A program made the translations under genes and the position numbers. Under the pieces are notes generated by a model that was not told the origin of the DNA, made no database searches, and saw only the letters and a program-made list of their open reading frames with translations. Below are positions 1 through 64,000 of a DNA stretch of 64,000 nt, piece after piece; the stretch's first letter is position 1; each line of letters starts with the position of its first letter. This DNA comes from an uncultured Candidatus Saccharibacteria bacterium (GTDB lineage: Bacteria > Patescibacteriota > Minisyncoccia > Phycocordibacterales > DATDWN01), in assembly GCA_964468795.1 (NCBI GenBank), contig CAYXWL010000014.1, forward strand, positions 22,376 to 86,375, given 5' to 3'.

Positions 1-145
1 AAACTTCTCCAGCCTCATTTCCCAGCCCTAATGCAGGATAAATCACTTTGTATTTTTGATCGTACAATGCTGTTATAAGCGCTTTTTCTTGGTATTCGTT
101 CAAATTCATAGAATAAATGTTATCTTTCAATGATACCATTGACAT
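1..145 (-). CDS. MazG-like nucleoside triphosphate pyrophosphohydrolase, 5' part only (gene continues off the window)
   Basis: Minus-strand translation from ATG at 145: MSMVSLKDNIYSMNLNEYQEKALITALYDQKYKVIYPALGLGNEAGEV. The Y..A..TA.Y...YP.LGL.GEAGE pattern is typical of the MazG/NTP-PPase fold. AT-rich like the rest of the genome. Confidence 0.45.
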   Translation of the reverse strand, partial: MSMVSLKDNIYSMNLNEYQEKALITALYDQKYKVIYPALGLGNEAGEV

Positions 146-189
146 TCTTCTTTTTAAAGACGAAGGCCGGCCCTTTCGAGCCGACCGTA

Positions 190-852
190 TTACAGAACAT
201 TATGAGCCCTGAGCTCTCGGATTACCTCCTCGTGAATTTCTTCGCGAGAACGCATGAGACCACGATGGTCCGTGCACCGGATATGGATCCAATGCTCCGG
301 GTTACGTGCGATGAGCCACTGAGCAGACTTGTGCGAATTCTCGATGTATCGCGGATTGTTCTCCACAATATCTCGTGTCTTCGAATCCATGTTACGATGC
401 GAGACTGCCGGCGGAACATCAAGGTAAACCGAAATGTCAGGCCGAGGGATCTTGTACTCGCCGTACTCGAGCTGCTCGAGCCATGCCAAAAACTCGATCC
501 TCTTTTCCTCATTCTCGATCTTACCGCCCTGATGGATCTGGTTCGAGCTCGCATAGCGATCGCACAGGACATACACTCCGTTCTCAAGCTCGCGCTCAAT
601 CTGTGCCTTCGACGCCCATCTGTCTGCGGCGTACAACGGCGCAGCCAAATGCGGGTCGAGCTCGACGAAGTTGCCGTAGTCGCCTCGAAGCGCCCTTCTC
701 AGCTCCCTGCCGAAGAATGTGTCTTCATAGCGCGGGAAACTGATTCGCACGACAGGCCGACAGTCTTCGACCAGGTACTTGCGCAAAAGATCGGTTTGAG
801 TTTGCTTTCCTGATCCGTCATTGCCGTCGATCACGATCATCTTTCCCCGCAT
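190..852 (-). CDS. tmk: thymidylate kinase
   Basis: MRGKMIVIDGNDGSGKQTQ P-loop and dTMP-kinase layout. AGGAGG RBS 4 nt upstream of the ATG at 852. GC-rich codon usage. Confidence 0.8.
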   Translation of the reverse strand: MRGKMIVIDGNDGSGKQTQTDLLRKYLVEDCRPVVRISFPRYEDTFFGRELRRALRGDYGNFVELDPHLAAPLYAADRWASKAQIERELENGVYVLCDRYASSNQIHQGGKIENEEKRIEFLAWLEQLEYGEYKIPRPDISVYLDVPPAVSHRNMDSKTRDIVENNPRYIENSHKSAQWLIARNPEHWIHIRCTDHRGLMRSREEIHEEVIRELRAHNVL

Positions 853-974
853 GGAACCTCCTAACAAATAGACTATATAAATACACATCTTTAATCAAAT
901 TGACAAAGGTTAGAAATCTAGTAGAAATAGGTACTAGATGCAGCAATTCCGCTGCCCTATTGGAGTTCCTTTAC

Positions 975-2288
975 ATGACGATTTTAAGCAAAGCTGCTTC
1001 TGAGATCATCGTCTTCGACGATGTGAAGCCGGAAGCTAACGCCATGATGCTCGCGCTCTATTCACGCAGCCCCCAATCGGTGAACGTTCACCGGGAACGC
1101 GTCGCCAAGGTCGGCGCCGACAAGTTCATGGACCAGTACTACGTGGGCTACGGCCATCAGTCGATCGGCGACTGCGGCACGACCAACATCTGCTTCGAGA
1201 ACGTCTCAATGCTCGCGGCCAAGGCGGTTCAGAACAATCGCCTGTACAACGGTCAGGAAGCATCGACGCGCTACCTCGACATGGCCTCGCAAGCAGTTCT
1301 CAACCCGCTCGGCACTCATCAAGGAGCCGCTATCCAGGAAGAATGGATGCGGCTCTACCGCAGTGCTCTCGATGCACTCGTCCCCTTCCTCAAGGAGAAG
1401 TACACGATGAAGGAAGATGAGAAGCCGAAGGAGTATGAGAAAGCGATCAGCGCACGCGCCTTCGATATCGCGCGCGCATTCCTGCCTGCCGGCTGCACGA
1501 CGTACGTCGGCTGGCACTCGACGCTTCGGCAAGCATGGGATCATGTTCACGACATGCTCTTCCATCCACTCGAAGAAGTTCGAAGTCTCGCTGAGAAGGC
1601 ACTTGCCGAGCTGCGCGAGAAGTATCCGAACAGCTTCGGATTTGAGAGAAAGAAGGAGGTGGACCAGTACTACAGGACCGCTTCTTCTGTTCTCTACTAT
1701 TCTACGGAAGTAATCCTGAAGGATTTCTCAGTTAGCACTGCCAACTTCAGTAAACACACGATCAGTGAGCAAGAACAGCGGTTCCTCACTTATCGTCCTC
1801 GCAAGGCGGAAGTCCCTTCCTTCTTCGAGAAATTCGGAACAATCAAATTCAGATTCTACCTCGACTTCGGATCGTTCCGCGACATCCAGCGTCACAGGAG
1901 CTGTTATCAGACGATGCCGCTCCTCACCACAAGGCTTGGGTTCCACCCATGGTACCTGGAGTCACTTCCGGACAGCTTCCGACGTGAAGCAGAGCGAACG
2001 ATCGCAAAGCAGGGGGATGCGATCTCTTCGATTCAGGACCTGGCTGTCGCCCAGTACTACACCGCCATGGGATTCCAGGTTGCCTGCGAGCTCGTTGCCA
2101 GCCTGCCATCGGCAATCTACATCGCCGAACTTCGTTCAACACCGGCCGTCCATCCAACCCTTCGTCCGATCGCTCAGAAAATGGGTGCGGCGCTCAAGGA
2201 GCTCCTCCCGTACATGGCGCTTTACGTCAACAACTCGCCGGACGAGTGGTCAACGATCCGCGGCAAGCACGATATCGTCCAAAAGTAA
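975..2288 (+). CDS. thyX: flavin-dependent thymidylate synthase ThyX-like, long tandem-domain form
   Basis: N-terminal LALYSRS resembles the ThyX ARxCYS region. The first half has a degenerate ThyX signature (QNNRLYNGQEASTRY, compare QWFRHRIASYNELSGRY). The second half has an intact QRHR. The frame-extended ORF could start at 900 or 975; GGAG sits 9 nt before 975. GC-rich. Confidence 0.55.
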   Translation: MTILSKAASEIIVFDDVKPEANAMMLALYSRSPQSVNVHRERVAKVGADKFMDQYYVGYGHQSIGDCGTTNICFENVSMLAAKAVQNNRLYNGQEASTRYLDMASQAVLNPLGTHQGAAIQEEWMRLYRSALDALVPFLKEKYTMKEDEKPKEYEKAISARAFDIARAFLPAGCTTYVGWHSTLRQAWDHVHDMLFHPLEEVRSLAEKALAELREKYPNSFGFERKKEVDQYYRTASSVLYYSTEVILKDFSVSTANFSKHTISEQEQRFLTYRPRKAEVPSFFEKFGTIKFRFYLDFGSFRDIQRHRSCYQTMPLLTTRLGFHPWYLESLPDSFRREAERTIAKQGDAISSIQDLAVAQYYTAMGFQVACELVASLPSAIYIAELRSTPAVHPTLRPIAQKMGAALKELLPYMALYVNNSPDEWSTIRGKHDIVQK

Positions 2289-2294
2289 GAAATA

Positions 2295-2328
2295 ATCCCC
2301 CGAGAGCCATTGGCTCTCGGGGGATGTG
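2295..2328. terminator. bidirectional rho-independent terminator between convergent thyX and dcd
   Basis: Perfect hairpin cccccgagagcc-attg-gctctcggggg. Confidence 0.6.
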
Positions 2329-2343
2329 TGTTTGTCTAAAAAA

Positions 2344-3465
2344 CTACTTCCACTCAGCGAACTGCTTGCCGAGCTTCGGGCCGTTCTGAGTTCCGTACGT
2401 CGGACTCATCTGGTCGTAATGCTGTTCAGGGATCCGCAACATCTTCTCATAGCGAATCTTGGCGATTGGCTGCCCATCTTGGATGATGATGCCATTGTCG
2501 AATGACCTCACCTCGAGAGTAAGCGGCCTCCCATTGCCTGATCCGTCAACACCGATACCCCAACCCGGGTCGATGAAGCCGGCGTAGTGCGAGCGCAAAT
2601 CTCCGCTTCGCTCATCCATCGGCCTCATCTCGCATGCAAGGCTCTCAGGTACTCTTACATACTCTCTGCTCGAGAGAATGTAGAAGTTGCCAGAGCGCAG
2701 CGTTACAGACGACTTGCCACACACCTTGCTGACTGTCACCTCGCGAAAGAAATTCCGCGGGTCATAGTGTGCTTTGAGAGAAAGGTCAATCGCCTCGCCC
2801 GTCTCGATCGCCTCGTACCCAGGAACTTCGAAGTTGAGTCCGAGCGAGAGAAGGATTGATCCGTCGCCGTCGGTGTGAGTGATGTCGGAATAGATAAACC
2901 CCTTGCCTTTCTCGTCAGCAAGAAGACCACCACCCGACTCGAACATCATCGAGAGCTGGAGCTCATCGAACCTCGTGTCTCCATTGAAGAACCGAAGTTG
3001 ATTGAGCGCGAGTCCTGGCGACACCAAGACCGGAAAGGTCTTGGGCACCACAAGGAGCCACAACGGCCCCTGATACTTCTCGTTGATCGCGTCATACCTC
3101 GACGAACGATCCACAAGAAGCCGCACATGCATGTCCACTCGACCACTCGATGATTTCGGATTGGCGAATGCGTATGTGTGCGCCGGAAAGCGGGCAATGC
3201 GTTCTGCAAGTCGGATGCAATAACAGCACCCTTTCTCGAGAAGCACTTTCGCTCCCGTGAGTCTGATGCCGCCCACGCGCCTCATGGCTGCCGCGACTGT
3301 CTCATCGCAACCCGGCAAGAAAGCGCCGTTTACACGATACACTTCGTCAGTGATCGCAAGGTCGAGCGAGCCAGGCCGAACGTTGCGAGGATCAGCCTCG
3401 ACAATGAGGCTCTCCCGTAACAACTCGTGAATGGTCTCGCTTGGTAGGGCTCCGATTTTTCCCAT
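2344..3465 (-). CDS. dcd: 2'-deoxycytidine 5'-triphosphate deaminase, long two-domain DCD form
   Basis: About 370 aa with two dCTP-deaminase/dUTPase-like halves, matching the long DCD family. Start chosen at MGKIG (GGAGA RBS) rather than ORF start 3606. GC-rich. Confidence 0.55.
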   Translation of the reverse strand: MGKIGALPSETIHELLRESLIVEADPRNVRPGSLDLAITDEVYRVNGAFLPGCDETVAAAMRRVGGIRLTGAKVLLEKGCCYCIRLAERIARFPAHTYAFANPKSSSGRVDMHVRLLVDRSSRYDAINEKYQGPLWLLVVPKTFPVLVSPGLALNQLRFFNGDTRFDELQLSMMFESGGGLLADEKGKGFIYSDITHTDGDGSILLSLGLNFEVPGYEAIETGEAIDLSLKAHYDPRNFFREVTVSKVCGKSSVTLRSGNFYILSSREYVRVPESLACEMRPMDERSGDLRSHYAGFIDPGWGIGVDGSGNGRPLTLEVRSFDNGIIIQDGQPIAKIRYEKMLRIPEQHYDQMSPTYGTQNGPKLGKQFAEWK

Positions 3466-3517
3466 TATGTTGTCTCCAAAAAAGAAGATTGTTCTGAGCA
3501 CAAGACTAACACACCCT

Positions 3518-3550
3518 CCAAAATTAAAAAAGACCTCTTTCGAGGTCTTT
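3518..3550 (-). terminator. rho-independent terminator downstream of rplK
   Basis: aaagacctc-tttc-gaggtcttt followed by a T-run on the minus strand. Confidence 0.55.
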
Positions 3551-3562
3551 TTTAATTTGTAG

Positions 3563-3988
3563 TTATCCCTTGATTTCAACTCCCATGCTTCGTGCAGATC
3601 CTGCAATGATCTTCATTGCTGCATCGATGTCGTTAGCGTTGAGATCTGGCATTTTCTTTTCTGCGATCTCCTTGAGCTGGGCCTTTGTGATAGAGCCAAT
3701 CTTTGAGACTGCATTCTTTCCTGATCCCTTCTCCTTACCCATAGCCTTTAGAATAAGTGCTGATGCTGGAGGAGTCTTTAGGATAAATGTGAATGTTCGG
3801 TCCTCGTATACTGAGATTTCAACTGGAACAACATCCCCCATCATCTTTGCTGTAGCATCGTTGAACTGCTTTACGAATTCACCGATGTTAACGCCAGCCT
3901 GTCCGAGGGCAGGTCCAATAGGAGGGGCGGGGTTAGCCTTTCCTGCCTGGATGACGAGTTTTAGCTTTTTTGTAATTTTCTTTGCCAT
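3563..3988 (-). CDS. rplK: 50S ribosomal protein L11
   Basis: [35 protein letters not shown], a canonical L11 N-terminus. Confidence 0.95.
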
Positions 3989-4160
3989 GTTTTTAGCTCC
4001 ACTACTTTATTATAAAAACCTATAAAATGCAAGGGTCTAGAAACTTTCATAATTTGGATGAAATCCGAGGCGGACGAGGAAAATGTTTCGAGCCTTATTT
4101 GAAATAAGGTGAGAAATATTTTACCGAAGTCCAACAAAGGAGTTCGCCAAATTTGGAAGT

Positions 4161-4706
4161 TTATATCTTTTTTACCTGAAGGAAATCTAGCTCTACCGGC
4201 GTTTCTCGGCCAAACATAGCCACCAAAACCTTAACCTTTCCTCTCTCTTCATCAACTTCAGAGACCTTGCCTTCTAGATCCTTGAATGGACCGTCGACTA
4301 TCTTGATAGCATCGTTAAGCTGAAGATCTATTTTGTGCTTAACCTCGTGAGCATTCATTCTTGAGAACAGCTCATCAATCTCTTTCTTTGCGATGGGTAC
4401 AGGATAAACTCCAGAACCTACGAATCCTGTTACTCGAGGAGTATTTCTAACCACATACCACGAATCCTCTGTTACGATCATGTCTACCAAGATGTATCCA
4501 GGGTAGATCTTCTCCTCCTCCTCTACTCTCTTTCCGCCTTTTATCTTGATCTTCTTTTCGGTAGGAACGATTACGTTAAAAATCTTATCTTCCATTCCCA
4601 AAGACTCGATTCTCTGCTTGAGATTTCGCATCACTGCGTTCTCGTATCCAGCGTATGTATGGATAACGTACCAATTACGACCTGTATCTAAGTGTTGTTT
4701 TGACAT
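4161..4706 (-). CDS. nusG: transcription termination/antitermination factor NusG
   Basis: NGN plus KOW architecture (WYVIHTYAGYEN ... KIVDGPFKDLEGKV). Sits in the secE-nusG-rplK arrangement. Confidence 0.9.
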   Translation of the reverse strand: MSKQHLDTGRNWYVIHTYAGYENAVMRNLKQRIESLGMEDKIFNVIVPTEKKIKIKGGKRVEEEEKIYPGYILVDMIVTEDSWYVVRNTPRVTGFVGSGVYPVPIAKKEIDELFSRMNAHEVKHKIDLQLNDAIKIVDGPFKDLEGKVSEVDEERGKVKVLVAMFGRETPVELDFLQVKKI

Positions 4707-4710
4707 GAGC

Positions 4711-4890
4711 TTATATTACAAATTTACCAATAAATAGCTTCAATAGAAAATCAAAGAAACCAAGATAGAAAGCTACGAACACTGAAACTAGAACAACAAC
4801 TACTGTAAAAGCAATAGCCTGTGCCCTAGAAGGCCAGCTTACGTGGTTCAGCTCAGACTGTGTTTCCTTTAAGTATGATATTAAGCTCAT
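4711..4890 (-). CDS. secE: preprotein translocase subunit SecE
   Basis: 59-aa ORF MSLISYLKETQSELNHVSWPSRAQAIAFTVVVVLVSVFVAFYLGFFDFLLKLFIGKFVI immediately upstream of nusG. Below the ORF-track size cutoff; read manually. Confidence 0.75.
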   Translation of the reverse strand: MSLISYLKETQSELNHVSWPSRAQAIAFTVVVVLVSVFVAFYLGFFDFLLKLFIGKFVI

Positions 4891-4971
4891 TTTATTGTAG
4901 TTATCTTTACTAAAAAACCCCTTCCCGGGGAATCGATTACAATAATACTCTTATTTACAAAATATGTCAAT

Positions 4972-6453
4972 CTATTTTGCACAACCATTTGCGCAACTAG
5001 TTAATGTAGCCGGAGGAGTTATATCAATAACATCCCCTTCCTGAAGTCCGGAAAGGATCTCTACATATCCATCACCGCTTTTAAGGCCAAGGCTTACTGG
5101 CGATAGCACGAATTTATCTCCAACTTTCTTCAAAACAGAAGAATTTTCTTTAGTATCAACTATTGAAAAAAGTGGAATAGAAATAACCTTGGATTTCTTA
5201 TCAGTTACAATGGTCAAGCGCGCTGTAAGACCGCTTTTCAACTCCGAATAGACTTTTTCGAATGCAATGCTGACTTTATAATTTACAACTCCGTCAATCA
5301 GAACTTCGCTAGGCTCTATATATGTTACCGTACCAGCATATTCATTGTCTGGAAACGCATCGAAAGAAATGCTGACTGGATCGCCGATTTTAACCTTTGC
5401 AATATTAATCTCTGAAACATATCCTTCTATTTCCATATTGCTATCGGATATCACCGTAACCAGTGTACGTCCTGGATTTACAATCTGCCCGACTTTTGCG
5501 TCCTGCGTTGTAACAAGCCCAGTTTGTGGCGATTTCAAAACCATTTTATTCATCTCTGAATAAATAGATTGCAATTGACCTTGATCTTGCACCACCCGAG
5601 CAACCTGGGCTTTTATAACTTCCGGAGTATTTCCGCTTTTTACCAAAATAAGTTTCTTCTTTGCCAGAGCTAGACTGGACCTTGCATCAGTAAGAGAAGA
5701 CTTGGCTGATATCAAAGTTGATCGTGCTGAGGATAAAGAGCTTCTATAAGTTGCCAAAGTTGTCTCTGGATAATTTGCACTTGGAGTCTGACTATTAACC
5801 GCTTTTGCAATTTTTTCAATGAAAGACGTAACTTGTTGCAAGCTATCATCTATCCTATCTTTGCTCCACTGTGAAAGTAGTAACTCGATATGCACCCTGT
5901 CTGTTCCGAGAGAATCTTTTAACTGACTATCTGCTAGAGGCAGGTTGAACTGAGGTGTGCTTGTATGTGGATTGCTGTATAAGTTATCAACCGTATTGCT
6001 GATTATATCCCTCACCTTGTCCTCCAAACTTTTTTCTGCATCTGAAAGTGCGCTCTCGGCATTACTTAATTCTGTTTCACTGACTGAAACCTGCTCAAAT
6101 GTAGCCCCTTTTCTCAAATTCTCTAAAATAGCCTGATCGGCCGCAACTATAGCTTTAGCTCTCATGACTTCTGCTTTCAATTCACTATCATCCAGATAAA
6201 CCAAAACATCACCTTTTTCAACATGACTGCCGACTTTCACAGAAGTGCTTGCAACCTTTCCACTAACTTCAAAACCCAAATTGACTGATGTTGCAGCTTT
6301 TGTCTTGCCGTTCACTATTACCCTCTGCACTATATCCCCAACCACAATCTTGTATTCAGTATGCTTTTCCTCTTTTGCAGTAATTTTTTTATAGCCGAAA
6401 AAGGCCCCAAAAATAAGTATTGTGAAAAAGATTAGATAAAGAACTTTTTTCAT
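4972..6453 (-). CDS. HlyD-family periplasmic adaptor (MacA-like membrane-fusion protein)
   Basis: N-terminal TM anchor, long coiled-coil section and beta-barrel/lipoyl-like segments. First gene of an operon with ABC ATPase and permease. Confidence 0.75.
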   Translation of the reverse strand: MKKVLYLIFFTILIFGAFFGYKKITAKEEKHTEYKIVVGDIVQRVIVNGKTKAATSVNLGFEVSGKVASTSVKVGSHVEKGDVLVYLDDSELKAEVMRAKAIVAADQAILENLRKGATFEQVSVSETELSNAESALSDAEKSLEDKVRDIISNTVDNLYSNPHTSTPQFNLPLADSQLKDSLGTDRVHIELLLSQWSKDRIDDSLQQVTSFIEKIAKAVNSQTPSANYPETTLATYRSSLSSARSTLISAKSSLTDARSSLALAKKKLILVKSGNTPEVIKAQVARVVQDQGQLQSIYSEMNKMVLKSPQTGLVTTQDAKVGQIVNPGRTLVTVISDSNMEIEGYVSEINIAKVKIGDPVSISFDAFPDNEYAGTVTYIEPSEVLIDGVVNYKVSIAFEKVYSELKSGLTARLTIVTDKKSKVISIPLFSIVDTKENSSVLKKVGDKFVLSPVSLGLKSGDGYVEILSGLQEGDVIDITPPATLTSCANGCAK

Positions 6454-7283
6454 AATAATTTATTGCGCACAGGAATCAGGGCTGGCAAGTCAGATTGTGA
6501 TCCTGATGTTGATTTAATTATATCAGAAATTATTTTTCCATCCGACAAAGTTATTACCCTATGCGCCATTTCAGCATAATCCTTCTCATGAGTAACCATG
6601 ATGATAGTTTGGCCGGCCCGATTAAGTTCGAGAAAAGTCTGCAAAACAATATGAGACATTTCAGTATCAAGGTTTGCTGTCGGCTCGTCGGCAAAAATAA
6701 TATCAGGATTGTGTGCAATAGCTCTTGCAATAGATATTCTCTGTTGTTGTCCACCAGAAAGCTGGTTTGGAAGAGAATATGCCTTGTCACCCAAACCGAC
6801 TTTGACCAAAGCTGATTGAGCAGCTTTCAAAGCTTCGCTTTTAGGTTCGCCGAGCATTAGCAAAGGAAGCATTATGTTATCAATCGCGCACAAATCTGGG
6901 ACCAACGCATAATCCTGAAATATATAGCCAAACTTATTTAACCGAAATGCCGTTCTTTTGCTACATATTTCAGTTAAATAAGTTTGGCTAAATATTTCAG
7001 GATTATGCAATATATAGCCAAACTTATTTAACCGAAATGCCGTTCTTTTGCTACTGCTTAAATGCGAAACATTTATATTATCAATGATAATCTCTCCACT
7101 ATCAGGTTCATCAAGCAAGCTTAGCTGATAAAGCAGTGTAGATTTTCCAGAACCTGATTTACCAGTAATAGACATGAATTGCCCCCGTGGCAATGATAGG
7201 TTTAAATTATTTAACACCACCAATCTCCCCGCTCCGGATAAATAAGACTTGGTCAGATTTTTTACGTCAATTATATATTCCAT
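6450..7283 (-). CDS. ABC transporter ATP-binding protein (MacB/LolD-like) carrying a 30-aa in-frame duplication
   Basis: Walker [10 protein letters not shown], signature [14 protein letters not shown], Walker B IIFADEP. An internal duplicated [14 protein letters not shown] segment is encoded by a palindromic DNA rearrangement at 6905-7053. Confidence 0.8.
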
Positions 7284-7286
7284 ATT

Positions 7287-8570
7287 TTATTTTCCTAAAA
7301 TGGCTTCGAGAGTATTTTGTTTTACGACCAATCTAGCCGGGATATACCCAGCTATTACCGTGACCACAATAAGCCAACCTGCTCTTAAAAGAGTTCCGCT
7401 ATAAGGAGCCACTACTATTCCGTCGCTAAACGGAAAATTAATCGGATGATTGTTTAGATAAGGTATGATGAAAAAATAAAGCACCAACATACCCAAAGAT
7501 GTTCCGATTACTGCATAAAATAGTGACTGGAGCATATAGGCAATTTCAATCGCTGTTGCATGGATGCCTATGGCCTTTAGTATTGCTATATACTTCCTGC
7601 GAGATATGGCATTTATATAAATAACAATAAATATAGTAATAAAAGCAACAACAATGCTGATTGAGCCCATAAGATCTCCGACATAGCTAAAAGTTGCAGC
7701 TACGTCTTTTACCCACTTTGGCAGAGCCTCATAAGAAGTCTGGATTTTTGCAAATCTTCCTATGCCGGCCTTTTTTAAAGCAAGCTGGACCATTTTTGGA
7801 TCTGTTCCTGGAGCAATTTTTATAGAAATTTCACCTACGTTGTAATCAACCTTTCCCATGAGCTCCCTCATAGTTTTTTGTGTGACATAAACTCGCTGAT
7901 CAACATCCCCCACCTTACTACTTAATACTCCTTTGACTGTCATCTCCTTTGTGTTGTTTCCAATCGTAACCCTAACTTTAGATCCAACATCAACATCAGA
8001 AAGCATGCTGATCCCTGGCAATTGTATAGGAGAATAATTATTGAGCAGGTTCGCACCAATAAGCAGGTAGTCATTGTCATCTTCTGATAAGTAAGTTCCG
8101 CTCACAAGATTTCTACTGAGTTCCGTAGTTAGTTCCTCTTTTCTTGGATTAATTCCGGCAATAGAAATAGTCGTAGAATTCGGCTTGTCGTTATAATTTT
8201 CTCTCTGCTTGTAAGTACCCTCGACTGTGCCTAGATGCACATATCTTGAAGAATACGCAACAGTCCACGGCATATTAGTAATTGTATTTTCAATCTGAGG
8301 CGAATTCTCGATAAAATACTTATTACTTAGATTGGATAAAATTATATCGCTGTGGTATCTCTCCCTGTAAATATCCATTGCGCTATCTGCAAGACCGACC
8401 AAAAAACCCTTAATGACGATAAAATTTATAAATGTCATCATCATTATAAAAATAATGAGAAAAGTTGTTCCCATTCGGCTATGCCTTATTTGCCTGACAA
8501 CTAGAAACCAGCCGATTTTAAATGATAGAAATAAATTTTTTATAGGCATTGCTTTTTTATATTGTATCAT
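7287..8570 (-). CDS. ABC transporter permease, FtsX/MacB-type
   Basis: N-terminal TM, large periplasmic domain and a C-terminal 3-TM FtsX-like region. Exact start is ambiguous (M at ORF start or MPIKNL). Confidence 0.75.
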   Translation of the reverse strand: MIQYKKAMPIKNLFLSFKIGWFLVVRQIRHSRMGTTFLIIFIMMMTFINFIVIKGFLVGLADSAMDIYRERYHSDIILSNLSNKYFIENSPQIENTITNMPWTVAYSSRYVHLGTVEGTYKQRENYNDKPNSTTISIAGINPRKEELTTELSRNLVSGTYLSEDDNDYLLIGANLLNNYSPIQLPGISMLSDVDVGSKVRVTIGNNTKEMTVKGVLSSKVGDVDQRVYVTQKTMRELMGKVDYNVGEISIKIAPGTDPKMVQLALKKAGIGRFAKIQTSYEALPKWVKDVAATFSYVGDLMGSISIVVAFITIFIVIYINAISRRKYIAILKAIGIHATAIEIAYMLQSLFYAVIGTSLGMLVLYFFIIPYLNNHPINFPFSDGIVVAPYSGTLLRAGWLIVVTVIAGYIPARLVVKQNTLEAILGK

Positions 8571-8600
8571 TTATTTTATGCATCTAAAGTAGACAGCATT

Positions 8601-8632
8601 AAAAAAACAAACCCTTTCGGGTTTGTTTTTTA
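8601..8632 (-). terminator. rho-independent terminator
   Basis: aaacaaaccc-tttc-gggtttgttt hairpin followed by a T-run, downstream of the 8641-9462 gene. Confidence 0.6.
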
Positions 8633-8640
8633 AATATCTT

Positions 8641-9462
8641 TTATTCGATTTCGTACACAATCGTTACGCTTGAAGTGATTTTATTTTCACCTGTTGGCAG
8701 TGAAGGTGCTGCTTTGCTTTGCATTACTGCTGGCTGTGCCATGCCTGCAACATCGTATCCTGCATACATAGGTATAGGCTGATCTCCGTTTTCATAGAAG
8801 TTTACAACTTTCTTTAACTTCACCTTGAGAGACTTCGACAAAGTTGATGCGTTTGCTTTTGCATCTGCAATAGCCTTATCTCGAGCTTGAATTTTAAGCG
8901 CATCTACGTCGTCCACTGTAAAGCTTAGTCCGCTTATATTTGAGACTCCCAATTCTCCGACTTTGATTAGAACATCGCCAGCCTTATCTGTATTTCGGAC
9001 TTTAACAGTGATTGTTTCATCAACTTCGTAGCCAGTTAGAACCTGCTTTCCAGGAGGAGGACAGTAACCACCAGCACAGATAGTACCTTGAGAAGTCTGA
9101 TACTCATACTTTGGATAAGAATTGTATCCAGAAGTTTGAATATCCTTTTCTTCTATACCCAAGGCCTTGAGCGCAGCGAGTACAGAATTTTCTTTTGCTG
9201 CAGCAAGATCCTGAGCGGCTTTTACTGTCTTGCTAGATTCCATAATGCTGAAAGAAAAAGTCGCAATATCTGGCTTTGCCATCACTTCCCCTTTGCCATT
9301 AACTGAAATGACGTTGGAGGGATAAACCCCCTTGCCTATGTATGCTAACTCTTTTATTGCGGAAAGAGATTTTACTCCTAAAAATACAGCAAGAAGAACG
9401 ACAACTGCCATAACTACTCCGTATAATCTTTTTTTTTGTGTACTGTCTAAATATTGATCCAT
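8641..9462 (-). CDS. SIMPL/DUF541-domain periplasmic protein (YggE-like)
   Basis: N-terminal TM anchor. Pattern VNGKGEV...TFSFSI...GYNSYPKY...TVKV resembles SIMPL-family proteins. Confidence 0.5.
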   Translation of the reverse strand: MDQYLDSTQKKRLYGVVMAVVVLLAVFLGVKSLSAIKELAYIGKGVYPSNVISVNGKGEVMAKPDIATFSFSIMESSKTVKAAQDLAAAKENSVLAALKALGIEEKDIQTSGYNSYPKYEYQTSQGTICAGGYCPPPGKQVLTGYEVDETITVKVRNTDKAGDVLIKVGELGVSNISGLSFTVDDVDALKIQARDKAIADAKANASTLSKSLKVKLKKVVNFYENGDQPIPMYAGYDVAGMAQPAVMQSKAAPSLPTGENKITSSVTIVYEIE

Positions 9463-9519
9463 GAACTTTATATTAATAATAATTATGCTATTTATGTAGA
9501 CATAATTATCGCATATTTA

Positions 9520-10062
9520 TTACAAAGTTCGCTGTTGATAAGGAAAAAACTTGAACAGCCAGATTGAGAAAAAGGAAACTGCCACTCCAAGCAATATTCC
9601 AAAAGCAACATCACTGACCCAGTGTACACCAAGATAAACTCTAGAAAACGCCACTAAAAATATAAACAAACCACACATTATTCTAAATATTATTGCCAAT
9701 CTCCTTTCCATCAAGTCGGACAATATGTATCCGAGCATTATAAAAAAAATGGTGGCAACAGTTGCGTGGCCGCTAGGAAAGCTTTTACCAAAAACCATCA
9801 TAACACCGTCAACCGGCCTGTTTACGTTAAAGAAAATCTTAAGAAAATAAACTGAAATGCCCCCCAATATTATGCTGAATAAAAATAGAAAAGAATAATG
9901 ATAATTTCGGAAAAGCAATATTAGCAAGGCGAATGCGCCAACCAATAAAACAAAATGAAAAGAAAAATCAAACATGATCGTGACCAGATAAATAAGTTCA
10001 GTATTGAGTGGAGTTCTGATCAGTGAAAAATAATTTTGTACAAAGACATCAATAGAATGCAT
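9520..10062 (-). CDS. PAP2-family phosphatase (undecaprenyl-diphosphatase-like)
   Basis: Multi-TM protein with KSFPSGHAT and SRVYLGVHW PAP2 motifs. Confidence 0.7.
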   Translation of the reverse strand: MHSIDVFVQNYFSLIRTPLNTELIYLVTIMFDFSFHFVLLVGAFALLILLFRNYHYSFLFLFSIILGGISVYFLKIFFNVNRPVDGVMMVFGKSFPSGHATVATIFFIMLGYILSDLMERRLAIIFRIMCGLFIFLVAFSRVYLGVHWVSDVAFGILLGVAVSFFSIWLFKFFPYQQRTL

Positions 10063-10076
10063 AAGATCATTTTGAA

Positions 10077-10955
10077 CTATCTTTCAAATCTTGCAAATAT
10101 GCCCGAAGGCAAAAATCTATCTGATGAATCCTTTATGTGAAGCTCTCCATGAGTAAGGTCTCCTGTGAATTCCCTGGTGATTTCAGACAATACCTGTGAG
10201 TATGTCATAGAAGAATATCCAGATGAGTATCCGTTAAGAAGTATTGCCAAAGGATCTGGTCTTAAAATCTCTTTTACCTTTTTTAAAAACGGGACTAAAT
10301 CTTCCTCGATATTCCAAACCTCTTTTTTGCTGCCCTTTCCGTAGACCGGAGGATCCATTATTACAACATCGTATTCATTCCCTCTTTTAATCTCTCTTTC
10401 TACGAACTTCCTGACATCATCCATAATGAGCCTGATTTTGCTCTCACCCAAGCCGGATTTCTTAAAATTCAGATTTGCAGTATCTATTGCAAACTTTGAA
10501 CTATCTACATGAACCACTTCCGCACCAGCTCTGCATGCAACCAGGCTTGCTCCGCCGGTATATGCAAATAAGTTCAGAACTGAAACTTTTTTTCCCTGCT
10601 CAGTTTCTTTTCTTATCTTTTCTTCAAGCCATTTCCAATTAACCACCTGTTCGGGAAAGATGCCGACATGTTTTGAAGGTAAAAGCTCTAGGGAAAAAAC
10701 AAGATTATCAAATCTAAAATCCCATGTTTTGAAATCTTTCTTTTTGTGCCATTTGCCAGTCTTTCCAGTTCTTTCGAAAAAAGCATCAGCGTCCTCCCAC
10801 TCATTCCCCAATGACCTCCTCCAAATAGCCTGAGGATCTGGTCTTCGAAGAATATACTTACCGAATCGCTCGAGTTTTTCTCCTTCCCCACTGTCTATGA
10901 GCTCATAATCAGCGGACTTTTCTGTAATAAGTATCTCGTTCATGTTACATGTCAT
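10077..10955 (-). CDS. class I SAM-dependent methyltransferase, RlmI/YwbD-like
   Basis: LNLFAYTGGASLVACRAGAEVVHVD motif I-like, IMDPPVYGKG, and a PUA-like N-terminus. Confidence 0.55.
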   Translation of the reverse strand: MTCNMNEILITEKSADYELIDSGEGEKLERFGKYILRRPDPQAIWRRSLGNEWEDADAFFERTGKTGKWHKKKDFKTWDFRFDNLVFSLELLPSKHVGIFPEQVVNWKWLEEKIRKETEQGKKVSVLNLFAYTGGASLVACRAGAEVVHVDSSKFAIDTANLNFKKSGLGESKIRLIMDDVRKFVEREIKRGNEYDVVIMDPPVYGKGSKKEVWNIEEDLVPFLKKVKEILRPDPLAILLNGYSSGYSSMTYSQVLSEITREFTGDLTHGELHIKDSSDRFLPSGIFARFER

Positions 10956-11505
10956 TTTCTAAGTTGTGCACGAGCTTCTCAGTTTTTTTCAATAGATCGT
11001 CACGCGTTCCATCGTTTACAATGACCTTATCGGCCATGGCAATGAGAGCATCGACTTGATGGGCAAACTCATCCCCGTTTCGTTCTGCATCCTCTTCTGC
11101 CTTGAATTGGTCAAAAGAAATATCATCTCCGACTCGTTTTCGCTCGAGCGCCCATTTGTAGCGTGTCTCGATCGGCGCTTCCACTGTAATCAGCACGAAG
11201 TCTGGACCAAACTCTTCTCGCAAAAACTCCACTTCCTTTATATTTCGAAGCCCAGAGATCACTGCATTGCCATTTACCTTACTGGCTGCAATCTTGGCAA
11301 GATAATCAGGGCCTCTTTCATGTCGAGATTTGATTGCATAGTGACTTACATGCGAACGATCGAGTGGGAGATTTTCCTTTCTCATCTCTTCCCTAATGAT
11401 TCCGGACGTAGATATATGAGTAAAGCCAAGCTTCGATAAATGGGTTGCCACTGTGTCCTTTCCAGCTGAAGGTGCACCAGTGAGACCTATGATTAATCTT
11501 TTCAT
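10945..11505 (-). CDS. P-loop nucleotide/nucleoside kinase-family protein (dephospho-CoA kinase / dNMP kinase-like)
   Basis: GLTGAPSAGKDT Walker A near the N-terminus; about 186 aa. Confidence 0.4.
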   Translation of the reverse strand: MKRLIIGLTGAPSAGKDTVATHLSKLGFTHISTSGIIREEMRKENLPLDRSHVSHYAIKSRHERGPDYLAKIAASKVNGNAVISGLRNIKEVEFLREEFGPDFVLITVEAPIETRYKWALERKRVGDDISFDQFKAEEDAERNGDEFAHQVDALIAMADKVIVNDGTRDDLLKKTEKLVHNLENDM

Positions 11506-11587
11506 ATACTAAGTGTATAAAAAATAATGAGAAGAAACCAGCTCTTACACAAGTTACTAAAAGTAAGCACATGCTATAATTAGCTTT

Positions 11588-12142
11588 ATGAATCTTGGCA
11601 TACTGGGTATGTATAGTGCAGCTTTCTTTTTTGGTGAATATGCAACCATTCCGTTTTTTACGTTGGCTCATCAAGGGAAACTCAACCTAACAACAATAGC
11701 ACTTATAACATACACTGCTTCTTTGTCGGCAGATCTGTTTTGGTTTGGAGCCTCTAAAATTTTTTTTAAGAAATTATATATTCAAAATTGGTATAAAAAA
11801 GCGCAACTTTCAAATCAAAAAGTGTACAATTATATATTTGAACAACACATACTCTTTGCCCTTACATTTATAAAATTTCTTATTGGCCTCAGACTTATCC
11901 TTACCTTATCTCTTATATTCGTAAAAAAATTCACCTTTAAGCAATATCTGGGTTTTGCACTCATAAGCAATTTTTTTCTAATTATTGGTCTTGATATTAT
12001 TGGATACTGTGTAAGTAAAGGACTGAATTTACTCCCTATTTATAAGGGAATATCGGGTATTATTACAATTGTAATAATAACGGTTTTGATAACCCATCTT
12101 TTTCCCTACATATTTAAATTTTATATTTCAAAACGAAAATAA
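11588..12142 (+). CDS. DedA/SNARE-associated-like membrane protein
   Basis: Multi-TM protein with FFGEYATIPFF near the N-terminus. Confidence 0.35.
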   Translation: MNLGILGMYSAAFFFGEYATIPFFTLAHQGKLNLTTIALITYTASLSADLFWFGASKIFFKKLYIQNWYKKAQLSNQKVYNYIFEQHILFALTFIKFLIGLRLILTLSLIFVKKFTFKQYLGFALISNFFLIIGLDIIGYCVSKGLNLLPIYKGISGIITIVIITVLITHLFPYIFKFYISKRK

Positions 12143-13015
12143 TTACAGATTGCCTTGTGCTTTGAGCACCTGAGTGATAATTATTCTTTTTATCTTCTGT
12201 ATTGGGTTTCTATTTCCTAAAGGCATCCATACTTTTTTTAGCTTTCTCATATATGGATCAAAATGCAACGAAGAAGGAACAACTCTTGCTTTCTCACCGA
12301 ATAAAATTCTTAAAGCTTCAGTGGAAACCAGATTCGCACATAACAGTGTACCTGTTACAAGTGAAGGAGCTTTTCGCGTCTTCCACTTTACAGCATCTGG
12401 TTTGAAGTATTTTCGTTGTAACAAAGATGGTGTCAGTCCCAGACCAAAGCGAATATATTTTTCATCATCACTCATCTTATCTGTGATATCAAAATACTTA
12501 TCAAAACTCATCCCTTTTGGGTCAAATATAAGCATAGAAGACCCGAATCCGATGGGACCTGCCATAAGCACAAACACATTATGCCTTTCAGCAGCTTTAT
12601 AGAAGATTCTACGTGCTTCTATTTCAAAAAAATCTATTCCATCAAGTGCGATGTCTACACCTTCTAAAAATTCATCAATATTGCCTTCATTTATTCCTTG
12701 GGGGTACACTCTCACCTCTGCACTCGTGTTAATTGAGGTAATCATCTTCTTTACAACCTCAACTTTTGGTTGACCGAGTACGTCGACAGAAGCTGCTTGT
12801 TGTCGATTCATATTAACTATCTCAAACACATCAAGGTCAGCAATTCTAAACTTCCCAAAACCAAGTCGTGCAAACGTAGTGGCATATATTCCTCCTGCTC
12901 CACCGAGACCTGGAATAGCGACAGTACTATTTCTTAATTTTTCTTGCTGCTCAGGAGTAAGTAACCCTATATTTCGCGAGAAGGCCTCCTTGTAGTACTC
13001 TGTTTGATTTTCCAT
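12143..13015 (-). CDS. ThiF/MoeB/HesA-family E1-like adenylyltransferase
   Basis: Rossmann fold: VAIPGLGGAGG glycine-rich loop, DLDVFEIVNMNRQ. Adenylation domain only (290 aa). Confidence 0.65.
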   Translation of the reverse strand: MENQTEYYKEAFSRNIGLLTPEQQEKLRNSTVAIPGLGGAGGIYATTFARLGFGKFRIADLDVFEIVNMNRQQAASVDVLGQPKVEVVKKMITSINTSAEVRVYPQGINEGNIDEFLEGVDIALDGIDFFEIEARRIFYKAAERHNVFVLMAGPIGFGSSMLIFDPKGMSFDKYFDITDKMSDDEKYIRFGLGLTPSLLQRKYFKPDAVKWKTRKAPSLVTGTLLCANLVSTEALRILFGEKARVVPSSLHFDPYMRKLKKVWMPLGNRNPIQKIKRIIITQVLKAQGNL

Positions 13016-13068
13016 ATAATAATTATACTATAATAATACAACATGATACAATTATTTTATCAATAGTT

Positions 13069-13737
13069 ATGACATCAGAATCAAAATTACTTCGTGCCTA
13101 CTCTGCTCCACCCTTCATATATGATCTGCGAGGTTTTTTTATTCTAACATTCTCTTATCGAAGCACGTTATGGCAGCAAGTCAGCTTTTTTGGAAAAAAT
13201 ATAGGTAAACGGCATCTAGATATTGCAGTAGGTACAGGCACATTATTGTTTATCATCTATATGTGGAGAAAAATAACCCGAAAGTCGGAAAGTAAGATCG
13301 TGGCTATAGATTATGTTCCCTCAATGCTAGAGGGTGGTAATAAATATTTTAAACACAATCCTCATGTACATTTGGAAGTTGGGGATGCGACACAACTAAA
13401 GTTTGAGTCAAACAGCTTCGATACTGTAAACATGGCAAATGCATTTCATTGTATTTCTAACATTGATGCAGCCCTTGTAGAGGTGTATCGAGTATTAAAA
13501 CCGGGAGGAATATTTGCAGTAAATATACTTCTATATCCAAAAGGAAAATGGCCATTTAAGCAGATTGCGGAGAAAATTAATATGTGGGGAATTAAAAAAG
13601 GTATACTCTATACTCCATACAACAAAGAAGACGTCCGCAAAAAAATAATTGAAAGAGGATTTGAACTTGTCTTTGAGAAAATTTCGGGTAATAGCTACAA
13701 TCTGCTTATTAAAAAACCAGCCACCCTATTTAAATAA
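13069..13737 (+). CDS. class I SAM-dependent methyltransferase (UbiE/Methyltransf_11-like)
   Basis: LDIAVGTGTLL motif I and a downstream acidic motif. Confidence 0.6.
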   Translation: MTSESKLLRAYSAPPFIYDLRGFFILTFSYRSTLWQQVSFFGKNIGKRHLDIAVGTGTLLFIIYMWRKITRKSESKIVAIDYVPSMLEGGNKYFKHNPHVHLEVGDATQLKFESNSFDTVNMANAFHCISNIDAALVEVYRVLKPGGIFAVNILLYPKGKWPFKQIAEKINMWGIKKGILYTPYNKEDVRKKIIERGFELVFEKISGNSYNLLIKKPATLFK

Positions 13738-14364
13738 AGAGTAATCAGGAACTTCTTCTAGAATCTTATCTAAAATACCTGATTTGTTCTTATTTTCTTT
13801 AATTTTTTTTACAGAAAGAGCTTGAGCAATTCCCCATGTATTCACAGAAGAATAAAATTTTTTCTCTGAAATTACTTCGAAGCCTAGTGTTGTATAAAAC
13901 ATCGCATGTTCAGGAGTTGTTGCAATAACCAAATAATCACACTCTAAATACAGTGCGTAATGAAAGACCAAATTAAGCAGTGGTAATGAGGCCATGTACT
14001 GCTTTAATGGATTAAAAGTAGAGTCATTCTTTTTAATAATATCATGGTCAATCGCATACTGAGTTACTTCTGCGAGTTTATAACCCTGAGATCTCAAGCT
14101 TTGAAGCTCATTCTTATTTAGATAATCCATTGGCAATCCGACATCAGAATCATTGACGACAGAAACCGTACCAAATAACTCACCGTTTATACCCGCAGTA
14201 AACATTTTTGTATTAGGCAATAACAGATATTTACCAAAAGATTCATCGTGACCCACGTCAGAAAAGTACCCTCTCTTTTTATATGTCGATTTAATTAGGG
14301 AAAGTACTTTCTGTTTTTCTTCTTCTGTAACAGCAACTTTATATTCGTACATAATTACATTCAA
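13726..14364 (-). CDS. GNAT-fold N-acyl amino acid synthase-like acyltransferase (FeeM/PF13444-like)
   Basis: GTVSVVNDSDVGLPMD ... AEVTQYAID pattern resembles acyl-ACP-dependent N-acyltransferases. Assignment is tentative. Confidence 0.35.
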   Translation of the reverse strand: MNVIMYEYKVAVTEEEKQKVLSLIKSTYKKRGYFSDVGHDESFGKYLLLPNTKMFTAGINGELFGTVSVVNDSDVGLPMDYLNKNELQSLRSQGYKLAEVTQYAIDHDIIKKNDSTFNPLKQYMASLPLLNLVFHYALYLECDYLVIATTPEHAMFYTTLGFEVISEKKFYSSVNTWGIAQALSVKKIKENKNKSGILDKILEEVPDYSLFK

Positions 14365-15286
14365 AATCTTGTAACATTTTTTCAGTCAAACTGGCACACT
14401 CAGCAGCTTTTACCTCAAATGAATGATGCCCTCCTTTTACCTCGTAAAAATTTCTTATTCTTAATTCATCCACTTTTCTCCTCAATTTTTTAAAATGTAC
14501 TATCCTGTCTTTTGTTGCAGCAATAACGCCTATATTATGCTTATTTTTATTAAGTACCCTTGTAATAAGCTTATGAGGCTCAATTCTGAGTATATCTATT
14601 CCATCTGAAATACTGCGAAAAAATCCTACCTTTTTCATCCAATTCACTACACTCTTCCCTTTTACCATGAGAACTCTTTTTTCCTCCTTTGTAGCCTGCA
14701 GAAATCTGTAAATTACAAATTGTAATAGATTGTTGAGCTCCATTACAATAATCCCCATATACGATATGTTCCCGGTGAGACCCGGCACCCCTTGAAGGAT
14801 GATATTCCTTAATCGATCTGGATATCTTTCTGCAAGGGCAAGCACAACAATACTTCCCTCTGAATACCCTACAGCATCAATACGTGTGATATTTTTTATT
14901 CGCAACACTTCTTCTATTGCACTCAGTTTAATGGAAAGAGACTTAGGAAGACCCGGTTCATGATTCCCCACATAAGTAAAGGGGAAAGAGAGAGAAATAA
15001 TTCTCCTCCCGGATTCATAATGAACACGCAAACCATCTTTGTAAGTTTCTGGGGTCGCCCCCCATCCGGGGACATAGAGTAGTGGAACTGATTCATCACT
15101 ATGACACATATCAGGTTGCATATCCCATACTCCTATGAGGTCATTAGCGAATGGAAATGATTCAATTTCTTTAAATTGTCTTTCAAAACCCGAACGTATT
15201 ATTTTTTCGTTCACGATGTTTTCGAGTTCAACAAGAGAAGTCTCCATAATCATATTAATCATAAAATGAATATGATAATATGGCAA
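14339..15286 (-). CDS. alpha/beta-fold hydrolase
   Basis: GYSEGS nucleophile elbow (G-x-S-x-G) and downstream His/Asp-containing segments. Confidence 0.55.
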   Translation of the reverse strand: MPYYHIHFMINMIMETSLVELENIVNEKIIRSGFERQFKEIESFPFANDLIGVWDMQPDMCHSDESVPLLYVPGWGATPETYKDGLRVHYESGRRIISLSFPFTYVGNHEPGLPKSLSIKLSAIEEVLRIKNITRIDAVGYSEGSIVVLALAERYPDRLRNIILQGVPGLTGNISYMGIIVMELNNLLQFVIYRFLQATKEEKRVLMVKGKSVVNWMKKVGFFRSISDGIDILRIEPHKLITRVLNKNKHNIGVIAATKDRIVHFKKLRRKVDELRIRNFYEVKGGHHSFEVKAAECASLTEKMLQDFECNYVRI

Positions 15287-15338
15287 TCCTTGGTATTTAC
15301 AAAAAAAAGGAATACAATTCTGTTATATTTACCCATAT

Positions 15339-15980
15339 ATGACTCACACTATCAAGCACAGCGGAGAAACATTTGTTTTTTTTATTTCTCAAACATTCTC
15401 ATTTTTCTTTATCGGCTTTCTTTTTGATATTTTTCTTAAACCAAGAATTGAAATGCCTGAAGGACTCACTATTCCCCAAGGGACTTTGATCGTTTCCAAT
15501 CACCAGAGTTGGATTGATCCGTGGGCACTCATATATTTTCTCGGACCTCAAAATATAATACCCCTGCTACCCATGCGTTTCCCGGTTACTCATAATTTTT
15601 TTCGCAAAACTATTATGGGATCGATCCTTTGGTGTTTAGGAGGATTCAATATTGGAAGTACTCCTTTAGAAAAAGCAAAAAAATTACTTTATATTCGTAA
15701 TCTTATACACCAAAAATATTCTGTACTTATATTCCCAGAAGGCAAATGGGTGCAGAATATAAAAGAGCGGTTTGAATTTAAGCGAGGTATACACATGCTC
15801 GTACATGAAGATACTCCCATACTTCTTGTCCAACTTAGTAATCTTAAAAATAATTTATTTACATATAAATTTAGACGCAGTGGTATCCGAATTAAATACT
15901 CAAGACTAATTAATAGTGGTTCTGCAAGTGAAAAAATTAAATTAATTCATGAATTTTACGGTATTCATGACAAAGTTTAA
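15339..15980 (+). CDS. PlsC-family lysophospholipid acyltransferase
   Basis: NHQSWIDP (H-x4-D) and FPEGK motifs. Confidence 0.65.
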   Translation: MTHTIKHSGETFVFFISQTFSFFFIGFLFDIFLKPRIEMPEGLTIPQGTLIVSNHQSWIDPWALIYFLGPQNIIPLLPMRFPVTHNFFRKTIMGSILWCLGGFNIGSTPLEKAKKLLYIRNLIHQKYSVLIFPEGKWVQNIKERFEFKRGIHMLVHEDTPILLVQLSNLKNNLFTYKFRRSGIRIKYSRLINSGSASEKIKLIHEFYGIHDKV

Positions 15981-16539
15981 ATTATTTCCCATTACAAACT
16001 CCCTGGAAAAACATACCACTCTTAAGGCAGAGATTGCAGATTTTCTTTCTCAAAAACTAAAAACGAATGTGTTTGCACATGAAATAACATACAAAAAGGA
16101 TGCGCTTGGAATGCCATTTTTTACCTACCGAACAGTCACTTCTCGATCTATAGGAATTACCATTTCTATTTCTGATACAAGAGATGTGTGGGCTCTCTCC
16201 ATTACAGATGAAGGTGTCATTGGACTTGATATAGAGTATATACGAGAATTAAGCTCAGAAGTTCTTGCCAACTTTCTTACAGCAAAGGAAAAAAAATGGC
16301 TAAAAACACAGCCCGTATCATATTTTAAAAAAAATACTGTTCTTTTGTGGACACTTAAGGAAGCTTATTTAAAGACCCTAGGTGTAGGACTCAGAACCCA
16401 CCCTCAAAGCATAGAAATAATACCGGATGAAGATGGTAATTTTGCTATTAGCACTCAATCTAACCCGTTTAAAGGATTATTGTGGTATAATGTAAACACT
16501 CACAAAAACTTGATAATTTCCCAAGTAATAAAACAATGA
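15949..16539 (+). CDS. 4'-phosphopantetheinyl transferase (Sfp/EntD type)
   Basis: GLDIEYI ... WTLKEAYLKTLGVG motifs. Confidence 0.65.
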   Translation: MNFTVFMTKFKLFPITNSLEKHTTLKAEIADFLSQKLKTNVFAHEITYKKDALGMPFFTYRTVTSRSIGITISISDTRDVWALSITDEGVIGLDIEYIRELSSEVLANFLTAKEKKWLKTQPVSYFKKNTVLLWTLKEAYLKTLGVGLRTHPQSIEIIPDEDGNFAISTQSNPFKGLLWYNVNTHKNLIISQVIKQ

Positions 16540-16775
16540 ATATTGAACAAAAAGTGATAAGTATTATTTCAGAAGTAACACACATCCCGTCTGAAAAGAT
16601 TACACTCGAGAACAAATTAATAGACCTTGTATCAGATTCGATTCAACTATTTGAGCTACTTATTACATTTGAAAAAGAATTAGGAGAAAAAGTGAGCTAT
16701 ACAGATGTTGCACAGATTGAATCTGTAAAAGATATCGTGGCGTACGCTTATAAAAAAAAACTATACGTTATCTAA
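16536..16775 (+). CDS. acyl carrier protein
   Basis: 79 aa with LIDLVSDSIQLFEL (DS phosphopantetheine-attachment site). Start overlaps the PPTase stop by 4 nt, suggesting translational coupling. Confidence 0.7.
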   Translation: MNIEQKVISIISEVTHIPSEKITLENKLIDLVSDSIQLFELLITFEKELGEKVSYTDVAQIESVKDIVAYAYKKKLYVI

Positions 16776-16783
16776 AGTGACCA

Positions 16784-17395
16784 CTATTGCGGATACTCAA
16801 CATTCGCATTGTTGATATGTAACTCTGGAATTAACTGAGGATTTTTAACTGTAGTTGTAATCACGATTGCTTTATACTTTAACCACCATCGTCCTTTCCA
16901 CACTTTTAAAAAAGTATCATATGGAATAGAATTGTTTCCGATAGGAAAAGCAGGATCTATTGAGGAGTTGCCATACCTCGAATCATAGATAAAAAATACT
17001 TTAGCCTTATCATCATACCCACCGACTGCAATCCAATGGAGAATTTTGGTTTTAATCAATATTGCCGGTGGCTTTCTAATTACAGCAACCTGCCGTTTTA
17101 CCCATTCTAATCGTTGGTCATCAGTGAACGCATTTAAATCCACCTCTTCACATTCCATCCCTCTAAATCTAAACAACTTCATCATGTCTGAAGGGACAAT
17201 TGGTCTAAACATATCAAACCAAATCGGCCCATGAAGCAAGTCATTCGCAGGTATCGGATGTAGCCCTATTGCTCGGGCAATCCATTCAGTGGTATATGAC
17301 CCACACCTAATTTTTGATAGATGATGAACTACAGGTACATCCTTTAGTTTGATGTAAGCTGCGGCAGGAAGTTCATTTTGAGAATTCATATTCAT
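16784..17395 (-). CDS. papain-like C39/BtrH_N-like domain protein (putative ACP-dependent acyl- or peptidyl-transferase or peptidase)
   Basis: Candidate Cys (IRCGSYTTEW) and His (ILHWIAVGGYDD) dyad, spaced as in C39/BtrH_N folds. Confidence 0.35.
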   Translation of the reverse strand: MNMNSQNELPAAAYIKLKDVPVVHHLSKIRCGSYTTEWIARAIGLHPIPANDLLHGPIWFDMFRPIVPSDMMKLFRFRGMECEEVDLNAFTDDQRLEWVKRQVAVIRKPPAILIKTKILHWIAVGGYDDKAKVFFIYDSRYGNSSIDPAFPIGNNSIPYDTFLKVWKGRWWLKYKAIVITTTVKNPQLIPELHINNANVEYPQ

Positions 17396-17404
17396 TTCTA
17401 TATA

Positions 17405-17875
17405 CTATATAAGATCAACAAGATTCAATTCGCCCCATATCTTATTGTATTTTGAAACATTTTCTTGTGGAACAATCGTACCGTCAATATTGAGGACGTA
17501 TAGTGGGGTATATTTACCACTTACCTCGTTTGTATTAACGATAAGAAGTTGGCTGAACTGGGGCCAGCTAAGCTTATCTTGAGACATATACCAATTTCGT
17601 GCTGCATCGGAGTCAACCATAAGCATAGCAAACGGCACCCAATTCTCTCGAAATACTCGATTTCCATCCTCATCTATTATTGTTATATCCTGATAATCAT
17701 CCTCACTGCAATCACCGAACAAGCTATCCATCAATTCTGTCCGGGAGTGAATCGGCACAGAATTCCAATCAAAAATAAATACAGGCTCCCTATTTTCTAT
17801 ATTGCTATCTTTCAAAGGAAACATGAGTGACCTTCCCACTAATGGTGCAATCATCTCAATAAAATTGGTACTCAT
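17405..17875 (-). CDS. hypothetical acidic protein
   Basis: ORF only; no recognisable motifs. Confidence 0.3.
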   Translation of the reverse strand: MSTNFIEMIAPLVGRSLMFPLKDSNIENREPVFIFDWNSVPIHSRTELMDSLFGDCSEDDYQDITIIDEDGNRVFRENWVPFAMLMVDSDAARNWYMSQDKLSWPQFSQLLIVNTNEVSGKYTPLYVLNIDGTIVPQENVSKYNKIWGELNLVDLI

Positions 17876-17883
17876 ACAGTGAT

Positions 17884-18306
17884 TTATTGTGACAGAGCGA
17901 TTAATTCGGGAGCTGCACCAGCTGAAGGAAGGATATAAGGCACAAGCTCGGCAGGTATTTTACATGTAAGTTCCTCGAGGCTTACACCCTCGGTGAACTC
18001 ACTGAGATCCAACCTATCCGCATCCATTCGATTAAATGGAATTTGATTCGGATCCTGGAGTGAATACGAGGTCCGTCTCATTCCCTTGATAAAGGCGCGC
18101 ACAAACCCGTCAAATTGGTCATTACTAGAGCACACCATAGAACCAGACACACTAACCTGCTCCACACCCTCGCTTTCTTCGTCATGGACAGGATCCTTGT
18201 CTTGATCAAATTGAAAATTCACAGTTAGAGACGCTTTATCAAAATCAACTTGTAATAACCTTTCTGCCCCATCCATATGTGAAAAATATAAAAGTTTCAT
18301 ATACAC
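17884..18306 (-). CDS. hypothetical acidic protein
   Basis: ORF only; no recognisable motifs. Confidence 0.3.
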   Translation of the reverse strand: MYMKLLYFSHMDGAERLLQVDFDKASLTVNFQFDQDKDPVHDEESEGVEQVSVSGSMVCSSNDQFDGFVRAFIKGMRRTSYSLQDPNQIPFNRMDADRLDLSEFTEGVSLEELTCKIPAELVPYILPSAGAAPELIALSQ

Positions 18307-18391
18307 ATTATTTTATACTATAAACATACAATTTGTAACTGTGAGAATATATTTCTAAAGTGACTCCAAAGAGTTGAGCTCCTACTTCTTG

Positions 18392-18463
18392 GGTGACTAC
18401 TGGGAGTTGAACCCAGACTAAGAGCTCCACAAGCTCGTGTGCTACCGCTACACCATAGCCACC
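18392..18463 (-). tRNA. tRNA-His (GTG) including G-1
   Basis: Cloverleaf folded by hand: extra 5' G, acceptor GTGGCTA/TAGTCAC, anticodon loop TTGTGGA (anticodon GUG), T-arm CTGGG-TTCAACT-CCCAG, discriminator C. Anticodon stem has one non-canonical pair. Confidence 0.55.
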
Positions 18464-18530
18464 ATATAAGCCTCAAAATGAGGACTTGTAATTTGTACCA
18501 CAAAAAACCTTCAAAATCCAGCTTTTTATA

Positions 18531-19814
18531 ATGTATACTCCTCGTATGAAAACCAAACCTTTCGATCCGTATGAATTTTCTAAAAAAATCATAAAAGGCG
18601 TGCCTGTTTATTACAAAACTGTCGATTCCTCGCCATGTGTTTTTGTACAGATTTCCTTTAACGTTGGATGCTCGAATGATCCCAAAGAAATTGTTGGCTT
18701 GTCGCACTTTTTGGAGCACATGATTTTTGACGGTTCGCCAAAAATACCAAACAAGAAAGCTGTTGAAGAGTGGTCTAGAGTTAATACCTTTAAATCATGG
18801 AATGCCTGGACATCTCGCACTGACACAACGTACCACCTCAGATGCCTGCCAGAAAAGATAGATACTATTTTAGATGGAATGGAAGATATGATATTTCATC
18901 CCCTGCTCCGAGCCGAGGATGTGGAGCATGAAAGAAGCGTAATCACCCAAGAAGCTTGGGGAAGATATAAAAATGATAAGTATCTCAAATATCGGAAAGA
19001 AATTACTAAGAATTTCTTTCATGGCACAACCATGGAAGATTGTGATAGTCCGCTTGGGTGGCCAGAAACGGTAGCAAAAATTTCAAGAGAAGAAGTTGCT
19101 CAATGGCATAAGAAAAATTACGGCCGAGGCAACTTCTTCATGGTTGTTGGCGGAGCAATTAACGACAAGACTTTACATAAGATAGAAAAATTTCTTGAGA
19201 GGATTCCTAAAGCAAAAGAGATTAACCGTTCAAAGAGCGTATTTAAAAAACCGCTTAATTCTCATGTCGTAAAAACAGGCGATGAAATAGGGCAAATAAA
19301 GGAACAGGCTGAAGTTGCATTTGAAAGAATTCTGCCTGTTGAGAAAAATTTTGACGAAGAAACAAACTCGATGCTTGCCGAACTAACATACGATCTTTTA
19401 TTTGAAAGGCTTAGAACAGAAAGAGCTTTATGCTATAGCGTCCATATTGAATCATTCACTTCTCCTCTATACGTCGCTTGGGCTGCCGGACTAAGAGTTG
19501 ATGAAAAAAATATCGAGGTTGTAAAAAAAGAATTTAGAAGAGCTTTGCAGGATATAATTAAAGGCAAAGAAAAAGCTAGATTTGAAACTTTGAAAAAAAT
19601 GCGGATTGAAAGACTCAAGGCGGCGGAAGAAGTTACAGAAGATATCGCCTATCACGCTATCAATCAATTGAGAAACAAAGGGAAAATAACCCCTAGAAAA
19701 GAAAGTATGAGAAAGAGAGTTAAGGTAACATATGCAGATGTAGTAGCCTGCCTAAAACAAGCCTTCGATGCTAAGTGGACGGTTACAGAGGTAATCCTGC
19801 CTTCAAAAAAATAA
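18531..19814 (+). CDS. M16-family (pitrilysin/insulinase-like) zinc metallopeptidase
   Basis: HFLEHMIF inverted zinc motif (HxxEH). Alternative start MKTKPF at 18546. Confidence 0.75.
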   Translation: MYTPRMKTKPFDPYEFSKKIIKGVPVYYKTVDSSPCVFVQISFNVGCSNDPKEIVGLSHFLEHMIFDGSPKIPNKKAVEEWSRVNTFKSWNAWTSRTDTTYHLRCLPEKIDTILDGMEDMIFHPLLRAEDVEHERSVITQEAWGRYKNDKYLKYRKEITKNFFHGTTMEDCDSPLGWPETVAKISREEVAQWHKKNYGRGNFFMVVGGAINDKTLHKIEKFLERIPKAKEINRSKSVFKKPLNSHVVKTGDEIGQIKEQAEVAFERILPVEKNFDEETNSMLAELTYDLLFERLRTERALCYSVHIESFTSPLYVAWAAGLRVDEKNIEVVKKEFRRALQDIIKGKEKARFETLKKMRIERLKAAEEVTEDIAYHAINQLRNKGKITPRKESMRKRVKVTYADVVACLKQAFDAKWTVTEVILPSKK

Positions 19815-20028
19815 AATAATATAAATTAAATATCCGGGTTACCAGATATTTTAGTGCCCAGGAGAGGAGTCTCTGTAATATTATTCTCGCCGACGTTCGA
19901 ATAATATTACAGCGCAGATTCGCTACAAGCGCTGGTGGGCTCGTGCACCGCGAATCTGTTCGAGTCCCCCACGCAAAGCCATGCTTTGCTCTGGGCAAAC
20001 AAAAAAGCCGCATTCGCAGCTTTTTGTT

Positions 20029-20113
20029 TGGTGCCCAGGAGAGGACTCGAACCTCCACACCTTACGGCACACCCACCTCAAGGGTGCTTGTCTACCAATT
20101 TCAACACCTGGGC
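20029..20113 (-). tRNA. tRNA-Leu (GAG), CCA encoded
   Basis: Acceptor GCCCAGG/CCTGGGC, anticodon stem CACCC/GGGTG, loop TTGAGGT, long variable arm, T-loop TTCGAGT, 3' ACCA. Confidence 0.8.
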
Positions 20114-20149
20114 AATATGTGCAGTATAGATAAATTAAGACTTTTTTTC

Positions 20150-20176
20150 AATCAAAAAAACCGCTTTCGCGGTTTT
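20150..20176 (-). terminator. rho-independent terminator downstream of rplS
   Basis: aaaaaccgc-gaaa-gcggttttt hairpin with a T-run. Confidence 0.6.
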
Positions 20177-20596
20177 TTATTCTGCTGGTTTTTCTTCTGT
20201 TGCTGGAGATTCTTCTACTACCTCTTCCTCTGCCACTGGAGCGTCCGGAAGGGCCTGGATATTTCTCATCTGTCTTCGAATCTCCTTTGCTGCCTTGTCT
20301 CTAATGTGATAAAGCTTTGCTCTTCTAACCTTTGATCTCTTTACAGTTTCAACTGAATCAATCATTGGAGAGTATAGAGGGAAAATCTTTTCAACCCCTA
20401 CTCCTGAAGCTACTCGCCTAACTGTGAAAGTAGATCCTGCCTCCTTGCCGTGCTTTACAGCAATAACTAAGCCTTCAAAAGCCTGAAGTCGAGTCTTTCC
20501 CTTTTCCTGAATCTTCTGCCATACTCGAACTGTATCTCCTGATCGAATATCAAGATTTTTTCGCTCATTTAATTTCACTGGTGATTGGACTGCCAT
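20177..20596 (-). CDS. rplS: 50S ribosomal protein L19 with acidic C-terminal extension
   Basis: [38 protein letters not shown], a typical L19 sequence. Confidence 0.85.
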
Positions 20597-20620
20597 ATAG
20601 ATGCCTAATTTAGCACATGA

Positions 20621-21340
20621 TTACAAGCTTTGCAATAGAGAGACAGCATTTTTAAAGTCCTCTGGATAATCAGCTAATATTTCATGCCTATTGCCATTTA
20701 AATCAGAAAAAACGGCTTTATATGAATGTAGCCCAAGTCTCTCTAAACCGAGGGCTTTTTTGTGATTTGGAGCATATAGACTATCTGAAACCAAGGGGTA
20801 GCTTATGGCCTTAAAATGCACCCTAATCTGGTGAGTTCTGCCAGTTTTAGGATATACCTCAACCAGAGAGAAGCCACCGTGTCTTGATAGTACTTTATAT
20901 TCCGTAACAGCTTCCCTCATCTGCCCTCTCGCACCCCTTTGAGCAGACCACATTCGAAAATCTTTTGAGCTCCTGCCTATCGGACGATCAATAATTCCGC
21001 TATCATTTTTCATTTCTCCATTTACCAAAGCGTGATAGATTTTTTCTACCTCATGATTCTGAAATTGCTTTTTCAAACATTCAAACCCTTCTTGTGTTTT
21101 GGCAACAAGCATTACGCCGGATGTTTCCCTGTCGAGCCTGTGCACTATTCCTGATCTAAGTATCTCTTCCCCAGATTCCTTTACCCAAGGCTCCCCCACA
21201 TTTTTAATGCTTGGATATTTTTCTAAAAGCCAATCAACCAAATTTTTTTCATCAGTCTTTCCGTCGCTATGCACAACAAGCCCGGCAGGCTTATTTATAG
21301 CAAGCATATCATTGTCTTCGAATAATATTTTTGGTTCCAT
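20621..21340 (-). CDS. RluA-family pseudouridine synthase
   Basis: HRLDRETSGVMLVAK catalytic-Asp motif. Confidence 0.8.
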   Translation of the reverse strand: MEPKILFEDNDMLAINKPAGLVVHSDGKTDEKNLVDWLLEKYPSIKNVGEPWVKESGEEILRSGIVHRLDRETSGVMLVAKTQEGFECLKKQFQNHEVEKIYHALVNGEMKNDSGIIDRPIGRSSKDFRMWSAQRGARGQMREAVTEYKVLSRHGGFSLVEVYPKTGRTHQIRVHFKAISYPLVSDSLYAPNHKKALGLERLGLHSYKAVFSDLNGNRHEILADYPEDFKNAVSLLQSL

Positions 21341-21341
21341 G

Positions 21342-22034
21342 TCATTTTCCTACCCTCCTTTCTCTGTTTCCGTACCGGTTCAATATATCCAAAAATTCTT
21401 CCTGGGAAAAATCTGGCCAGAGGGTTTCAGTGAAAAAAAGTTCGCTATACACTCCCTGCCAAGGAAGAAAGCCAGACAATCTCATTTCTCCCGACGTCCT
21501 TATTATTATGTCAGGATCGGGCATAGGATATGTCTGCAAATTTTTTTCAAAGACTTTTTCGTCTATTTCATCGGCTGATATCCCGCTTTTAATAATTTTT
21601 TTAATTGCAGAAATAATCTCTGCCCTCCCCCCGTAGTTTAAAGCAAAATATACATGTGGCCCACTGTTATCTTTTGTTTCCTCTTTGGAGTTTATCAATT
21701 TATTTTTAAGATCTGGACTGAATTTCTCTATATCTCCAGCAAAGTGCAGTACACCACCTTCCTTTTTAAAATGCCCTATTTCATTTTCCAGAAAACTGCC
21801 TATTAAATTTAAAAGATAGGATACTTCTTCTTCGCTTCTATTCCAGTTTTCAGTAGAAAAAGTATAGAGTATTATATGCTCTACTCCGGCATCTTTTGCC
21901 CACTTCACAACCTGTTTTATTTTTTCACCGCCAGCCTTATGTCCTTCTAAAGATAGTTTGCCATTTTTTTTGGCCCACCTCCTGTTGCCATCCATAATTA
22001 TTCCGACGCATTTAGGCAATGTCATTTTGTCCAT
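21342..22034 (-). CDS. uppS: undecaprenyl diphosphate synthase
   Basis: GIIMDGNRRWAKK cis-prenyltransferase motif. Confidence 0.85.
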   Translation of the reverse strand: MDKMTLPKCVGIIMDGNRRWAKKNGKLSLEGHKAGGEKIKQVVKWAKDAGVEHIILYTFSTENWNRSEEEVSYLLNLIGSFLENEIGHFKKEGGVLHFAGDIEKFSPDLKNKLINSKEETKDNSGPHVYFALNYGGRAEIISAIKKIIKSGISADEIDEKVFEKNLQTYPMPDPDIIIRTSGEMRLSGFLPWQGVYSELFFTETLWPDFSQEEFLDILNRYGNRERRVGK

Positions 22035-22085
22035 TCTACATATATTTTACAAATTGAACAATATGATATATTCTATGTGGCATAC

Positions 22086-22158
22086 GCGCGATTAGCTCAG
22101 TTGGTAGAGCAACCCGTTTACACCGGGTAGGTCATAGGTTCGAGTCCTGTATCGCGCA
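22086..22158 (+). tRNA. tRNA-Val (TAC)
   Basis: Acceptor GCGCGAT/ATCGCGC, D-stem GCTC/GAGC, anticodon stem ACCCG/CGGGT, loop TTTACAC. Confidence 0.8.
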
Positions 22159-22414
22159 CAAAATGCATTTTGTGCCAGGACTCGAACGGCGGAGCGATTC
22201 TTGGTTTAACAAAACCAAGACGCGAGCCGGTGCCTAGACCTCCAATGAGCGACGGCGAATTGGAGAGTGGAGGGAGAGATTCCTGTATCGCGCACAACAA
22301 AACCCCATTTGGGGTTTTTGCTATAGAGATTCCAGTATCGCACACTGTAAGGATCGAGTCCTGGCAACGCTTCCCATTTTCTAATATCAATTTTTGTGTT
22401 ATCCTACTGTCATT

Positions 22415-22486
22415 GCTCTCGTAGTTCAATGGATAGAACCGCGGACTTCTAAGCCGCTGATGTAAGTTCGATTCTTACCGAGAGCG
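22415..22486 (+). tRNA. tRNA-Arg (TCT)
   Basis: Acceptor GCTCTCG/CGAGAGC, D-stem GTTC/GAAC, anticodon loop CTTCTAA (one A-G mismatch closing the stem), T-arm GTAAG-TTCGATT-CTTAC. Confidence 0.65.
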
Positions 22487-22511
22487 CATTTTGAGGTAAG
22501 GAATGATTATT

Positions 22512-22850
22512 TTACTGATTTAGCAGAGGATCCTTTGGGGTCTCTTTTAGGTTCAAATCAACATAGCTGTCTTCTCTTGCCTTTATTTCATCTAAAGTTT
22601 TTTTGAATAAATCCTGATTGACTCTAGTTTCGTTCAATTTGTTAGAATCTTTTATTGAGAAAAAGCTACCACTATCTACTTTAATATAAAAATAGACTGC
22701 AAATACGGAAAAGGCCAAAGTAATTATTGTAAAAGAAATCAGCATCCACTCCCATTCTTTTCTAGGCCTAATCTCATCCCTTTTCGGTAATTTTACTACT
22801 GGATTTTTGGATCCAAATACATTATGAAATTTTGAAAAGATTTTACTCAT
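22512..22850 (-). CDS. membrane-anchored hypothetical protein (possible pilus-assembly accessory, PilP-like position)
   Basis: Single TM. Called from its position downstream of pilMNO-like genes. Confidence 0.3.
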   Translation of the reverse strand: MSKIFSKFHNVFGSKNPVVKLPKRDEIRPRKEWEWMLISFTIITLAFSVFAVYFYIKVDSGSFFSIKDSNKLNETRVNQDLFKKTLDEIKAREDSYVDLNLKETPKDPLLNQ

Positions 22851-22854
22851 AATT

Positions 22855-23442
22855 TTATTTGTTTTCCAGAACTAATATATCATACACTCCTGTCCAAATA
22901 TTCGGAGTCTTTTTGCCTTGAGGTGAAACTCCTCCTGATATTCCTTCTATTGCAGCACTGCTTATCTTTATCCTTGTAGTTAGCGACTCTAGCTCGTTAG
23001 AAAACTTGTATACTCCTGTCCAAGTTCCCGAAACCCTTATTTTTGCATTGAGTCTAAGATAATTTATCTTGTTCTTATCTTTTTCGTTGTCAGACAAAAT
23101 GCCCAGGGATTCAATATCTATTTTCAATGAATATTTCTTGGCGATATCTTCGATTTTTTCAATAAAGGCAACATCGCCACCTTTTTCAATTATGGAAGCG
23201 TCTATTTTCGAAACTTCTATCTTGTTATTTTCGAAAAATATCTCGTTGCTTTTCAAATAATCTTGCCTTGTATTGAGCAGAGCCAGTTCAGAGTTTAGAT
23301 TGGCAATCTTTTCGTTTCTTGTCTGTATGTCGCTATAGATATAGTAAATAGCGCCTATTACTGCAAGGATAGAAACTGAAAGTATTATAATAGTTTTTGT
23401 ATATTTTTTGTTCTCCATTTTATTTTGCTTGATCAGAAACAA
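22855..23442 (-). CDS. type IV pilus assembly protein PilO-like
   Basis: N-terminal TM plus coiled-coil plus C-terminal domain, following PilN. Confidence 0.45.
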   Translation of the reverse strand: MFLIKQNKMENKKYTKTIIILSVSILAVIGAIYYIYSDIQTRNEKIANLNSELALLNTRQDYLKSNEIFFENNKIEVSKIDASIIEKGGDVAFIEKIEDIAKKYSLKIDIESLGILSDNEKDKNKINYLRLNAKIRVSGTWTGVYKFSNELESLTTRIKISSAAIEGISGGVSPQGKKTPNIWTGVYDILVLENK

Positions 23443-23968
23443 CCAAATTTATAGAAAACTCTATGTCTTTTTCTTTGGCATAGTTGGAAATCGGTATATC
23501 AACAGATTTGAATTTTGATGATGCCTGAAGCTTTTTTGACAGAAGAACTAGATTCTCCCTCGAATCAGCTATCCCTCCTACTGTCACAACAGCCGTGCTT
23601 GTAGCCACCATCCTGTAAGCAACTTGGTCTATGATTATGCCTGAGAACTTTTGAGCCAAGATCGTATCAACTATAGGATTAAATTTCCTGTAATCCAAAA
23701 CTGAGTTCATTACCTGCATTTTTAAGTTCAAAGACTTGATAGCCTCAGTGGTAGGACCGACATTTAAAGACGTGAGATAATTATTCATTTTTTCAGCCTG
23801 AGCCTCAACTTGCATACCCTTATAGGTAGATGAGAACCAAGTTGGCAAAATAAGGACAAGCACCATGCACAGTATTAAAAATGCTGTAAAAAGTATTGCC
23901 ACCGCTCTCCTCTGAGTATACTCGGCCTTGAGGGATTTTTTTATATCTGGAGGTAATAAGTTAAACAT
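23420..23968 (-). CDS. pilN: type IV pilus assembly protein PilN
   Basis: N-terminal FNLLPPD (INLLP-type motif) followed by a TM segment. Confidence 0.6.
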   Translation of the reverse strand: MFNLLPPDIKKSLKAEYTQRRAVAILFTAFLILCMVLVLILPTWFSSTYKGMQVEAQAEKMNNYLTSLNVGPTTEAIKSLNLKMQVMNSVLDYRKFNPIVDTILAQKFSGIIIDQVAYRMVATSTAVVTVGGIADSRENLVLLSKKLQASSKFKSVDIPISNYAKEKDIEFSINLVVSDQAK

Positions 23969-23972
23969 ATTT

Positions 23973-24953
23973 TTACATTAGCGTATCATCTGGAAGGGCA
24001 AGCCCCACAGCACCAGCGAACTTTAGGGATTCATTGAAGTCTATATTTGGAACTGATTTGTTAATATCAAATGCATTTAGCCACACATTTCCATAAACCA
24101 CCGGCGTGCTCATGTGGGAAAAAAGATAAGCCGCTATTGATTCATCAAACCCTTCACCGCATATTATTATCTGTTCAATTTTTTTCTCCGGATTGCCGGC
24201 ATTTTCTTTTAAGGTGTGCCAGTAGATATAAAGCTTGCTCACTTCCTGAAGCAAAAAGCTGGGATTGTTTCCAAGTTCGCCCTTCAAGGCTACAGTAGAC
24301 GTAAACCTCACTGTTCCAGAAGTCTCTATGTATAAACCGACTTTATCCTTGAAGAAATTTATAATGAGGCAAGTATTTGGGCTTTCAGCTGAAGTTAATG
24401 CCCTTACAATAGCCTGCGATTCTATTTCCAAAACCAAAGGCTTTAATCCTGCAGACAAGATGCACTCGGTGTATGTGCTTACAATGCTAGTTGGAAAGTT
24501 TGATACTACGATATCAAGCTGTTCTTTTTGGTTATTTAAAAATACTTTGTAATCGTAAATGAGCTCACTTGGAGAAACTGGTACGTTCTCCTCTATTTTA
24601 GACTCTACTGCGCTTTTTATATCGGCACCTTTAACTATTGGTAGCTTGGTTGTGAAAAGATAAGCTTTTTCTTCGGGCAAAGAAACTTTTACGTATTCAA
24701 GTCCCATTTCAGCCTTGAGAGTGCTCAAAACTTTTACAAGCTCCTCCTTGTTCAGTATATCTCCTGAATTTATGGTGTCTGGAGGCAAAGGCACTTCTTT
24801 GTATTTTTTTATCTTGTGCTGTCTGGCGCCTTTTTCAAATTCAATTGCCCTGACAAATTGGTCAGTTATATGTATACCGGCAAAAGGAAAGTCTAAAAAC
24901 TTTGGAGTTGGAAATGCTACGAATATTTTATCTAAAAAGCTGCTAGTGCTCAT
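23973..24953 (-). CDS. pilM: type IV pilus assembly protein PilM (actin-like ATPase fold)
   Basis: About 326 aa; sits immediately upstream of PilN. Confidence 0.55.
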   Translation of the reverse strand: MSTSSFLDKIFVAFPTPKFLDFPFAGIHITDQFVRAIEFEKGARQHKIKKYKEVPLPPDTINSGDILNKEELVKVLSTLKAEMGLEYVKVSLPEEKAYLFTTKLPIVKGADIKSAVESKIEENVPVSPSELIYDYKVFLNNQKEQLDIVVSNFPTSIVSTYTECILSAGLKPLVLEIESQAIVRALTSAESPNTCLIINFFKDKVGLYIETSGTVRFTSTVALKGELGNNPSFLLQEVSKLYIYWHTLKENAGNPEKKIEQIIICGEGFDESIAAYLFSHMSTPVVYGNVWLNAFDINKSVPNIDFNESLKFAGAVGLALPDDTLM

Positions 24954-25010
24954 TTATCAAATTATATCGCATAGCAGAATAAAAAGAAATTTAAAACTGT
25001 TTATTTTACT

Positions 25011-25379
25011 TTATTTAACAGAGCATCCAGGAGTAACGCTGTCGTTAGTTTGAAGAAGTGAGAAAAATTCTTGAGGCTCTCCATCTCCTGCCGAAAGTTG
25101 TCCGCTGACAGCCAATATCATACCCTGGCTTTCGAAGCCCCTTATCACCCTAGGCTCGAGGTTGGCGGCAAAAGCCACACTCTTCCCCACAAGCACTTGT
25201 GGTTCTGGAAAGTATTTTGATATGCCAGAAACTATCTGCCTTGGTTTTTCTTCGCCCATATCCACCGAGAGCTTCAGAAGCTTGTCTGCTCCTTCAATTT
25301 TTTCTGCAGAAAGGATCTTGCCTATCTTTATATCCAGCTTGTGAAAATCGTCTATTGTAATTGTCGGTTTAGTTTCCAT
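25011..25379 (-). CDS. tRNA-binding domain protein (CsaA/Trbp111/MetRS C-terminal-like)
   Basis: FHKLDIKIGKILSAEKIEGADKLLKLSVDMGEEKPRQIVSGI, an OB-fold tRNA-binding signature. Confidence 0.7.
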   Translation of the reverse strand: METKPTITIDDFHKLDIKIGKILSAEKIEGADKLLKLSVDMGEEKPRQIVSGISKYFPEPQVLVGKSVAFAANLEPRVIRGFESQGMILAVSGQLSAGDGEPQEFFSLLQTNDSVTPGCSVK

Positions 25380-25770
25380 TTTTTTCTTTGTTATTTTTCG
25401 TATCTAAATAGCTTTGCAATATTAGCGCCGCCGCAGAAGCATCATGCATTTCATTTTTACCCTGAAATCTCTCTGCTGCTTGCGAAGTCATGAATTCTGG
25501 ATGGGATTCTACTTCAAGTCGAAGCTCGTCTGTAAGTTTCTGAACAAAGGGTCTTATTTCTTCCATTATTTTGTTATCCTGCCCCGAAAAATCCTTTGAC
25601 TCTCCTACCACTATCATTCCTATATTGTTTATATTTGATAACTCCTTCAGCTCAGAAATAAGTTCGGGAGAATTCTCTAACACTTCCAGAGGAAATGCCA
25701 GCTTTAGATCTTCGTCTGAAATAGCAACACCAACCCTTTTTCCTCCATAATCTATTCCCATGTATCTCAT
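25369..25770 (-). CDS. ruvX: Holliday-junction resolvase-like protein RuvX/YqgF
   Basis: MRYMGIDYGGKRVGVAISDED N-terminal motif. Confidence 0.8.
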   Translation of the reverse strand: MRYMGIDYGGKRVGVAISDEDLKLAFPLEVLENSPELISELKELSNINNIGMIVVGESKDFSGQDNKIMEEIRPFVQKLTDELRLEVESHPEFMTSQAAERFQGKNEMHDASAAALILQSYLDTKNNKEKNGN

Positions 25771-25834
25771 AAAATCAGTTTACAGCAAAATCTGGCTAAT
25801 TGCATTATCATAGTTTTTTGCTATTATTGCCTTC

Positions 25835-26056
25835 ATGGATACGGTAGTAATAAATAGCGTTCCATTAAAATACCTTGTTTTGATGGCTGTATGGACTTTG
25901 CCTTGGAAAGGTTTAGCCCTATGGCACTCTGCGAGACTTTCGCACAAAAGATGGTTTATTGTACTCCTCATTGTAAATACAATGGCAATTCTAGATATAT
26001 ACTACATATATTTTGTTGCCAACAAGTACACAGTTGAGACAATAGAAACAAAATAA
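25835..26056 (+). CDS. small hypothetical 2-TM membrane protein
   Basis: ORF only, 73 aa. Confidence 0.2.
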   Translation: MDTVVINSVPLKYLVLMAVWTLPWKGLALWHSARLSHKRWFIVLLIVNTMAILDIYYIYFVANKYTVETIETK

Positions 26057-26060
26057 ATAC

Positions 26061-26147
26061 GGATGGGTGGCTGAGTGGTCTAAAGCAACGGTCTTGAAAA
26101 CCGTCACCTGGGTAACTGGGTCGTGAGTTCGAATCTCACCCCATCCG
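26061..26147 (+). tRNA. tRNA-Ser (TGA)
   Basis: Acceptor GGATGGG/CCCATCC, anticodon stem ACGGT/ACCGT, loop CTTGAAA, long variable arm, T-arm GTGAG-TTCGAAT-CTCAC, discriminator G. Confidence 0.8.
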
Positions 26148-27608
26148 CATAGTAATATTATCGTCATCTTTTGACATCAAATCAAAAGGAGAATGCAAAG
26201 TAAAATCTAGCTTTTTTTGATTTAACACACAGTTCTGGAGTAAGAAACTTAAAAGTTGTCGTTTTTCATTTACTTCGGAACTCATAAAAATCTCTTTTGC
26301 TCTCTTGGCTATACTCAAGAGTATATTTGCTGTTACATAAAATTGTTCATCTGCTACAGAATGGTCACCCATTAACTCTAATATTTCAGCTTGTCTAGAT
26401 TTATATTCGGTTAATAACTTGTCATACATTTCTCCCGTAAGACGGCCGTCCAATCTGTCCTCGTACATCTTCCTTATTCTTATCTCATATTTATCGTAAT
26501 CAGCTTTCAAACTATTCATGCTGTTTTTATGGAACTTGTTTTCACTATCACCTAAATATCTCAATCCACTTTTTATTTCTTCAATTCTCTCATCTGATAA
26601 CTTAATGCTGTCCAAAATAGTATTCACTTGATCAATCAATTCACTTTCAGGCACATAAACTCTTTCACAGTTTTTATACCCTGAACAACTGTAATAAGCA
26701 TATTTACCCTTTTTAAGTTGTCCTCCAACAACACCTCCGCACTTAGAACAAGTTATTAATCCTCTAAACACAAAAGGTTTTGATGCATACTTTGTTGGAA
26801 CTTTATTGTGTCGCTCCATTACTTCCTGACATTTTTCAAATAATTCTTTTGAGACTATAGGTTTATATCTATGGGCATACAGTAATTTATGAGTCCTTGA
26901 ATATGCTTTACCGCAATAAAAATGGTTATTTAGCATATTAAATATCATTGCATGATTTACTTTTCCTCCTTCCTTACTTCGCAAACCAAAATCATACATT
27001 CTGTCAGATAGAGTAACAAAAGATACATCTCCCTTGGAATATTCCTCAAATGTCTTAACGACTAGATGAGCTTTTCCATCTGGAACAACATCAACTCTTC
27101 TCATCCTTAGTGGATTATTGTTATATACACTTTTGTATCCAAGTGGAGGTGCTCCGGTTATATCTCCATCTTCTCTCATCTTGCCTTGCTTTCTCTTTAG
27201 GTTATCACTCAATTGCAATACATAATTTCTAGCAAACAGGACTGACATATCCCACCTCATAAGATCAGCACTATTTGAATTTTTATTTATTACCAAGTTC
27301 TCTCTATAAAAATGAAGCTCGACCTTTTCTGCTTTTCTTAAATCATCAAATACAACTGACTCTCTGAAACTTCTTTGTAGTCTGTCTACAGTATCAACCA
27401 CCAAAGCCAAAGGTTCTTTAGATCTTTGTATTATTTCAATAATCTCATGAAACTTTTTTCTATCTCCTTTGGTTGATGACTCTTTAAGTTTAAACACTTT
27501 CCACTCCTCTAAATCTCTGTTTTTTACATAGGACATTATTCTAGATAACTGTGCTTCGTTTGAGTCCTGATTTTTGTCAGAAACTCTAGCTAATATAATT
27601 GTTTTCAT
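26136..27608 (-). CDS. large serine recombinase (resolvase catalytic domain + recombinase domain + zinc ribbon)
   Basis: ILARVSDKNQ catalytic-Ser motif and VVDTVDRLQRSF. C-terminal CSKCGG...YYSCSGYKNCE Zn-ribbon. Stop codon lies inside the tRNA-Ser 3' end. Confidence 0.85.
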   Translation of the reverse strand: MKTIILARVSDKNQDSNEAQLSRIMSYVKNRDLEEWKVFKLKESSTKGDRKKFHEIIEIIQRSKEPLALVVDTVDRLQRSFRESVVFDDLRKAEKVELHFYRENLVINKNSNSADLMRWDMSVLFARNYVLQLSDNLKRKQGKMREDGDITGAPPLGYKSVYNNNPLRMRRVDVVPDGKAHLVVKTFEEYSKGDVSFVTLSDRMYDFGLRSKEGGKVNHAMIFNMLNNHFYCGKAYSRTHKLLYAHRYKPIVSKELFEKCQEVMERHNKVPTKYASKPFVFRGLITCSKCGGVVGGQLKKGKYAYYSCSGYKNCERVYVPESELIDQVNTILDSIKLSDERIEEIKSGLRYLGDSENKFHKNSMNSLKADYDKYEIRIRKMYEDRLDGRLTGEMYDKLLTEYKSRQAEILELMGDHSVADEQFYVTANILLSIAKRAKEIFMSSEVNEKRQLLSFLLQNCVLNQKKLDFTLHSPFDLMSKDDDNITMRMG

Positions 27609-27627
27609 CTTTTTGTTATTTATTATT

Positions 27628-27975
27628 TTATAAGACTTTATTAATTTTCTCTGCCTCTGCTTTGGCTTTCTGTTGGTAACTTAAATACTCCTTTCTGTTT
27701 ATTGCATACATAGTTGAGTTGCTTAAAAACCTCTCTAGAACCTTAGCCATCGTGGTTTTTTGTAACTTAGCTATATATCTCAAAACGTTAAGATAATTAA
27801 TTCCCAATCTAACTAGTTTAGTTTTCCGGAAAGTCCGTCTTTTAGCTCTATTCTTAGAATTATCCCAAGACTTTCCGATCTCCACCCTCAACTCATCAAT
27901 CCAACCTTTATAATCAAATTCTTTAACTTTTTTCATATTTTGTTTACAATTTTTAATTATCATTTTTCCCCTCAT
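27628..27975 (-). CDS. small basic protein, possible HTH/DNA-binding
   Basis: 115 aa, Lys/Arg-rich. Adjacent to the recombinase. Confidence 0.3.
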   Translation of the reverse strand: MRGKMIIKNCKQNMKKVKEFDYKGWIDELRVEIGKSWDNSKNRAKRRTFRKTKLVRLGINYLNVLRYIAKLQKTTMAKVLERFLSNSTMYAINRKEYLSYQQKAKAEAEKINKVL

Positions 27976-28142
27976 CCATACATATTTTCTTTTGTAATGT
28001 TTATATTCTTTTCAATCAGTTAGGCTCCTCAGTTCCTAAATTTTTGTCTGACAAAAGAAATAAAAAGTTATTTATTGATGAGCATGTGAGGTCCCCCGTT
28101 GGATGACTCCAGAGCGGGGACTTGCACTTGCTCACCAATAAA

Positions 28143-28364
28143 TTACACAGCCGGTTTATTTTCTGAGAAACTCGCTGACGCCCCAGTTACAAAAGATTGT
28201 TTCAAACTATTTTTGCCTTGTAGACTAGAATATAAATTTGGATTTACACGCCTATCTACTTTGTAAAGAAGTGCGAAAAAATCAATCAAGTTTTTGTTTT
28301 CAAAACCTGTTTTAGTTTCGGCGACGAAACTTTTGGTATCATTTTTTCTTACCTTTACTGGCAT
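28143..28364 (-). CDS. hypothetical small protein
   Basis: ORF only. Confidence 0.25.
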   Translation of the reverse strand: MPVKVRKNDTKSFVAETKTGFENKNLIDFFALLYKVDRRVNPNLYSSLQGKNSLKQSFVTGASASFSENKPAV

Positions 28365-28413
28365 GATGCCAGTCTCTCATGTAACTAGTTTTTGCAATAT
28401 GAAATTAAGCGTA

Positions 28414-29223
28414 CTATGCTTGTTTTCTGTGTGATCTTTCTAAAGAGATCATTTTGTTTATATCATCATATGTGTATGGACCAACTTCACCTGATCTACT
28501 AATCTTTTTAAACTTTTGATTTACAAGCTTGGCTAAATCACTTCCTTTTATTTGACGGTTTTCCCAGACAAAAGCTTTTACCTCTTTAATTGAAGACTTT
28601 TTTGCTCGGAATTTGTTAATTTTTATTTCAGGATTTAAATATCTATCTTGAATAGGTTTAACTTCTGTAATAAACATTTTATGGATGTAATCAACTAACT
28701 CATTTTCCTTAACATATGGAGTAATGTTTATTGCAATGGGGTATTCTTTAACCGTTTGCTTGTTAACTTCGTTTCCCTCCACATCATTTTTTCTAATAGA
28801 GTCGCTTACAAGAACTTGCTTATACACGAAAGTATCTACTAAAGAAATCCTTTTGTTATAAAATACGAAAAACTCTACTGTGTCTGACCAACTTCTAATT
28901 GGTAAGGCATATTTTTCACAAATCTTATTTACATCTTTTTTTAATAAAAATTGTGCCTCATGCCCTTCTTTTTCATACCACTCATCTGGAATACTTGGAC
29001 CTTTATTTCTCCACTCATAACCCCTTAGAGGAATATGATGCTTAATTCTAATTGTTCTTACATCACTTAAAAAACGATCACCATTTGAAATCTCTACAAA
29101 ATATTTCCACATCTTTTTGAAAGAATTTGAGGAACGTAATCCTTTTACATTTCTCTCTTTAAAGTGGTCGTTCAAGACCTTTGAGTATTCTTGGTCAAAC
29201 TTGTCGTTTTTCTTCCAGTCCAT
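28414..29223 (-). CDS. hypothetical protein
   Basis: 269-aa ORF with no recognisable motifs. Confidence 0.35.
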   Translation of the reverse strand: MDWKKNDKFDQEYSKVLNDHFKERNVKGLRSSNSFKKMWKYFVEISNGDRFLSDVRTIRIKHHIPLRGYEWRNKGPSIPDEWYEKEGHEAQFLLKKDVNKICEKYALPIRSWSDTVEFFVFYNKRISLVDTFVYKQVLVSDSIRKNDVEGNEVNKQTVKEYPIAINITPYVKENELVDYIHKMFITEVKPIQDRYLNPEIKINKFRAKKSSIKEVKAFVWENRQIKGSDLAKLVNQKFKKISRSGEVGPYTYDDINKMISLERSHRKQA

Positions 29224-29348
29224 AAACGGAATTGTAATGAAATGTATACAAAATAGATAGCCCTACCTACACCAAATTGTGGCTTCTTGTGGCTTTGTTA
29301 TTTCCAATATATCCCTATAAATAAGGCTGTTTTGCCTACACAAGATAC

Positions 29349-29377
29349 TTGACAGAATAGTTAAATGGGTGTATAAT
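29349..29377 (+). promoter_or_regulatory. consensus sigma70-type promoter (TTGACA-17 bp-TATAAT) facing the small-gene array
   Basis: ttgaca at 29349-29354, a 17-nt spacer, tataat at 29372-29377. Followed by palindromes gaaagtgctcaa/ttgagctttc and gggac...gtccc. Confidence 0.6.
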
Positions 29378-29472
29378 TTGGATGTAATAAGTTGTTCTAA
29401 GAAAGTGCTCAATTTGAGCTTTCTCTTGGGACAATTTGGTCCCGATTTGTTCATTTTATCTGGAGGAAATCA

Positions 29473-29685
29473 ATGAAAAAAAGCCGTTATCTCGTGTTCT
29501 GGGTCTTGAACGGAACCATGAACATGGGGACTCAGACCGTAGAACTCAACGGTGTCATGAACACTGCTGAGTTCAACGATCTGCAGAAGAAATTGCGAAA
29601 GCAACACGGCAAGAACCTCTGCATTCAAGCCTTTAGCAAGTTTGAAGGCAATGATCTTCCGGTCATTAACATCAATGTGAAGTGA
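29473..29685 (+). CDS. small hypothetical protein (cassette 1 of GC-rich array)
   Basis: GGAGG RBS. 70 aa. Own GC hairpin terminator downstream. Confidence 0.4.
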   Translation: MKKSRYLVFWVLNGTMNMGTQTVELNGVMNTAEFNDLQKKLRKQHGKNLCIQAFSKFEGNDLPVININVK

Positions 29686-29799
29686 CCCCACCAAATATGG
29701 GGAGACTCAGTCTCCCCATCCCATCAAAGCAATTAAGAAACAATCTTGATTACTTTGATGGGATCAATTTCGATCCAAAGTTCTTTGAGGAGAATTTCA

Positions 29800-30060
29800 A
29801 TGCTCAAGTACAACGGTGGCTGCATGACCACTGAAGAGATCCTGAAGTTTCAGGAGTCCATGACTTTCAGCGATGCTGAAGGTTACTCAATACAGGACAC
29901 CGATCGGATCGTAAAGCATCTCAGACACTGTCAGAAGTGCCACGAGAGATGCGATGACGCGGTTCGTAACTACTTCAAGGAAAAGGAGCTCATTCGCTTG
30001 GGCTTCAAGACCGCAGCACAGATGATGCTCGACGGGATCGACAATCAGCGTCGTTTCTAG
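29800..30060 (+). CDS. small Cys/His-rich hypothetical protein (cassette 2)
   Basis: Start chosen after the conserved ttctttgaggag RBS block. HCQKCHERC cluster suggests metal binding. Confidence 0.4.
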   Translation: MLKYNGGCMTTEEILKFQESMTFSDAEGYSIQDTDRIVKHLRHCQKCHERCDDAVRNYFKEKELIRLGFKTAAQMMLDGIDNQRRF

Positions 30061-30175
30061 CACAACTTCTCCACAACGGGCGAACATCGGGTTCGCCCTC
30101 CCACCAAAGTAATTAAATCTTTTTGATTTCTTTGGTGGGGCAATTTTGCCCCGGTTCTTTCAAATTAGGTGTAGC

Positions 30176-30436
30176 ATGTTTGTTCAAATCGAAGTTCGGT
30201 ACGAATGGTTTGGCCAGAACACGGACATCAGCTTCGTCGGTCCTTTCGAGGATAAGTCGCTCGCTGTTACTTGGAGCGATGAATTCAATACCATCGCCAC
30301 AGTTCGCAAGGTCAAGGCGAAGTCCGAAGTCATTGAGGGTTCACCGACCAACCGAGTCGTCGAACCCGCAAACAAGACACCGCAAACTGTGCTCTCGACC
30401 GTCCTCCAGTCAATCAGCGAGGTCTGCCGAGGGTAA
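30176..30436 (+). CDS. small hypothetical protein (cassette 3)
   Basis: Preceded by the palindromic site and an RBS-like block. Start chosen at MFVQIEV. Confidence 0.35.
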   Translation: MFVQIEVRYEWFGQNTDISFVGPFEDKSLAVTWSDEFNTIATVRKVKAKSEVIEGSPTNRVVEPANKTPQTVLSTVLQSISEVCRG

Positions 30437-30542
30437 CACATACGGGCGACAGAACATCGTCGCCCTCCCATCAAAGTTTTTAATGTTTTGAAAATTTTGA
30501 CGGGATCAATAAGGGTCCTAAGTTCTTTGAGGAGATAGACGG

Positions 30543-31061
30543 ATGATTACTGCCAGAAAAGGTTTTCCGCCGGTTCCGACCGCCGTAGCATCCATTCTGT
30601 TGGTTGCGATCGGTTTGCTCGTTCTCAGCATCATTGGGAGAATGAGTGCCCCGCTCATCGCCTACAACGACGATGGAAGCAAGATGACGGTCTACGCGAA
30701 CGTCATCACCACTGCAATCGAGCAGGCGAAGTATCGTGTCACAGTGAGCACTCACTACGAACCAGGGAAGAAAGCGGTTCGGATCGTCGACATGTATTCC
30801 CTGGAAGACAAGATGCACGCCAGCGTCACAGGGATCATGCGTGAAGATCTTGGTACTTGGGTTCGTACCTGCGCACTTTCAGACGAGAGTCTGAAAGGAG
30901 CACAGCCCCAATGCAACGAGAACGACAACATCGCCCTACGACTACTCGATGAGGCGATGAAGAAGACGATGGTGCGTGAAAACGCCATCGGCAACATGGA
31001 AGTTTTCTGGGCATGGGAACAAGGAACGAAAGAGGTCATCAACCAGATCAAGAACAAGTAA
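30543..31061 (+). CDS. membrane-anchored hypothetical protein (cassette 4)
   Basis: ttctttgaggag RBS. N-terminal TM. Followed by terminator gaccgcc...ggcggtc. Confidence 0.45.
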   Translation: MITARKGFPPVPTAVASILLVAIGLLVLSIIGRMSAPLIAYNDDGSKMTVYANVITTAIEQAKYRVTVSTHYEPGKKAVRIVDMYSLEDKMHASVTGIMREDLGTWVRTCALSDESLKGAQPQCNENDNIALRLLDEAMKKTMVRENAIGNMEVFWAWEQGTKEVINQIKNK

Positions 31062-31092
31062 TACTTCGGTCTGGAACGTCTCCGACAGGACC

Positions 31093-31140
31093 GCCTTGCG
31101 CTAAGCGCTCGGCGGTCTTTCATTTTGTATACTTTTCAAA
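31093..31140 (+). terminator. rho-independent terminator after cassette 4
   Basis: ggaccgcc-ttgcgctaagcgct-cggcggtc followed by tttcatttt. Confidence 0.5.
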
Positions 31141-31437
31141 CACCCCCACTCCCCTCAAAAATTCGGTTTTGTTCGGATTTATAAAATGCCACCTATTTTC
31201 AAGAACAGCTTTAGTTTTACTCTATTTCTGGTATAATTGTGTATACAACTGAATATGGCCTAAACTTTTGAAAACAAGAGCATGGCACAGCAAGTCCTAA
31301 CAGACACAAAAAACCCATCATGGGGTTGTCTGTTAGGCCATATCGGGAAACCGGTATGAGAGGGTTCGCCCTCTACCCGTGGTGGGCTTTTTGTATTCTT
31401 AAAGTCCAAAACGGATTATTAAATTAATTACTAATCC

Positions 31438-31860
31438 ATGGATCAAACAATTCAACCTAAGAGGAGGTGGTACAAAAGTAAATGGTTTATTATTATAGTT
31501 GGAGTAATAGCACTAGTTATATTCTCAAGTTTTGGTGAAAGTAATACAAGCAACACAAGTACTAATCTATCTAACATTCCAAGTTCAGGCGAAGAGGGAT
31601 ACTTAAGAATAGAAAATAGTGAAATAGTTACTTTAGCTAGAACTAAAGAAGATTACGATGAACTCAATAAAGCTATGTATGCTAAAGATACTTACGGTAT
31701 AGCAAGAATGGTGATGGAGAATAAAGCTTTTGATGTTCCTGTTGGGACTAAGGTATTAGTTATTGATCAAAAATTTGGTGGTAGAAAAGTTAGAATACTT
31801 GAAGGTAAATATGCCATGGAAGATGGTTGGGTTGTTATGGAATTTGTAAGTAAGCAATAA
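31438..31860 (+). CDS. membrane-anchored hypothetical protein
   Basis: GGAGG RBS. N-terminal TM. Low-GC. Confidence 0.4.
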   Translation: MDQTIQPKRRWYKSKWFIIIVGVIALVIFSSFGESNTSNTSTNLSNIPSSGEEGYLRIENSEIVTLARTKEDYDELNKAMYAKDTYGIARMVMENKAFDVPVGTKVLVIDQKFGGRKVRILEGKYAMEDGWVVMEFVSKQ

Positions 31861-31862
31861 CT

Positions 31863-32057
31863 ATGAGGCCTGTAATTTCCAAGAAACACGCATTGGAATT
31901 ACAGAAAATAATTAAAGATACTACTGGAAGAAATCTACCCTTAGGGGACTGCTTTGCCCTACTGGGACACCTCTGTGGACTCCTAGGGCTCTTGTGGTCC
32001 GTAGAGGATAGAAAAAATACATCTGAACCCAAGAACAACACGAAGTCATTGTGGTAA
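31863..32057 (+). CDS. small hypothetical protein
   Basis: ORF begins 3 nt after the previous stop. Confidence 0.25.
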   Translation: MRPVISKKHALELQKIIKDTTGRNLPLGDCFALLGHLCGLLGLLWSVEDRKNTSEPKNNTKSLW

Positions 32058-32212
32058 CCAGCTGGTTTGCTTGATTACTAGATATTTTCTATATTATTCA
32101 TTTAAAATACATGCGTTTTGCACTCTTATAAATCCATATTATTTACAATTTTTATCCCCAAATTAACTCTTGCTGCTTTTTATAAACCCATTTGGTATAA
32201 TGTTCGTAAGTA

Positions 32213-33229
32213 ATGCAAAACACTAAAAAACTTAGAACTTTAGATTTATTTGCTGGAATAGGAGGAGTGAGAATGGGTTTTGAAAAAGCAGGATTTGAGA
32301 CCATTTTTGGAAATGATTTTGACCCCTATTGCAAAGCAACCTATGACCTCAATTTCAAAGAGGCTCCTCTTACAGTTGCAAGTATAACTGAACTAAAAAC
32401 ATCAGCCCTACCAAATTTTGATGTATTACTTGGAGGTTTTCCGTGTCAGCCATTTTCAATTGCTGGTTACAGAAGAGGTTTTTTAGACACAGGAAGAGGT
32501 GATTTATTTTTTGAGATTATTAGAATAATTCGAGACAAAAAACCTCAAGCTGTATTTTTGGAAAATGTAAAAAACCTAAAATCCCATGACAAAGGAAAAA
32601 CTTTCAGTATTATCTCGGAAGCTCTTAAAGATCAGGGGTACTATGTAAAAGTAATGGTTCTTAATAGCATGATGTATGGAAATGTCCCACAAAATAGGGA
32701 AAGGGTTTATATCGTAGGTTTCAAATCAAAAAAACAATATGATGCTTTTGAGTTTCCTGTGCCTACCCCTTTAACAAAATCTGTAGAAAGTGTCCTAGAG
32801 AAAAATGTTGATAAAAAATACTATTACAATAATTCCTCACTTTATGAAACTCTAAAAAAATCAGGAATGAAGAAAGGAGTTGTATATCAGTGGAGAAGAG
32901 CTTATGTCCGAGAAAATAAAAATGGAGTATGCCCAACCCTAACGGCTAATATGGGAATGGGAGGTCACAATGTGCCATTGATTAAAGACACTAAAGGAAT
33001 AAGAAAACTTACACCAAGGGAATGTGCAAGACTTCAGGGCTTTCCTGATACATACAAATTACCAACCACTTTACCAGACTCAAAGCTATACAAGCAGTTT
33101 GGGAACTCAGTGACAGTAACAGTAATTGAGCGTGTTGCTGAAGCAATGAAAAGAGCGTTAGAATACAAAGACAATGTTCCTAGACCGACAACCAAAAGAT
33201 CAAGTAGCCTACTACGAACGACTGCTTAA
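32213..33229 (+). CDS. dcm: DNA (cytosine-5)-methyltransferase
   Basis: Motif I LFAGIGG, IV GGFPCQPFS, VI ENV, VIII QNRER, C-terminal QFGNSV. Confidence 0.9.
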   Translation: MQNTKKLRTLDLFAGIGGVRMGFEKAGFETIFGNDFDPYCKATYDLNFKEAPLTVASITELKTSALPNFDVLLGGFPCQPFSIAGYRRGFLDTGRGDLFFEIIRIIRDKKPQAVFLENVKNLKSHDKGKTFSIISEALKDQGYYVKVMVLNSMMYGNVPQNRERVYIVGFKSKKQYDAFEFPVPTPLTKSVESVLEKNVDKKYYYNNSSLYETLKKSGMKKGVVYQWRRAYVRENKNGVCPTLTANMGMGGHNVPLIKDTKGIRKLTPRECARLQGFPDTYKLPTTLPDSKLYKQFGNSVTVTVIERVAEAMKRALEYKDNVPRPTTKRSSSLLRTTA

Positions 33230-34361
33230 AGCGGTTGGCTCTTTATCTAACCTTTTCTCAGAGTCTCCTGAGCCTTATTTGGCGTCCAGGGCTACTGAAA
33301 ACCTATTTTGTAAGGCTTTTAATGCAGAAAACCTTTCAAGATCTGATGCTTCCGCTGATGCTTCAAAAAATCGCATTGGACTTGGTATAAAAACCTTTCT
33401 TGAGGGTAACGGGCGTACCATGCAAAAAATAGCTGAATTCAATGGTGATCACATGCTATTTGAGTCTTTATCTCCTACAGAAAAAATAAAGAAAATAGCT
33501 GAATTAAGGAATGAAAGAATTGAAACAACTAAGCGTATTTTTGGATTAGATGAACTTATTTATCATTGTATAACAAGAAAAGTAGGAAAAATCTTGGTTT
33601 ACGAGACCTCTACTCCATTAATTAATATATCTGAAATTAAAGATGTAAAAGTAAACAAGAAAGAAAGTGTAATTCAATTTTCAGATAACACAGCAGAGTA
33701 TTCATTCAATGTATCCAAAAGCACTCTATATAAAAGATTTATTACTGAAAACATTTTATTGGATGTTCCCGTAAGAATACTTACTGATCCATTTTCAGAG
33801 ATAGAAAAACTTATTGCAGAAAAGGGTCTTATTTTTGCCCCAGAAAAAGTTTTACCTCATGTATTTTTACCTCTTTATTCAACAAGAGGCGGAGATAAAC
33901 ATGTGCCTGAAAAAAGCGGACTAAACCAATGGAATGCTCAGGGAAGACCGCGCGACCTGAATGAAGTCTATGTTCCTATACCAGCATGGATACACAGAAA
34001 GTTTCCTGGATTTTTTCCTCCCAGAGACCAAGCTTTTGAATTAACACTTCCAAATAGAGATATTCTTAGTGCTAAGATTTGTCAGGATAATTCAAAAGCC
34101 TTAATGAGTAACCCTAACTTAGCTTTAGGTAAATGGCTTCTAAGAGATGTAATGAACTTAAAGGAAGGTGAACTTCTTACTTATGAAAAATTGCAGACAA
34201 TTGGGCTAGATGCAGTAGTAGTCTACAAGATAGATAACCAGCATTATGATATTGATTTTACAAAAATTGGATCTTATGAAAAGTTTGAGATTGAGAATGG
34301 AGAAGGAACAAAGGATGATGAGTCGGAAACCATTACTGAACAAGACCAAGACGAAGAATAA
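33174..34361 (+). CDS. putative type II restriction endonuclease partnered with the C5-MTase
   Basis: 395-aa ORF overlapping the MTase 3' end. No recognisable family motif; called by position. Acidic C-terminal tail. Confidence 0.35.
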   Translation: MFLDRQPKDQVAYYERLLKAVGSLSNLFSESPEPYLASRATENLFCKAFNAENLSRSDASADASKNRIGLGIKTFLEGNGRTMQKIAEFNGDHMLFESLSPTEKIKKIAELRNERIETTKRIFGLDELIYHCITRKVGKILVYETSTPLINISEIKDVKVNKKESVIQFSDNTAEYSFNVSKSTLYKRFITENILLDVPVRILTDPFSEIEKLIAEKGLIFAPEKVLPHVFLPLYSTRGGDKHVPEKSGLNQWNAQGRPRDLNEVYVPIPAWIHRKFPGFFPPRDQAFELTLPNRDILSAKICQDNSKALMSNPNLALGKWLLRDVMNLKEGELLTYEKLQTIGLDAVVVYKIDNQHYDIDFTKIGSYEKFEIENGEGTKDDESETITEQDQDEE

Positions 34362-34494
34362 CCAGCTACCGAACAATACTAAAATTATTATATAAAATTA
34401 ATTCTTGAGTCACTTTATTAAAATTTATAGTTCTAAACGCATTTAACCATTCCCGCAGACAAAAACACCATACAAATGGTGTTTTTGCTTTTAA

Positions 34495-34686
34495 GCGGAT
34501 GGGGTGAGATTCGAACAGATAGGGGTCGGGAAAGAAAGTCTTTCCCGGGGAGGAAGGCTTGGGAAAACCGTGGGTTTACCAGAGGTTCGCAGACTCACCA
34601 TTCCGACAACGAGTCGCGGTCGAAAGAATCTTGTTTTGCCGAAAACAAAATTACTTGAGACGGAATCTCACTCTTTCTCCCCTCCC
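34495..34686 (+). repeat. tRNA-fragment-associated structured element, copy 1 (inverted tRNA-Ser 3' fragment + conserved hairpin)
   Basis: Positions 34495-34516 are the reverse complement of tRNA-Ser 3' end gttcgaatctcaccccatccgc. Hairpin cgggaaagaaagtctttcccg. ggaaaaccgtgggttt shared with copy 2. Confidence 0.5.
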
Positions 34687-34740
34687 AATACAAATCTCCA
34701 CTTCACAACTTTTTATCTATTCACATGATAAAATTCTAAT

Positions 34741-35253
34741 ATGAGTGAATTTGGAACCGATCTGCAGGAAAAGCAAATATTTTATCTATTTGAAGGAAGC
34801 CTGTTTTTAAAAGGCGTACATGCTGTAATTGAAATTATTGGCGGAATATTGACTCTCTTCATTACTCAAAACTTCTTAATCAATGCAGTATTAGATATAA
34901 CCCACAAGGAGCTCGCTGAAGATCCGCACGATTTTCTAGTCAATTACCTGCTCCATTCGGCAAACAACTTTTCTATTAGTTCCAAATATTTTATTGCGTT
35001 CTACCTACTTAGCCACGGTGTGATAAAAGGAATACTAGTTATTTTGCTTTATGCAAAAAAGCTGTGGGCATATCCTGTTTCAATATTTGTATTTGGACTT
35101 TTTATGATATACCAGATACAGAGATACACTCGCACTCATTCCGTCTGGCTAATTGCCTTTACAATATTTGATGCATTTGTGATTTGGCTCATATGGCATG
35201 AATATAAACTTCAAAAATCCAAATCTGGGCTTGTTAGTTTGAAATCATCATAG
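34741..35253 (+). CDS. multi-TM membrane protein
   Basis: Four or more hydrophobic helices. Confidence 0.4.
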   Translation: MSEFGTDLQEKQIFYLFEGSLFLKGVHAVIEIIGGILTLFITQNFLINAVLDITHKELAEDPHDFLVNYLLHSANNFSISSKYFIAFYLLSHGVIKGILVILLYAKKLWAYPVSIFVFGLFMIYQIQRYTRTHSVWLIAFTIFDAFVIWLIWHEYKLQKSKSGLVSLKSS

Positions 35254-35285
35254 ATAAGTTGCCAGCCGAGTGATATAATTTTGAT

Positions 35286-35735
35286 ATGAAACTAAAACAA
35301 TTGTCAGTTTTATTGTCTAGAATCGCACTGTTCGTAATATATTTTTGGTTTGGAATATTAAAAGTTATCGGCCTATCACCTGCAAGCGGAATTGTACAGG
35401 AGCTTTTCGCAAAAACACTAAGCCCAATTCTTCACGCACTGCACCTATCTTTTATCACAGCCGGAACATTTGTTGTCATATTCGGAGTATTTGAAGTCAT
35501 AATAGGACTATTATTTATAATTCCTGGAAAAGAGAGATGGGCCATATATGCATTTTTTGCCCATATAGTTACAACAGGTCTTCCGCTATTTTTCCTAAAG
35601 ACATCTGTTTGGACTGGAGTTTTCGTTCCAACGCTTGAGGGTCAGTACATTATAAAAAATCTAGCATTGATTGCCTGCGTTGTTAATATATGGTCAATAT
35701 TGCCGACAAAAACAGAAGATCCGGTTATAATATAA
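35286..35735 (+). CDS. DoxX-like multi-TM membrane protein
   Basis: Four hydrophobic helices; about 149 aa. Confidence 0.35.
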   Translation: MKLKQLSVLLSRIALFVIYFWFGILKVIGLSPASGIVQELFAKTLSPILHALHLSFITAGTFVVIFGVFEVIIGLLFIIPGKERWAIYAFFAHIVTTGLPLFFLKTSVWTGVFVPTLEGQYIIKNLALIACVVNIWSILPTKTEDPVII

Positions 35736-35738
35736 ATT

Positions 35739-36200
35739 ATGAATAAAATTTCCTGGAAAGCATTTGAATATTTGCACACAGAAAAAACCTCAGACTGGTA
35801 TTGGATCGTCGGAATAATCAGCGTGTCTATAGCCATACTTGCAGTAATATTCAATAACCTAATATTTGCTCTGCTCATTTTGGTATCAGCTGCAACCCTT
35901 TCCCTCTTTGCATCTAGGCCTCCACATCTAATAGAGATAAGCATTGATGCAGCTGGCGTAACTATAGGAAAAACTAGATACCCATACGTCCATCTCGAAT
36001 CTTTTTGGGTTGAAACAAACGAACATTACCCGAGGCTTCTCCTGAAATCAAAAAAGGTTTTAATGCCTTTTATTGTGGCTCTCATAGAAGAACACGATGT
36101 TCATCCAGATGAGATAAGAACATTTTTGCTCAATCATTTGCCAGAAGAAGAGCACACAGAACCTCTTTTGGAAAAAGTACTGCTTTACTTGGGCTTTTAG
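35739..36200 (+). CDS. membrane protein
   Basis: Two TM helices plus a soluble C-terminus. Confidence 0.35.
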   Translation: MNKISWKAFEYLHTEKTSDWYWIVGIISVSIAILAVIFNNLIFALLILVSAATLSLFASRPPHLIEISIDAAGVTIGKTRYPYVHLESFWVETNEHYPRLLLKSKKVLMPFIVALIEEHDVHPDEIRTFLLNHLPEEEHTEPLLEKVLLYLGF

Positions 36201-36238
36201 TTTTTTCTACCTTTTGTGATAATCTGACCATTATCTAT

Positions 36239-36310
36239 GCTCTCGTAGTTTAATGGATAGAATGCAACTTTGCGGAAGTTGCGATCCAAGTTCGATTCTT
36301 GGCGAGAGCA
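36239..36310 (+). tRNA. tRNA-Arg (GCG; anticodon assignment tentative)
   Basis: Same scaffold as the 22415 tRNA (GCTCTCG...GTTCGATTCTTGGCGAGAGC). Anticodon stem CAACT/AGTTG, loop TTGCGGA. Confidence 0.55.
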
Positions 36311-36464
36311 CAAAATATACGTAGTAGATTTTGCTTGAGCCAAAATCGAACTAGATAGGGGTCGGGAAAGATAGTCTTTCCCGTGTCGGAAAGCAGCGAG
36401 CAGAGCGAGCGTTGGAAAACCGTGGGTTTCCAAGGAGAGAGATATCCTGGCGAGAGCACAAAAC
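36311..36464 (+). repeat. tRNA-fragment-associated structured element, copy 2, bounded by a direct repeat of the tRNA-Arg 3' end
   Basis: ggcgagagcacaaaa at 36301-36315 and 36449-36463. Interior hairpin cgggaaagatagtctttcccg plus ggaaaaccgtgggttt. Confidence 0.5.
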
Positions 36465-36492
36465 AAAAAAACCACCAAATGGTGGTTTTTTG
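36465..36492. terminator. rho-independent terminator downstream of rpsT
   Basis: aaaaaaccacca-aat-ggtggtttttt hairpin. Confidence 0.55.
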
Positions 36493-36762
36493 TTAAGCTG
36501 ATGCTTTCTTTAGCATCGCAGCAATTCGAGATTTCTTTCTAGCTGCTGTGTTCTTTTTTATAAGGCCAGTTTTTGCCGCCTTATCGAGAATTTTTTGAAC
36601 CTCTTTCATGTACTCCTTTGCATCCTTCACTTTCTTGTCTGCAACAAGTTTTTTGATGTTCTTGAGAGTTTTGTTTACTTTCTCCTTCTTTGCAGTATTG
36701 AAAGACTTCTTTCGCTGTGATCCTCGAAGAGCCTTTTTAGCTGATTTTGTTATTGGCATAGG
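36493..36762 (-). CDS. rpsT: 30S ribosomal protein S20
   Basis: MPITKSAKKALRGSQRKKSFN..., a typical S20 sequence. Confidence 0.85.
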   Translation of the reverse strand, partial: PMPITKSAKKALRGSQRKKSFNTAKKEKVNKTLKNIKKLVADKKVKDAKEYMKEVQKILDKAAKTGLIKKNTAARKKSRIAAMLKKASA

Positions 36763-36841
36763 CAAGATAGTATAACAGAATATAAAAATAATCAAGCCTC
36801 AAAACATAGCTCTCCCCCTAGAAATAGAGTATTATAGTGGT

Positions 36842-37402
36842 ATGATAGGACATCTCAAAGGAACTGTAATCCACCAGGATCTAAAGTCTGTTATTTTAGA
36901 TGTAAATGGGGTTGGATATAAAATATATACAAATACCTCCATTCTCGATTATCACAAGGAAAAAACTTTGGAATTTTGGACATATTTGGCTGTTCGAGAG
37001 AACGTTTTGGACCTGTACGGCTTTCAAACAAAAGATGAGATAGACTTTTTTGAACTGCTTTTGACCGTATCAGGCATTGGACCAAAATCTGCTTTGGGCA
37101 TATTATCCATTGCTACAATACAGAACTTGAAACACGCTATCTCTACCGGCGACACTAGCCACCTAACAAAAGTTTCTGGCATAGGAAAGAAAAATGCTGA
37201 AAAAATTGTTCTTGAATTAAAAGATAAACTGGACGGCCTTGTGTTTGAAATGGAATACTCCACTGCCGGCGATGTTGATGCACTTGAAGCCCTAAAAGCT
37301 CTTGGCTATGCTGAAAAAGAGGCACGAGAAGCTTTGAAAAAAGTTTCTGAAGCCAAAGATACAGGAGACAAGGTAAAGAAAGCCTTGAAATTGTTATCAT
37401 AA
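36842..37402 (+). CDS. ruvA: Holliday junction DNA helicase subunit RuvA
   Basis: MIGHLKGTV ... GVGYKI ... helix-hairpin-helix GIGPKSA and GIGKKNAEKI. Confidence 0.9.
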   Translation: MIGHLKGTVIHQDLKSVILDVNGVGYKIYTNTSILDYHKEKTLEFWTYLAVRENVLDLYGFQTKDEIDFFELLLTVSGIGPKSALGILSIATIQNLKHAISTGDTSHLTKVSGIGKKNAEKIVLELKDKLDGLVFEMEYSTAGDVDALEALKALGYAEKEAREALKKVSEAKDTGDKVKKALKLLS

Positions 37403-37425
37403 AATCTCTTTTAGGGACAATTAAA

Positions 37426-37600
37426 ACCTCTTCCTCGGCATTTCATTTTTGGAGCACGGATATTTTTCTGCTGAAAAATTCCTCAAGTCTTCCCTTACAG
37501 GGACTGTACACCTTTCGCCCTAAGGCTCAAGGTCTTGCGAAGCTAATCGCTTCTCACTACCCGGCTTGCGAAGTCTCCAAAAATGAAATGCACTCAACGA
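37426..37600 (+). ncRNA. candidate structured RNA closed by a long helix (6S-like shape; identity unknown)
   Basis: cctcggcatttcatttttggag at the 5' end pairs with ctccaaaaatgaaatgc...cgagg at the 3' end. The roughly 120-nt interior is GC-richer than surrounding DNA. Confidence 0.3.
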
Positions 37601-37754
37601 GGTTTTGTGTTATTTTGTGGGTATGTTTTTGCGTTGGATATTCGCCGAGTTCAAGGCGCGAATGAGGAATGCGACCAAAGTGTACAAGTAGTACTCTGCG
37701 GGAGCATCCGGAATGAGCAACGCAGAAATCGACGAATATACAAGCAAAATCAAA

Positions 37755-38654
37755 ATGCCTGAACTACCTGAAGTAACAACCACAGTAAACGGCCTAAATA
37801 ACGTCCTCAAAGGACTATCCATTAAAGATGTCTGGTCTGACTACTTTGTAAACACTTCTAACAAAAGAACAGACAACATAAAGAACAAGAAATATTTTGA
37901 AAAATTTAAAAGCGAAATTGTTGGCGAAAAATTTAAAAATGCCGAAAGAAGAGGAAAAAATATTTTAATTCACTTTACTAACAACAAGACAGTGTTGATC
38001 CACATGAAGATGACAGGGCATCTCTTGTATGGGAAATACGAATGGAACGGAAAGAAATGGAAGAGTGATGTTCCCCTCCTCTCTGACTCTTTTAACCAGT
38101 TTATCCACCTTATTTTTACCCTATCAAACGGAAAGTATCTGGCTTTTTCGGACATGAGAAAATTTGCCAAGGTTATAATGTTTGAAACAGACAAAAAGCA
38201 CGAACATGTCGACTTGGTAGGTCTTGGACCTGAACCTCTGGACGGGCTATCAAAAGACACTCTAAAGGCTCAGGTGTTAAAGAAGCCTAACTGGGATATT
38301 AAAACTGTACTTATGGACCAAAGCATAGTAGCAGGCATCGGAAACATTTATTCTGATGAGATACTCTGGACTGCAGGAGTCCATCCAGAGAGAAAACCAA
38401 CTTCCCTCACAAACAATGAGATAAGCGACATGTGGAAAGCCACGACAGAGATACTTGAGAGATCCATAAAGATGGGTGGTGATTCCATGTCCGACTATCG
38501 AAATATTTACGGGGAAAAAGGAAACTTCCAAAATGCACACATGGTTTACAGACGCACAAAGCAAAAGTGTCTCAAAAAAGGATGTAAAGGAATCATTGAA
38601 AGAAAAATAATAGGAGGAAGAAGTGCCCATTTTTGCAACACGCACCAGAAATAG
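37755..38654 (+). CDS. fpg: formamidopyrimidine-DNA glycosylase (Fpg/Nei family)
   Basis: MPELPEV N-terminus and C-terminal zinc finger C..C...C..C. Confidence 0.85.
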   Translation: MPELPEVTTTVNGLNNVLKGLSIKDVWSDYFVNTSNKRTDNIKNKKYFEKFKSEIVGEKFKNAERRGKNILIHFTNNKTVLIHMKMTGHLLYGKYEWNGKKWKSDVPLLSDSFNQFIHLIFTLSNGKYLAFSDMRKFAKVIMFETDKKHEHVDLVGLGPEPLDGLSKDTLKAQVLKKPNWDIKTVLMDQSIVAGIGNIYSDEILWTAGVHPERKPTSLTNNEISDMWKATTEILERSIKMGGDSMSDYRNIYGEKGNFQNAHMVYRRTKQKCLKKGCKGIIERKIIGGRSAHFCNTHQK

Positions 38655-38686
38655 AGAAAGTCTCTATTTTGTTGTATTATATTTAC

Positions 38687-39550
38687 ATGAACAAAGATGG
38701 CAGTTTAGTAATACTATTGCTCATAATCGCCCTAGGCCTATATGGGAGCATAAAAGGTCCTGCCACCGTCAGAAATACTCCTGAACAAAAACAGGCGGAC
38801 ATAGCTAGGCAGTTGCAAGACACTCAGTCAAAGGTTGATGACCTGAAAGAACAAGTTCAAATAGAAGTAGACAATAAAACCAAATCTCAATACAGAGATG
38901 TGGTAAAAATATCTACTATTGCAACAGGAGCAGATCCAGAGAATGAATATATTGTTTTACAAGTTAGCTCACGTGCTAAATCCCCTATCAATATTACCGG
39001 CTGGACTCTAAAAAGCACTTCTACAAATATTTCAATAAATATACCTAAGGCCTCAAAGCTTTACTTCGCTGGCATGGTTAACAGCGAAGAAGATGTCTAC
39101 GTTTCACCTGGCGATACAGTTTATTTGGTCACAAGCATTTCGCCTAACGGAGCCAGCTTCAAGATAAACAAGTGTTCTGGATATTTGACCCAATTTCAGA
39201 CTTTTTATCCATACATAAGTAGCAACTGTCCATTGCCAAGAGATGAAGACCTGTCTTCAATACCGAACAGCCCAAACAACGACGCCTGCCTCACATACAT
39301 AAGCAATTTTCCATCTTGCTCTATCCAGACTAGAACTTTGCCAGAAAACTGGAGCTACGAATGCACCAATTTCATTTACAAAAAAATCAACTACCCTTCC
39401 TGCATAGATACGCATAAAAACGATCCTGATTTTTATCAGCCAGAATGGAGAATTTACCTCAAGCGAAGCGAAAGGCTTTGGAAAGACAGGAGAGAAAATA
39501 TAGTTCTCTATGACAACGAGGGAAAGATCGTTAGTACTTATAGGTATTAG
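38687..39550 (+). CDS. secreted/membrane-anchored Cys-rich hypothetical protein
   Basis: N-terminal TM/signal peptide and 8+ cysteines in the C-terminal half. Confidence 0.4.
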   Translation: MNKDGSLVILLLIIALGLYGSIKGPATVRNTPEQKQADIARQLQDTQSKVDDLKEQVQIEVDNKTKSQYRDVVKISTIATGADPENEYIVLQVSSRAKSPINITGWTLKSTSTNISINIPKASKLYFAGMVNSEEDVYVSPGDTVYLVTSISPNGASFKINKCSGYLTQFQTFYPYISSNCPLPRDEDLSSIPNSPNNDACLTYISNFPSCSIQTRTLPENWSYECTNFIYKKINYPSCIDTHKNDPDFYQPEWRIYLKRSERLWKDRRENIVLYDNEGKIVSTYRY

Positions 39551-39578
39551 CAAATCTCTTCCTCAACCTAATTCTTTC

Positions 39579-40052
39579 CTATTTATCCAGCATCCTAAAC
39601 AATCCGACTCCAAACGCAACGGAAACATTGAGAGACTCTTTTTCCCCTTCCATCGGTATTTCTGCAACAATATCGGCAATGTCTAAAATTTCTTTATCAG
39701 TACCCAAGACTTCATTTCCAACTACAAAAATCGCATTGCCCTTTACTTTTACTTTTTTGTAATCAACAGATTTTTTTGATTGCTCCAAAACTATCACCTC
39801 AAACTTCTTCTTTTTTAAATCTTTGAGAAGCTTTACTGGAGAATCCACATATTCCCAAGATATACTCTTTTCCGCTCCTAGAGCTACTTTAGCAATATCT
39901 TTTCTAGGTCTTTCAAACTTATCAATAGGCTTAGGTGTATATCCCGACAAATAGATTTTATTTACTCCCAAAGCGTCTGATGTTCGGAAAATTGAACCCA
40001 CATTATGAGTGCTTCGTATATCGTGAAGTAATATGTAGACTTTTGAGGCCAT
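39579..40052 (-). CDS. SpoU-family (TrmH/TrmL-like) RNA 2'-O-methyltransferase
   Basis: HNVGSIFRTSDALGV motif; 157 aa. Confidence 0.7.
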   Translation of the reverse strand: MASKVYILLHDIRSTHNVGSIFRTSDALGVNKIYLSGYTPKPIDKFERPRKDIAKVALGAEKSISWEYVDSPVKLLKDLKKKKFEVIVLEQSKKSVDYKKVKVKGNAIFVVGNEVLGTDKEILDIADIVAEIPMEGEKESLNVSVAFGVGLFRMLDK

Positions 40053-40173
40053 ATAGACAATTTGAAGTGATGAAATATAGGTTTTTTATAACATGCGCAG
40101 GCTTATATTACATCACGAAACACAAAGAATATAGCACATTGATAAATAGAATAAAGACCGCTATAATTTTCCT

Positions 40174-40554
40174 ATGTTTACATCATTTTTACACCCTTTA
40201 ACAACATTCCCGACACTTTTATCGTTTAGCCTTTTATCACCCATAATACTCAGGGTAGCGGTCGGAATTTACATTGCTTACATCGGCAAAACAAAGATAA
40301 GCAAAAAATATCCGGGTGTTGATCTGTTTTACTATATTGCAGGAGCCATGCTGATAGTTGGGCTTTACACACAGGTTACTGCTATAGCGGGGATATTGAT
40401 GCTAAAATTCTACTTCTACTTCGCATACTGGATACACAGAAAATCTTCACCGATTTCAATTGAAAGATATTTTGAATATGTCTTCCCTGCTGTCATCTTG
40501 CTATCCCTCATCTTCACAGGCCCAGGACTATTTGCATTCGATTTGCCATTGTAG
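40174..40554 (+). CDS. small multi-TM membrane protein
   Basis: Hydrophobic helices. Terminator hairpin at 40565-40592. Confidence 0.35.
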   Translation: MFTSFLHPLTTFPTLLSFSLLSPIILRVAVGIYIAYIGKTKISKKYPGVDLFYYIAGAMLIVGLYTQVTAIAGILMLKFYFYFAYWIHRKSSPISIERYFEYVFPAVILLSLIFTGPGLFAFDLPL

Positions 40555-40747
40555 AAAATTTAAAAAATCCTGATTACTCAGGATTTTTTATTTTGTGCGC
40601 CCAGGGGAATCGAATCTTACAGATTCTGTACACCTGTTCTACTTTTTGTTGCTAACCGCACAAAAAGTTATCACAGGTCTTCGATTCCCCACAAAACTAT
40701 CTCCCAGACAGTTTCTCCGGGTCTACAAATTTCAAAATTGAAATTTT

Positions 40748-40820
40748 GTGCGCCCGGGGGGAATCGAACCCTCGACCATCTCCTTAAAAGGGAGCTGCTC
40801 TACCGACTGAGCTACGGGCG
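40748..40820 (-). tRNA. tRNA-Lys (TTT)
   Basis: Acceptor GCGCCCG/CGGGCGC, D-stem GCTC/GAGC, anticodon loop CTTTTAA, T-loop TTCGATT. One mismatch each in the anticodon stem and T stem. Confidence 0.6.
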
Positions 40821-40861
40821 CAAGTATTTCAAAATATAACAGAAAACTGACTAAAGTCCAA

Positions 40862-41605
40862 TTAAACTCCAAGCACCCACTTCTCCAGCATCACATCCAT
40901 GTCGCCTTCGCCTTGGCGAACCCTATGTGTCATATCGACTAATTCCTCTGACATTTTTACAAGTTCCTCTGTCCTGTAGTTTCTGCTTCCACTCAAAGCA
41001 TTTTTAAAAGCATAAGGTGTAAGTCCTGCATCCACTGCGCTTTTGGCCCTACTTGCAAGTATCATGTTCTTTACCTGCCAGAAAAATATGCCATGAAGCT
41101 CCTCTGGCACGCTCCCCTTTTTTATTGCATCAACATATGAAACCCAAAGCTTCCTTTTGTCTTTTTCCAAAAGTCCGTCTGTAACAGAGAAAATATTATA
41201 AAAAGGTTTTTTGCTTTCTGGCTTTTTGAATTCCTGAACCTGCTTTGAATTTCTCTCAATCTTTTTTAAAGTTGCAACATCAATACCTCCTTCAAGCATC
41301 AAAAATATTTGATCTGAATTATTGACTTCCTCCAGCCTGTCTACTATGTAGGCTTTTGCATCCTTTTTCTCAAAAACATTATCAAGTACCACAGTATATT
41401 TCTGTTCAAAAAGCCCTTGAGAACTGATGAGCTCATCAAACAACGATTCGCTCCAATTCTCCGAGTTTATCCTAAATAGTTCGGCGCTTGGCCTTTTTTT
41501 CTTTGCAGAATCCAAAAGCTCATGGAGCTTCTTTCGAGTTTTTATGGAGTCACTGCCGTAAAGCACATAAAGCATTAAATCATTATACAGCAATTTTCTG
41601 GACAA
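40862..41605 (-). CDS. holA: DNA polymerase III delta subunit-like
   Basis: Size and pattern LYVLYGSD...EL.....SLF consistent with HolA N-terminal domain. Confidence 0.5.
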   Translation of the reverse strand: MSRKLLYNDLMLYVLYGSDSIKTRKKLHELLDSAKKKRPSAELFRINSENWSESLFDELISSQGLFEQKYTVVLDNVFEKKDAKAYIVDRLEEVNNSDQIFLMLEGGIDVATLKKIERNSKQVQEFKKPESKKPFYNIFSVTDGLLEKDKRKLWVSYVDAIKKGSVPEELHGIFFWQVKNMILASRAKSAVDAGLTPYAFKNALSGSRNYRTEELVKMSEELVDMTHRVRQGEGDMDVMLEKWVLGV

Positions 41606-41830
41606 AGAGAAAGCGGCATTTCTGCCGCTTTATCTCCAAAATCTTACATGATTTGTTTACATGGTTTCCCGATTCTGCATTTCCTTTCCGCAGCATCGGC
41701 AAAACGTTCCGGGAGGCTGGGCAAGATTCCAAAGTCTGCACCAGCGCATGACGCAAATCGAATACTTCCAAGTCATGGCATACCTCCTATTACTCTAATA
41801 TTATACCACAATATGCTTTATTTTGTCAAG

Positions 41831-44185
41831 TTACAACACTGCCTTTGTTTCAGCCCAATTATCCCCAGATGAAACAGTGGCCTCGCATATTACCCCAGAA
41901 ACATCTTTTGGATTGATTACGCTTTCCATTATTTTCTTTATTTCAGTAGCAACGGAATCTATTATCCCCTCTTTTATCTCATAAACCAGCTCGTCATGTA
42001 CCTGAAGGAGAAGTCTTGCATCGTTCTTTATCCCCTTGCTCTCCAAAAATTTATCTATCCTTATCATTGCAAGCTTTATTATGTCCGCCTCTGTTCCTTG
42101 TATCGGAGCGTTTATTGCCATTCTCTCAGCTGCAGCTTTCATAAACGGCAATCGAGAGCGAATATCTGGAAAATATCTTCTCCTGCCGAAATAAGTTTCT
42201 GTATATCCCTTTTGAGCAGTCTCCTTCTTTACTCTTTCCAAGTATTCGGCAAGACCGCTGTAACTGCCAAAGTATTCATCCAGAAACTTCTGAGCATCTT
42301 CCCTGTTTGTTCCGAGATTTTTCTGAAGAGCAGTAACCCCCATTCCGTACATAACACCAAAGTTAATGACTTTCGCTTTGGACCTCATTTCCTTTGTCAC
42401 ATTTTCAGGCTTTACTCCAAAAACCTCGCAAGCAACTGCAGTGTGGACATCCTGTCCTGTTTTGAAAATGTTTATAAGCTTTTTATCTCCAGAAAGAAAA
42501 GCAGCAATGCGAAGCTCAATCTGAGAGTAATCAAATGTGACTATCTTGTATCCCTTTTCAGCAATGAAAGATTTTCTGATCTCTCTGCCTAGCTCGGTCT
42601 TGTTTGGAATATTTTGGACTCCTGGATTCTGACTTGCCATCCTGCCTGTAGCAGAGCCGGCCTGTATGAATTCCGGATGCAGGCGATTATTTTTATCAAC
42701 AAGCTTTGGAATAGTATCTATGTATGTGCCGAGAAGTTTTGACAACTCTCTGTATTCCAAAACTAGGTCTACTACTGGGTTTTCTCCCTTTAGTTTTTCA
42801 AGTTCGGATTCTTTTGTAGAAAATCCTCCGCTGGCTGTTTTTTTCTGATTCTTTGCCTTAAGGCCCATCTTTACAAAAAGCATTTCGCCGAGCTGTTTTG
42901 GCGAGCTTATATTGAATTCCTCGCCTACTATTTTCCATATTTTTTTCTGGATAGAAGAAAGTTCTGCATGGTATTTTTTGGATAATTCTTCCAACCTGTC
43001 GCAATCTATTTTCACCCCCACTTCCTTCATTTCCCTTACAATCGGCATGAGAGGCTTTTCTATATCGTCCCAGACAAAAGATAGTTCTTGGTCCTTAATT
43101 ATTTTTTCTAAAACTTTTCGAGCTTCTCCCAGAGAATTGGCATGGGTATAAGATAAAATATCATCTAGGTTCGGATTGGTCTTGTTTGAATCAACAATCC
43201 ATAGAAGCAACCCTACTTCCAAAATGTCCTCTTGCGACTCATTGCCTGACTCTGATACCGGCATATCCAAAGACAGAGCTTCTGCCACTTTTACCCCCAA
43301 CGTTCTAAACTCAAATTCCCTGAACAGCTCCCCTACTTTGTTCATATCAACATCTTCTCTCCAGACTTTTTCTGGCACCACAAAGTGAATGGGAGCGTCC
43401 CGCCTAATAGTGGCAAGCATTTTTGAGAACTGCGCTTCTTCCTCTCCATTTTTCAAAAGTTCAATCACTCTCTTCTTTATTCCTGCCTTTTCGAATTCTG
43501 CTTCGCTTTTCTTTAACTTTTTGTATATGTCCTCTATTGATCCAAACTTTGTAATCAAAATTTCTGCAGTTTTTTCTCCTATACCCGGAATACCAACTAT
43601 GTTGTCAGAAGGGTCGCCTCTGAGACCTTTGTAGTCAGGCAAAAGCTCCGGACCGAAGCCGAACCTTTCCCTTACAGCATCCTCGTTGTAAATGATTGTA
43701 TCCTTTATTCCTTTCTTTAATGTATAAACTCTAACCTTATCACCCGAAACTAACTGCATAGTATCCATATCTCCAGAAGCGATGATGACATCAATGTCTT
43801 TATTGTCTCTCAATTTTTCCGTGATTGTCCCGAGCATATCATCAGCCTCAAAACCAGGAGATGAATACATTGGAATATTTAGAGCCTTGAAAACTTCTTT
43901 AGACCTTTCTAGCTGAGAAATGAGAGCTTCGTCTATTTTTTTTCTGTGTGCCTTGTACTCGACGTATGCCTCGTGCCTTACTGTTTTCTCCGGCAAGTCG
44001 TAGCAAGCGATTATATAGTCTGGCTTTAAGTCTTTGACTAGCTTTATCAAAAAAGTGCAAAGCCCGTACAAAGCTCCTGTAGGCACCCCTTTGCTAGACT
44101 CAAATTCCGGAAGGGCGTGATAAGACCTGTGCAATATGGCGTGCACATCGAGTAGAACCAGAGTTTTTTTATCCTTTTTTGCCAT
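41831..44185 (-). CDS. polA: DNA polymerase I
   Basis: 5'-3' exonuclease N-terminus (LLDVHAILHRSYHA), polymerase motifs RRYFP, KVINFGVMYG, QVHDELV. Confidence 0.9.
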   Translation of the reverse strand: MAKKDKKTLVLLDVHAILHRSYHALPEFESSKGVPTGALYGLCTFLIKLVKDLKPDYIIACYDLPEKTVRHEAYVEYKAHRKKIDEALISQLERSKEVFKALNIPMYSSPGFEADDMLGTITEKLRDNKDIDVIIASGDMDTMQLVSGDKVRVYTLKKGIKDTIIYNEDAVRERFGFGPELLPDYKGLRGDPSDNIVGIPGIGEKTAEILITKFGSIEDIYKKLKKSEAEFEKAGIKKRVIELLKNGEEEAQFSKMLATIRRDAPIHFVVPEKVWREDVDMNKVGELFREFEFRTLGVKVAEALSLDMPVSESGNESQEDILEVGLLLWIVDSNKTNPNLDDILSYTHANSLGEARKVLEKIIKDQELSFVWDDIEKPLMPIVREMKEVGVKIDCDRLEELSKKYHAELSSIQKKIWKIVGEEFNISSPKQLGEMLFVKMGLKAKNQKKTASGGFSTKESELEKLKGENPVVDLVLEYRELSKLLGTYIDTIPKLVDKNNRLHPEFIQAGSATGRMASQNPGVQNIPNKTELGREIRKSFIAEKGYKIVTFDYSQIELRIAAFLSGDKKLINIFKTGQDVHTAVACEVFGVKPENVTKEMRSKAKVINFGVMYGMGVTALQKNLGTNREDAQKFLDEYFGSYSGLAEYLERVKKETAQKGYTETYFGRRRYFPDIRSRLPFMKAAAERMAINAPIQGTEADIIKLAMIRIDKFLESKGIKNDARLLLQVHDELVYEIKEGIIDSVATEIKKIMESVINPKDVSGVICEATVSSGDNWAETKAVL

Positions 44186-44200
44186 GCTTAAATTATATCA

Positions 44201-44638
44201 TTAAGACTCGATCTCTATTTCTCTCGAGTTTCCATCTTCTAACGCACTAAATTTTATCTTCACATGCTCTGGCATTATCTCGCTTACCCTTTCCGGCCAT
44301 TCAATAAGTATTAAATTATTTTTATCAGAAATGATTTTCTGCCAACCCAAATTCAAAAGTTCCTCTCCGCTATTTAGTCTATACGCATCAATATGTATTA
44401 GATGTGAAAATTTATTGCCATATAGTTCATAAATCTTTTCAATTACAAATGTCGGGCTTGTGACAGAGTCCTCCACTCCTAAAATAGATGCCACTGATTT
44501 TGTAAAAGTTGTCTTTCCGCCCCCAAGATTTCCGTACAATCCAACAACAAAAGCTGAATCATTTTTCGGAGAAATCGAATTTATAAAATCTTCGGCGATT
44601 TTGTGAGTTTCCTCGAGGCTGTTAGATACGTGCTTCAT
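44201..44638 (-). CDS. tsaE: tRNA threonylcarbamoyladenosine biosynthesis protein TsaE
   Basis: LYGNLGGGKTTFTK P-loop; about 145 aa. Confidence 0.75.
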   Translation of the reverse strand: MKHVSNSLEETHKIAEDFINSISPKNDSAFVVGLYGNLGGGKTTFTKSVASILGVEDSVTSPTFVIEKIYELYGNKFSHLIHIDAYRLNSGEELLNLGWQKIISDKNNLILIEWPERVSEIMPEHVKIKFSALEDGNSREIEIES

Positions 44639-44667
44639 ATCTTGGATATTAGCATATTTTTATACGA

Positions 44668-44697
44668 AAAAACCCGCCTCATTTGGCGGGTTTCTGA
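44668..44697. terminator. terminator hairpin between tsaE and the GC-rich gene
   Basis: aaacccgcc-tcatttg-gcgggttt, followed by palindrome gaggcaggcatgcctgcctc. Confidence 0.5.
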
Positions 44698-44726
44698 GGC
44701 AGGCATGCCTGCCTCGGAAATGTACT

Positions 44727-45533
44727 CTACCTCCATGTGGGGGGAGGTCGGCGCGGAACTGAGCGTTGCGTCGGCTGGGGCCGAGGCACATACCTCTGGT
44801 ACTCAGGCCTGAGCCTGATCTCCCAGGTATAGAACCTCGTACCAGATCCGAAATTTCCACCTGAATTTCGCAAGGTGAAAGTTTGGGACCTTGCCAGTCC
44901 CAGTGTGCCGTCAGGGAAATGCCCTTTGGCGATAAACTGGAACGAAACGTATCGGCCGTCTCTCCAGGTATTGATCTGCCTGAAGAGCGTGATCGATCCG
45001 CCAGCGCAGAGCCGGCCGACCACCTGCCCTCTTTCATCCTCAATCGAGTCGAGGATGAAATCGTGGGTATTGATCACTCGGACTTTTACGAAGTCCGAGA
45101 CTGACCAATTGCCCGTGGCACGGGGGTCAATCGTCATTTCCTGCTCTTCCGAAGGAGAGCAACCGGAAACCTCGGCGCGGTCGTGGGCCTTGCGCCACTC
45201 GTTCTCGGCCCTCGATCTGTCCTTCTCGTCCTTCTTGAAGCTCTTTCGAGCCTCTCGCATGGCGGGAGTATCGAAAGTTTCAATGTACGAATCCTGAAGC
45301 TTCTCGAGATTCTTCATCTCGATTCTCAAGGCCTCGTACACAACCTTCTTCTTATCGATCGACTTCGGGTTAGAGAAGACGAGGACTCCGATCCGCTCCT
45401 CAGCTTCCTTGATCTGCTTCTGCAGAGAAAGCTGGGTACGATTCGGCTTCCAGTCTGGAGCCTTCTGCGCTTCGAGGGTAGTTGCGAGGGCGACCAACAT
45501 AATGGCCACCACCATAGTTTTCAAGGTGTTCAT
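44727..45533 (-). CDS. GC-rich secreted hypothetical protein
   Basis: Signal peptide MNTLKTMVVAIMLVALATTLEA. Pro/Arg-rich C-terminal tail. Local GC far above genome background. Confidence 0.45.
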   Translation of the reverse strand: MNTLKTMVVAIMLVALATTLEAQKAPDWKPNRTQLSLQKQIKEAEERIGVLVFSNPKSIDKKKVVYEALRIEMKNLEKLQDSYIETFDTPAMREARKSFKKDEKDRSRAENEWRKAHDRAEVSGCSPSEEQEMTIDPRATGNWSVSDFVKVRVINTHDFILDSIEDERGQVVGRLCAGGSITLFRQINTWRDGRYVSFQFIAKGHFPDGTLGLARSQTFTLRNSGGNFGSGTRFYTWEIRLRPEYQRYVPRPQPTQRSVPRRPPPTWR

Positions 45534-45615
45534 TCAAATCCTCCTATATACATATTACACCATTTTTAGTGTTTTGTCAATATGGGAAAAGTGGCTATAT
45601 TTAGGCCTCTTTTGT

Positions 45616-47310
45616 ATGTTAAAATTGATTGAAATGCCTACATTTGACGAAGAAAAGCAGAATAAAAGAGTTGAGGATTTGAGGAAGCAAGAAGAAGAAT
45701 TGCTTGCCCAGACTCTTTCAGCAAAATACGGAGTACCCTACCTTGACCTCACATCAACTCCTATAAACATAGATGCTTTGCGTGTTATAAGCGAACAGGA
45801 AACTATAGATGCTCAGATTGCCGTTTTCAACGAAGTTAATAAAGTTGTAAGTCTCGGCGCTCTCTCTCCCGAAAATCCAAAAACAAAAGAGGCCATCAAA
45901 AAAATTAGAGACAAAGGCTTCAGCGTCGAGGTTTACATGGTCTCTCATGCAAGCCTTAAAAAAGTCTGGGAAAGGTACAAGGACCTTTCTTATTCTTTTG
46001 AAACAAAGTCCGGCGCCTTGGATATTTCAAATGATCAGATCACGGAGTTCCTTTCTCAGGTTCACACAATCCCCGATGTTCAAAAGCTAATCAGCGATGT
46101 TTTGAACATGAAAAAAAGCTACAGAATTTCTAGAATAATGGAAATTATTCTGGCCGGCGCTATTGCAACAAACTCCTCCGACATACACCTCGAACCGCAA
46201 GAGGACTATGTGACATTGCGATACAGACTAGACGGAATCCTTACCGAAATCCTCCAGTTTGATTTGGAAACATTCAAGCTTCTAGCTTCACGAATCAAAC
46301 TTGTTTCAAACCTAAAGCTCAATGTCTATGGCGCTCAAGACGGGAGATTCAGCATAAAAATAAAAGATTCTGAAATTGAAATACGAACTTCCCTTCTGCC
46401 AGGAAATTTTGGCGAAGCTATCGTTCTTAGGGTGCTCAACCCGAACTCGATATCTGTACCGCTTGAAGATCTCGGTATTCATCCAAAACTTCTGCAGGTA
46501 ATCTTCAAAGAAATTGAAAAGCCAAAAGGCATGGTTATCATCACAGGACCTACGGGCTCTGGAAAGACCACGACTTTGTATGCTTTTTTAAAGAAAGTTC
46601 ACACACCAGAAGTAAAAGTAATCACTATTGAAAACCCGATCGAGTACCATTTAAACGGCATTGTCCAAACACAGACCAACGAAAAAAACAACTACGGCTT
46701 TGCCGATGGCCTTCGAAGCGCGTTAAGACAAGACCCTGATATAATCATGGTCGGTGAAATAAGAGATAGCGAAACAGCTAACACTGCTATAGATGCGGCT
46801 CTTACCGGACATTTGGTATTCTCTACCCTTCACACAAACACAGCTGCAGGAACTTTCCCTAGACTTATTGATCTTGATGTAAATCCAAAGATTATTTCTT
46901 CTGCGATAAACCTTGCAATGGCACAAAGGCTTGTAAGGAGACTCTGCCCTTACTGTAAAAAAGAAGTTCCAATTTCTAAAGAAGATAAGCAGATTGTAGA
47001 CGAAATAGTTTCAAAAATTCCCGACAAGGAATACTTAAGTGGTGTACAAACAGAAAATTATTTTGAAGCGGTTGGTTGTGATAAGTGCAATATGACAGGA
47101 TACAAAGGCAGAATAGGAATTCACGAAGCAATTAGAATAGATGCAAACATTGAAAATGTGGTTATAAACAACCCAAGTGAGAGAGAGATAAGAGCTGCTG
47201 CCAAAGGCCAGGGACTTTTGACATTAAGAGAAGATGGAATAGTAAAAGTTCTTACTGGCATCACAACTTTACCTGAACTGAGAAGAATTGTTGATATCGA
47301 GGAAGTCTAA
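45616..47310 (+). CDS. type II/IV secretion-system ATPase (GspE/PilB family)
   Basis: Walker A GPTGSGKTTTL, Asp and His boxes, C-terminal tetra-Cys motif. Start moved to MLKLIEMP (45616), because the ORF 5' extension overlaps the upstream gene. Confidence 0.85.
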   Translation: MLKLIEMPTFDEEKQNKRVEDLRKQEEELLAQTLSAKYGVPYLDLTSTPINIDALRVISEQETIDAQIAVFNEVNKVVSLGALSPENPKTKEAIKKIRDKGFSVEVYMVSHASLKKVWERYKDLSYSFETKSGALDISNDQITEFLSQVHTIPDVQKLISDVLNMKKSYRISRIMEIILAGAIATNSSDIHLEPQEDYVTLRYRLDGILTEILQFDLETFKLLASRIKLVSNLKLNVYGAQDGRFSIKIKDSEIEIRTSLLPGNFGEAIVLRVLNPNSISVPLEDLGIHPKLLQVIFKEIEKPKGMVIITGPTGSGKTTTLYAFLKKVHTPEVKVITIENPIEYHLNGIVQTQTNEKNNYGFADGLRSALRQDPDIIMVGEIRDSETANTAIDAALTGHLVFSTLHTNTAAGTFPRLIDLDVNPKIISSAINLAMAQRLVRRLCPYCKKEVPISKEDKQIVDEIVSKIPDKEYLSGVQTENYFEAVGCDKCNMTGYKGRIGIHEAIRIDANIENVVINNPSEREIRAAAKGQGLLTLREDGIVKVLTGITTLPELRRIVDIEEV

Positions 47311-47784
47311 TTTTTAAAAAAGCAAGTCTTTTTTTATTTGCCAGTTATTACCTTTGCAGGTGTAATGAATTATCCCCTTGCAGAAGGTACTTTGGTATGG
47401 ATAATTATTGGTAGATAAGCTACTCAAAACAAAAATCTCCCGTCTATTTTAGAGAGACGAGAGACTTCGTTCCAAGACATAAATCTCTAAGCAACACTTT
47501 TAATAATCGTACCAAAAGCTAAGTATTTCGCAAAGGATAATTCCAGTGTATTACACAAGGTAATAACCAGAATGTCCTCGCAGGAACACTCTTAAGCATA
47601 AAATGCTTAGTTGCTTAGAGATTTATATTTTGGAGCTAAAAATAAAACAGCCCCGCTAAGAAGGCTCTTATTAACTACCTCTTTTTTAAACTACTTATTT
47701 CACTGAAAAGTCTAGCATGAAAGATTTTTCGTGTCAAGTACTTATTTCATAGAAAAAGTTCTGCTGTGAGCTATAATTCTTGAT

Positions 47785-48810
47785 ATGGCAGAAAAGAAAA
47801 ATCACGAAAAGGGAGAAAGAGAGAATGCTGAACTAAAGGATTTCCTGTTTTTAGACACCACACTTAGACCAAATAAGTGGGATGAATACATAGGCCAGGA
47901 AAATATAAAGAAAAATCTTCACATACTTCTGACTGCTGCCAAAGAAAGGAACCACCCGCCGGAGCATATTTTGTTTTACGGCCCTCCTGGTCTGGGAAAA
48001 ACCACTCTTGCTCACCTCATAGCAAAGGAAACGAATGCTCAGATGAAAGTAACATCTGGACCTGCAATAGAAAAAGTCGGAGACTTAGCTTCAATCCTTA
48101 CAAACCTCTCCGCTGGAGACATACTTTTTATTGACGAGATACACAGACTAAACAAGGCAATCGAAGAAGTTCTCTACCCCGCAATGGAGTCAGGCACTCT
48201 CGATATTATTATAGGAAAAGGACCAAGTGCACGAACCATACAACTCGAATTGCCTCCATTTACCCTCATCGGGGCTACAACACGGATCGCCATGCTTTCC
48301 TCCCCATTACGTTCACGATTTGGTGGTGGAGTATTTAAGCTTGAGTTCTACACCAACGATGAGATACACAAGATAATCTCTAGATCTTCGGATATTTTGG
48401 GTATGAATCTAGATCACGAGGCTGGAAAAGAAATAGCCAAAAGATCAAGGTACACTCCACGAACTGCGAACTACTTTTTGAAAAGATGCAGAGACTTTGC
48501 TCAGGTTCACAAGACCGATTTGAACAAACAAACTGTTGATGAGGCACTCAAGCTTTTAGGGATAGACTCGGTAGGACTTTCACCTTCTGACAGAGACATA
48601 CTGCATTCTATTATAAATAAATTTGCCGGTGGCCCTGTTGGACTAAATACTCTGGCTGCAACTCTCGGAGAAGAGCAAGCAACAATTGAAGAGTTCAATG
48701 AGCCATATTTAATCCAGCTTGGTTTTTTGGAAAGGTCTCCGAGAGGAAGAATTGTGACTCAGCTTGGCTACGAACATTTAGGCCTCAAGGCACCCAACAC
48801 TTTGTTATAG
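47785..48810 (+). CDS. ruvB: Holliday junction DNA helicase RuvB
   Basis: GPPGLGKTTLAHLIA Walker A, DEIHRL Walker B, winged-helix C-terminus. Confidence 0.9.
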   Translation: MAEKKNHEKGERENAELKDFLFLDTTLRPNKWDEYIGQENIKKNLHILLTAAKERNHPPEHILFYGPPGLGKTTLAHLIAKETNAQMKVTSGPAIEKVGDLASILTNLSAGDILFIDEIHRLNKAIEEVLYPAMESGTLDIIIGKGPSARTIQLELPPFTLIGATTRIAMLSSPLRSRFGGGVFKLEFYTNDEIHKIISRSSDILGMNLDHEAGKEIAKRSRYTPRTANYFLKRCRDFAQVHKTDLNKQTVDEALKLLGIDSVGLSPSDRDILHSIINKFAGGPVGLNTLAATLGEEQATIEEFNEPYLIQLGFLERSPRGRIVTQLGYEHLGLKAPNTLL

Positions 48811-48939
48811 AATCTTAAATCTCTTTCTCGACATAATTTTTGATAGGCCAGACCCTACCCCTAACCCCTATAAAAAATTATGATCTCGACAAGATTTAAG
48901 ATTCTTGATTCTTTATCCATAATTCTATATTCTTTCGAT

Positions 48940-49467
48940 ATGGCAGGACACAATAAATGGTCAAAAATTAAAAGACAGAAAGAAAAGACTGACGGTCAAA
49001 AGTCAAAAATTTTCGGCAAGATGGTAAAACTTATTTCAGTAGAGGCAAAAAAAGCTGGAGGAAATATTTCTTCACCTGGACTAAAGGCGGCGATAGAAAA
49101 AGCAAAATCAATGAACGTGCCGAACGACAACATTGAACGTGCAATCAAAAAGTCAGCAGAATCAAAAGAAATGGAAATGATAGTTTACGAGGCATACGGA
49201 CCAGGTGGATGTGCAATGATCATAGAAGCATTAACAGATGCAAAAAACCGAGCGAACCAAGAAATAAAAACTATTTTAGCCAGACACGAATGCGCCATGG
49301 CTGGGGTTGGCGCTGCGAGCTGGGCATTCACTCACAACATTGGCGAAGAATGGATTCCAACATCCACAGTTCCACTATCCGAAGAAGATGGAGAAAAACT
49401 TTCCGCGCTAATAGACGAACTTGAGGAAAATGATGAGGTGAATGATGTGTATACAAATGCTGAATAG
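48940..49467 (+). CDS. YebC/PmpR-family transcriptional regulatory protein
   Basis: MAGHNKWSKIKRQK N-terminus. Confidence 0.8.
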   Translation: MAGHNKWSKIKRQKEKTDGQKSKIFGKMVKLISVEAKKAGGNISSPGLKAAIEKAKSMNVPNDNIERAIKKSAESKEMEMIVYEAYGPGGCAMIIEALTDAKNRANQEIKTILARHECAMAGVGAASWAFTHNIGEEWIPTSTVPLSEEDGEKLSALIDELEENDEVNDVYTNAE

Positions 49468-49608
49468 TAGAACCTTTAAATTTAGCGAACTTCTTCGTTG
49501 AACTTCAAAAAACTATTGCCACCTTATACTCGATAAGGCTCCTCAAATTTTTCTTGTTCGCCTCGAATTTCATCTAAATTTAAATGTTCTAAATGCTAAA
49601 ATATTGAT

Positions 49609-50241
49609 ATGCAAATAACTTACGGACTCCCTCTACAAAAAATAAAATTTGTTATTGTTACAGACAACAACGAGCCTTTAGTAGAAATAAAAGAAACAGA
49701 AAAAATAAAATTGGATAAAACAAACAAAAATCTAATACCCCAAATCAGAATGACTGTATTGGATCTACTCATAAAAGCATCGACTAACTTACCGTCCGAA
49801 TATAAAATACTGGTCTCAACGGCATTTAGACCATATGAAATGCAAAAATGCATGTGGAGAAAACGACTTCTACAAATGGCAGTATTACATCCAATTAAAA
49901 TGATCTTAAATAACAAAGCCTGGAAGAAAGAAGCGGGTAGATACACAGCTCCACCAGGTGGGTCCTCACACCAATGTGGTGCGGCACTAGATGTAACTCT
50001 TTTATATAAAAATTCAAAGGTTGATATGGGAAGCACTCAAAACGACTTGGGAACAAAAGTTCACACTTTTAATAAAGAAATAAATATCGAACAAAAAGCT
50101 AACCGTGAAATGCTTTACAGGATAATGACTGAGGCTGGCTTTGCAAACTACCCTCTTGAATGGTGGCATTACTCATACGGAGACAGAATGTGGGCCGCGT
50201 ACACGGAAAAATCTGAAGCTTTCTATGGACCGATCAAATAA
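49609..50241 (+). CDS. D-Ala-D-Ala dipeptidase-like M15 zinc peptidase (VanX/DdpX family)
   Basis: AFRPYEMQ, GGSSHQCGAALD and EWWHY motifs. Confidence 0.65.
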   Translation: MQITYGLPLQKIKFVIVTDNNEPLVEIKETEKIKLDKTNKNLIPQIRMTVLDLLIKASTNLPSEYKILVSTAFRPYEMQKCMWRKRLLQMAVLHPIKMILNNKAWKKEAGRYTAPPGGSSHQCGAALDVTLLYKNSKVDMGSTQNDLGTKVHTFNKEINIEQKANREMLYRIMTEAGFANYPLEWWHYSYGDRMWAAYTEKSEAFYGPIK

Positions 50242-50242
50242 A

Positions 50243-50806
50243 ATGGATATTAAAAAAACTTCAAATTATATTTTTCTAAATGATGGCGAGAAAGAAAGCG
50301 ACTTAGCTTTTGTGTTTGGCACACATCTTTGCTTAAAACAATCAGTTGAAAAGGCTGTAGAACTTTATAAGAAAGGTCTCGTTCCAAAAATAATATTTAC
50401 CGGTGGTGCAAATGCAGAATCAAAGAAAATTGAAAGTGAAGAAATGAAGAACCTCGCATTAATCTTGGGAGTAAAAGAACAAGATATAATCACTGAAGAC
50501 AAATCAACAAACACTATGGAGAATGTGACTTTTGCGCTACCAATAATTGATAAAGAAATAGGTCTTGGCAAGATAAATAAAATTACAGTTGTTGTTAAAG
50601 ACTTTCATTCCAGACGGGCCGTGATGACACTTAGAAAATACTTACCCGAGCATATTAAAATTTTATCTGCCCCATACAAGTCAGAGGACTATCGATATAG
50701 CAAAGAAGTGTGGCATGAGACTGAAATTGGAAGGGAGAAAATTAATGAAGAAATTGATAAAATAAGATTGTATCTAGAAAAAGGACACCTAGCTGAGTTA
50801 AATTAA
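50243..50806 (+). CDS. YdcF/DUF218-family protein
   Basis: Pattern LAFVFGTH ... IIFTGG ... E typical of DUF218. Confidence 0.5.
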   Translation: MDIKKTSNYIFLNDGEKESDLAFVFGTHLCLKQSVEKAVELYKKGLVPKIIFTGGANAESKKIESEEMKNLALILGVKEQDIITEDKSTNTMENVTFALPIIDKEIGLGKINKITVVVKDFHSRRAVMTLRKYLPEHIKILSAPYKSEDYRYSKEVWHETEIGREKINEEIDKIRLYLEKGHLAELN

Positions 50807-51721
50807 ATGAAAGAAAATACAAATATAAGTAAAAAAATAGAAGAAGCAATAAAGAAGATTTCTCCAAAACCTTTTACTATTTCTGTTTCTGTAATAAACC
50901 TAAAAACACCAGAGCCCGCAATATCTGGATACAATATGGATGAATTTATCTATCCAGCAAGTATTTATAAAATTTTTATCGCAGCTGAAATACTTCGAAA
51001 GATTGACAAGAAAATCCTATCTTTAGATCAAATTGTAACTATAAGTGACCCTAATGAAGTAGATAAAAACATAAAGCTTTTCCCAAAGAGAAACCCTTAT
51101 CGCCCACTACTTCATGCTGGTGACAAAGTAACAATAGACTACTTGTTGGATCTAATGCTCACACGAAGCGACAACACCGCAGCAAACGAGCTTATGGATA
51201 TAGCTGGAAGAGAAGATATAAATCAAAATATTATTTTACCAAATGGTTGGAGCGGAAGTGATGTGACAAGAAAATTTATGAACAGACTCTTGGAACAAAA
51301 ACAGTATCAGAAATCATCTATAACTGTATCGACCACAAGACACATTTCAGAGTTTTTTTATAAAGTTGAAACAGGAAAACTAGTAAATCCTTGGGTTTCG
51401 AAAATGCTTAAAGACTATATGCTTCGCTGGGACAAGGGTGGAAAAACAGGATTACTAATACCAGAGTTCAAAAGCTACTATACCAAAGGTGGCTGGTTAC
51501 AGATAAACGGTTGGTCTTACAACTTTTTCAAAGCCGTAGTAAATATAATACGTAAAGGATACTGTGTTGTGACATGGAACAATGATGCTGGGGTTGTTGT
51601 CGGAGAAAAGTCCCACTATGCTATAGCTGTGATGTCACTTACAAAATCGCCCTTTCTTTGGGTAAAGTTTCCTCTGAATAAACTGTCAAAAGAAATTCAC
51701 GATATAATGGAGTCACAATAA
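50807..51721 (+). CDS. class A beta-lactamase-like / PBP-like serine hydrolase
   Basis: SIYK (SxxK), SDN and KTG motifs in correct order. Confidence 0.6.
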   Translation: MKENTNISKKIEEAIKKISPKPFTISVSVINLKTPEPAISGYNMDEFIYPASIYKIFIAAEILRKIDKKILSLDQIVTISDPNEVDKNIKLFPKRNPYRPLLHAGDKVTIDYLLDLMLTRSDNTAANELMDIAGREDINQNIILPNGWSGSDVTRKFMNRLLEQKQYQKSSITVSTTRHISEFFYKVETGKLVNPWVSKMLKDYMLRWDKGGKTGLLIPEFKSYYTKGGWLQINGWSYNFFKAVVNIIRKGYCVVTWNNDAGVVVGEKSHYAIAVMSLTKSPFLWVKFPLNKLSKEIHDIMESQ

Positions 51722-51722
51722 T

Positions 51723-52232
51723 ATGAAAATAATTTCTATAGACCCTGGGTACGAGAGACTTGGACTTGCAATAATCGAGAAAATTAAAAATAAAAAGGAA
51801 GAACTAGTTTTTTCTGAATGTTTTAAAACCTCCGCTAAACTCCCCCACAATGAGAGACTAGCTTTGATTGGAGACAGAATAAAAGAAATAATTAAAAAAT
51901 ATAAACCTGAAGCGCTCGCCACAGAAAAACTTTTCTTTTCTGGAAACCAGAAAACTGCAATGCTTGTAGCCGAGGCTCGTGGAGTAATACTTTACGCTGG
52001 GAGTTCATCAGGACTGCCTATTTTTGAATACACACCAAACGAAGTAAAAATTGCCATCACCGGTTACGGACGAAGCGAAAAAAAACAAATGATAGATATG
52101 GTCAAAAAACTTATAGTCGTCGATATCAACCAACCTCATCGGCTAGCAGGAAAAAGTAGCGACGACGAATTCGACGCAATAGCTATAGGTCTCACCCACT
52201 TTGCGATATATAGAACTTCCAAATCTGGCTAA
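51723..52232 (+). CDS. ruvC: crossover junction endodeoxyribonuclease RuvC
   Basis: MKIISIDPGYERLGLAIIE; acidic catalytic residues conserved. Confidence 0.85.
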   Translation: MKIISIDPGYERLGLAIIEKIKNKKEELVFSECFKTSAKLPHNERLALIGDRIKEIIKKYKPEALATEKLFFSGNQKTAMLVAEARGVILYAGSSSGLPIFEYTPNEVKIAITGYGRSEKKQMIDMVKKLIVVDINQPHRLAGKSSDDEFDAIAIGLTHFAIYRTSKSG

Positions 52233-52508
52233 TTTCTGCGTTGGAATTTCAAAAATTCTCGTCACCTTATGCTCGATAAGGCTCCTCGCATTTTCTCATT
52301 CCGCCTTGAACTTAACTAAGATTGTGAAAGTTATAAAAATCTCGTTGAATCACATATTTTCGGAAGACCTCGCAGGCCTGAAGCATGGTTCTGTCAACGA
52401 CCGAGCACAGCGAGGCTCATTGACAGATTCAGGCCGAGAACAAAGAGAGCTTTCTGCTGGAAAAGCGAACGGTCTGGAAAAAATATGTGTGAAAAAGAGA
52501 TTTTGTGA

Positions 52509-54311
52509 CTATGACCTCATCATCTTCAAAAAAACGTCATGAGGAATATCCACAGTCCCCATTCCCCTCTCTTTCATCTTCTTCTTTCCCTTCTTCTGCT
52601 TTTCTCGCAGTTTCATCTTTCGAGTAATATCCCCTCCATACATATGCTGAGTCACATCCTTACTGAACGCCTTTACTGTTTCTGAAGAAATTATTCTACC
52701 CAGTGCTTTTGCTTGAACTTTCATAACGAACATTTGTCGTGGAAGTATTTTGTGTAGTTTCTCAACAGAAGATTTTGCTTCTTCTTCTACTATTCGTCTT
52801 GATATAACTTTTGAAAATGCTGGCACCACTTCATCGGCAACTAGGATATCCATACGCACAACATTTGCGTCACGCATTCCCTCTATCTCGTATGACATAG
52901 AAGCGAAACCACTAGAAGCACTTTTTAGTTTATCAAAAAAGTTTCGCATTAACTCTCGTAGTGGCATTTTCATAACAAGCCTTGTTCTATCCCCTCCAAA
53001 GTTTTCTGAGTCTTGTAGCTCCGCCTCGTGGTCATAGAAAAGTGGCATAAGGTTAGGAAGGAATCTTGATGGAGTGATGATAGTACAGTTTACCCAAGGC
53101 TCCCTTATGTTACTCAAAAGGCCCTCGTCAGGAAAATATGATGGTGAATATATTATTTCTGTCTTGCCAGACTTTGGACCACTTTTATATGTAACTTCAT
53201 ACGTGATAGTTGGCATTGTCACCACAAGGTCTAGATCAAACTCTCTGTGAAGTCTCTCTGTGATTATTTCAAGGTGTAGCATACCCAAAAATCCACAACG
53301 AAAACCACGACCTAGTGCACCTGATGACTCTTCTTCAAATGTAAAAGATGAGTCAGAAAGTTTTAGTTTCCCAAGCGATTGTTTCAATGTAGTAAAGTCA
53401 TCCTGACTTTCTGGGTATATAGACGCCCACACAACAGGTCTCGGCAACATATATCCGTGTAGTGGTGGATTTGTATCATTTATGCCTGCAACTGTGTCTC
53501 CCACAGAAGCTATACCTGGCTCCTTTATTCCTGTAACAATATAGCCTATCTCTCCTGCAGAAAGGGACTCGACAGGCTTTTCATCAGGAGAAAATATTCC
53601 AACCTCTATAGAGGTAAATTTTTCTTTTGATACCTTGAAAAGCAAAGGTGTGTTTCTTCTGACCTCCCCATTCATTACACGAACAAAAACGATTACACCT
53701 CGATGAGTTGAATATTTAAAATCAAATATGAGAGATTTAAAGCTATTGGAATCAGAGTATTTTTTTGGAGAAGGTATTTTTTTAATTATCTCTTGGAGTA
53801 AATTGTCTACACCCTCTCCCGTTTTACCCGAAGTATAAAGTATATCCTCTGGTAAACAATCCAAAAGTTTAATAACCTCTTCCTTTATCTCTTCTACCCT
53901 AGCTAAAGGAGAATCAACTTTTGAAAGCACAGGAATTATAGTAAGGCCAGCCTCACGCGCCATACCGAGGGTGGTAAGAGTTTGAGCCTGAACTCCTTGA
54001 GTTGCATCAACCAAGAGAATTGAGCCTTCTACAGCCTTTAGAGCTCGAGATACTTCGTATGAGAAATCTATGTGGCCAGGTGTATCAATAAGATTTAGAG
54101 TGTATTCCTTGCCTGAATGATTATACTTCATCCTTACAGGCTGCATCTTTATCGTAATACCCCTCTCCCTTTCAAGTTCCATTGAGTCCAAGACCTGATC
54201 CTGCATTTTGCGCGCTTCAATAGTGCCCGTTATCTCGAGCATTCTGTCAGCCAGGGTTGATTTTCCGTGGTCAATATGGGCAATGATTGAAAAATTTCTA
54301 ATATTTTCCAT
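52509..54311 (-). CDS. lepA: elongation factor 4
   Basis: NFSIIAHIDHGKSTLADR G-domain and a LepA-specific C-terminal domain. Confidence 0.9.
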   Translation of the reverse strand: MENIRNFSIIAHIDHGKSTLADRMLEITGTIEARKMQDQVLDSMELERERGITIKMQPVRMKYNHSGKEYTLNLIDTPGHIDFSYEVSRALKAVEGSILLVDATQGVQAQTLTTLGMAREAGLTIIPVLSKVDSPLARVEEIKEEVIKLLDCLPEDILYTSGKTGEGVDNLLQEIIKKIPSPKKYSDSNSFKSLIFDFKYSTHRGVIVFVRVMNGEVRRNTPLLFKVSKEKFTSIEVGIFSPDEKPVESLSAGEIGYIVTGIKEPGIASVGDTVAGINDTNPPLHGYMLPRPVVWASIYPESQDDFTTLKQSLGKLKLSDSSFTFEEESSGALGRGFRCGFLGMLHLEIITERLHREFDLDLVVTMPTITYEVTYKSGPKSGKTEIIYSPSYFPDEGLLSNIREPWVNCTIITPSRFLPNLMPLFYDHEAELQDSENFGGDRTRLVMKMPLRELMRNFFDKLKSASSGFASMSYEIEGMRDANVVRMDILVADEVVPAFSKVISRRIVEEEAKSSVEKLHKILPRQMFVMKVQAKALGRIISSETVKAFSKDVTQHMYGGDITRKMKLREKQKKGKKKMKERGMGTVDIPHDVFLKMMRS

Positions 54312-54349
54312 GCCCCACTATTAAAGCACAATTGCCCCTCTAAACCAAC

Positions 54350-56977
54350 TTAGTTATGACTTGAGATGAACTCTCTTGTAATCGGGCCCACCATTCCCCA
54401 TCCTGTAGTCCTTTCATTACCCGAACAGACAATATTATTGTCGCATTGGTAATTTTTTACTGCATTTCTAGTTATATCTCCAAAATACCCTGTATTATCG
54501 CTGAACTTCATATAACATTTCTGAGAAAAAAACTTCTGAAGCTCCTTTACTCTGTCACCATTGTCTCCATATCTTAAATTTTTCTTTGGTGAATATCGGG
54601 TCACTGAATAATTACAGGAAGATCCTTGGCCTACGGTTGGAGCACTTGGAACTGTAGGTGTAGAAGGAGTAGATGGATTGGTATTGGGGGTAGAAGTTGG
54701 AACAGGTGCAGGAGTCGGAGTAGGAGCAGGAACTGGTACTGGTATCGGAGACGGTGCAGGTGTTGGAGCAGGAACAGGTAGTGGTACAGGAGCAACTAAC
54801 GGATTTATTGTTACTAGTACAGGTTTAGGTTCGACAGACCAATTGTTTGCACCGTCCGTAACATGAACACCATAGTAGTACTGTCCAACTGCTGGAGAGT
54901 CGTTAAAGGAGTATGACCAGCTAGTAGACTTATCTGGTGCATTAACTGTAGTTATTAGATCCCAAGAGCAATTGCCTAGATTTGTCGACGTGCATGAAGA
55001 GCTATTCAATTTCGCCCTATAAAGTTCAGCTTTGGCAATATAAGATCCTCCGATATCGCTTGAAACAAATGTAGCTGATACTGAGCCGCTTCCATTTTTT
55101 GGCAATACATCAAAGACAGATATGAAAGGTTTTGCTGTATCGGAGGACGCAGGTTGGTACGGCGGAACCGGGGCTGGCGATGGAGAGATTCCTTGTGATG
55201 GGGTGTTTGTTATGCCAATGCCTGAAATAACATTAGTAGTGTTTGAACTTACAGAAGAAACATCTGCTCCAATATCTTTCCCATCAGTACCGGCATTATC
55301 ATAAGGACTTCCACTGACTATATTATAATTGCCTCCATTCTTATCAACCAAAACATCGCTCCACTGTGAAGGAAAAAAGTTTCCGGGATAATTGCTGTAT
55401 AGATTTGGAAATCCGGCAACAAAAACATTTTTTTGAAAAACAACATTTGGAAAATATGTAGCAAGTGCAGCATTACCAATACCCAAAGTGTCTCCAAATA
55501 CTCCATAAGCATTATGGGCAAAAATATTATTTACAATAACCATACTTGGTTTTGTTGAAACAGATGGAGAATAATAACTACCAGCCATTATTGCTGTGCC
55601 ATCCTGCAAAAAAGTATTATTGCTAAACTCTACATTCAAAGGACCAGGAGCTGATGTCCCGCCGTCGAGCAATATTCCCCATCCGCTTCCTCCCCAATTC
55701 GCGGAGCTTATATCTTCCCATATGTTGTTACTTACCCTTATTCTGTTTGTAGGTGGATTTTGAGGGTAATGATCATCATGACCATTTATCGAAATCCCAG
55801 ATGATGCATGTCGAACTATGTTATTTGAAAAAGTCACATCCTGAACCACACACCATGGACAATTCCCACCCTGATTTCTAGTAGTGAGGACAATTGCATA
55901 ACCAGACTGACCATCTACCCAGCTACCATCAAATATGTTTCCCGATATTAGTATCCTCTGAGCATTCTTTAGTTCAAACAAATTTTTCACAGACCAGTGG
56001 GTGCCCCCATACGAAGAATCTCCGACTTTCCATGTTCTGGGTTTGTAAACATAGTTATTCCTAAATTCTATATCTGAAGGAATAAGACCTGTAACTCTAG
56101 GATCATCTCCACCAAAAAGTACATTCTCACCAGAACCTTCAAAATAGTTGTTAGCTATCTTGTAAGGACCGGGACCCCATGTTGCAGTAATCGCTTGGGC
56201 ATCTTGTCCTACTACGTGAATATTTGAAATATATGAATCAACTACTGCACTCGATTTTGAATCAAGACCAATTCCTCTTTTAACGTTATAGTTTGGTTGA
56301 CCATGTATGTACATCCTATCAAGGACTATATCGCTAGCGAACATGGACAGAACCGACTCATCGCATACTTTGTAGAAATCTGTAGCGGTTCCACAATAGC
56401 TGTTTCCTGTTCCAAGTTGTACTAGAACATTTGAATCATTATTATTGCCTTCCGTAACCTCTATTCCAACAAGTCTGTAATGATGTGCTTTATCCTCAGT
56501 TTCAATAGCCGAAAGATTGTTACCGGGCGCAATTATTTTTGGCATATATTGAGCATTTGAAGGTGCAATCCTTGTACCTTGTGCAGGCAACATGCTCATG
56601 TCTTCTGGTCTTATTACTATCCATCCACTTCCAGTAGCCTTGTACTTTAGAACTACTGGACCATTTATAGTCATCCTATTATCAATCAATATTTCATCAC
56701 CCAAAGAAGCTGAGTCAATTGCAGACTGCAAAGATGTATAGCAGTACTGAGTGTTCGTGCAAGACGGTTTTACAGACCTCACAGTTCTGGAAGAGGAAAG
56801 GGGTGGGTATGTTGTGTCTAGATAAGTTCTTGGTAGTTCGGGAGAAGCTATGGATGACTGAGAGACCTGAGTAGTCTGGCTTGGTGGAAAAATATTTCCA
56901 GCCAGAGCCAAGTTATTTGAAAAGCCGGAAATTACGGTTGCTACTGAAATAATAATACCGCCAAGGTTTGATGACAT
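54350..56977 (-). CDS. secreted right-handed beta-helix protein with Pro/Thr linker and C-terminal peptidoglycan-binding domain
   Basis: Signal/TM. Repeated NN..G-x-x-G beta-helix-like strands. PLPVPAPTPAPSPIPVPVPAPTPTP linker. C-terminal LRYGDNGDRVKELQ...GYFGDITRNAVKNYQ (PG_binding_1-like). Confidence 0.55.
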   Translation of the reverse strand: MSSNLGGIIISVATVISGFSNNLALAGNIFPPSQTTQVSQSSIASPELPRTYLDTTYPPLSSSRTVRSVKPSCTNTQYCYTSLQSAIDSASLGDEILIDNRMTINGPVVLKYKATGSGWIVIRPEDMSMLPAQGTRIAPSNAQYMPKIIAPGNNLSAIETEDKAHHYRLVGIEVTEGNNNDSNVLVQLGTGNSYCGTATDFYKVCDESVLSMFASDIVLDRMYIHGQPNYNVKRGIGLDSKSSAVVDSYISNIHVVGQDAQAITATWGPGPYKIANNYFEGSGENVLFGGDDPRVTGLIPSDIEFRNNYVYKPRTWKVGDSSYGGTHWSVKNLFELKNAQRILISGNIFDGSWVDGQSGYAIVLTTRNQGGNCPWCVVQDVTFSNNIVRHASSGISINGHDDHYPQNPPTNRIRVSNNIWEDISSANWGGSGWGILLDGGTSAPGPLNVEFSNNTFLQDGTAIMAGSYYSPSVSTKPSMVIVNNIFAHNAYGVFGDTLGIGNAALATYFPNVVFQKNVFVAGFPNLYSNYPGNFFPSQWSDVLVDKNGGNYNIVSGSPYDNAGTDGKDIGADVSSVSSNTTNVISGIGITNTPSQGISPSPAPVPPYQPASSDTAKPFISVFDVLPKNGSGSVSATFVSSDIGGSYIAKAELYRAKLNSSSCTSTNLGNCSWDLITTVNAPDKSTSWSYSFNDSPAVGQYYYGVHVTDGANNWSVEPKPVLVTINPLVAPVPLPVPAPTPAPSPIPVPVPAPTPTPAPVPTSTPNTNPSTPSTPTVPSAPTVGQGSSCNYSVTRYSPKKNLRYGDNGDRVKELQKFFSQKCYMKFSDNTGYFGDITRNAVKNYQCDNNIVCSGNERTTGWGMVGPITREFISSHN

Positions 56978-57051
56978 GTATATGAAATTTTGATTAATTT
57001 GAATTAATCAAATAATACTAATAATAATTTAATGAAGATTGGATGAAGAGA

Positions 57052-58728
57052 CTAGAGCTCAGCATCCGGCTGGACTATTCTTGCCTTCCAGATTTTCTTA
57101 TGCAAAGTGCTCCACACCTCGTTTAATTCCCTGCTGTTCAGAAGCCAGAGGATCACTGTCCCGCAAATTATACCAACAATGCCCGATAGGAACCCTTGGA
57201 AAAATATGCCAGCCAAAGTATTGAGATTCAGGTAATTATCAAAAATGTTTAGGCATACGTAAGATATGTACCCCATAATGACTGACGCTCCTGTTATCTC
57301 AAATAATGTTCTAAACACTGGTGATGAAAAATCCCTGAACTCCAGTCCGAAACCTATCCAGTGAACAACAAGGTTGAACAAAAGTCCTATTGTATAACCT
57401 AATGGCAACATAAGCACGATAGTTCCCGGTACACCCGAAACCTTAAACAGCGATTCCATAAAATCTCTGAAAAAACTACTATTATTAAACAAAGTGGCTA
57501 GGCCATAGCTAGAAAATACTATTACTCCTGCAGATACTATATTCATAATAAGCGGAGTCTTGGTCTTGCCCTGAGAATAGTAGGACCTCACAAAAAGAGA
57601 AACCAGATTTTGAGCTACTAGAGAAATAGTGAATATTGCCAAAGCTGCCGATGTGAGCCTTGTGTCATCCCAATTAAACCTTCCTGACCCCAAAATAGTT
57701 CTTACTATCTGTGCTCTCAAAACCACGAACATAACAGAAATTGGCACAGACCAGAATATAATGTGCCTAGCTGAGGTTATCATCTGCTCTACAAACTTAT
57801 CCTTCTCCCCCGCCCCAAACAGCCGTGTCAGGGTCGGAAACGCTGCGAGCGAGTAGCTAACCCCTATTATACTAAATGGTACAGCTTGCAGGTTGAAAGA
57901 AAAATTAAAGATAGCGATAGAACCAGTTGCAAAAAATGAGGCGAAGGAGATAAGGAACAATTCTGCAATTTCGTTTGAGGAAACAGTGATGGTTCTAGGT
58001 AGCGAAGTGTAAATTATTTTTTTTATGAAACTGTACTTGATAGGAAACCTAAATTTTGGAAACATTTTTTGTGAAGCGATGAAAGGAATCTGGATGGCAA
58101 AATGGAAAAAGGCTCCAAACACTACTCCCATGCCGAGGCCGGTTACTCCCATCATAGGATAGAGAAGCACTATGCCCATGATTATTCCTATGTTGTAGAC
58201 CACTGGCGAAATGGCATAAATGAAAAATCTCCTATTTATCTGAGTAATGCTTGCAAGCAAATTTGAAAAGCCCAAAAAGGCTGGGGATAGGAGAAGAATC
58301 CTAGACAGCTTAACAAGTTGCGGGAAGCTGTCAGACTTTGCGAACACCGGAAACAGTTTTGCCATTATAAAAGGAGTGGCTATATAAGAGACGATGCCTA
58401 CAAGCATCATAAAGAAAAAGAAAAAAGTAAAAACACTGTCAATAAACTCTTTTGCTGATTCTTCGCTCTGCTCAAAACGCTCAATTAGGAAAGGTATGAG
58501 CACAGATACAGATACTATGGATGCCACAGTAACGAACAGTATGTCTGGGATACGAAATGCCGAGTAGTATATGTCCAGTGTATTGTTTGCTCCGAACTGA
58601 TGAGCCAAAATTCTATCTCGAACAAGAGCTAGCACTTGAGAACAGATGGCAAAAAAACCTAGAAGATACGCGGCCTGATGAAGACCAGATATTTCCTTGT
58701 TAATAAAATTAAGAAATCTCTTAACCAT
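57052..58728 (-). CDS. murJ: lipid II flippase MurJ/MviN
   Basis: 14-TM protein with ALVRDRILAHQFGA and FAASFFATGSIAIF MurJ-like segments. Confidence 0.75.
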   Translation of the reverse strand: MVKRFLNFINKEISGLHQAAYLLGFFAICSQVLALVRDRILAHQFGANNTLDIYYSAFRIPDILFVTVASIVSVSVLIPFLIERFEQSEESAKEFIDSVFTFFFFFMMLVGIVSYIATPFIMAKLFPVFAKSDSFPQLVKLSRILLLSPAFLGFSNLLASITQINRRFFIYAISPVVYNIGIIMGIVLLYPMMGVTGLGMGVVFGAFFHFAIQIPFIASQKMFPKFRFPIKYSFIKKIIYTSLPRTITVSSNEIAELFLISFASFFATGSIAIFNFSFNLQAVPFSIIGVSYSLAAFPTLTRLFGAGEKDKFVEQMITSARHIIFWSVPISVMFVVLRAQIVRTILGSGRFNWDDTRLTSAALAIFTISLVAQNLVSLFVRSYYSQGKTKTPLIMNIVSAGVIVFSSYGLATLFNNSSFFRDFMESLFKVSGVPGTIVLMLPLGYTIGLLFNLVVHWIGFGLEFRDFSSPVFRTLFEITGASVIMGYISYVCLNIFDNYLNLNTLAGIFFQGFLSGIVGIICGTVILWLLNSRELNEVWSTLHKKIWKARIVQPDAEL

Positions 58729-58737
58729 TTAGGTAGT

Positions 58738-61116
58738 TTACTGTACTTTCTCTTTTACTGGTAGGTTTTTTCCCTTCTCAGGATGTGTTGTGGTTGCATT
58801 CTTGAATATTGGCTTGCCGGACAGCAAGTTGGATAAAATTGCGTCCACCTCCTTGCTATCAGGGTTAGTAACTTTGAGATCTTTAAATTCCTGTATTGCC
58901 TTTTCATGCTCCCCTGTCGCCTCATACGACAGTCCGAGGAAATATTTCGCATTAGCGTAATCCGGCCTCATTCCTATCGCCTTCTTGAGCGACTCAATTG
59001 CACCTGCATAGTCCCCAACGTTGTATTTGAGCAGGCCCAGCTGGAAGAAAACTGCTGGATTTGTAGGATCAATCACGGATGCTGACGTTACTGAATCTAT
59101 TGCTCCTTTCAGGTTATTGCTTGCCACCTCTATCTGAGAAAGAAGGAAATAAGCATCTAGGTAGTTGCTTTTTAGAGATATGGCCTTATTTGCATATTCT
59201 TTTCCTAGACCATAATCGCCATGTGTAGAAGCTAGTCTAGCAAAAAGCATTAGTATTCCTGGATTTTTTGGATTTCTTTTCAATGCTTCATTATATGCAT
59301 ATTGAGCGCTTTCGTATGCTCCGCTTATTTTTAGATTTGGAGCAGATACCGCTTCATATACTTGGCCGAGCGCTATCCAGTTTAAATAATTTGCTGAATC
59401 TGCCTTTGTTGCCGCTATGCCTGCTTTTATAGCATTAGATAGGACATCGCTGAACTGCTTCTGAATCTGCTCTGGCTTTACGGTCTTTGGATCTTGGGAT
59501 GCGACTGCCCCGAGCTTTAGCACTTCAACATTTGATAGTGCTCTAAAGTATAGATCATAAGGTACAGCATCTATAGCTCGGAGAATGTGCTTTTCTGACT
59601 CATTTATATTTCCGGTATTGTTTATTTCATGATTGCTCTTCGAGAAGTACCAGAGAGATACTGAGTTTTTATACATCCCATACAATAGCGAAACGCATGC
59701 AACGACAAGAGCTACTGAAATTACAGACGCTATAAATCCTGTCCGAGGATCAACTAGCAGCATTTTTTCACGAGTCTTAATCAGTCCAGCCCTGTAAACT
59801 GACGCAAAGAAAAGTCCTGTAAAGAAAAGAGTCAGAATAAATATGACGACACTGGGCACATAAACAAAAGACATTACCCACAAATAAAACGTAACAAAAA
59901 ATGACGATACCAATAAATACTTTGAAAATTCGTCATCAATACGAGAAAAAATCGCCTTTACGCCGAGGTACAAGATAAATCCGACAAATACCACCCAAGA
60001 CAAAAGACCTATAATACCGGTTGTAACGGCAAAAGTAGGAATGAGACCAACTCCTGTTGCAAAATCTGTATTCCAAAATACAGTCGAGATTATTTCATCC
60101 GGCTTATATGAGAGCCACTGGTTTACAAAAGTATTTGGGCCTGAGCCAAATAGAGGCTCCTTTGCAAGAGTATTTTTTGCTATAGCATACGTTATTTCAA
60201 AAGATGGCCTGACTTCAAGATTGCTCACGTTCAGCTTTTTAGATAAAAATCCTCCTATGCTATTTCCCCATATTACAAAAATTATCGAGATGGCCAAGAC
60301 TCCAGCTGAGTAAAATGAAATGCCCTTCAGCCTTTCTTTGAAACTTAATTTTGCAAACCCGTCATTTCCATAACTGAAAATCCGATAAAGTATGAATAAA
60401 AATGCAGTAACGCCGACAATCGCCCAAATGACAGTAAAGTTAACAAGAGCAAGGAAAAAAATGGATAGGACGAGAGCCAAAGTCAGTATGCCTTTTACAA
60501 GCCGGCTTACATTTACCATTTCGTAAGTAAGCAGGGACAAGATGGCACATATGCCGAAAAATAATCCGATGTTATTCCAGCTTCCCACCATTGTTGAAGT
60601 AAGCTGGCTGAAAATTCCAAAAGAAAGTATGTTCTGTCCAAAGATAAGCCTTACTAAAGTGAAAAGCGATAATATGACGGAAGAAATAACAAAAGCGAAA
60701 TAGGAATAGAAAATCCTATTCCCTTCTTTAAACAAAAGTGAGACCAAGAAAAGATATCCGAAACCAAGGAGGATAAATCCGATGGTTGTGATGTCGAATG
60801 TGTACCCAAAAAATGCCAACCGTGAAAAGCCATGCGAAATTCCTGCAAGTGCATACACGACAGGAACCAATGCGGTGATACCGATAATGTACTTTGACTC
60901 GGACGGTAATTCAATAGATCCATAAGCTAGTCCTGAAATGATATAAATGAGAGCAGAAGCAATTACACCTATGGAGAAAAGAAGGCTTGTGCCAAATTGA
61001 GTCGAAATAAAAGAAACAGGTATGAAAAATACTGGCACAAGAAATGTCATACCTAGCAATATGATATACGATATCTTGCTCCAAAAATGTCGCTTAGATT
61101 GCTGGAACTCTTCCAT
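58738..61116 (-). CDS. O-antigen ligase (Wzy_C)-like polytopic membrane protein fused to C-terminal TPR repeats
   Basis: Twelve or more TM helices followed by a soluble TPR-like region (AYESAQYAYNEALKRNPKNPG ... LGLLKYNVGDYAGAIESLKKAI). Confidence 0.6.
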   Translation of the reverse strand: MEEFQQSKRHFWSKISYIILLGMTFLVPVFFIPVSFISTQFGTSLLFSIGVIASALIYIISGLAYGSIELPSESKYIIGITALVPVVYALAGISHGFSRLAFFGYTFDITTIGFILLGFGYLFLVSLLFKEGNRIFYSYFAFVISSVILSLFTLVRLIFGQNILSFGIFSQLTSTMVGSWNNIGLFFGICAILSLLTYEMVNVSRLVKGILTLALVLSIFFLALVNFTVIWAIVGVTAFLFILYRIFSYGNDGFAKLSFKERLKGISFYSAGVLAISIIFVIWGNSIGGFLSKKLNVSNLEVRPSFEITYAIAKNTLAKEPLFGSGPNTFVNQWLSYKPDEIISTVFWNTDFATGVGLIPTFAVTTGIIGLLSWVVFVGFILYLGVKAIFSRIDDEFSKYLLVSSFFVTFYLWVMSFVYVPSVVIFILTLFFTGLFFASVYRAGLIKTREKMLLVDPRTGFIASVISVALVVACVSLLYGMYKNSVSLWYFSKSNHEINNTGNINESEKHILRAIDAVPYDLYFRALSNVEVLKLGAVASQDPKTVKPEQIQKQFSDVLSNAIKAGIAATKADSANYLNWIALGQVYEAVSAPNLKISGAYESAQYAYNEALKRNPKNPGILMLFARLASTHGDYGLGKEYANKAISLKSNYLDAYFLLSQIEVASNNLKGAIDSVTSASVIDPTNPAVFFQLGLLKYNVGDYAGAIESLKKAIGMRPDYANAKYFLGLSYEATGEHEKAIQEFKDLKVTNPDSKEVDAILSNLLSGKPIFKNATTTHPEKGKNLPVKEKVQ

Positions 61117-61208
61117 GTGTTTGTTTTTAAGTTTTTAAAAGCTGTTTACATTATAGTAAAGCTAAAGCTTCCTCACAAACCGCTATTCCACAAAAAATGG
61201 CTTATAAT

Positions 61209-61802
61209 TTACTTAAAAATGAGTGTAGAGAGTATCTGCCCGATAAGACTATCCAGCCTCTTGTATGTAGTAACCTGATACAAATTGCCGTGATAGACAA
61301 ACCACACTTCACGAGTTTCTCCCATGCTTCCATTCTTTGAAAAAAATATAAGCGCATGCTGACCAGCCACTTTCTTTTGCTGCGGACCCAAGATGACATT
61401 TTGAGGAGAACGTATAACCAAGTCAGGAATATCCTCGTGTATACGTTCTGAAGTGAGGATCTCTCCTTCATCCCAGGGTGTAATATATATTTGAAACCAA
61501 TCGCCATTTGAGCGAGTAAATACAATCTGCTCCCCCTCGCCTTCCTGAAAATTGGAAGTTTTAAAATCGCTTGGAAAAGAAAAAGTGAAATTGTATTTTT
61601 TGTGCAGATATGTGCTTGATGTCTGAGATGCTTGAGTAATCTCCGGAGGGACAATGTCAACATGAATAGTATCCGCCTCATTATCCTGTTCATTTATGAC
61701 ATCATTCTGACTTATGTGCGACAGTTTTTTATATTTTTGATACAGAAAAAAACCTCCGATTGCAATAACCATTATAAATATAAATATGTATACTCTTTTC
61801 AT
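61209..61802 (-). CDS. membrane-anchored hypothetical protein
   Basis: N-terminal TM; ORF overlaps the upstream stop by 4 nt. Confidence 0.35.
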   Translation of the reverse strand: MKRVYIFIFIMVIAIGGFFLYQKYKKLSHISQNDVINEQDNEADTIHVDIVPPEITQASQTSSTYLHKKYNFTFSFPSDFKTSNFQEGEGEQIVFTRSNGDWFQIYITPWDEGEILTSERIHEDIPDLVIRSPQNVILGPQQKKVAGQHALIFFSKNGSMGETREVWFVYHGNLYQVTTYKRLDSLIGQILSTLIFK

Positions 61803-63931
61803 CTTCCCATATTGTACAAGGCCTTTATTTCATCTGCTGAAAGTGCTCGGTTGTACATCCTAACGTCATCTACGGATCCAGGAAGGTAATTCCATCCTCC
61901 TGTACCTATACCTGTTCTGATTCCGGCATTGTAGCCGGTTCCAATAACCGTATTTACCCACCATGATTGGTTTATTGTTCCAGCTCGACTACCGACAAGT
62001 GCACCATCAAGATACAACGACTGGTAAGAGTCATCACCAACCATAACTGCATGGTGCCAAACACCGTCGTTTACTGAACCTGTTGAGGTAATTTGGCCGT
62101 TAGATCCTGTCCAAAATTCACCTCTCAACTTTCCGTCAGTTTGCACAGCTAAAACAGGTATGAATGATGTTGGAGTAAGTGGAATTGAGGTATTATCGTT
62201 TTGGTTAAAAATAACCGGTCCTGCAGTCGAAGTTGTCTTAAACCACAAAGAAACCGTCTCTTTAACTCCACTTGAAAGATTTAGGCCAAAATTTGTTGGC
62301 AGGTATACATAATCATCACTGCCGTCAAATTTTAATGCTTGCCCAATCCTCCCCAAAGAAGCAACGGGTCCATTTGTAAGGGTTCCATTATTTGCACTTG
62401 CCGATGAATCATACGCTGTCACTCCAGAAATCTTTGATCCATCAAATGTCCAGTGCCCAACAAGCCCATCTTTTATATGCGATGTGTTTGTCTTATTTAC
62501 GACTGTAGCCTTGGTGTTTTTATACAAGTTATGAATCTCTGCAGAACTAAGCACCCTACTATACAATCGTACTTCATCAATATAGCCTGGAAAATACTCA
62601 CCTAGAGGACTGCTAGCGTAATCCGCTCCAATAATAATAGGGTAATTTGCATAACCTATATTTCCCAATCCTACGTTACTAGACACAAGCGCAACATCAT
62701 CAAGATATGGTCGTATCGTATTACCATCATATGTCATCGCAATATGATGCCATTGTCCATAAATAACATCACTTCCAAGAGTAACCTCGTGCCCAGAATA
62801 GGTCGTTCCATTTCCAATACCAAATTCTAATGTATGCGCATTAAAGTTAAAACGAATAAGCCATGATAAGAAAGGAGGTGACCATGGAGAACTTGTATAC
62901 GGTTTCGTAATTAACGACGAGTAATAAGAAATATTCGATGTATTGGGCAAATAAAACCATAATGAAATAGAAATCGCATCCGAACGCAATATAACATTAT
63001 CTGGAATTGTTGCGTAATTTGACCCACTTGAAAGATCTATTGCTTTTCCATTTTTTCCAGTTGTCCACCCACCCGTTAATGCTCCATTATTCTTATTTCC
63101 AGAAGAGTCTCCGATCACGCTTCCAGATCCCTCGTCCATTTTCCAGTATCCAATAAGCCCCGTATTACTTACCCCACCAGACACTCTCGGCTTTTGAAGT
63201 CGGTAGAGCCGCTGTATCTCATCGGAAGACAGCACGCGATTGTAAATTCTAATTTCATCAAGTGAACCGTTAAAAAATCGATTTGTGGCGATACCTGAAG
63301 TATATCCGCCGATTTGAGTCAGGCTTGAACCTGGAGATTGAGGGGTGCTTGCTGACGTATCAGAATAAATAAGTTGCCCATCCAGATATATTGATGGATA
63401 CCCTGACCCATTTACCACGAGCCCGAATTGATGCCAGCCAGTACCGAAGTTTCTACCAGTTGGAATCCAGCGAACATCTTCATATAACACTGTAAGAGTA
63501 TTACCTGCCTGTTCAAATCCTGTATTATCATTTGGTGAAAGTCCGATACCTACCCCTCCATTTACACCTCCAATTTTTATAAATGCCCCATGATTTGTTG
63601 TATTTGAAACATACGCCCACCCCACAATAGAAAAATTAGCAGTCCCAATATTGAGATGAGAAGGAATGCTGACGTATTTATTTGTTCCATCAAATGAGAG
63701 TGCTTGTCCAAGACCAGGGGTACTTGTAGTTGCAATTGGGCTATTTGTCAAAACTCCCGTCTGACTATTACCGCTTCTGTCATACGCGTAGCCTGTCTGA
63801 ACCACGTCTTCAAAATTCCAATACCCTGCAAGATTTGAATTAATAACTGGGCGTGCAATCGTACTGGCACATGCAACAGAAAAAAACCCAATAATAAAAA
63901 CAGAATATACTACTCTAAAAAAAACTTTCAT
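61799..63931 (-). CDS. secreted protein with three LamG/concanavalin-A-like lectin domains
   Basis: LDEIRIYNRVLSSDEIQRLY, IDEVRLYSRVLSSAEIHNLY and VDDVRMYNRALSADEIKALY, repeated three times. Confidence 0.65.
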   Translation of the reverse strand: MKVFFRVVYSVFIIGFFSVACASTIARPVINSNLAGYWNFEDVVQTGYAYDRSGNSQTGVLTNSPIATTSTPGLGQALSFDGTNKYVSIPSHLNIGTANFSIVGWAYVSNTTNHGAFIKIGGVNGGVGIGLSPNDNTGFEQAGNTLTVLYEDVRWIPTGRNFGTGWHQFGLVVNGSGYPSIYLDGQLIYSDTSASTPQSPGSSLTQIGGYTSGIATNRFFNGSLDEIRIYNRVLSSDEIQRLYRLQKPRVSGGVSNTGLIGYWKMDEGSGSVIGDSSGNKNNGALTGGWTTGKNGKAIDLSSGSNYATIPDNVILRSDAISISLWFYLPNTSNISYYSSLITKPYTSSPWSPPFLSWLIRFNFNAHTLEFGIGNGTTYSGHEVTLGSDVIYGQWHHIAMTYDGNTIRPYLDDVALVSSNVGLGNIGYANYPIIIGADYASSPLGEYFPGYIDEVRLYSRVLSSAEIHNLYKNTKATVVNKTNTSHIKDGLVGHWTFDGSKISGVTAYDSSASANNGTLTNGPVASLGRIGQALKFDGSDDYVYLPTNFGLNLSSGVKETVSLWFKTTSTAGPVIFNQNDNTSIPLTPTSFIPVLAVQTDGKLRGEFWTGSNGQITSTGSVNDGVWHHAVMVGDDSYQSLYLDGALVGSRAGTINQSWWVNTVIGTGYNAGIRTGIGTGGWNYLPGSVDDVRMYNRALSADEIKALYNMGR

Positions 63932-64000
63932 TAAGTGTATTATATATAAAAACAGAGATAAAACTCAGACTTGTATTTTGTTAAATTAATGTTAAAATAC

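Follow-up and report, generated by a model that had tools for sequence, protein, structure and literature searches.

Elements behind tRNA genes in the window

The analysed window, a 64 kb stretch of DNA, contains two copies of a short structured element flanked by tRNA-derived sequence. Their shared core, GGGGTCGGGAAAGA[A/T]AGTCTTTCCCG, is located at positions 34522-34547 and 36358-36383 of the forward strand; zero matches are expected by chance in a window of this size, and no third copy of the core was found in it. A further block, GGAAAACCGTGGGTTT, is common to both copies (34562-34577 and 36414-36429). Each copy comprises an invariant 9-10 bp hairpin, a second hairpin, and tRNA-derived flanks; the hairpins are identical, while the linker, the 3' domain and the arms differ. 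A covariance model made from relatives matched the window only at 34509-34585 (E = 3e-12) and 36344-36418 (E = 1.6e-11). The two copies with their common 9-bp-stem hairpin had been recognised in an earlier note made from the sequence alone, which also regarded the overlapping ORFs as junk; indeed, these are short and without support in both copies.

Integrated copies of the family to which these two belong have the layout gene(A-B) - C - D - E - B'. The stretch of the target gene from the insertion point to the gene's 3' end is B, and the gene stays intact. It is followed by C, a short spacer that is often a terminator and measures 0-60 nt in about 45 loci. Next come D, in which the first 12-26 nt of B are repeated in inverted orientation, the conserved core E with its several hairpins, and B', the displaced second gene end.

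The target of copy 1 is the gene for tRNA-Ser(TGA) (26061-26148, +; ARAGORN and Rfam), whose 3' end B (approximately 26126-26148) is copied in the arms. Between the target gene and arm D, spacer C holds a terminator-like hairpin, caaaaacaccatacaaatggtgtttttg (34460-34487, +), and the same order of tRNA, hairpin and D was seen in L008, L009, L011, L012, L031 and other loci. Arm D (34495-34516, +) is the inverted tRNA-Ser 3' end from tRNA position 53 to the discriminator plus 1, and is the exact reverse complement of 26126-26147 (22/22 nt). The inverted tRNA-Ser fragment with which this copy had been said to open is therefore real; it begins at 34495, where the region described in the earlier note also starts. 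Core E (34517-34662, +) consists of AGATAGGGGT, hairpin 1 (34527-34547), GGGGAGGAAGG, hairpin 2 (approximately 34561-34580), and a 3' domain (34581-34662) of the form CGAGTCGCGGTCGAAAG - hairpin - ACTTGAGACG, which is homologous to the cores of two elements in L042, at tRNA-Ser and tRNA-Val. Arm B' (34663-34686, +), composed of GAATCTCAC, a 7-nt insertion and CCCcTCCc, repeats the tRNA-Ser 3' end in direct orientation and degenerate form. It pairs with arm D and closes the element, as the previously proposed closing helix had it. Contig L001 of the same strain has its start inside copy 1, at a point about 150 nt upstream of the DUF2127 gene.

Copy 2 follows the gene for tRNA-Arg(GCG) (A-B, 36239-36311, +; ARAGORN and Rfam). 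Its arm D, ttgcttgagccaaaatcgaac (36331-36351, +), which was absent from the earlier note, is inverted, resembles a tRNA 3' end and has TCGAAC, the T-loop complement, at its end. Of about 25 positions aligned with tRNA-Arg, only 20 match, and the arm may have its origin in an earlier target. Core E (36352-36445, +) is made up of TAGATAGGGGT, hairpin 1 (36363-36383), GTGTCGGAAAG, an optional GA-rich hairpin (36393-36411), hairpin 2 (36412-36433) and GGAGAGAGATAT; the nearest cores are those of L020 (tRNA-Gln) and L026/L069 (tRNA-Thr). Arm B', cctggcgagagcac (36446-36459, +), is a 14-nt direct repeat of the tRNA-Arg 3' end, so that copy 2 does lie, as first read, between this 3' end and its repeat. 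A terminator (36465-36491) is located 3' of arm B'.

Three further related elements were detected in the window, behind tRNA-Leu, tRNA-Val and tRNA-Lys. The element behind tRNA-Leu(GAG) (gene at 20029-20113, -) occupies 19854-19996 (-; D, 19958-19996; core, 19870-19957; B', 19854-19869). Its core differs from that of copies 1 and 2, and the element is missing in the relative L044 behind an identical tRNA-Leu 3' end. The element behind tRNA-Val(TAC) occupies 22172-22295 (+; D, 22172-22187; core, 22188-22280; B', approximately 22281-22295), with two decayed right arms beyond it (22326-22345 and 22351-22370). At the tRNA-Val site, the relatives L040 and L042 possess different cores and L044 has no element. 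The element behind tRNA-Lys(TTT) (gene at 40748-40821, -) extends over 40595-40726 (-; D, 40679-40726; core, 40615-40678; B', 40595-40614).

Distribution, targets and arms

Outside the window, CPR genomes and metagenomes yielded about 50 additional copies; the loci L058, L061 and L075 derive from Hainich H14 groundwater sets. The core of copies 1 and 2 was present in 16 CPR species genomes and 34 metagenome contigs, with 39 distinct core sequences. The elements are approximately 130-250 bp in size, with about 130-190 bp for copies 1 and 2, and have no ORF. In nearly all loci, a tRNA or tmRNA gene is located 20-130 nt upstream on the same strand. A single core family occurs at a minimum of 14 tRNA species, at tmRNA, and at no fewer than four protein genes, which encode the C-terminus of GyrB (L050), a histidine kinase (L074), a membrane protein (L032) and an L11-like protein (L046). 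Targeting of tRNA genes, as proposed earlier, thus holds, and extends to tmRNA and the 3' ends of protein genes. The flanks described as tRNA fragments are tRNA-derived but are really the target-derived arms of the element. B and B' were found in nearly all loci; the tRNAs are intact according to ARAGORN, and the protein ORFs retain their stop codons.

At tRNA targets, D matches from tRNA position 53 to the 3' end and often into the trailer, and B' matches from position 60/61 onward. The arms hold trailer sequence beyond the mature tRNA and never CCA, which indicates copying from DNA or a primary transcript and not from mature tRNA. The arm boundaries at tRNAs coincide with the universally conserved T-loop, which is lacking in protein-gene targets; in tRNA-type copies, the element side of the T-loop reads GTGAGAT and not TTCGAAT. 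Arm D ends in TCGAAC, the T-loop complement, at tRNA targets only, and in AAAAGC, TAAAGT or TTTTCC at protein targets. Likewise, the closing stem mimics an acceptor and T-stem only at tRNA and tmRNA targets; other members take their arms from protein genes. The arms change with each target, and the target repeat ranges from 9 to 82 nt, which rules out the fixed target duplication of a casposon-like element or a transposase.

In the gyrB locus, B and B' are identical over 82/82 nt. In L032 and L074, the upstream B fits D perfectly, while B' is diverged and encodes a homologous C-terminus, the hallmark of an incoming element that carries its own gene end. B-C-D forms one palindrome at the tRNA loci L037, L051 and L072. 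Fold-back (snap-back) synthesis as the source of D fits tRNA loci but fails at gyrB and L032, where D pairs with just the first 12-15 nt of a 33-82-nt B.

Core fold and strand

In the core alignment, 96.9% of cells were paired versus 84.5% in shuffles. The core covariation score was 0.278 versus 0.082 in shuffles; 0 of 500 shuffles reached the observed score, and slid controls did not exceed 0.095. Covariation of the hairpins, for which the earlier note had suggested a test, is therefore present. Parsing by hand revealed compensatory swaps of the types A-T↔G-C and G-C↔A-T↔C-G. Folding of whole elements gave z-scores of -2.4 to -5.2. A long-range helix, GGTCG/CGAC, would possibly close the core. 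Wobbles across the 39 cores fall only on the tRNA-sense strand (13 G-U versus 0 A-C pairs), as do GNRA-type loops, and tandem G-A motifs are present. G-U pairs in the arms of copy 2 had pointed to an RNA gene on the minus strand, with a 3' end like that of a tRNA and a terminator working in both directions; this was rejected on the strand of these wobbles and loops.

None of the Rfam 15 covariance models matched the elements at the gathering threshold, nor at E ≤ 10 or E ≤ 1. On this basis, tmRNA, SRP RNA, RNase P RNA, 6S RNA, T-box, YrlA and self-cleaving ribozymes were discarded as candidates. The UGGN motif of the linker does not track the discriminator base. Promoter and terminator scans showed no promoter for the element. 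A strong terminator separates the tRNA from D in most copies and is absent in copy 2 of the window, L017/L061 and L020.

Turnover and serine-recombinase islands

Core E moves between targets and acquires new arms. The cores at tRNA-Lys(ttt) in L061 and tRNA-Ser(gct) in L075 show 5 differences over about 165 nt, and their arms and spacers are wholly different. Related genomes differ in the presence or absence of elements behind the same tRNAs. A second unit, in tandem or decayed, is present in L026, L050, L079 and at tRNA-Val of the window; internally deleted units also occur, with 1-3 units per tRNA. Elements at tRNA-Gly(tcc) and tRNA-Lys recur at orthologous loci in many genomes. The same-strain contigs L001-L005 displayed no polymorphism.

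In the window, an 8.3 kb serine-recombinase island separates tRNA-Ser(TGA) from copy 1. A large serine recombinase lies exactly between the target tRNA and C-D-E in two independent cases, namely at tRNA-Ser of the window and L042, and at tRNA-Gln of L065 as compared with L020. The elements' sites are thus integration hot spots, shared in these two cases by serine-recombinase islands. The island of the window as a cargo-bearing or autonomous form of copy 1 was rejected, because homologous tRNA-Ser islands keep a conserved right end of their own, GTTCTRAACGCATYTAACCAYTCCCGC, which lies upstream of C-D-E, and persist in L040 and L044, where D-E-B' is reduced to 9 nt or absent. Inverted repeats of its own, 130 bp long, enclose the recombinase unit of L065, and the unit is precisely missing in L020. 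In about 45 other copies, no gene lies between tRNA and E. No recombinase relatives were found in IMG/VR.

Interpretation and alternative explanations

The most probable explanation, to which we assign a probability of roughly 60%, is that both copies belong to a family of small, ORF-less, site-specific integrative elements of CPR/Patescibacteria with a folded single-strand hairpin site. Copy 2 would be an insertion at tRNA-Arg(GCG), and copy 1 an insertion at tRNA-Ser(TGA) that was later moved 8.3 kb away by an island integrating into the same tRNA end. The small mobile or integrative family suggested in the earlier note is borne out by the further copies, the target-derived arms, covariation, presence/absence differences, and near-identical cores at different tRNAs. 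The element is probably mobile, integrative and gene-end-restoring and not a host RNA gene. Compensatory changes, G-U pairs confined to the sense strand, near-identical cores at different tRNAs, presence/absence patterns, and tandem or decayed units argue for a mobile element and not a recent duplication.

With regard to mechanism, E would serve as a cis-acting module for the recruitment of a recombinase or transposase whose gene lies elsewhere, and would act as a folded single strand, namely the tRNA-sense strand. The D/B stem would form a double-stranded mimic of the target with E as its loop, and exchange of one strand at the foot of this stem would insert the unit, as with the integron attC or the CTXphi attP hairpin. 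Such an exchange should leave the hairpin at one end of the insert beside the target repeat, which is the arrangement seen here. A folded single-strand site of the attC or attP kind is thus our best guess by analogy. Several observations speak against this explanation. A simple site-specific circle would retain its old arms. None of the elements has a recombinase or transposase linked to it, and the scanned parts of the window hold only the serine recombinase of the separate island. Neither a free or circular form nor a clean pair of empty and filled sites within one species was seen, and the same-strain contigs are invariant. In tRNA-type copies, the stem beside E is an imperfect mimic of the target, with GTGAGAT in place of the T-loop. 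The recurrent tRNA-Gly(tcc) and tRNA-Lys elements could reflect vertical inheritance and a host function; the intact core and diverged arm D of copy 2 fit selection on E in place as well as mobility; and the GNRA-type loops and tandem G-A motifs are as compatible with RNA as with DNA.

An unlikely alternative is an RNA-mediated, retro-element-like or viroid-like mobile element. Here, E and its arms would be transcribed from the tRNA promoter or by read-through and folded with a tRNA-minihelix-like closing stem; a trans-acting reverse transcriptase would copy and reinsert them, with template switching at the conserved T-loop creating new arms. The folded strand is the tRNA-sense strand with its 13 G-U and 0 A-C pairs, the loops, tandem G-A motifs and acceptor/T-stem-mimicking closing stem are RNA-like, and copy 2, L017/L061 and L020, which lack a terminator after the tRNA, would permit co-transcription. 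The conserved T-loop at the arm boundaries could provide microhomology for template switching and would thereby explain re-targeting, but protein-gene targets possess no T-loop. The terminator between tRNA and D in most copies, the lack of promoter-like sites, arms with trailer and without CCA, and the finding of no reverse transcriptase near any copy also argue against this route.

An immobile host ncRNA gene, such as one for a tRNA-minihelix mimic that RNase P or RNase Z would process, that would serve the cell and that would be duplicated together with tRNA genes, would account for a core that is strongly conserved and covarying across distant CPR lineages, for its retention at orthologous tRNA-Gly(tcc) and tRNA-Lys loci, for a closing stem equal to the acceptor and T-stem of the neighbouring tRNA, and for the intact core of copy 2 despite its decayed arm. 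This is nevertheless improbable given that the same core occurs at protein-gene ends, with arms copied from those genes and displaced ends that are diverged or exact duplicates. It also sits poorly with differences in presence behind identical tRNAs in related genomes, units that are in tandem or have internal deletions, cores that are almost the same at different tRNAs, and the usual upstream terminator with no evident promoter. The related suggestion of the earlier note, a conserved ncRNA hitch-hiking at tRNA genes, is made less likely by the tmRNA and protein-gene targets. The two serine recombinases found independently between tRNA and C-D-E, and the direct repeats of tRNA 3' ends, a classic signature of integrase-mediated insertion, would be explained if the elements were relics of integrase-encoding islands, with E representing attP-flanking arm sites, the bodies deleted, and the serine-recombinase islands as intact versions. 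We regard this as no less doubtful: the tRNA-Ser islands have a right end of their own and persist without a full D-E-B' (L040, L044), the L065 unit has its own inverted repeats and is cleanly absent from L020, about 45 copies are free of any intervening gene, and a protein-recognised attP would not follow at least 18 targets with one core. Searches of IMG/VR, phage and plasmid collections also gave no matches. Finally, the occurrence of the core just twice in the window might suggest a recent segmental duplication in this genome or a chance similarity. This reading is refuted by the approximately 50 homologous copies in other CPR genomes and by covariation; no chance matches are expected, and in the window copies identical hairpins are combined with differing linkers, 3' domains and arms. 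The lack of further copies and the lack of covariation, which the earlier note had set against an element family, are thus both contradicted.

Novelty and significance

The family appears to be previously undescribed and is common in tiny CPR (Patescibacteria) bacteria. Genomes of CPR/Patescibacteria are very small, and, to our knowledge, few mobile elements have been described for them. A widespread, ORF-less element that lands harmlessly at the ends of essential genes illustrates a way in which even genomes of this kind continue to be remodelled. We found no prior description of the element in the literature, including the motif paper of Weinberg (2017), and no matches in IMG/VR (pattern scan) or in phage and plasmid collections (BLAST).

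One core serves many targets, and the arms invariably match the target beside them; base pairing, and not protein-DNA recognition, therefore seems to determine where the element inserts. If confirmed, this would make the element a very compact candidate for programmable DNA insertion and a new example of a folded single-strand recombination site. More tentatively, E may be a self-contained programmable integration module, in which a conserved fold of about 100 nt and a host- or trans-encoded enzyme suffice, the site is set by pairing of the 12-26-nt arm D, and the arms are rebuilt at each jump. Should this be true, it would represent a minimal-sized form of nucleic-acid-guided insertion, unlike the systems of the bridge-RNA, group II intron and CRISPR-transposon types. 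On the practical side, the arms are tRNA-fragment repeats that break assemblies and are open to misreading as tRNA pseudogenes or ncRNA genes.

Comparison with known systems

Integrative elements of tRNA and tmRNA genes and their derivatives (CIMEs and integrative mobilizable elements) resemble the elements described here in their use of the 3' part of a tRNA, tmRNA or conserved protein gene, the replacement gene end, the direct repeat at the far junction, tandem accretion, and a crossover in or beside the T-loop. The direct repeat and restored gene of classical tRNA-targeting islands were found here as well. In contrast to the one attB per element and the own integrase of such islands, our elements are ORF-less units of about 130-250 bp that carry no integrase and use one core for at least 18 targets. 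In addition, D always lies beside the core, and the core is a covarying fold and not a set of protein-binding arm sites.

Bacterial MITEs that form hairpins (Correia/NEMIS, ERIC, RUP, BOX and the IS200/IS605-derived PATEs) are similarly short, ORF-less and multi-copy, with inverted termini, a structured middle, an intergenic location downstream of genes and, presumably, mobilisation in trans. Their termini are constant, being transposase binding sites, and their target duplications measure 2-10 bp, whereas the present elements have target-copy termini of 12-82 nt around a constant middle; constant inverted repeats with a fixed short duplication were not observed. The ends of IS200/IS605 elements use 4-nt DNA guides as compared with a D of 12-26 nt. 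A tRNA-like host RNA, on the pattern of the tRNA-like domains of tmRNA or YrlA, would have the stem mimic in all members, and the gyrB, kinase, L11-like and membrane-protein members differ.

Guide-bearing elements (IS110/IS1111 with bridge or seek RNA, group II introns with EBS-IBS pairing, and TnpB/IscB with omega RNA) also possess a structured non-coding part with sequence complementary or identical to the target, for which reason target choice looks programmable by base pairing in the elements reported here. The latter have one long contiguous inverted copy and a direct copy that form a stem, in place of guides that are split over loops or located at the 3' side. Proteins of the IS110, intron-encoded or TnpB type do not occur beside them, there is no ORF in or next to the units that could be a DEDD/RuvC-like recombinase gene as in IS110/IS1111, and the Rfam models of bridge/seek, group II intron and omega RNAs gave no match.

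The last comparison is with folded single-stranded recombination sites, the integron attC and CTXphi attP(+) (XerCD) hairpins. The elements lack the R-box (RYYYAAC/GTTRRRY) and a dif-like core, and their stem sequence is free and follows the target. The R''/R' sites of attC (RYYYAAC ... GTTRRRY) were not found, TCGAAC at the end of D being restricted to tRNA targets. The conserved part is the loop (E), the reverse of attC, and there is no cassette ORF. No integrase was present among the scanned window ORFs near the elements, and the 1-3 units per tRNA form no ORF-bearing cassette arrays. Shared with these sites are an imperfect hairpin whose stem mimics a double-stranded partner, a variable or structured terminal loop, a mismatched bubble (GTGAGAT opposite the T-loop complement) by the presumed crossover, a post-insertion hairpin at one end by the target repeat, and, with G-U wobbles on the sense strand only, a probable signal on one strand. 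The elements may act as a folded single strand with strand bias, as attC does; the features of this kind that they display are a hairpin, covariation and G-U pairs on the sense strand alone.

Two element copies beside tRNA genes

The string GGGGTCGGGAAAGA[A/T]AGTCTTTCCCG occurs exactly twice in the window, at 34522-34547 and 36358-36383, both on the plus strand, where no occurrence is expected by chance. A second motif, GGAAAACCGTGGGTTT, also has two exact copies (34562-34577 and 36414-36429). Outside the two hairpins, copies 1 and 2 are unlike in linker, length, and flanks. Copy 1 opens with an inverted arm (34495-34516) that is identical, once reverse-complemented, to the last 22 nt of tRNA-Ser(TGA) (26061-26148), located 8.3 kb upstream. 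Its end (34663-34686), reading GAATCTCAC..., pairs with this arm. Copy 2 lies downstream of tRNA-Arg(GCG) (36239-36311); where it ends (36446-36459), the 3' end of this tRNA is directly repeated over 14 nt, and a terminator comes next. The ORFs overlapping both copies are short and unsupported, and neither copy matched an Rfam family, even at E<=10. The earlier note had described the shared hairpin and second motif, the inverted tRNA-Ser fragment with its complementary end, the enclosure of copy 2 between tRNA-Arg(GCG) and a repeat of it, and the presence of junk ORFs only; all of these hold.

Family, layout, and targets

A hairpin scan over one genome per species yielded 34 loci, 16 of them real, and all 16 belong to Patescibacteria/CPR (Saccharibacteria, Paceibacterota, Minisyncoccia, Yanofsky-, Taylor- and Parcubacteria). 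Metagenomes contributed 34 further loci, and both sets together contain 39 distinct core sequences. Further copies, on which the earlier note had made its reading depend, thus exist in genomes and metagenomes alike.

In nearly every locus, a tRNA or tmRNA gene is located 20-130 nt upstream on the same strand. The layout is A-B, C, D, E, B'. Here, A-B stands for the gene, whose 3' part is B. Between the gene and D, the inverted copy of B, comes C, a spacer of 0-60 nt that often forms a terminator hairpin. The conserved core E is next, and behind it B is repeated in direct orientation as B', in most cases with another terminator downstream. At tRNA targets, D spans position 53 to the 3' end, often running on into the trailer, and B' begins at position 60/61, after an element-borne GTGAGAT. 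With D extended into the trailer, B-C-D forms a single near-perfect palindrome in some loci (21 bp in L037, 26 bp in L072, and 29 bp in L051).

The targeted tRNAs are Gly(tcc), Lys(ttt, ctt), Gln(ctg), Ile, Met, Thr, Arg(tcg, gcg), Ser(tga, gct), Glu(ctc), Pro, and Asn; tmRNA is the target in three contigs. Protein-gene 3' ends are used as well: gyrB (L050/L056/L071), whose last 82 nt including the stop codon are repeated exactly, the genes for a histidine kinase (L074) and a membrane protein (L032), and an L11-like gene (L046). At these targets D pairs with the first 12-20 nt of B only, so that E is exactly the loop of the D/B' hairpin. In L032 and L074, D is perfectly matched by the upstream functional copy B, and B' is a diverged copy encoding a homologous C-terminus. 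Such a pattern would be expected had B-C-D-E originated in a different lineage and, on arrival, displaced the gene end already in place.

Arm D of copy 2 (36331-36351) has the reverse complement GTTCGATTTTGGCTCAAGCAA, which looks like the 3' end of a tRNA whose acceptor is of the U1-A72 type, as that of tRNA-Gln is, and is a poor fit to tRNA-Arg. The cores nearest to that of copy 2 are those at tRNA-Gln and tRNA-Thr. On these grounds, this arm may be a remnant of a previous target.

In contig L024 (~1220-1312, minus strand), a displaced tRNA-Gly 3' half, running from the anticodon arm to the 3' end, separates the element from an intact tRNA-Gly(tcc). It indicates a further, different integration event upstream, in the anticodon loop.

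Conserved fold of the core

In hairpin 1, the search pattern prescribed the outer eight pairs, which are hence uninformative on covariation. The inner pair, which the pattern left unconstrained, is intact in every core (A-T in 31, G-C in 8). In hairpin 2, compensatory changes are seen in the outer pairs (TTGAAACC/GGTTTCAA, TTAAAACC/GGTTTTAA, TTCAAACC/GGTTTGAA, and GAGAACC/GGTTCTC). A covariance model was made from 15 cores, and 39 cores were aligned to it. In this alignment, which is fitted to the model and in ~10 sequences places the second helix not in hairpin 2 but in an optional GA-rich hairpin, 96.9% of paired cells were occupied by pairs (84.5% in shuffles), both sides changed in 10 of 18 pairs, and the covariation score was 0.278 (0.082 in shuffles), a value reached by 0 of 500 shuffles; slid controls gave 0.095 at most. 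The covariation for which the earlier note proposed to check the hairpins is therefore present. Wobble pairs are one-sided: the tRNA-sense strand has 13 G-U and no A-C pairs. Folding z-scores range from -2.4 to -5.2 for whole elements and from -2.2 to -2.9 for the two window copies. Together, covariation, one-sided wobbles, and folding z-scores argue that E acts as a single strand, DNA or RNA, with the polarity of the target gene.

The heptamer GCGAAGC recurs in variable core parts (optional hairpins and 3' domains) of L009, L020, L036, L048, L053, L067, and L068, often as TAGCGAAGCG. GCGAAGC forms an unusually stable mini-hairpin in single-stranded DNA, and its recurrence may be a sign that the core folds as DNA and not as RNA.

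Mobility and turnover

Two loci from one groundwater sample series, L061 at tRNA-Lys(ttt) and L075 at tRNA-Ser(gct), have cores identical from GGATTCGAAC to GAGATTCCT save 5 of ~165 positions. Their arms and spacers are unrelated, each matching its own tRNA. Other core pairs with 85-88% identity are likewise found at different targets. Element content also varies among the window and four related genomes, which were reached via homologues of the window serine recombinase. The tRNA-Leu element is present in the window only, though the tRNA 3' end is identical in the related contig L044; the tRNA-Arg(gcg) element is also confined to the window, and tRNA-Val carries three different cores or none. 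Second units, complete or internally deleted, occur in L026, L050, and L079, and behind the window tRNA-Val. Judged from these comparisons of sequence, the elements move, in agreement with the small tRNA-targeting mobile or integrative family proposed in the earlier note.

Other elements and islands in the window

The covariance model detected no third main-family copy in the window. Elements of the same layout with other cores lie behind tRNA-Leu(gag) (19854-19996, minus strand), tRNA-Val(tac) (22172-22370, plus strand, with two extra decayed right arms), and tRNA-Lys(ttt) (40595-40726, minus strand), so that five of seven window tRNAs are occupied. The main-family model did not detect these three cores; short motifs common to them and the main family are GGGGTCG followed by a hairpin, and a GAGCGNNGGCGA loop.

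A genomic island (26126-34456) occupies the 3' end of tRNA-Ser(TGA). Its large serine recombinase (490 aa; 26136-27608, minus strand) abuts the tRNA, with the last codons overlapping it. Relatives have homologues with 70-76% identity in the syntenic position, and the cargo differs: the window island carries a Dcm methylase (32213-33229) together with an NgoFVII-like restriction enzyme (33174-34361), the relatives carry Mrr, SocA/Panacea, DUF3800, and Bro-N/phage CRI. Several island ORFs had no Pfam match. All these islands share a conserved, att-like right end, GTTCTRAACGCATYTAACCAYTCCCGC (window 34430-34456), which is a degenerate repeat of the tRNA-Ser end, followed by terminator C and then D-E-B'. 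Among the relatives, L042 keeps D-E-B' without hairpins 1 and 2 and with a 3' domain common to copy 1, L040 retains only 9 nt of D, and L044 nothing. We rejected the island as cargo of copy 1, since it has its own ends and persists where D-E-B' is reduced or gone; it was inserted later, between tRNA-Ser and an older element.

A comparable 1.8-kb unit with a serine recombinase lies in contig L065 (1-2244) exactly at the tRNA-Gln 3' end, between the tRNA and C-D-E, which are contiguous in L020 (1580-1760). The recombinase, of the large serine type (514 aa), is flanked by ~130-bp perfect inverted repeats, which encode its C-terminal 40 residues at both ends, and a 25-bp hairpin completes the unit, which resembles a minimal serine-recombinase transposon or an invertible module.

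Within the island, the Rfam LOOT RNA motif is also matched over its full length (31257-31374, plus strand; 81 bits, E=1e-13); the 2017 motif paper does not take up this RNA in its main text. Just upstream, region 30000-31100 has a GC content of 0.51 vs ~0.36 around it, ORFs overlapping on both strands, and no Pfam match; instead of genes, this stretch may represent foreign DNA or a large non-coding RNA. Positions 1-4000 of the window (GC 0.48-0.55 vs ~0.37-0.40 elsewhere) encode dTMP and dCTP metabolism, namely thymidylate kinase, a ThyX-like 462-aa protein, and a two-domain dCTP deaminase. This cluster may have been acquired horizontally.

Proposed mechanism

Read from sequence, the element is an insertion that restores the gene end, has a conserved single-strand fold, and renews its target-derived arms on re-targeting. 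E would be a cis-acting site for a putative enzyme supplied in trans; the only recombinase in the scanned window ORFs is that of the island. The D/B stem, with E as the loop, would mimic the double-stranded target, and a one-strand exchange at the stem foot would put B-C-D-E into the gene. Folded hairpins exchange one strand in this way at integron attC sites and at CTXphi attP. The model predicts a hairpin at one insert end beside the target repeat, as is observed. Against it stand that the left half of the tRNA site is not mirrored in the stem, that the model offers no way of rebuilding the arms, and that all copies seen are integrated ones.

Alternatively, the element may move through an RNA intermediate, with templates switched at the T-loop. 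The earlier note had offered, beside a mobile element, a conserved ncRNA hitch-hiking at tRNA genes. Because elements also sit at protein genes and turn over between genomes, a host RNA function of this kind is unlikely, and of the two proposals the mobile element stands.

Comparison with known systems

No Rfam 15 model matches the element, and it was not found in phage, plasmid, and IMG/VR collections. Full-text searches of the literature and the 2017 motif survey gave no prior description, within a limited coverage that leaves room for one elsewhere. MITEs have constant inverted termini, which the element lacks, and IS110, TnpB, and intron systems have an adjacent protein, with none beside the element. 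It is formally similar to attC/CTX hairpin sites, but has no R-box or dif-like core; the mismatch between its GTGAGAT and the T-loop complement resembles their unpaired centre. The element shares its mode of action with tRNA-targeting integrative elements, but is devoid of an integrase and of a single attB. We rate it as a probable non-autonomous integrative element, itself a known class, and there is a substantial chance of novelty in how it would choose its target, namely by base pairing with a free arm.
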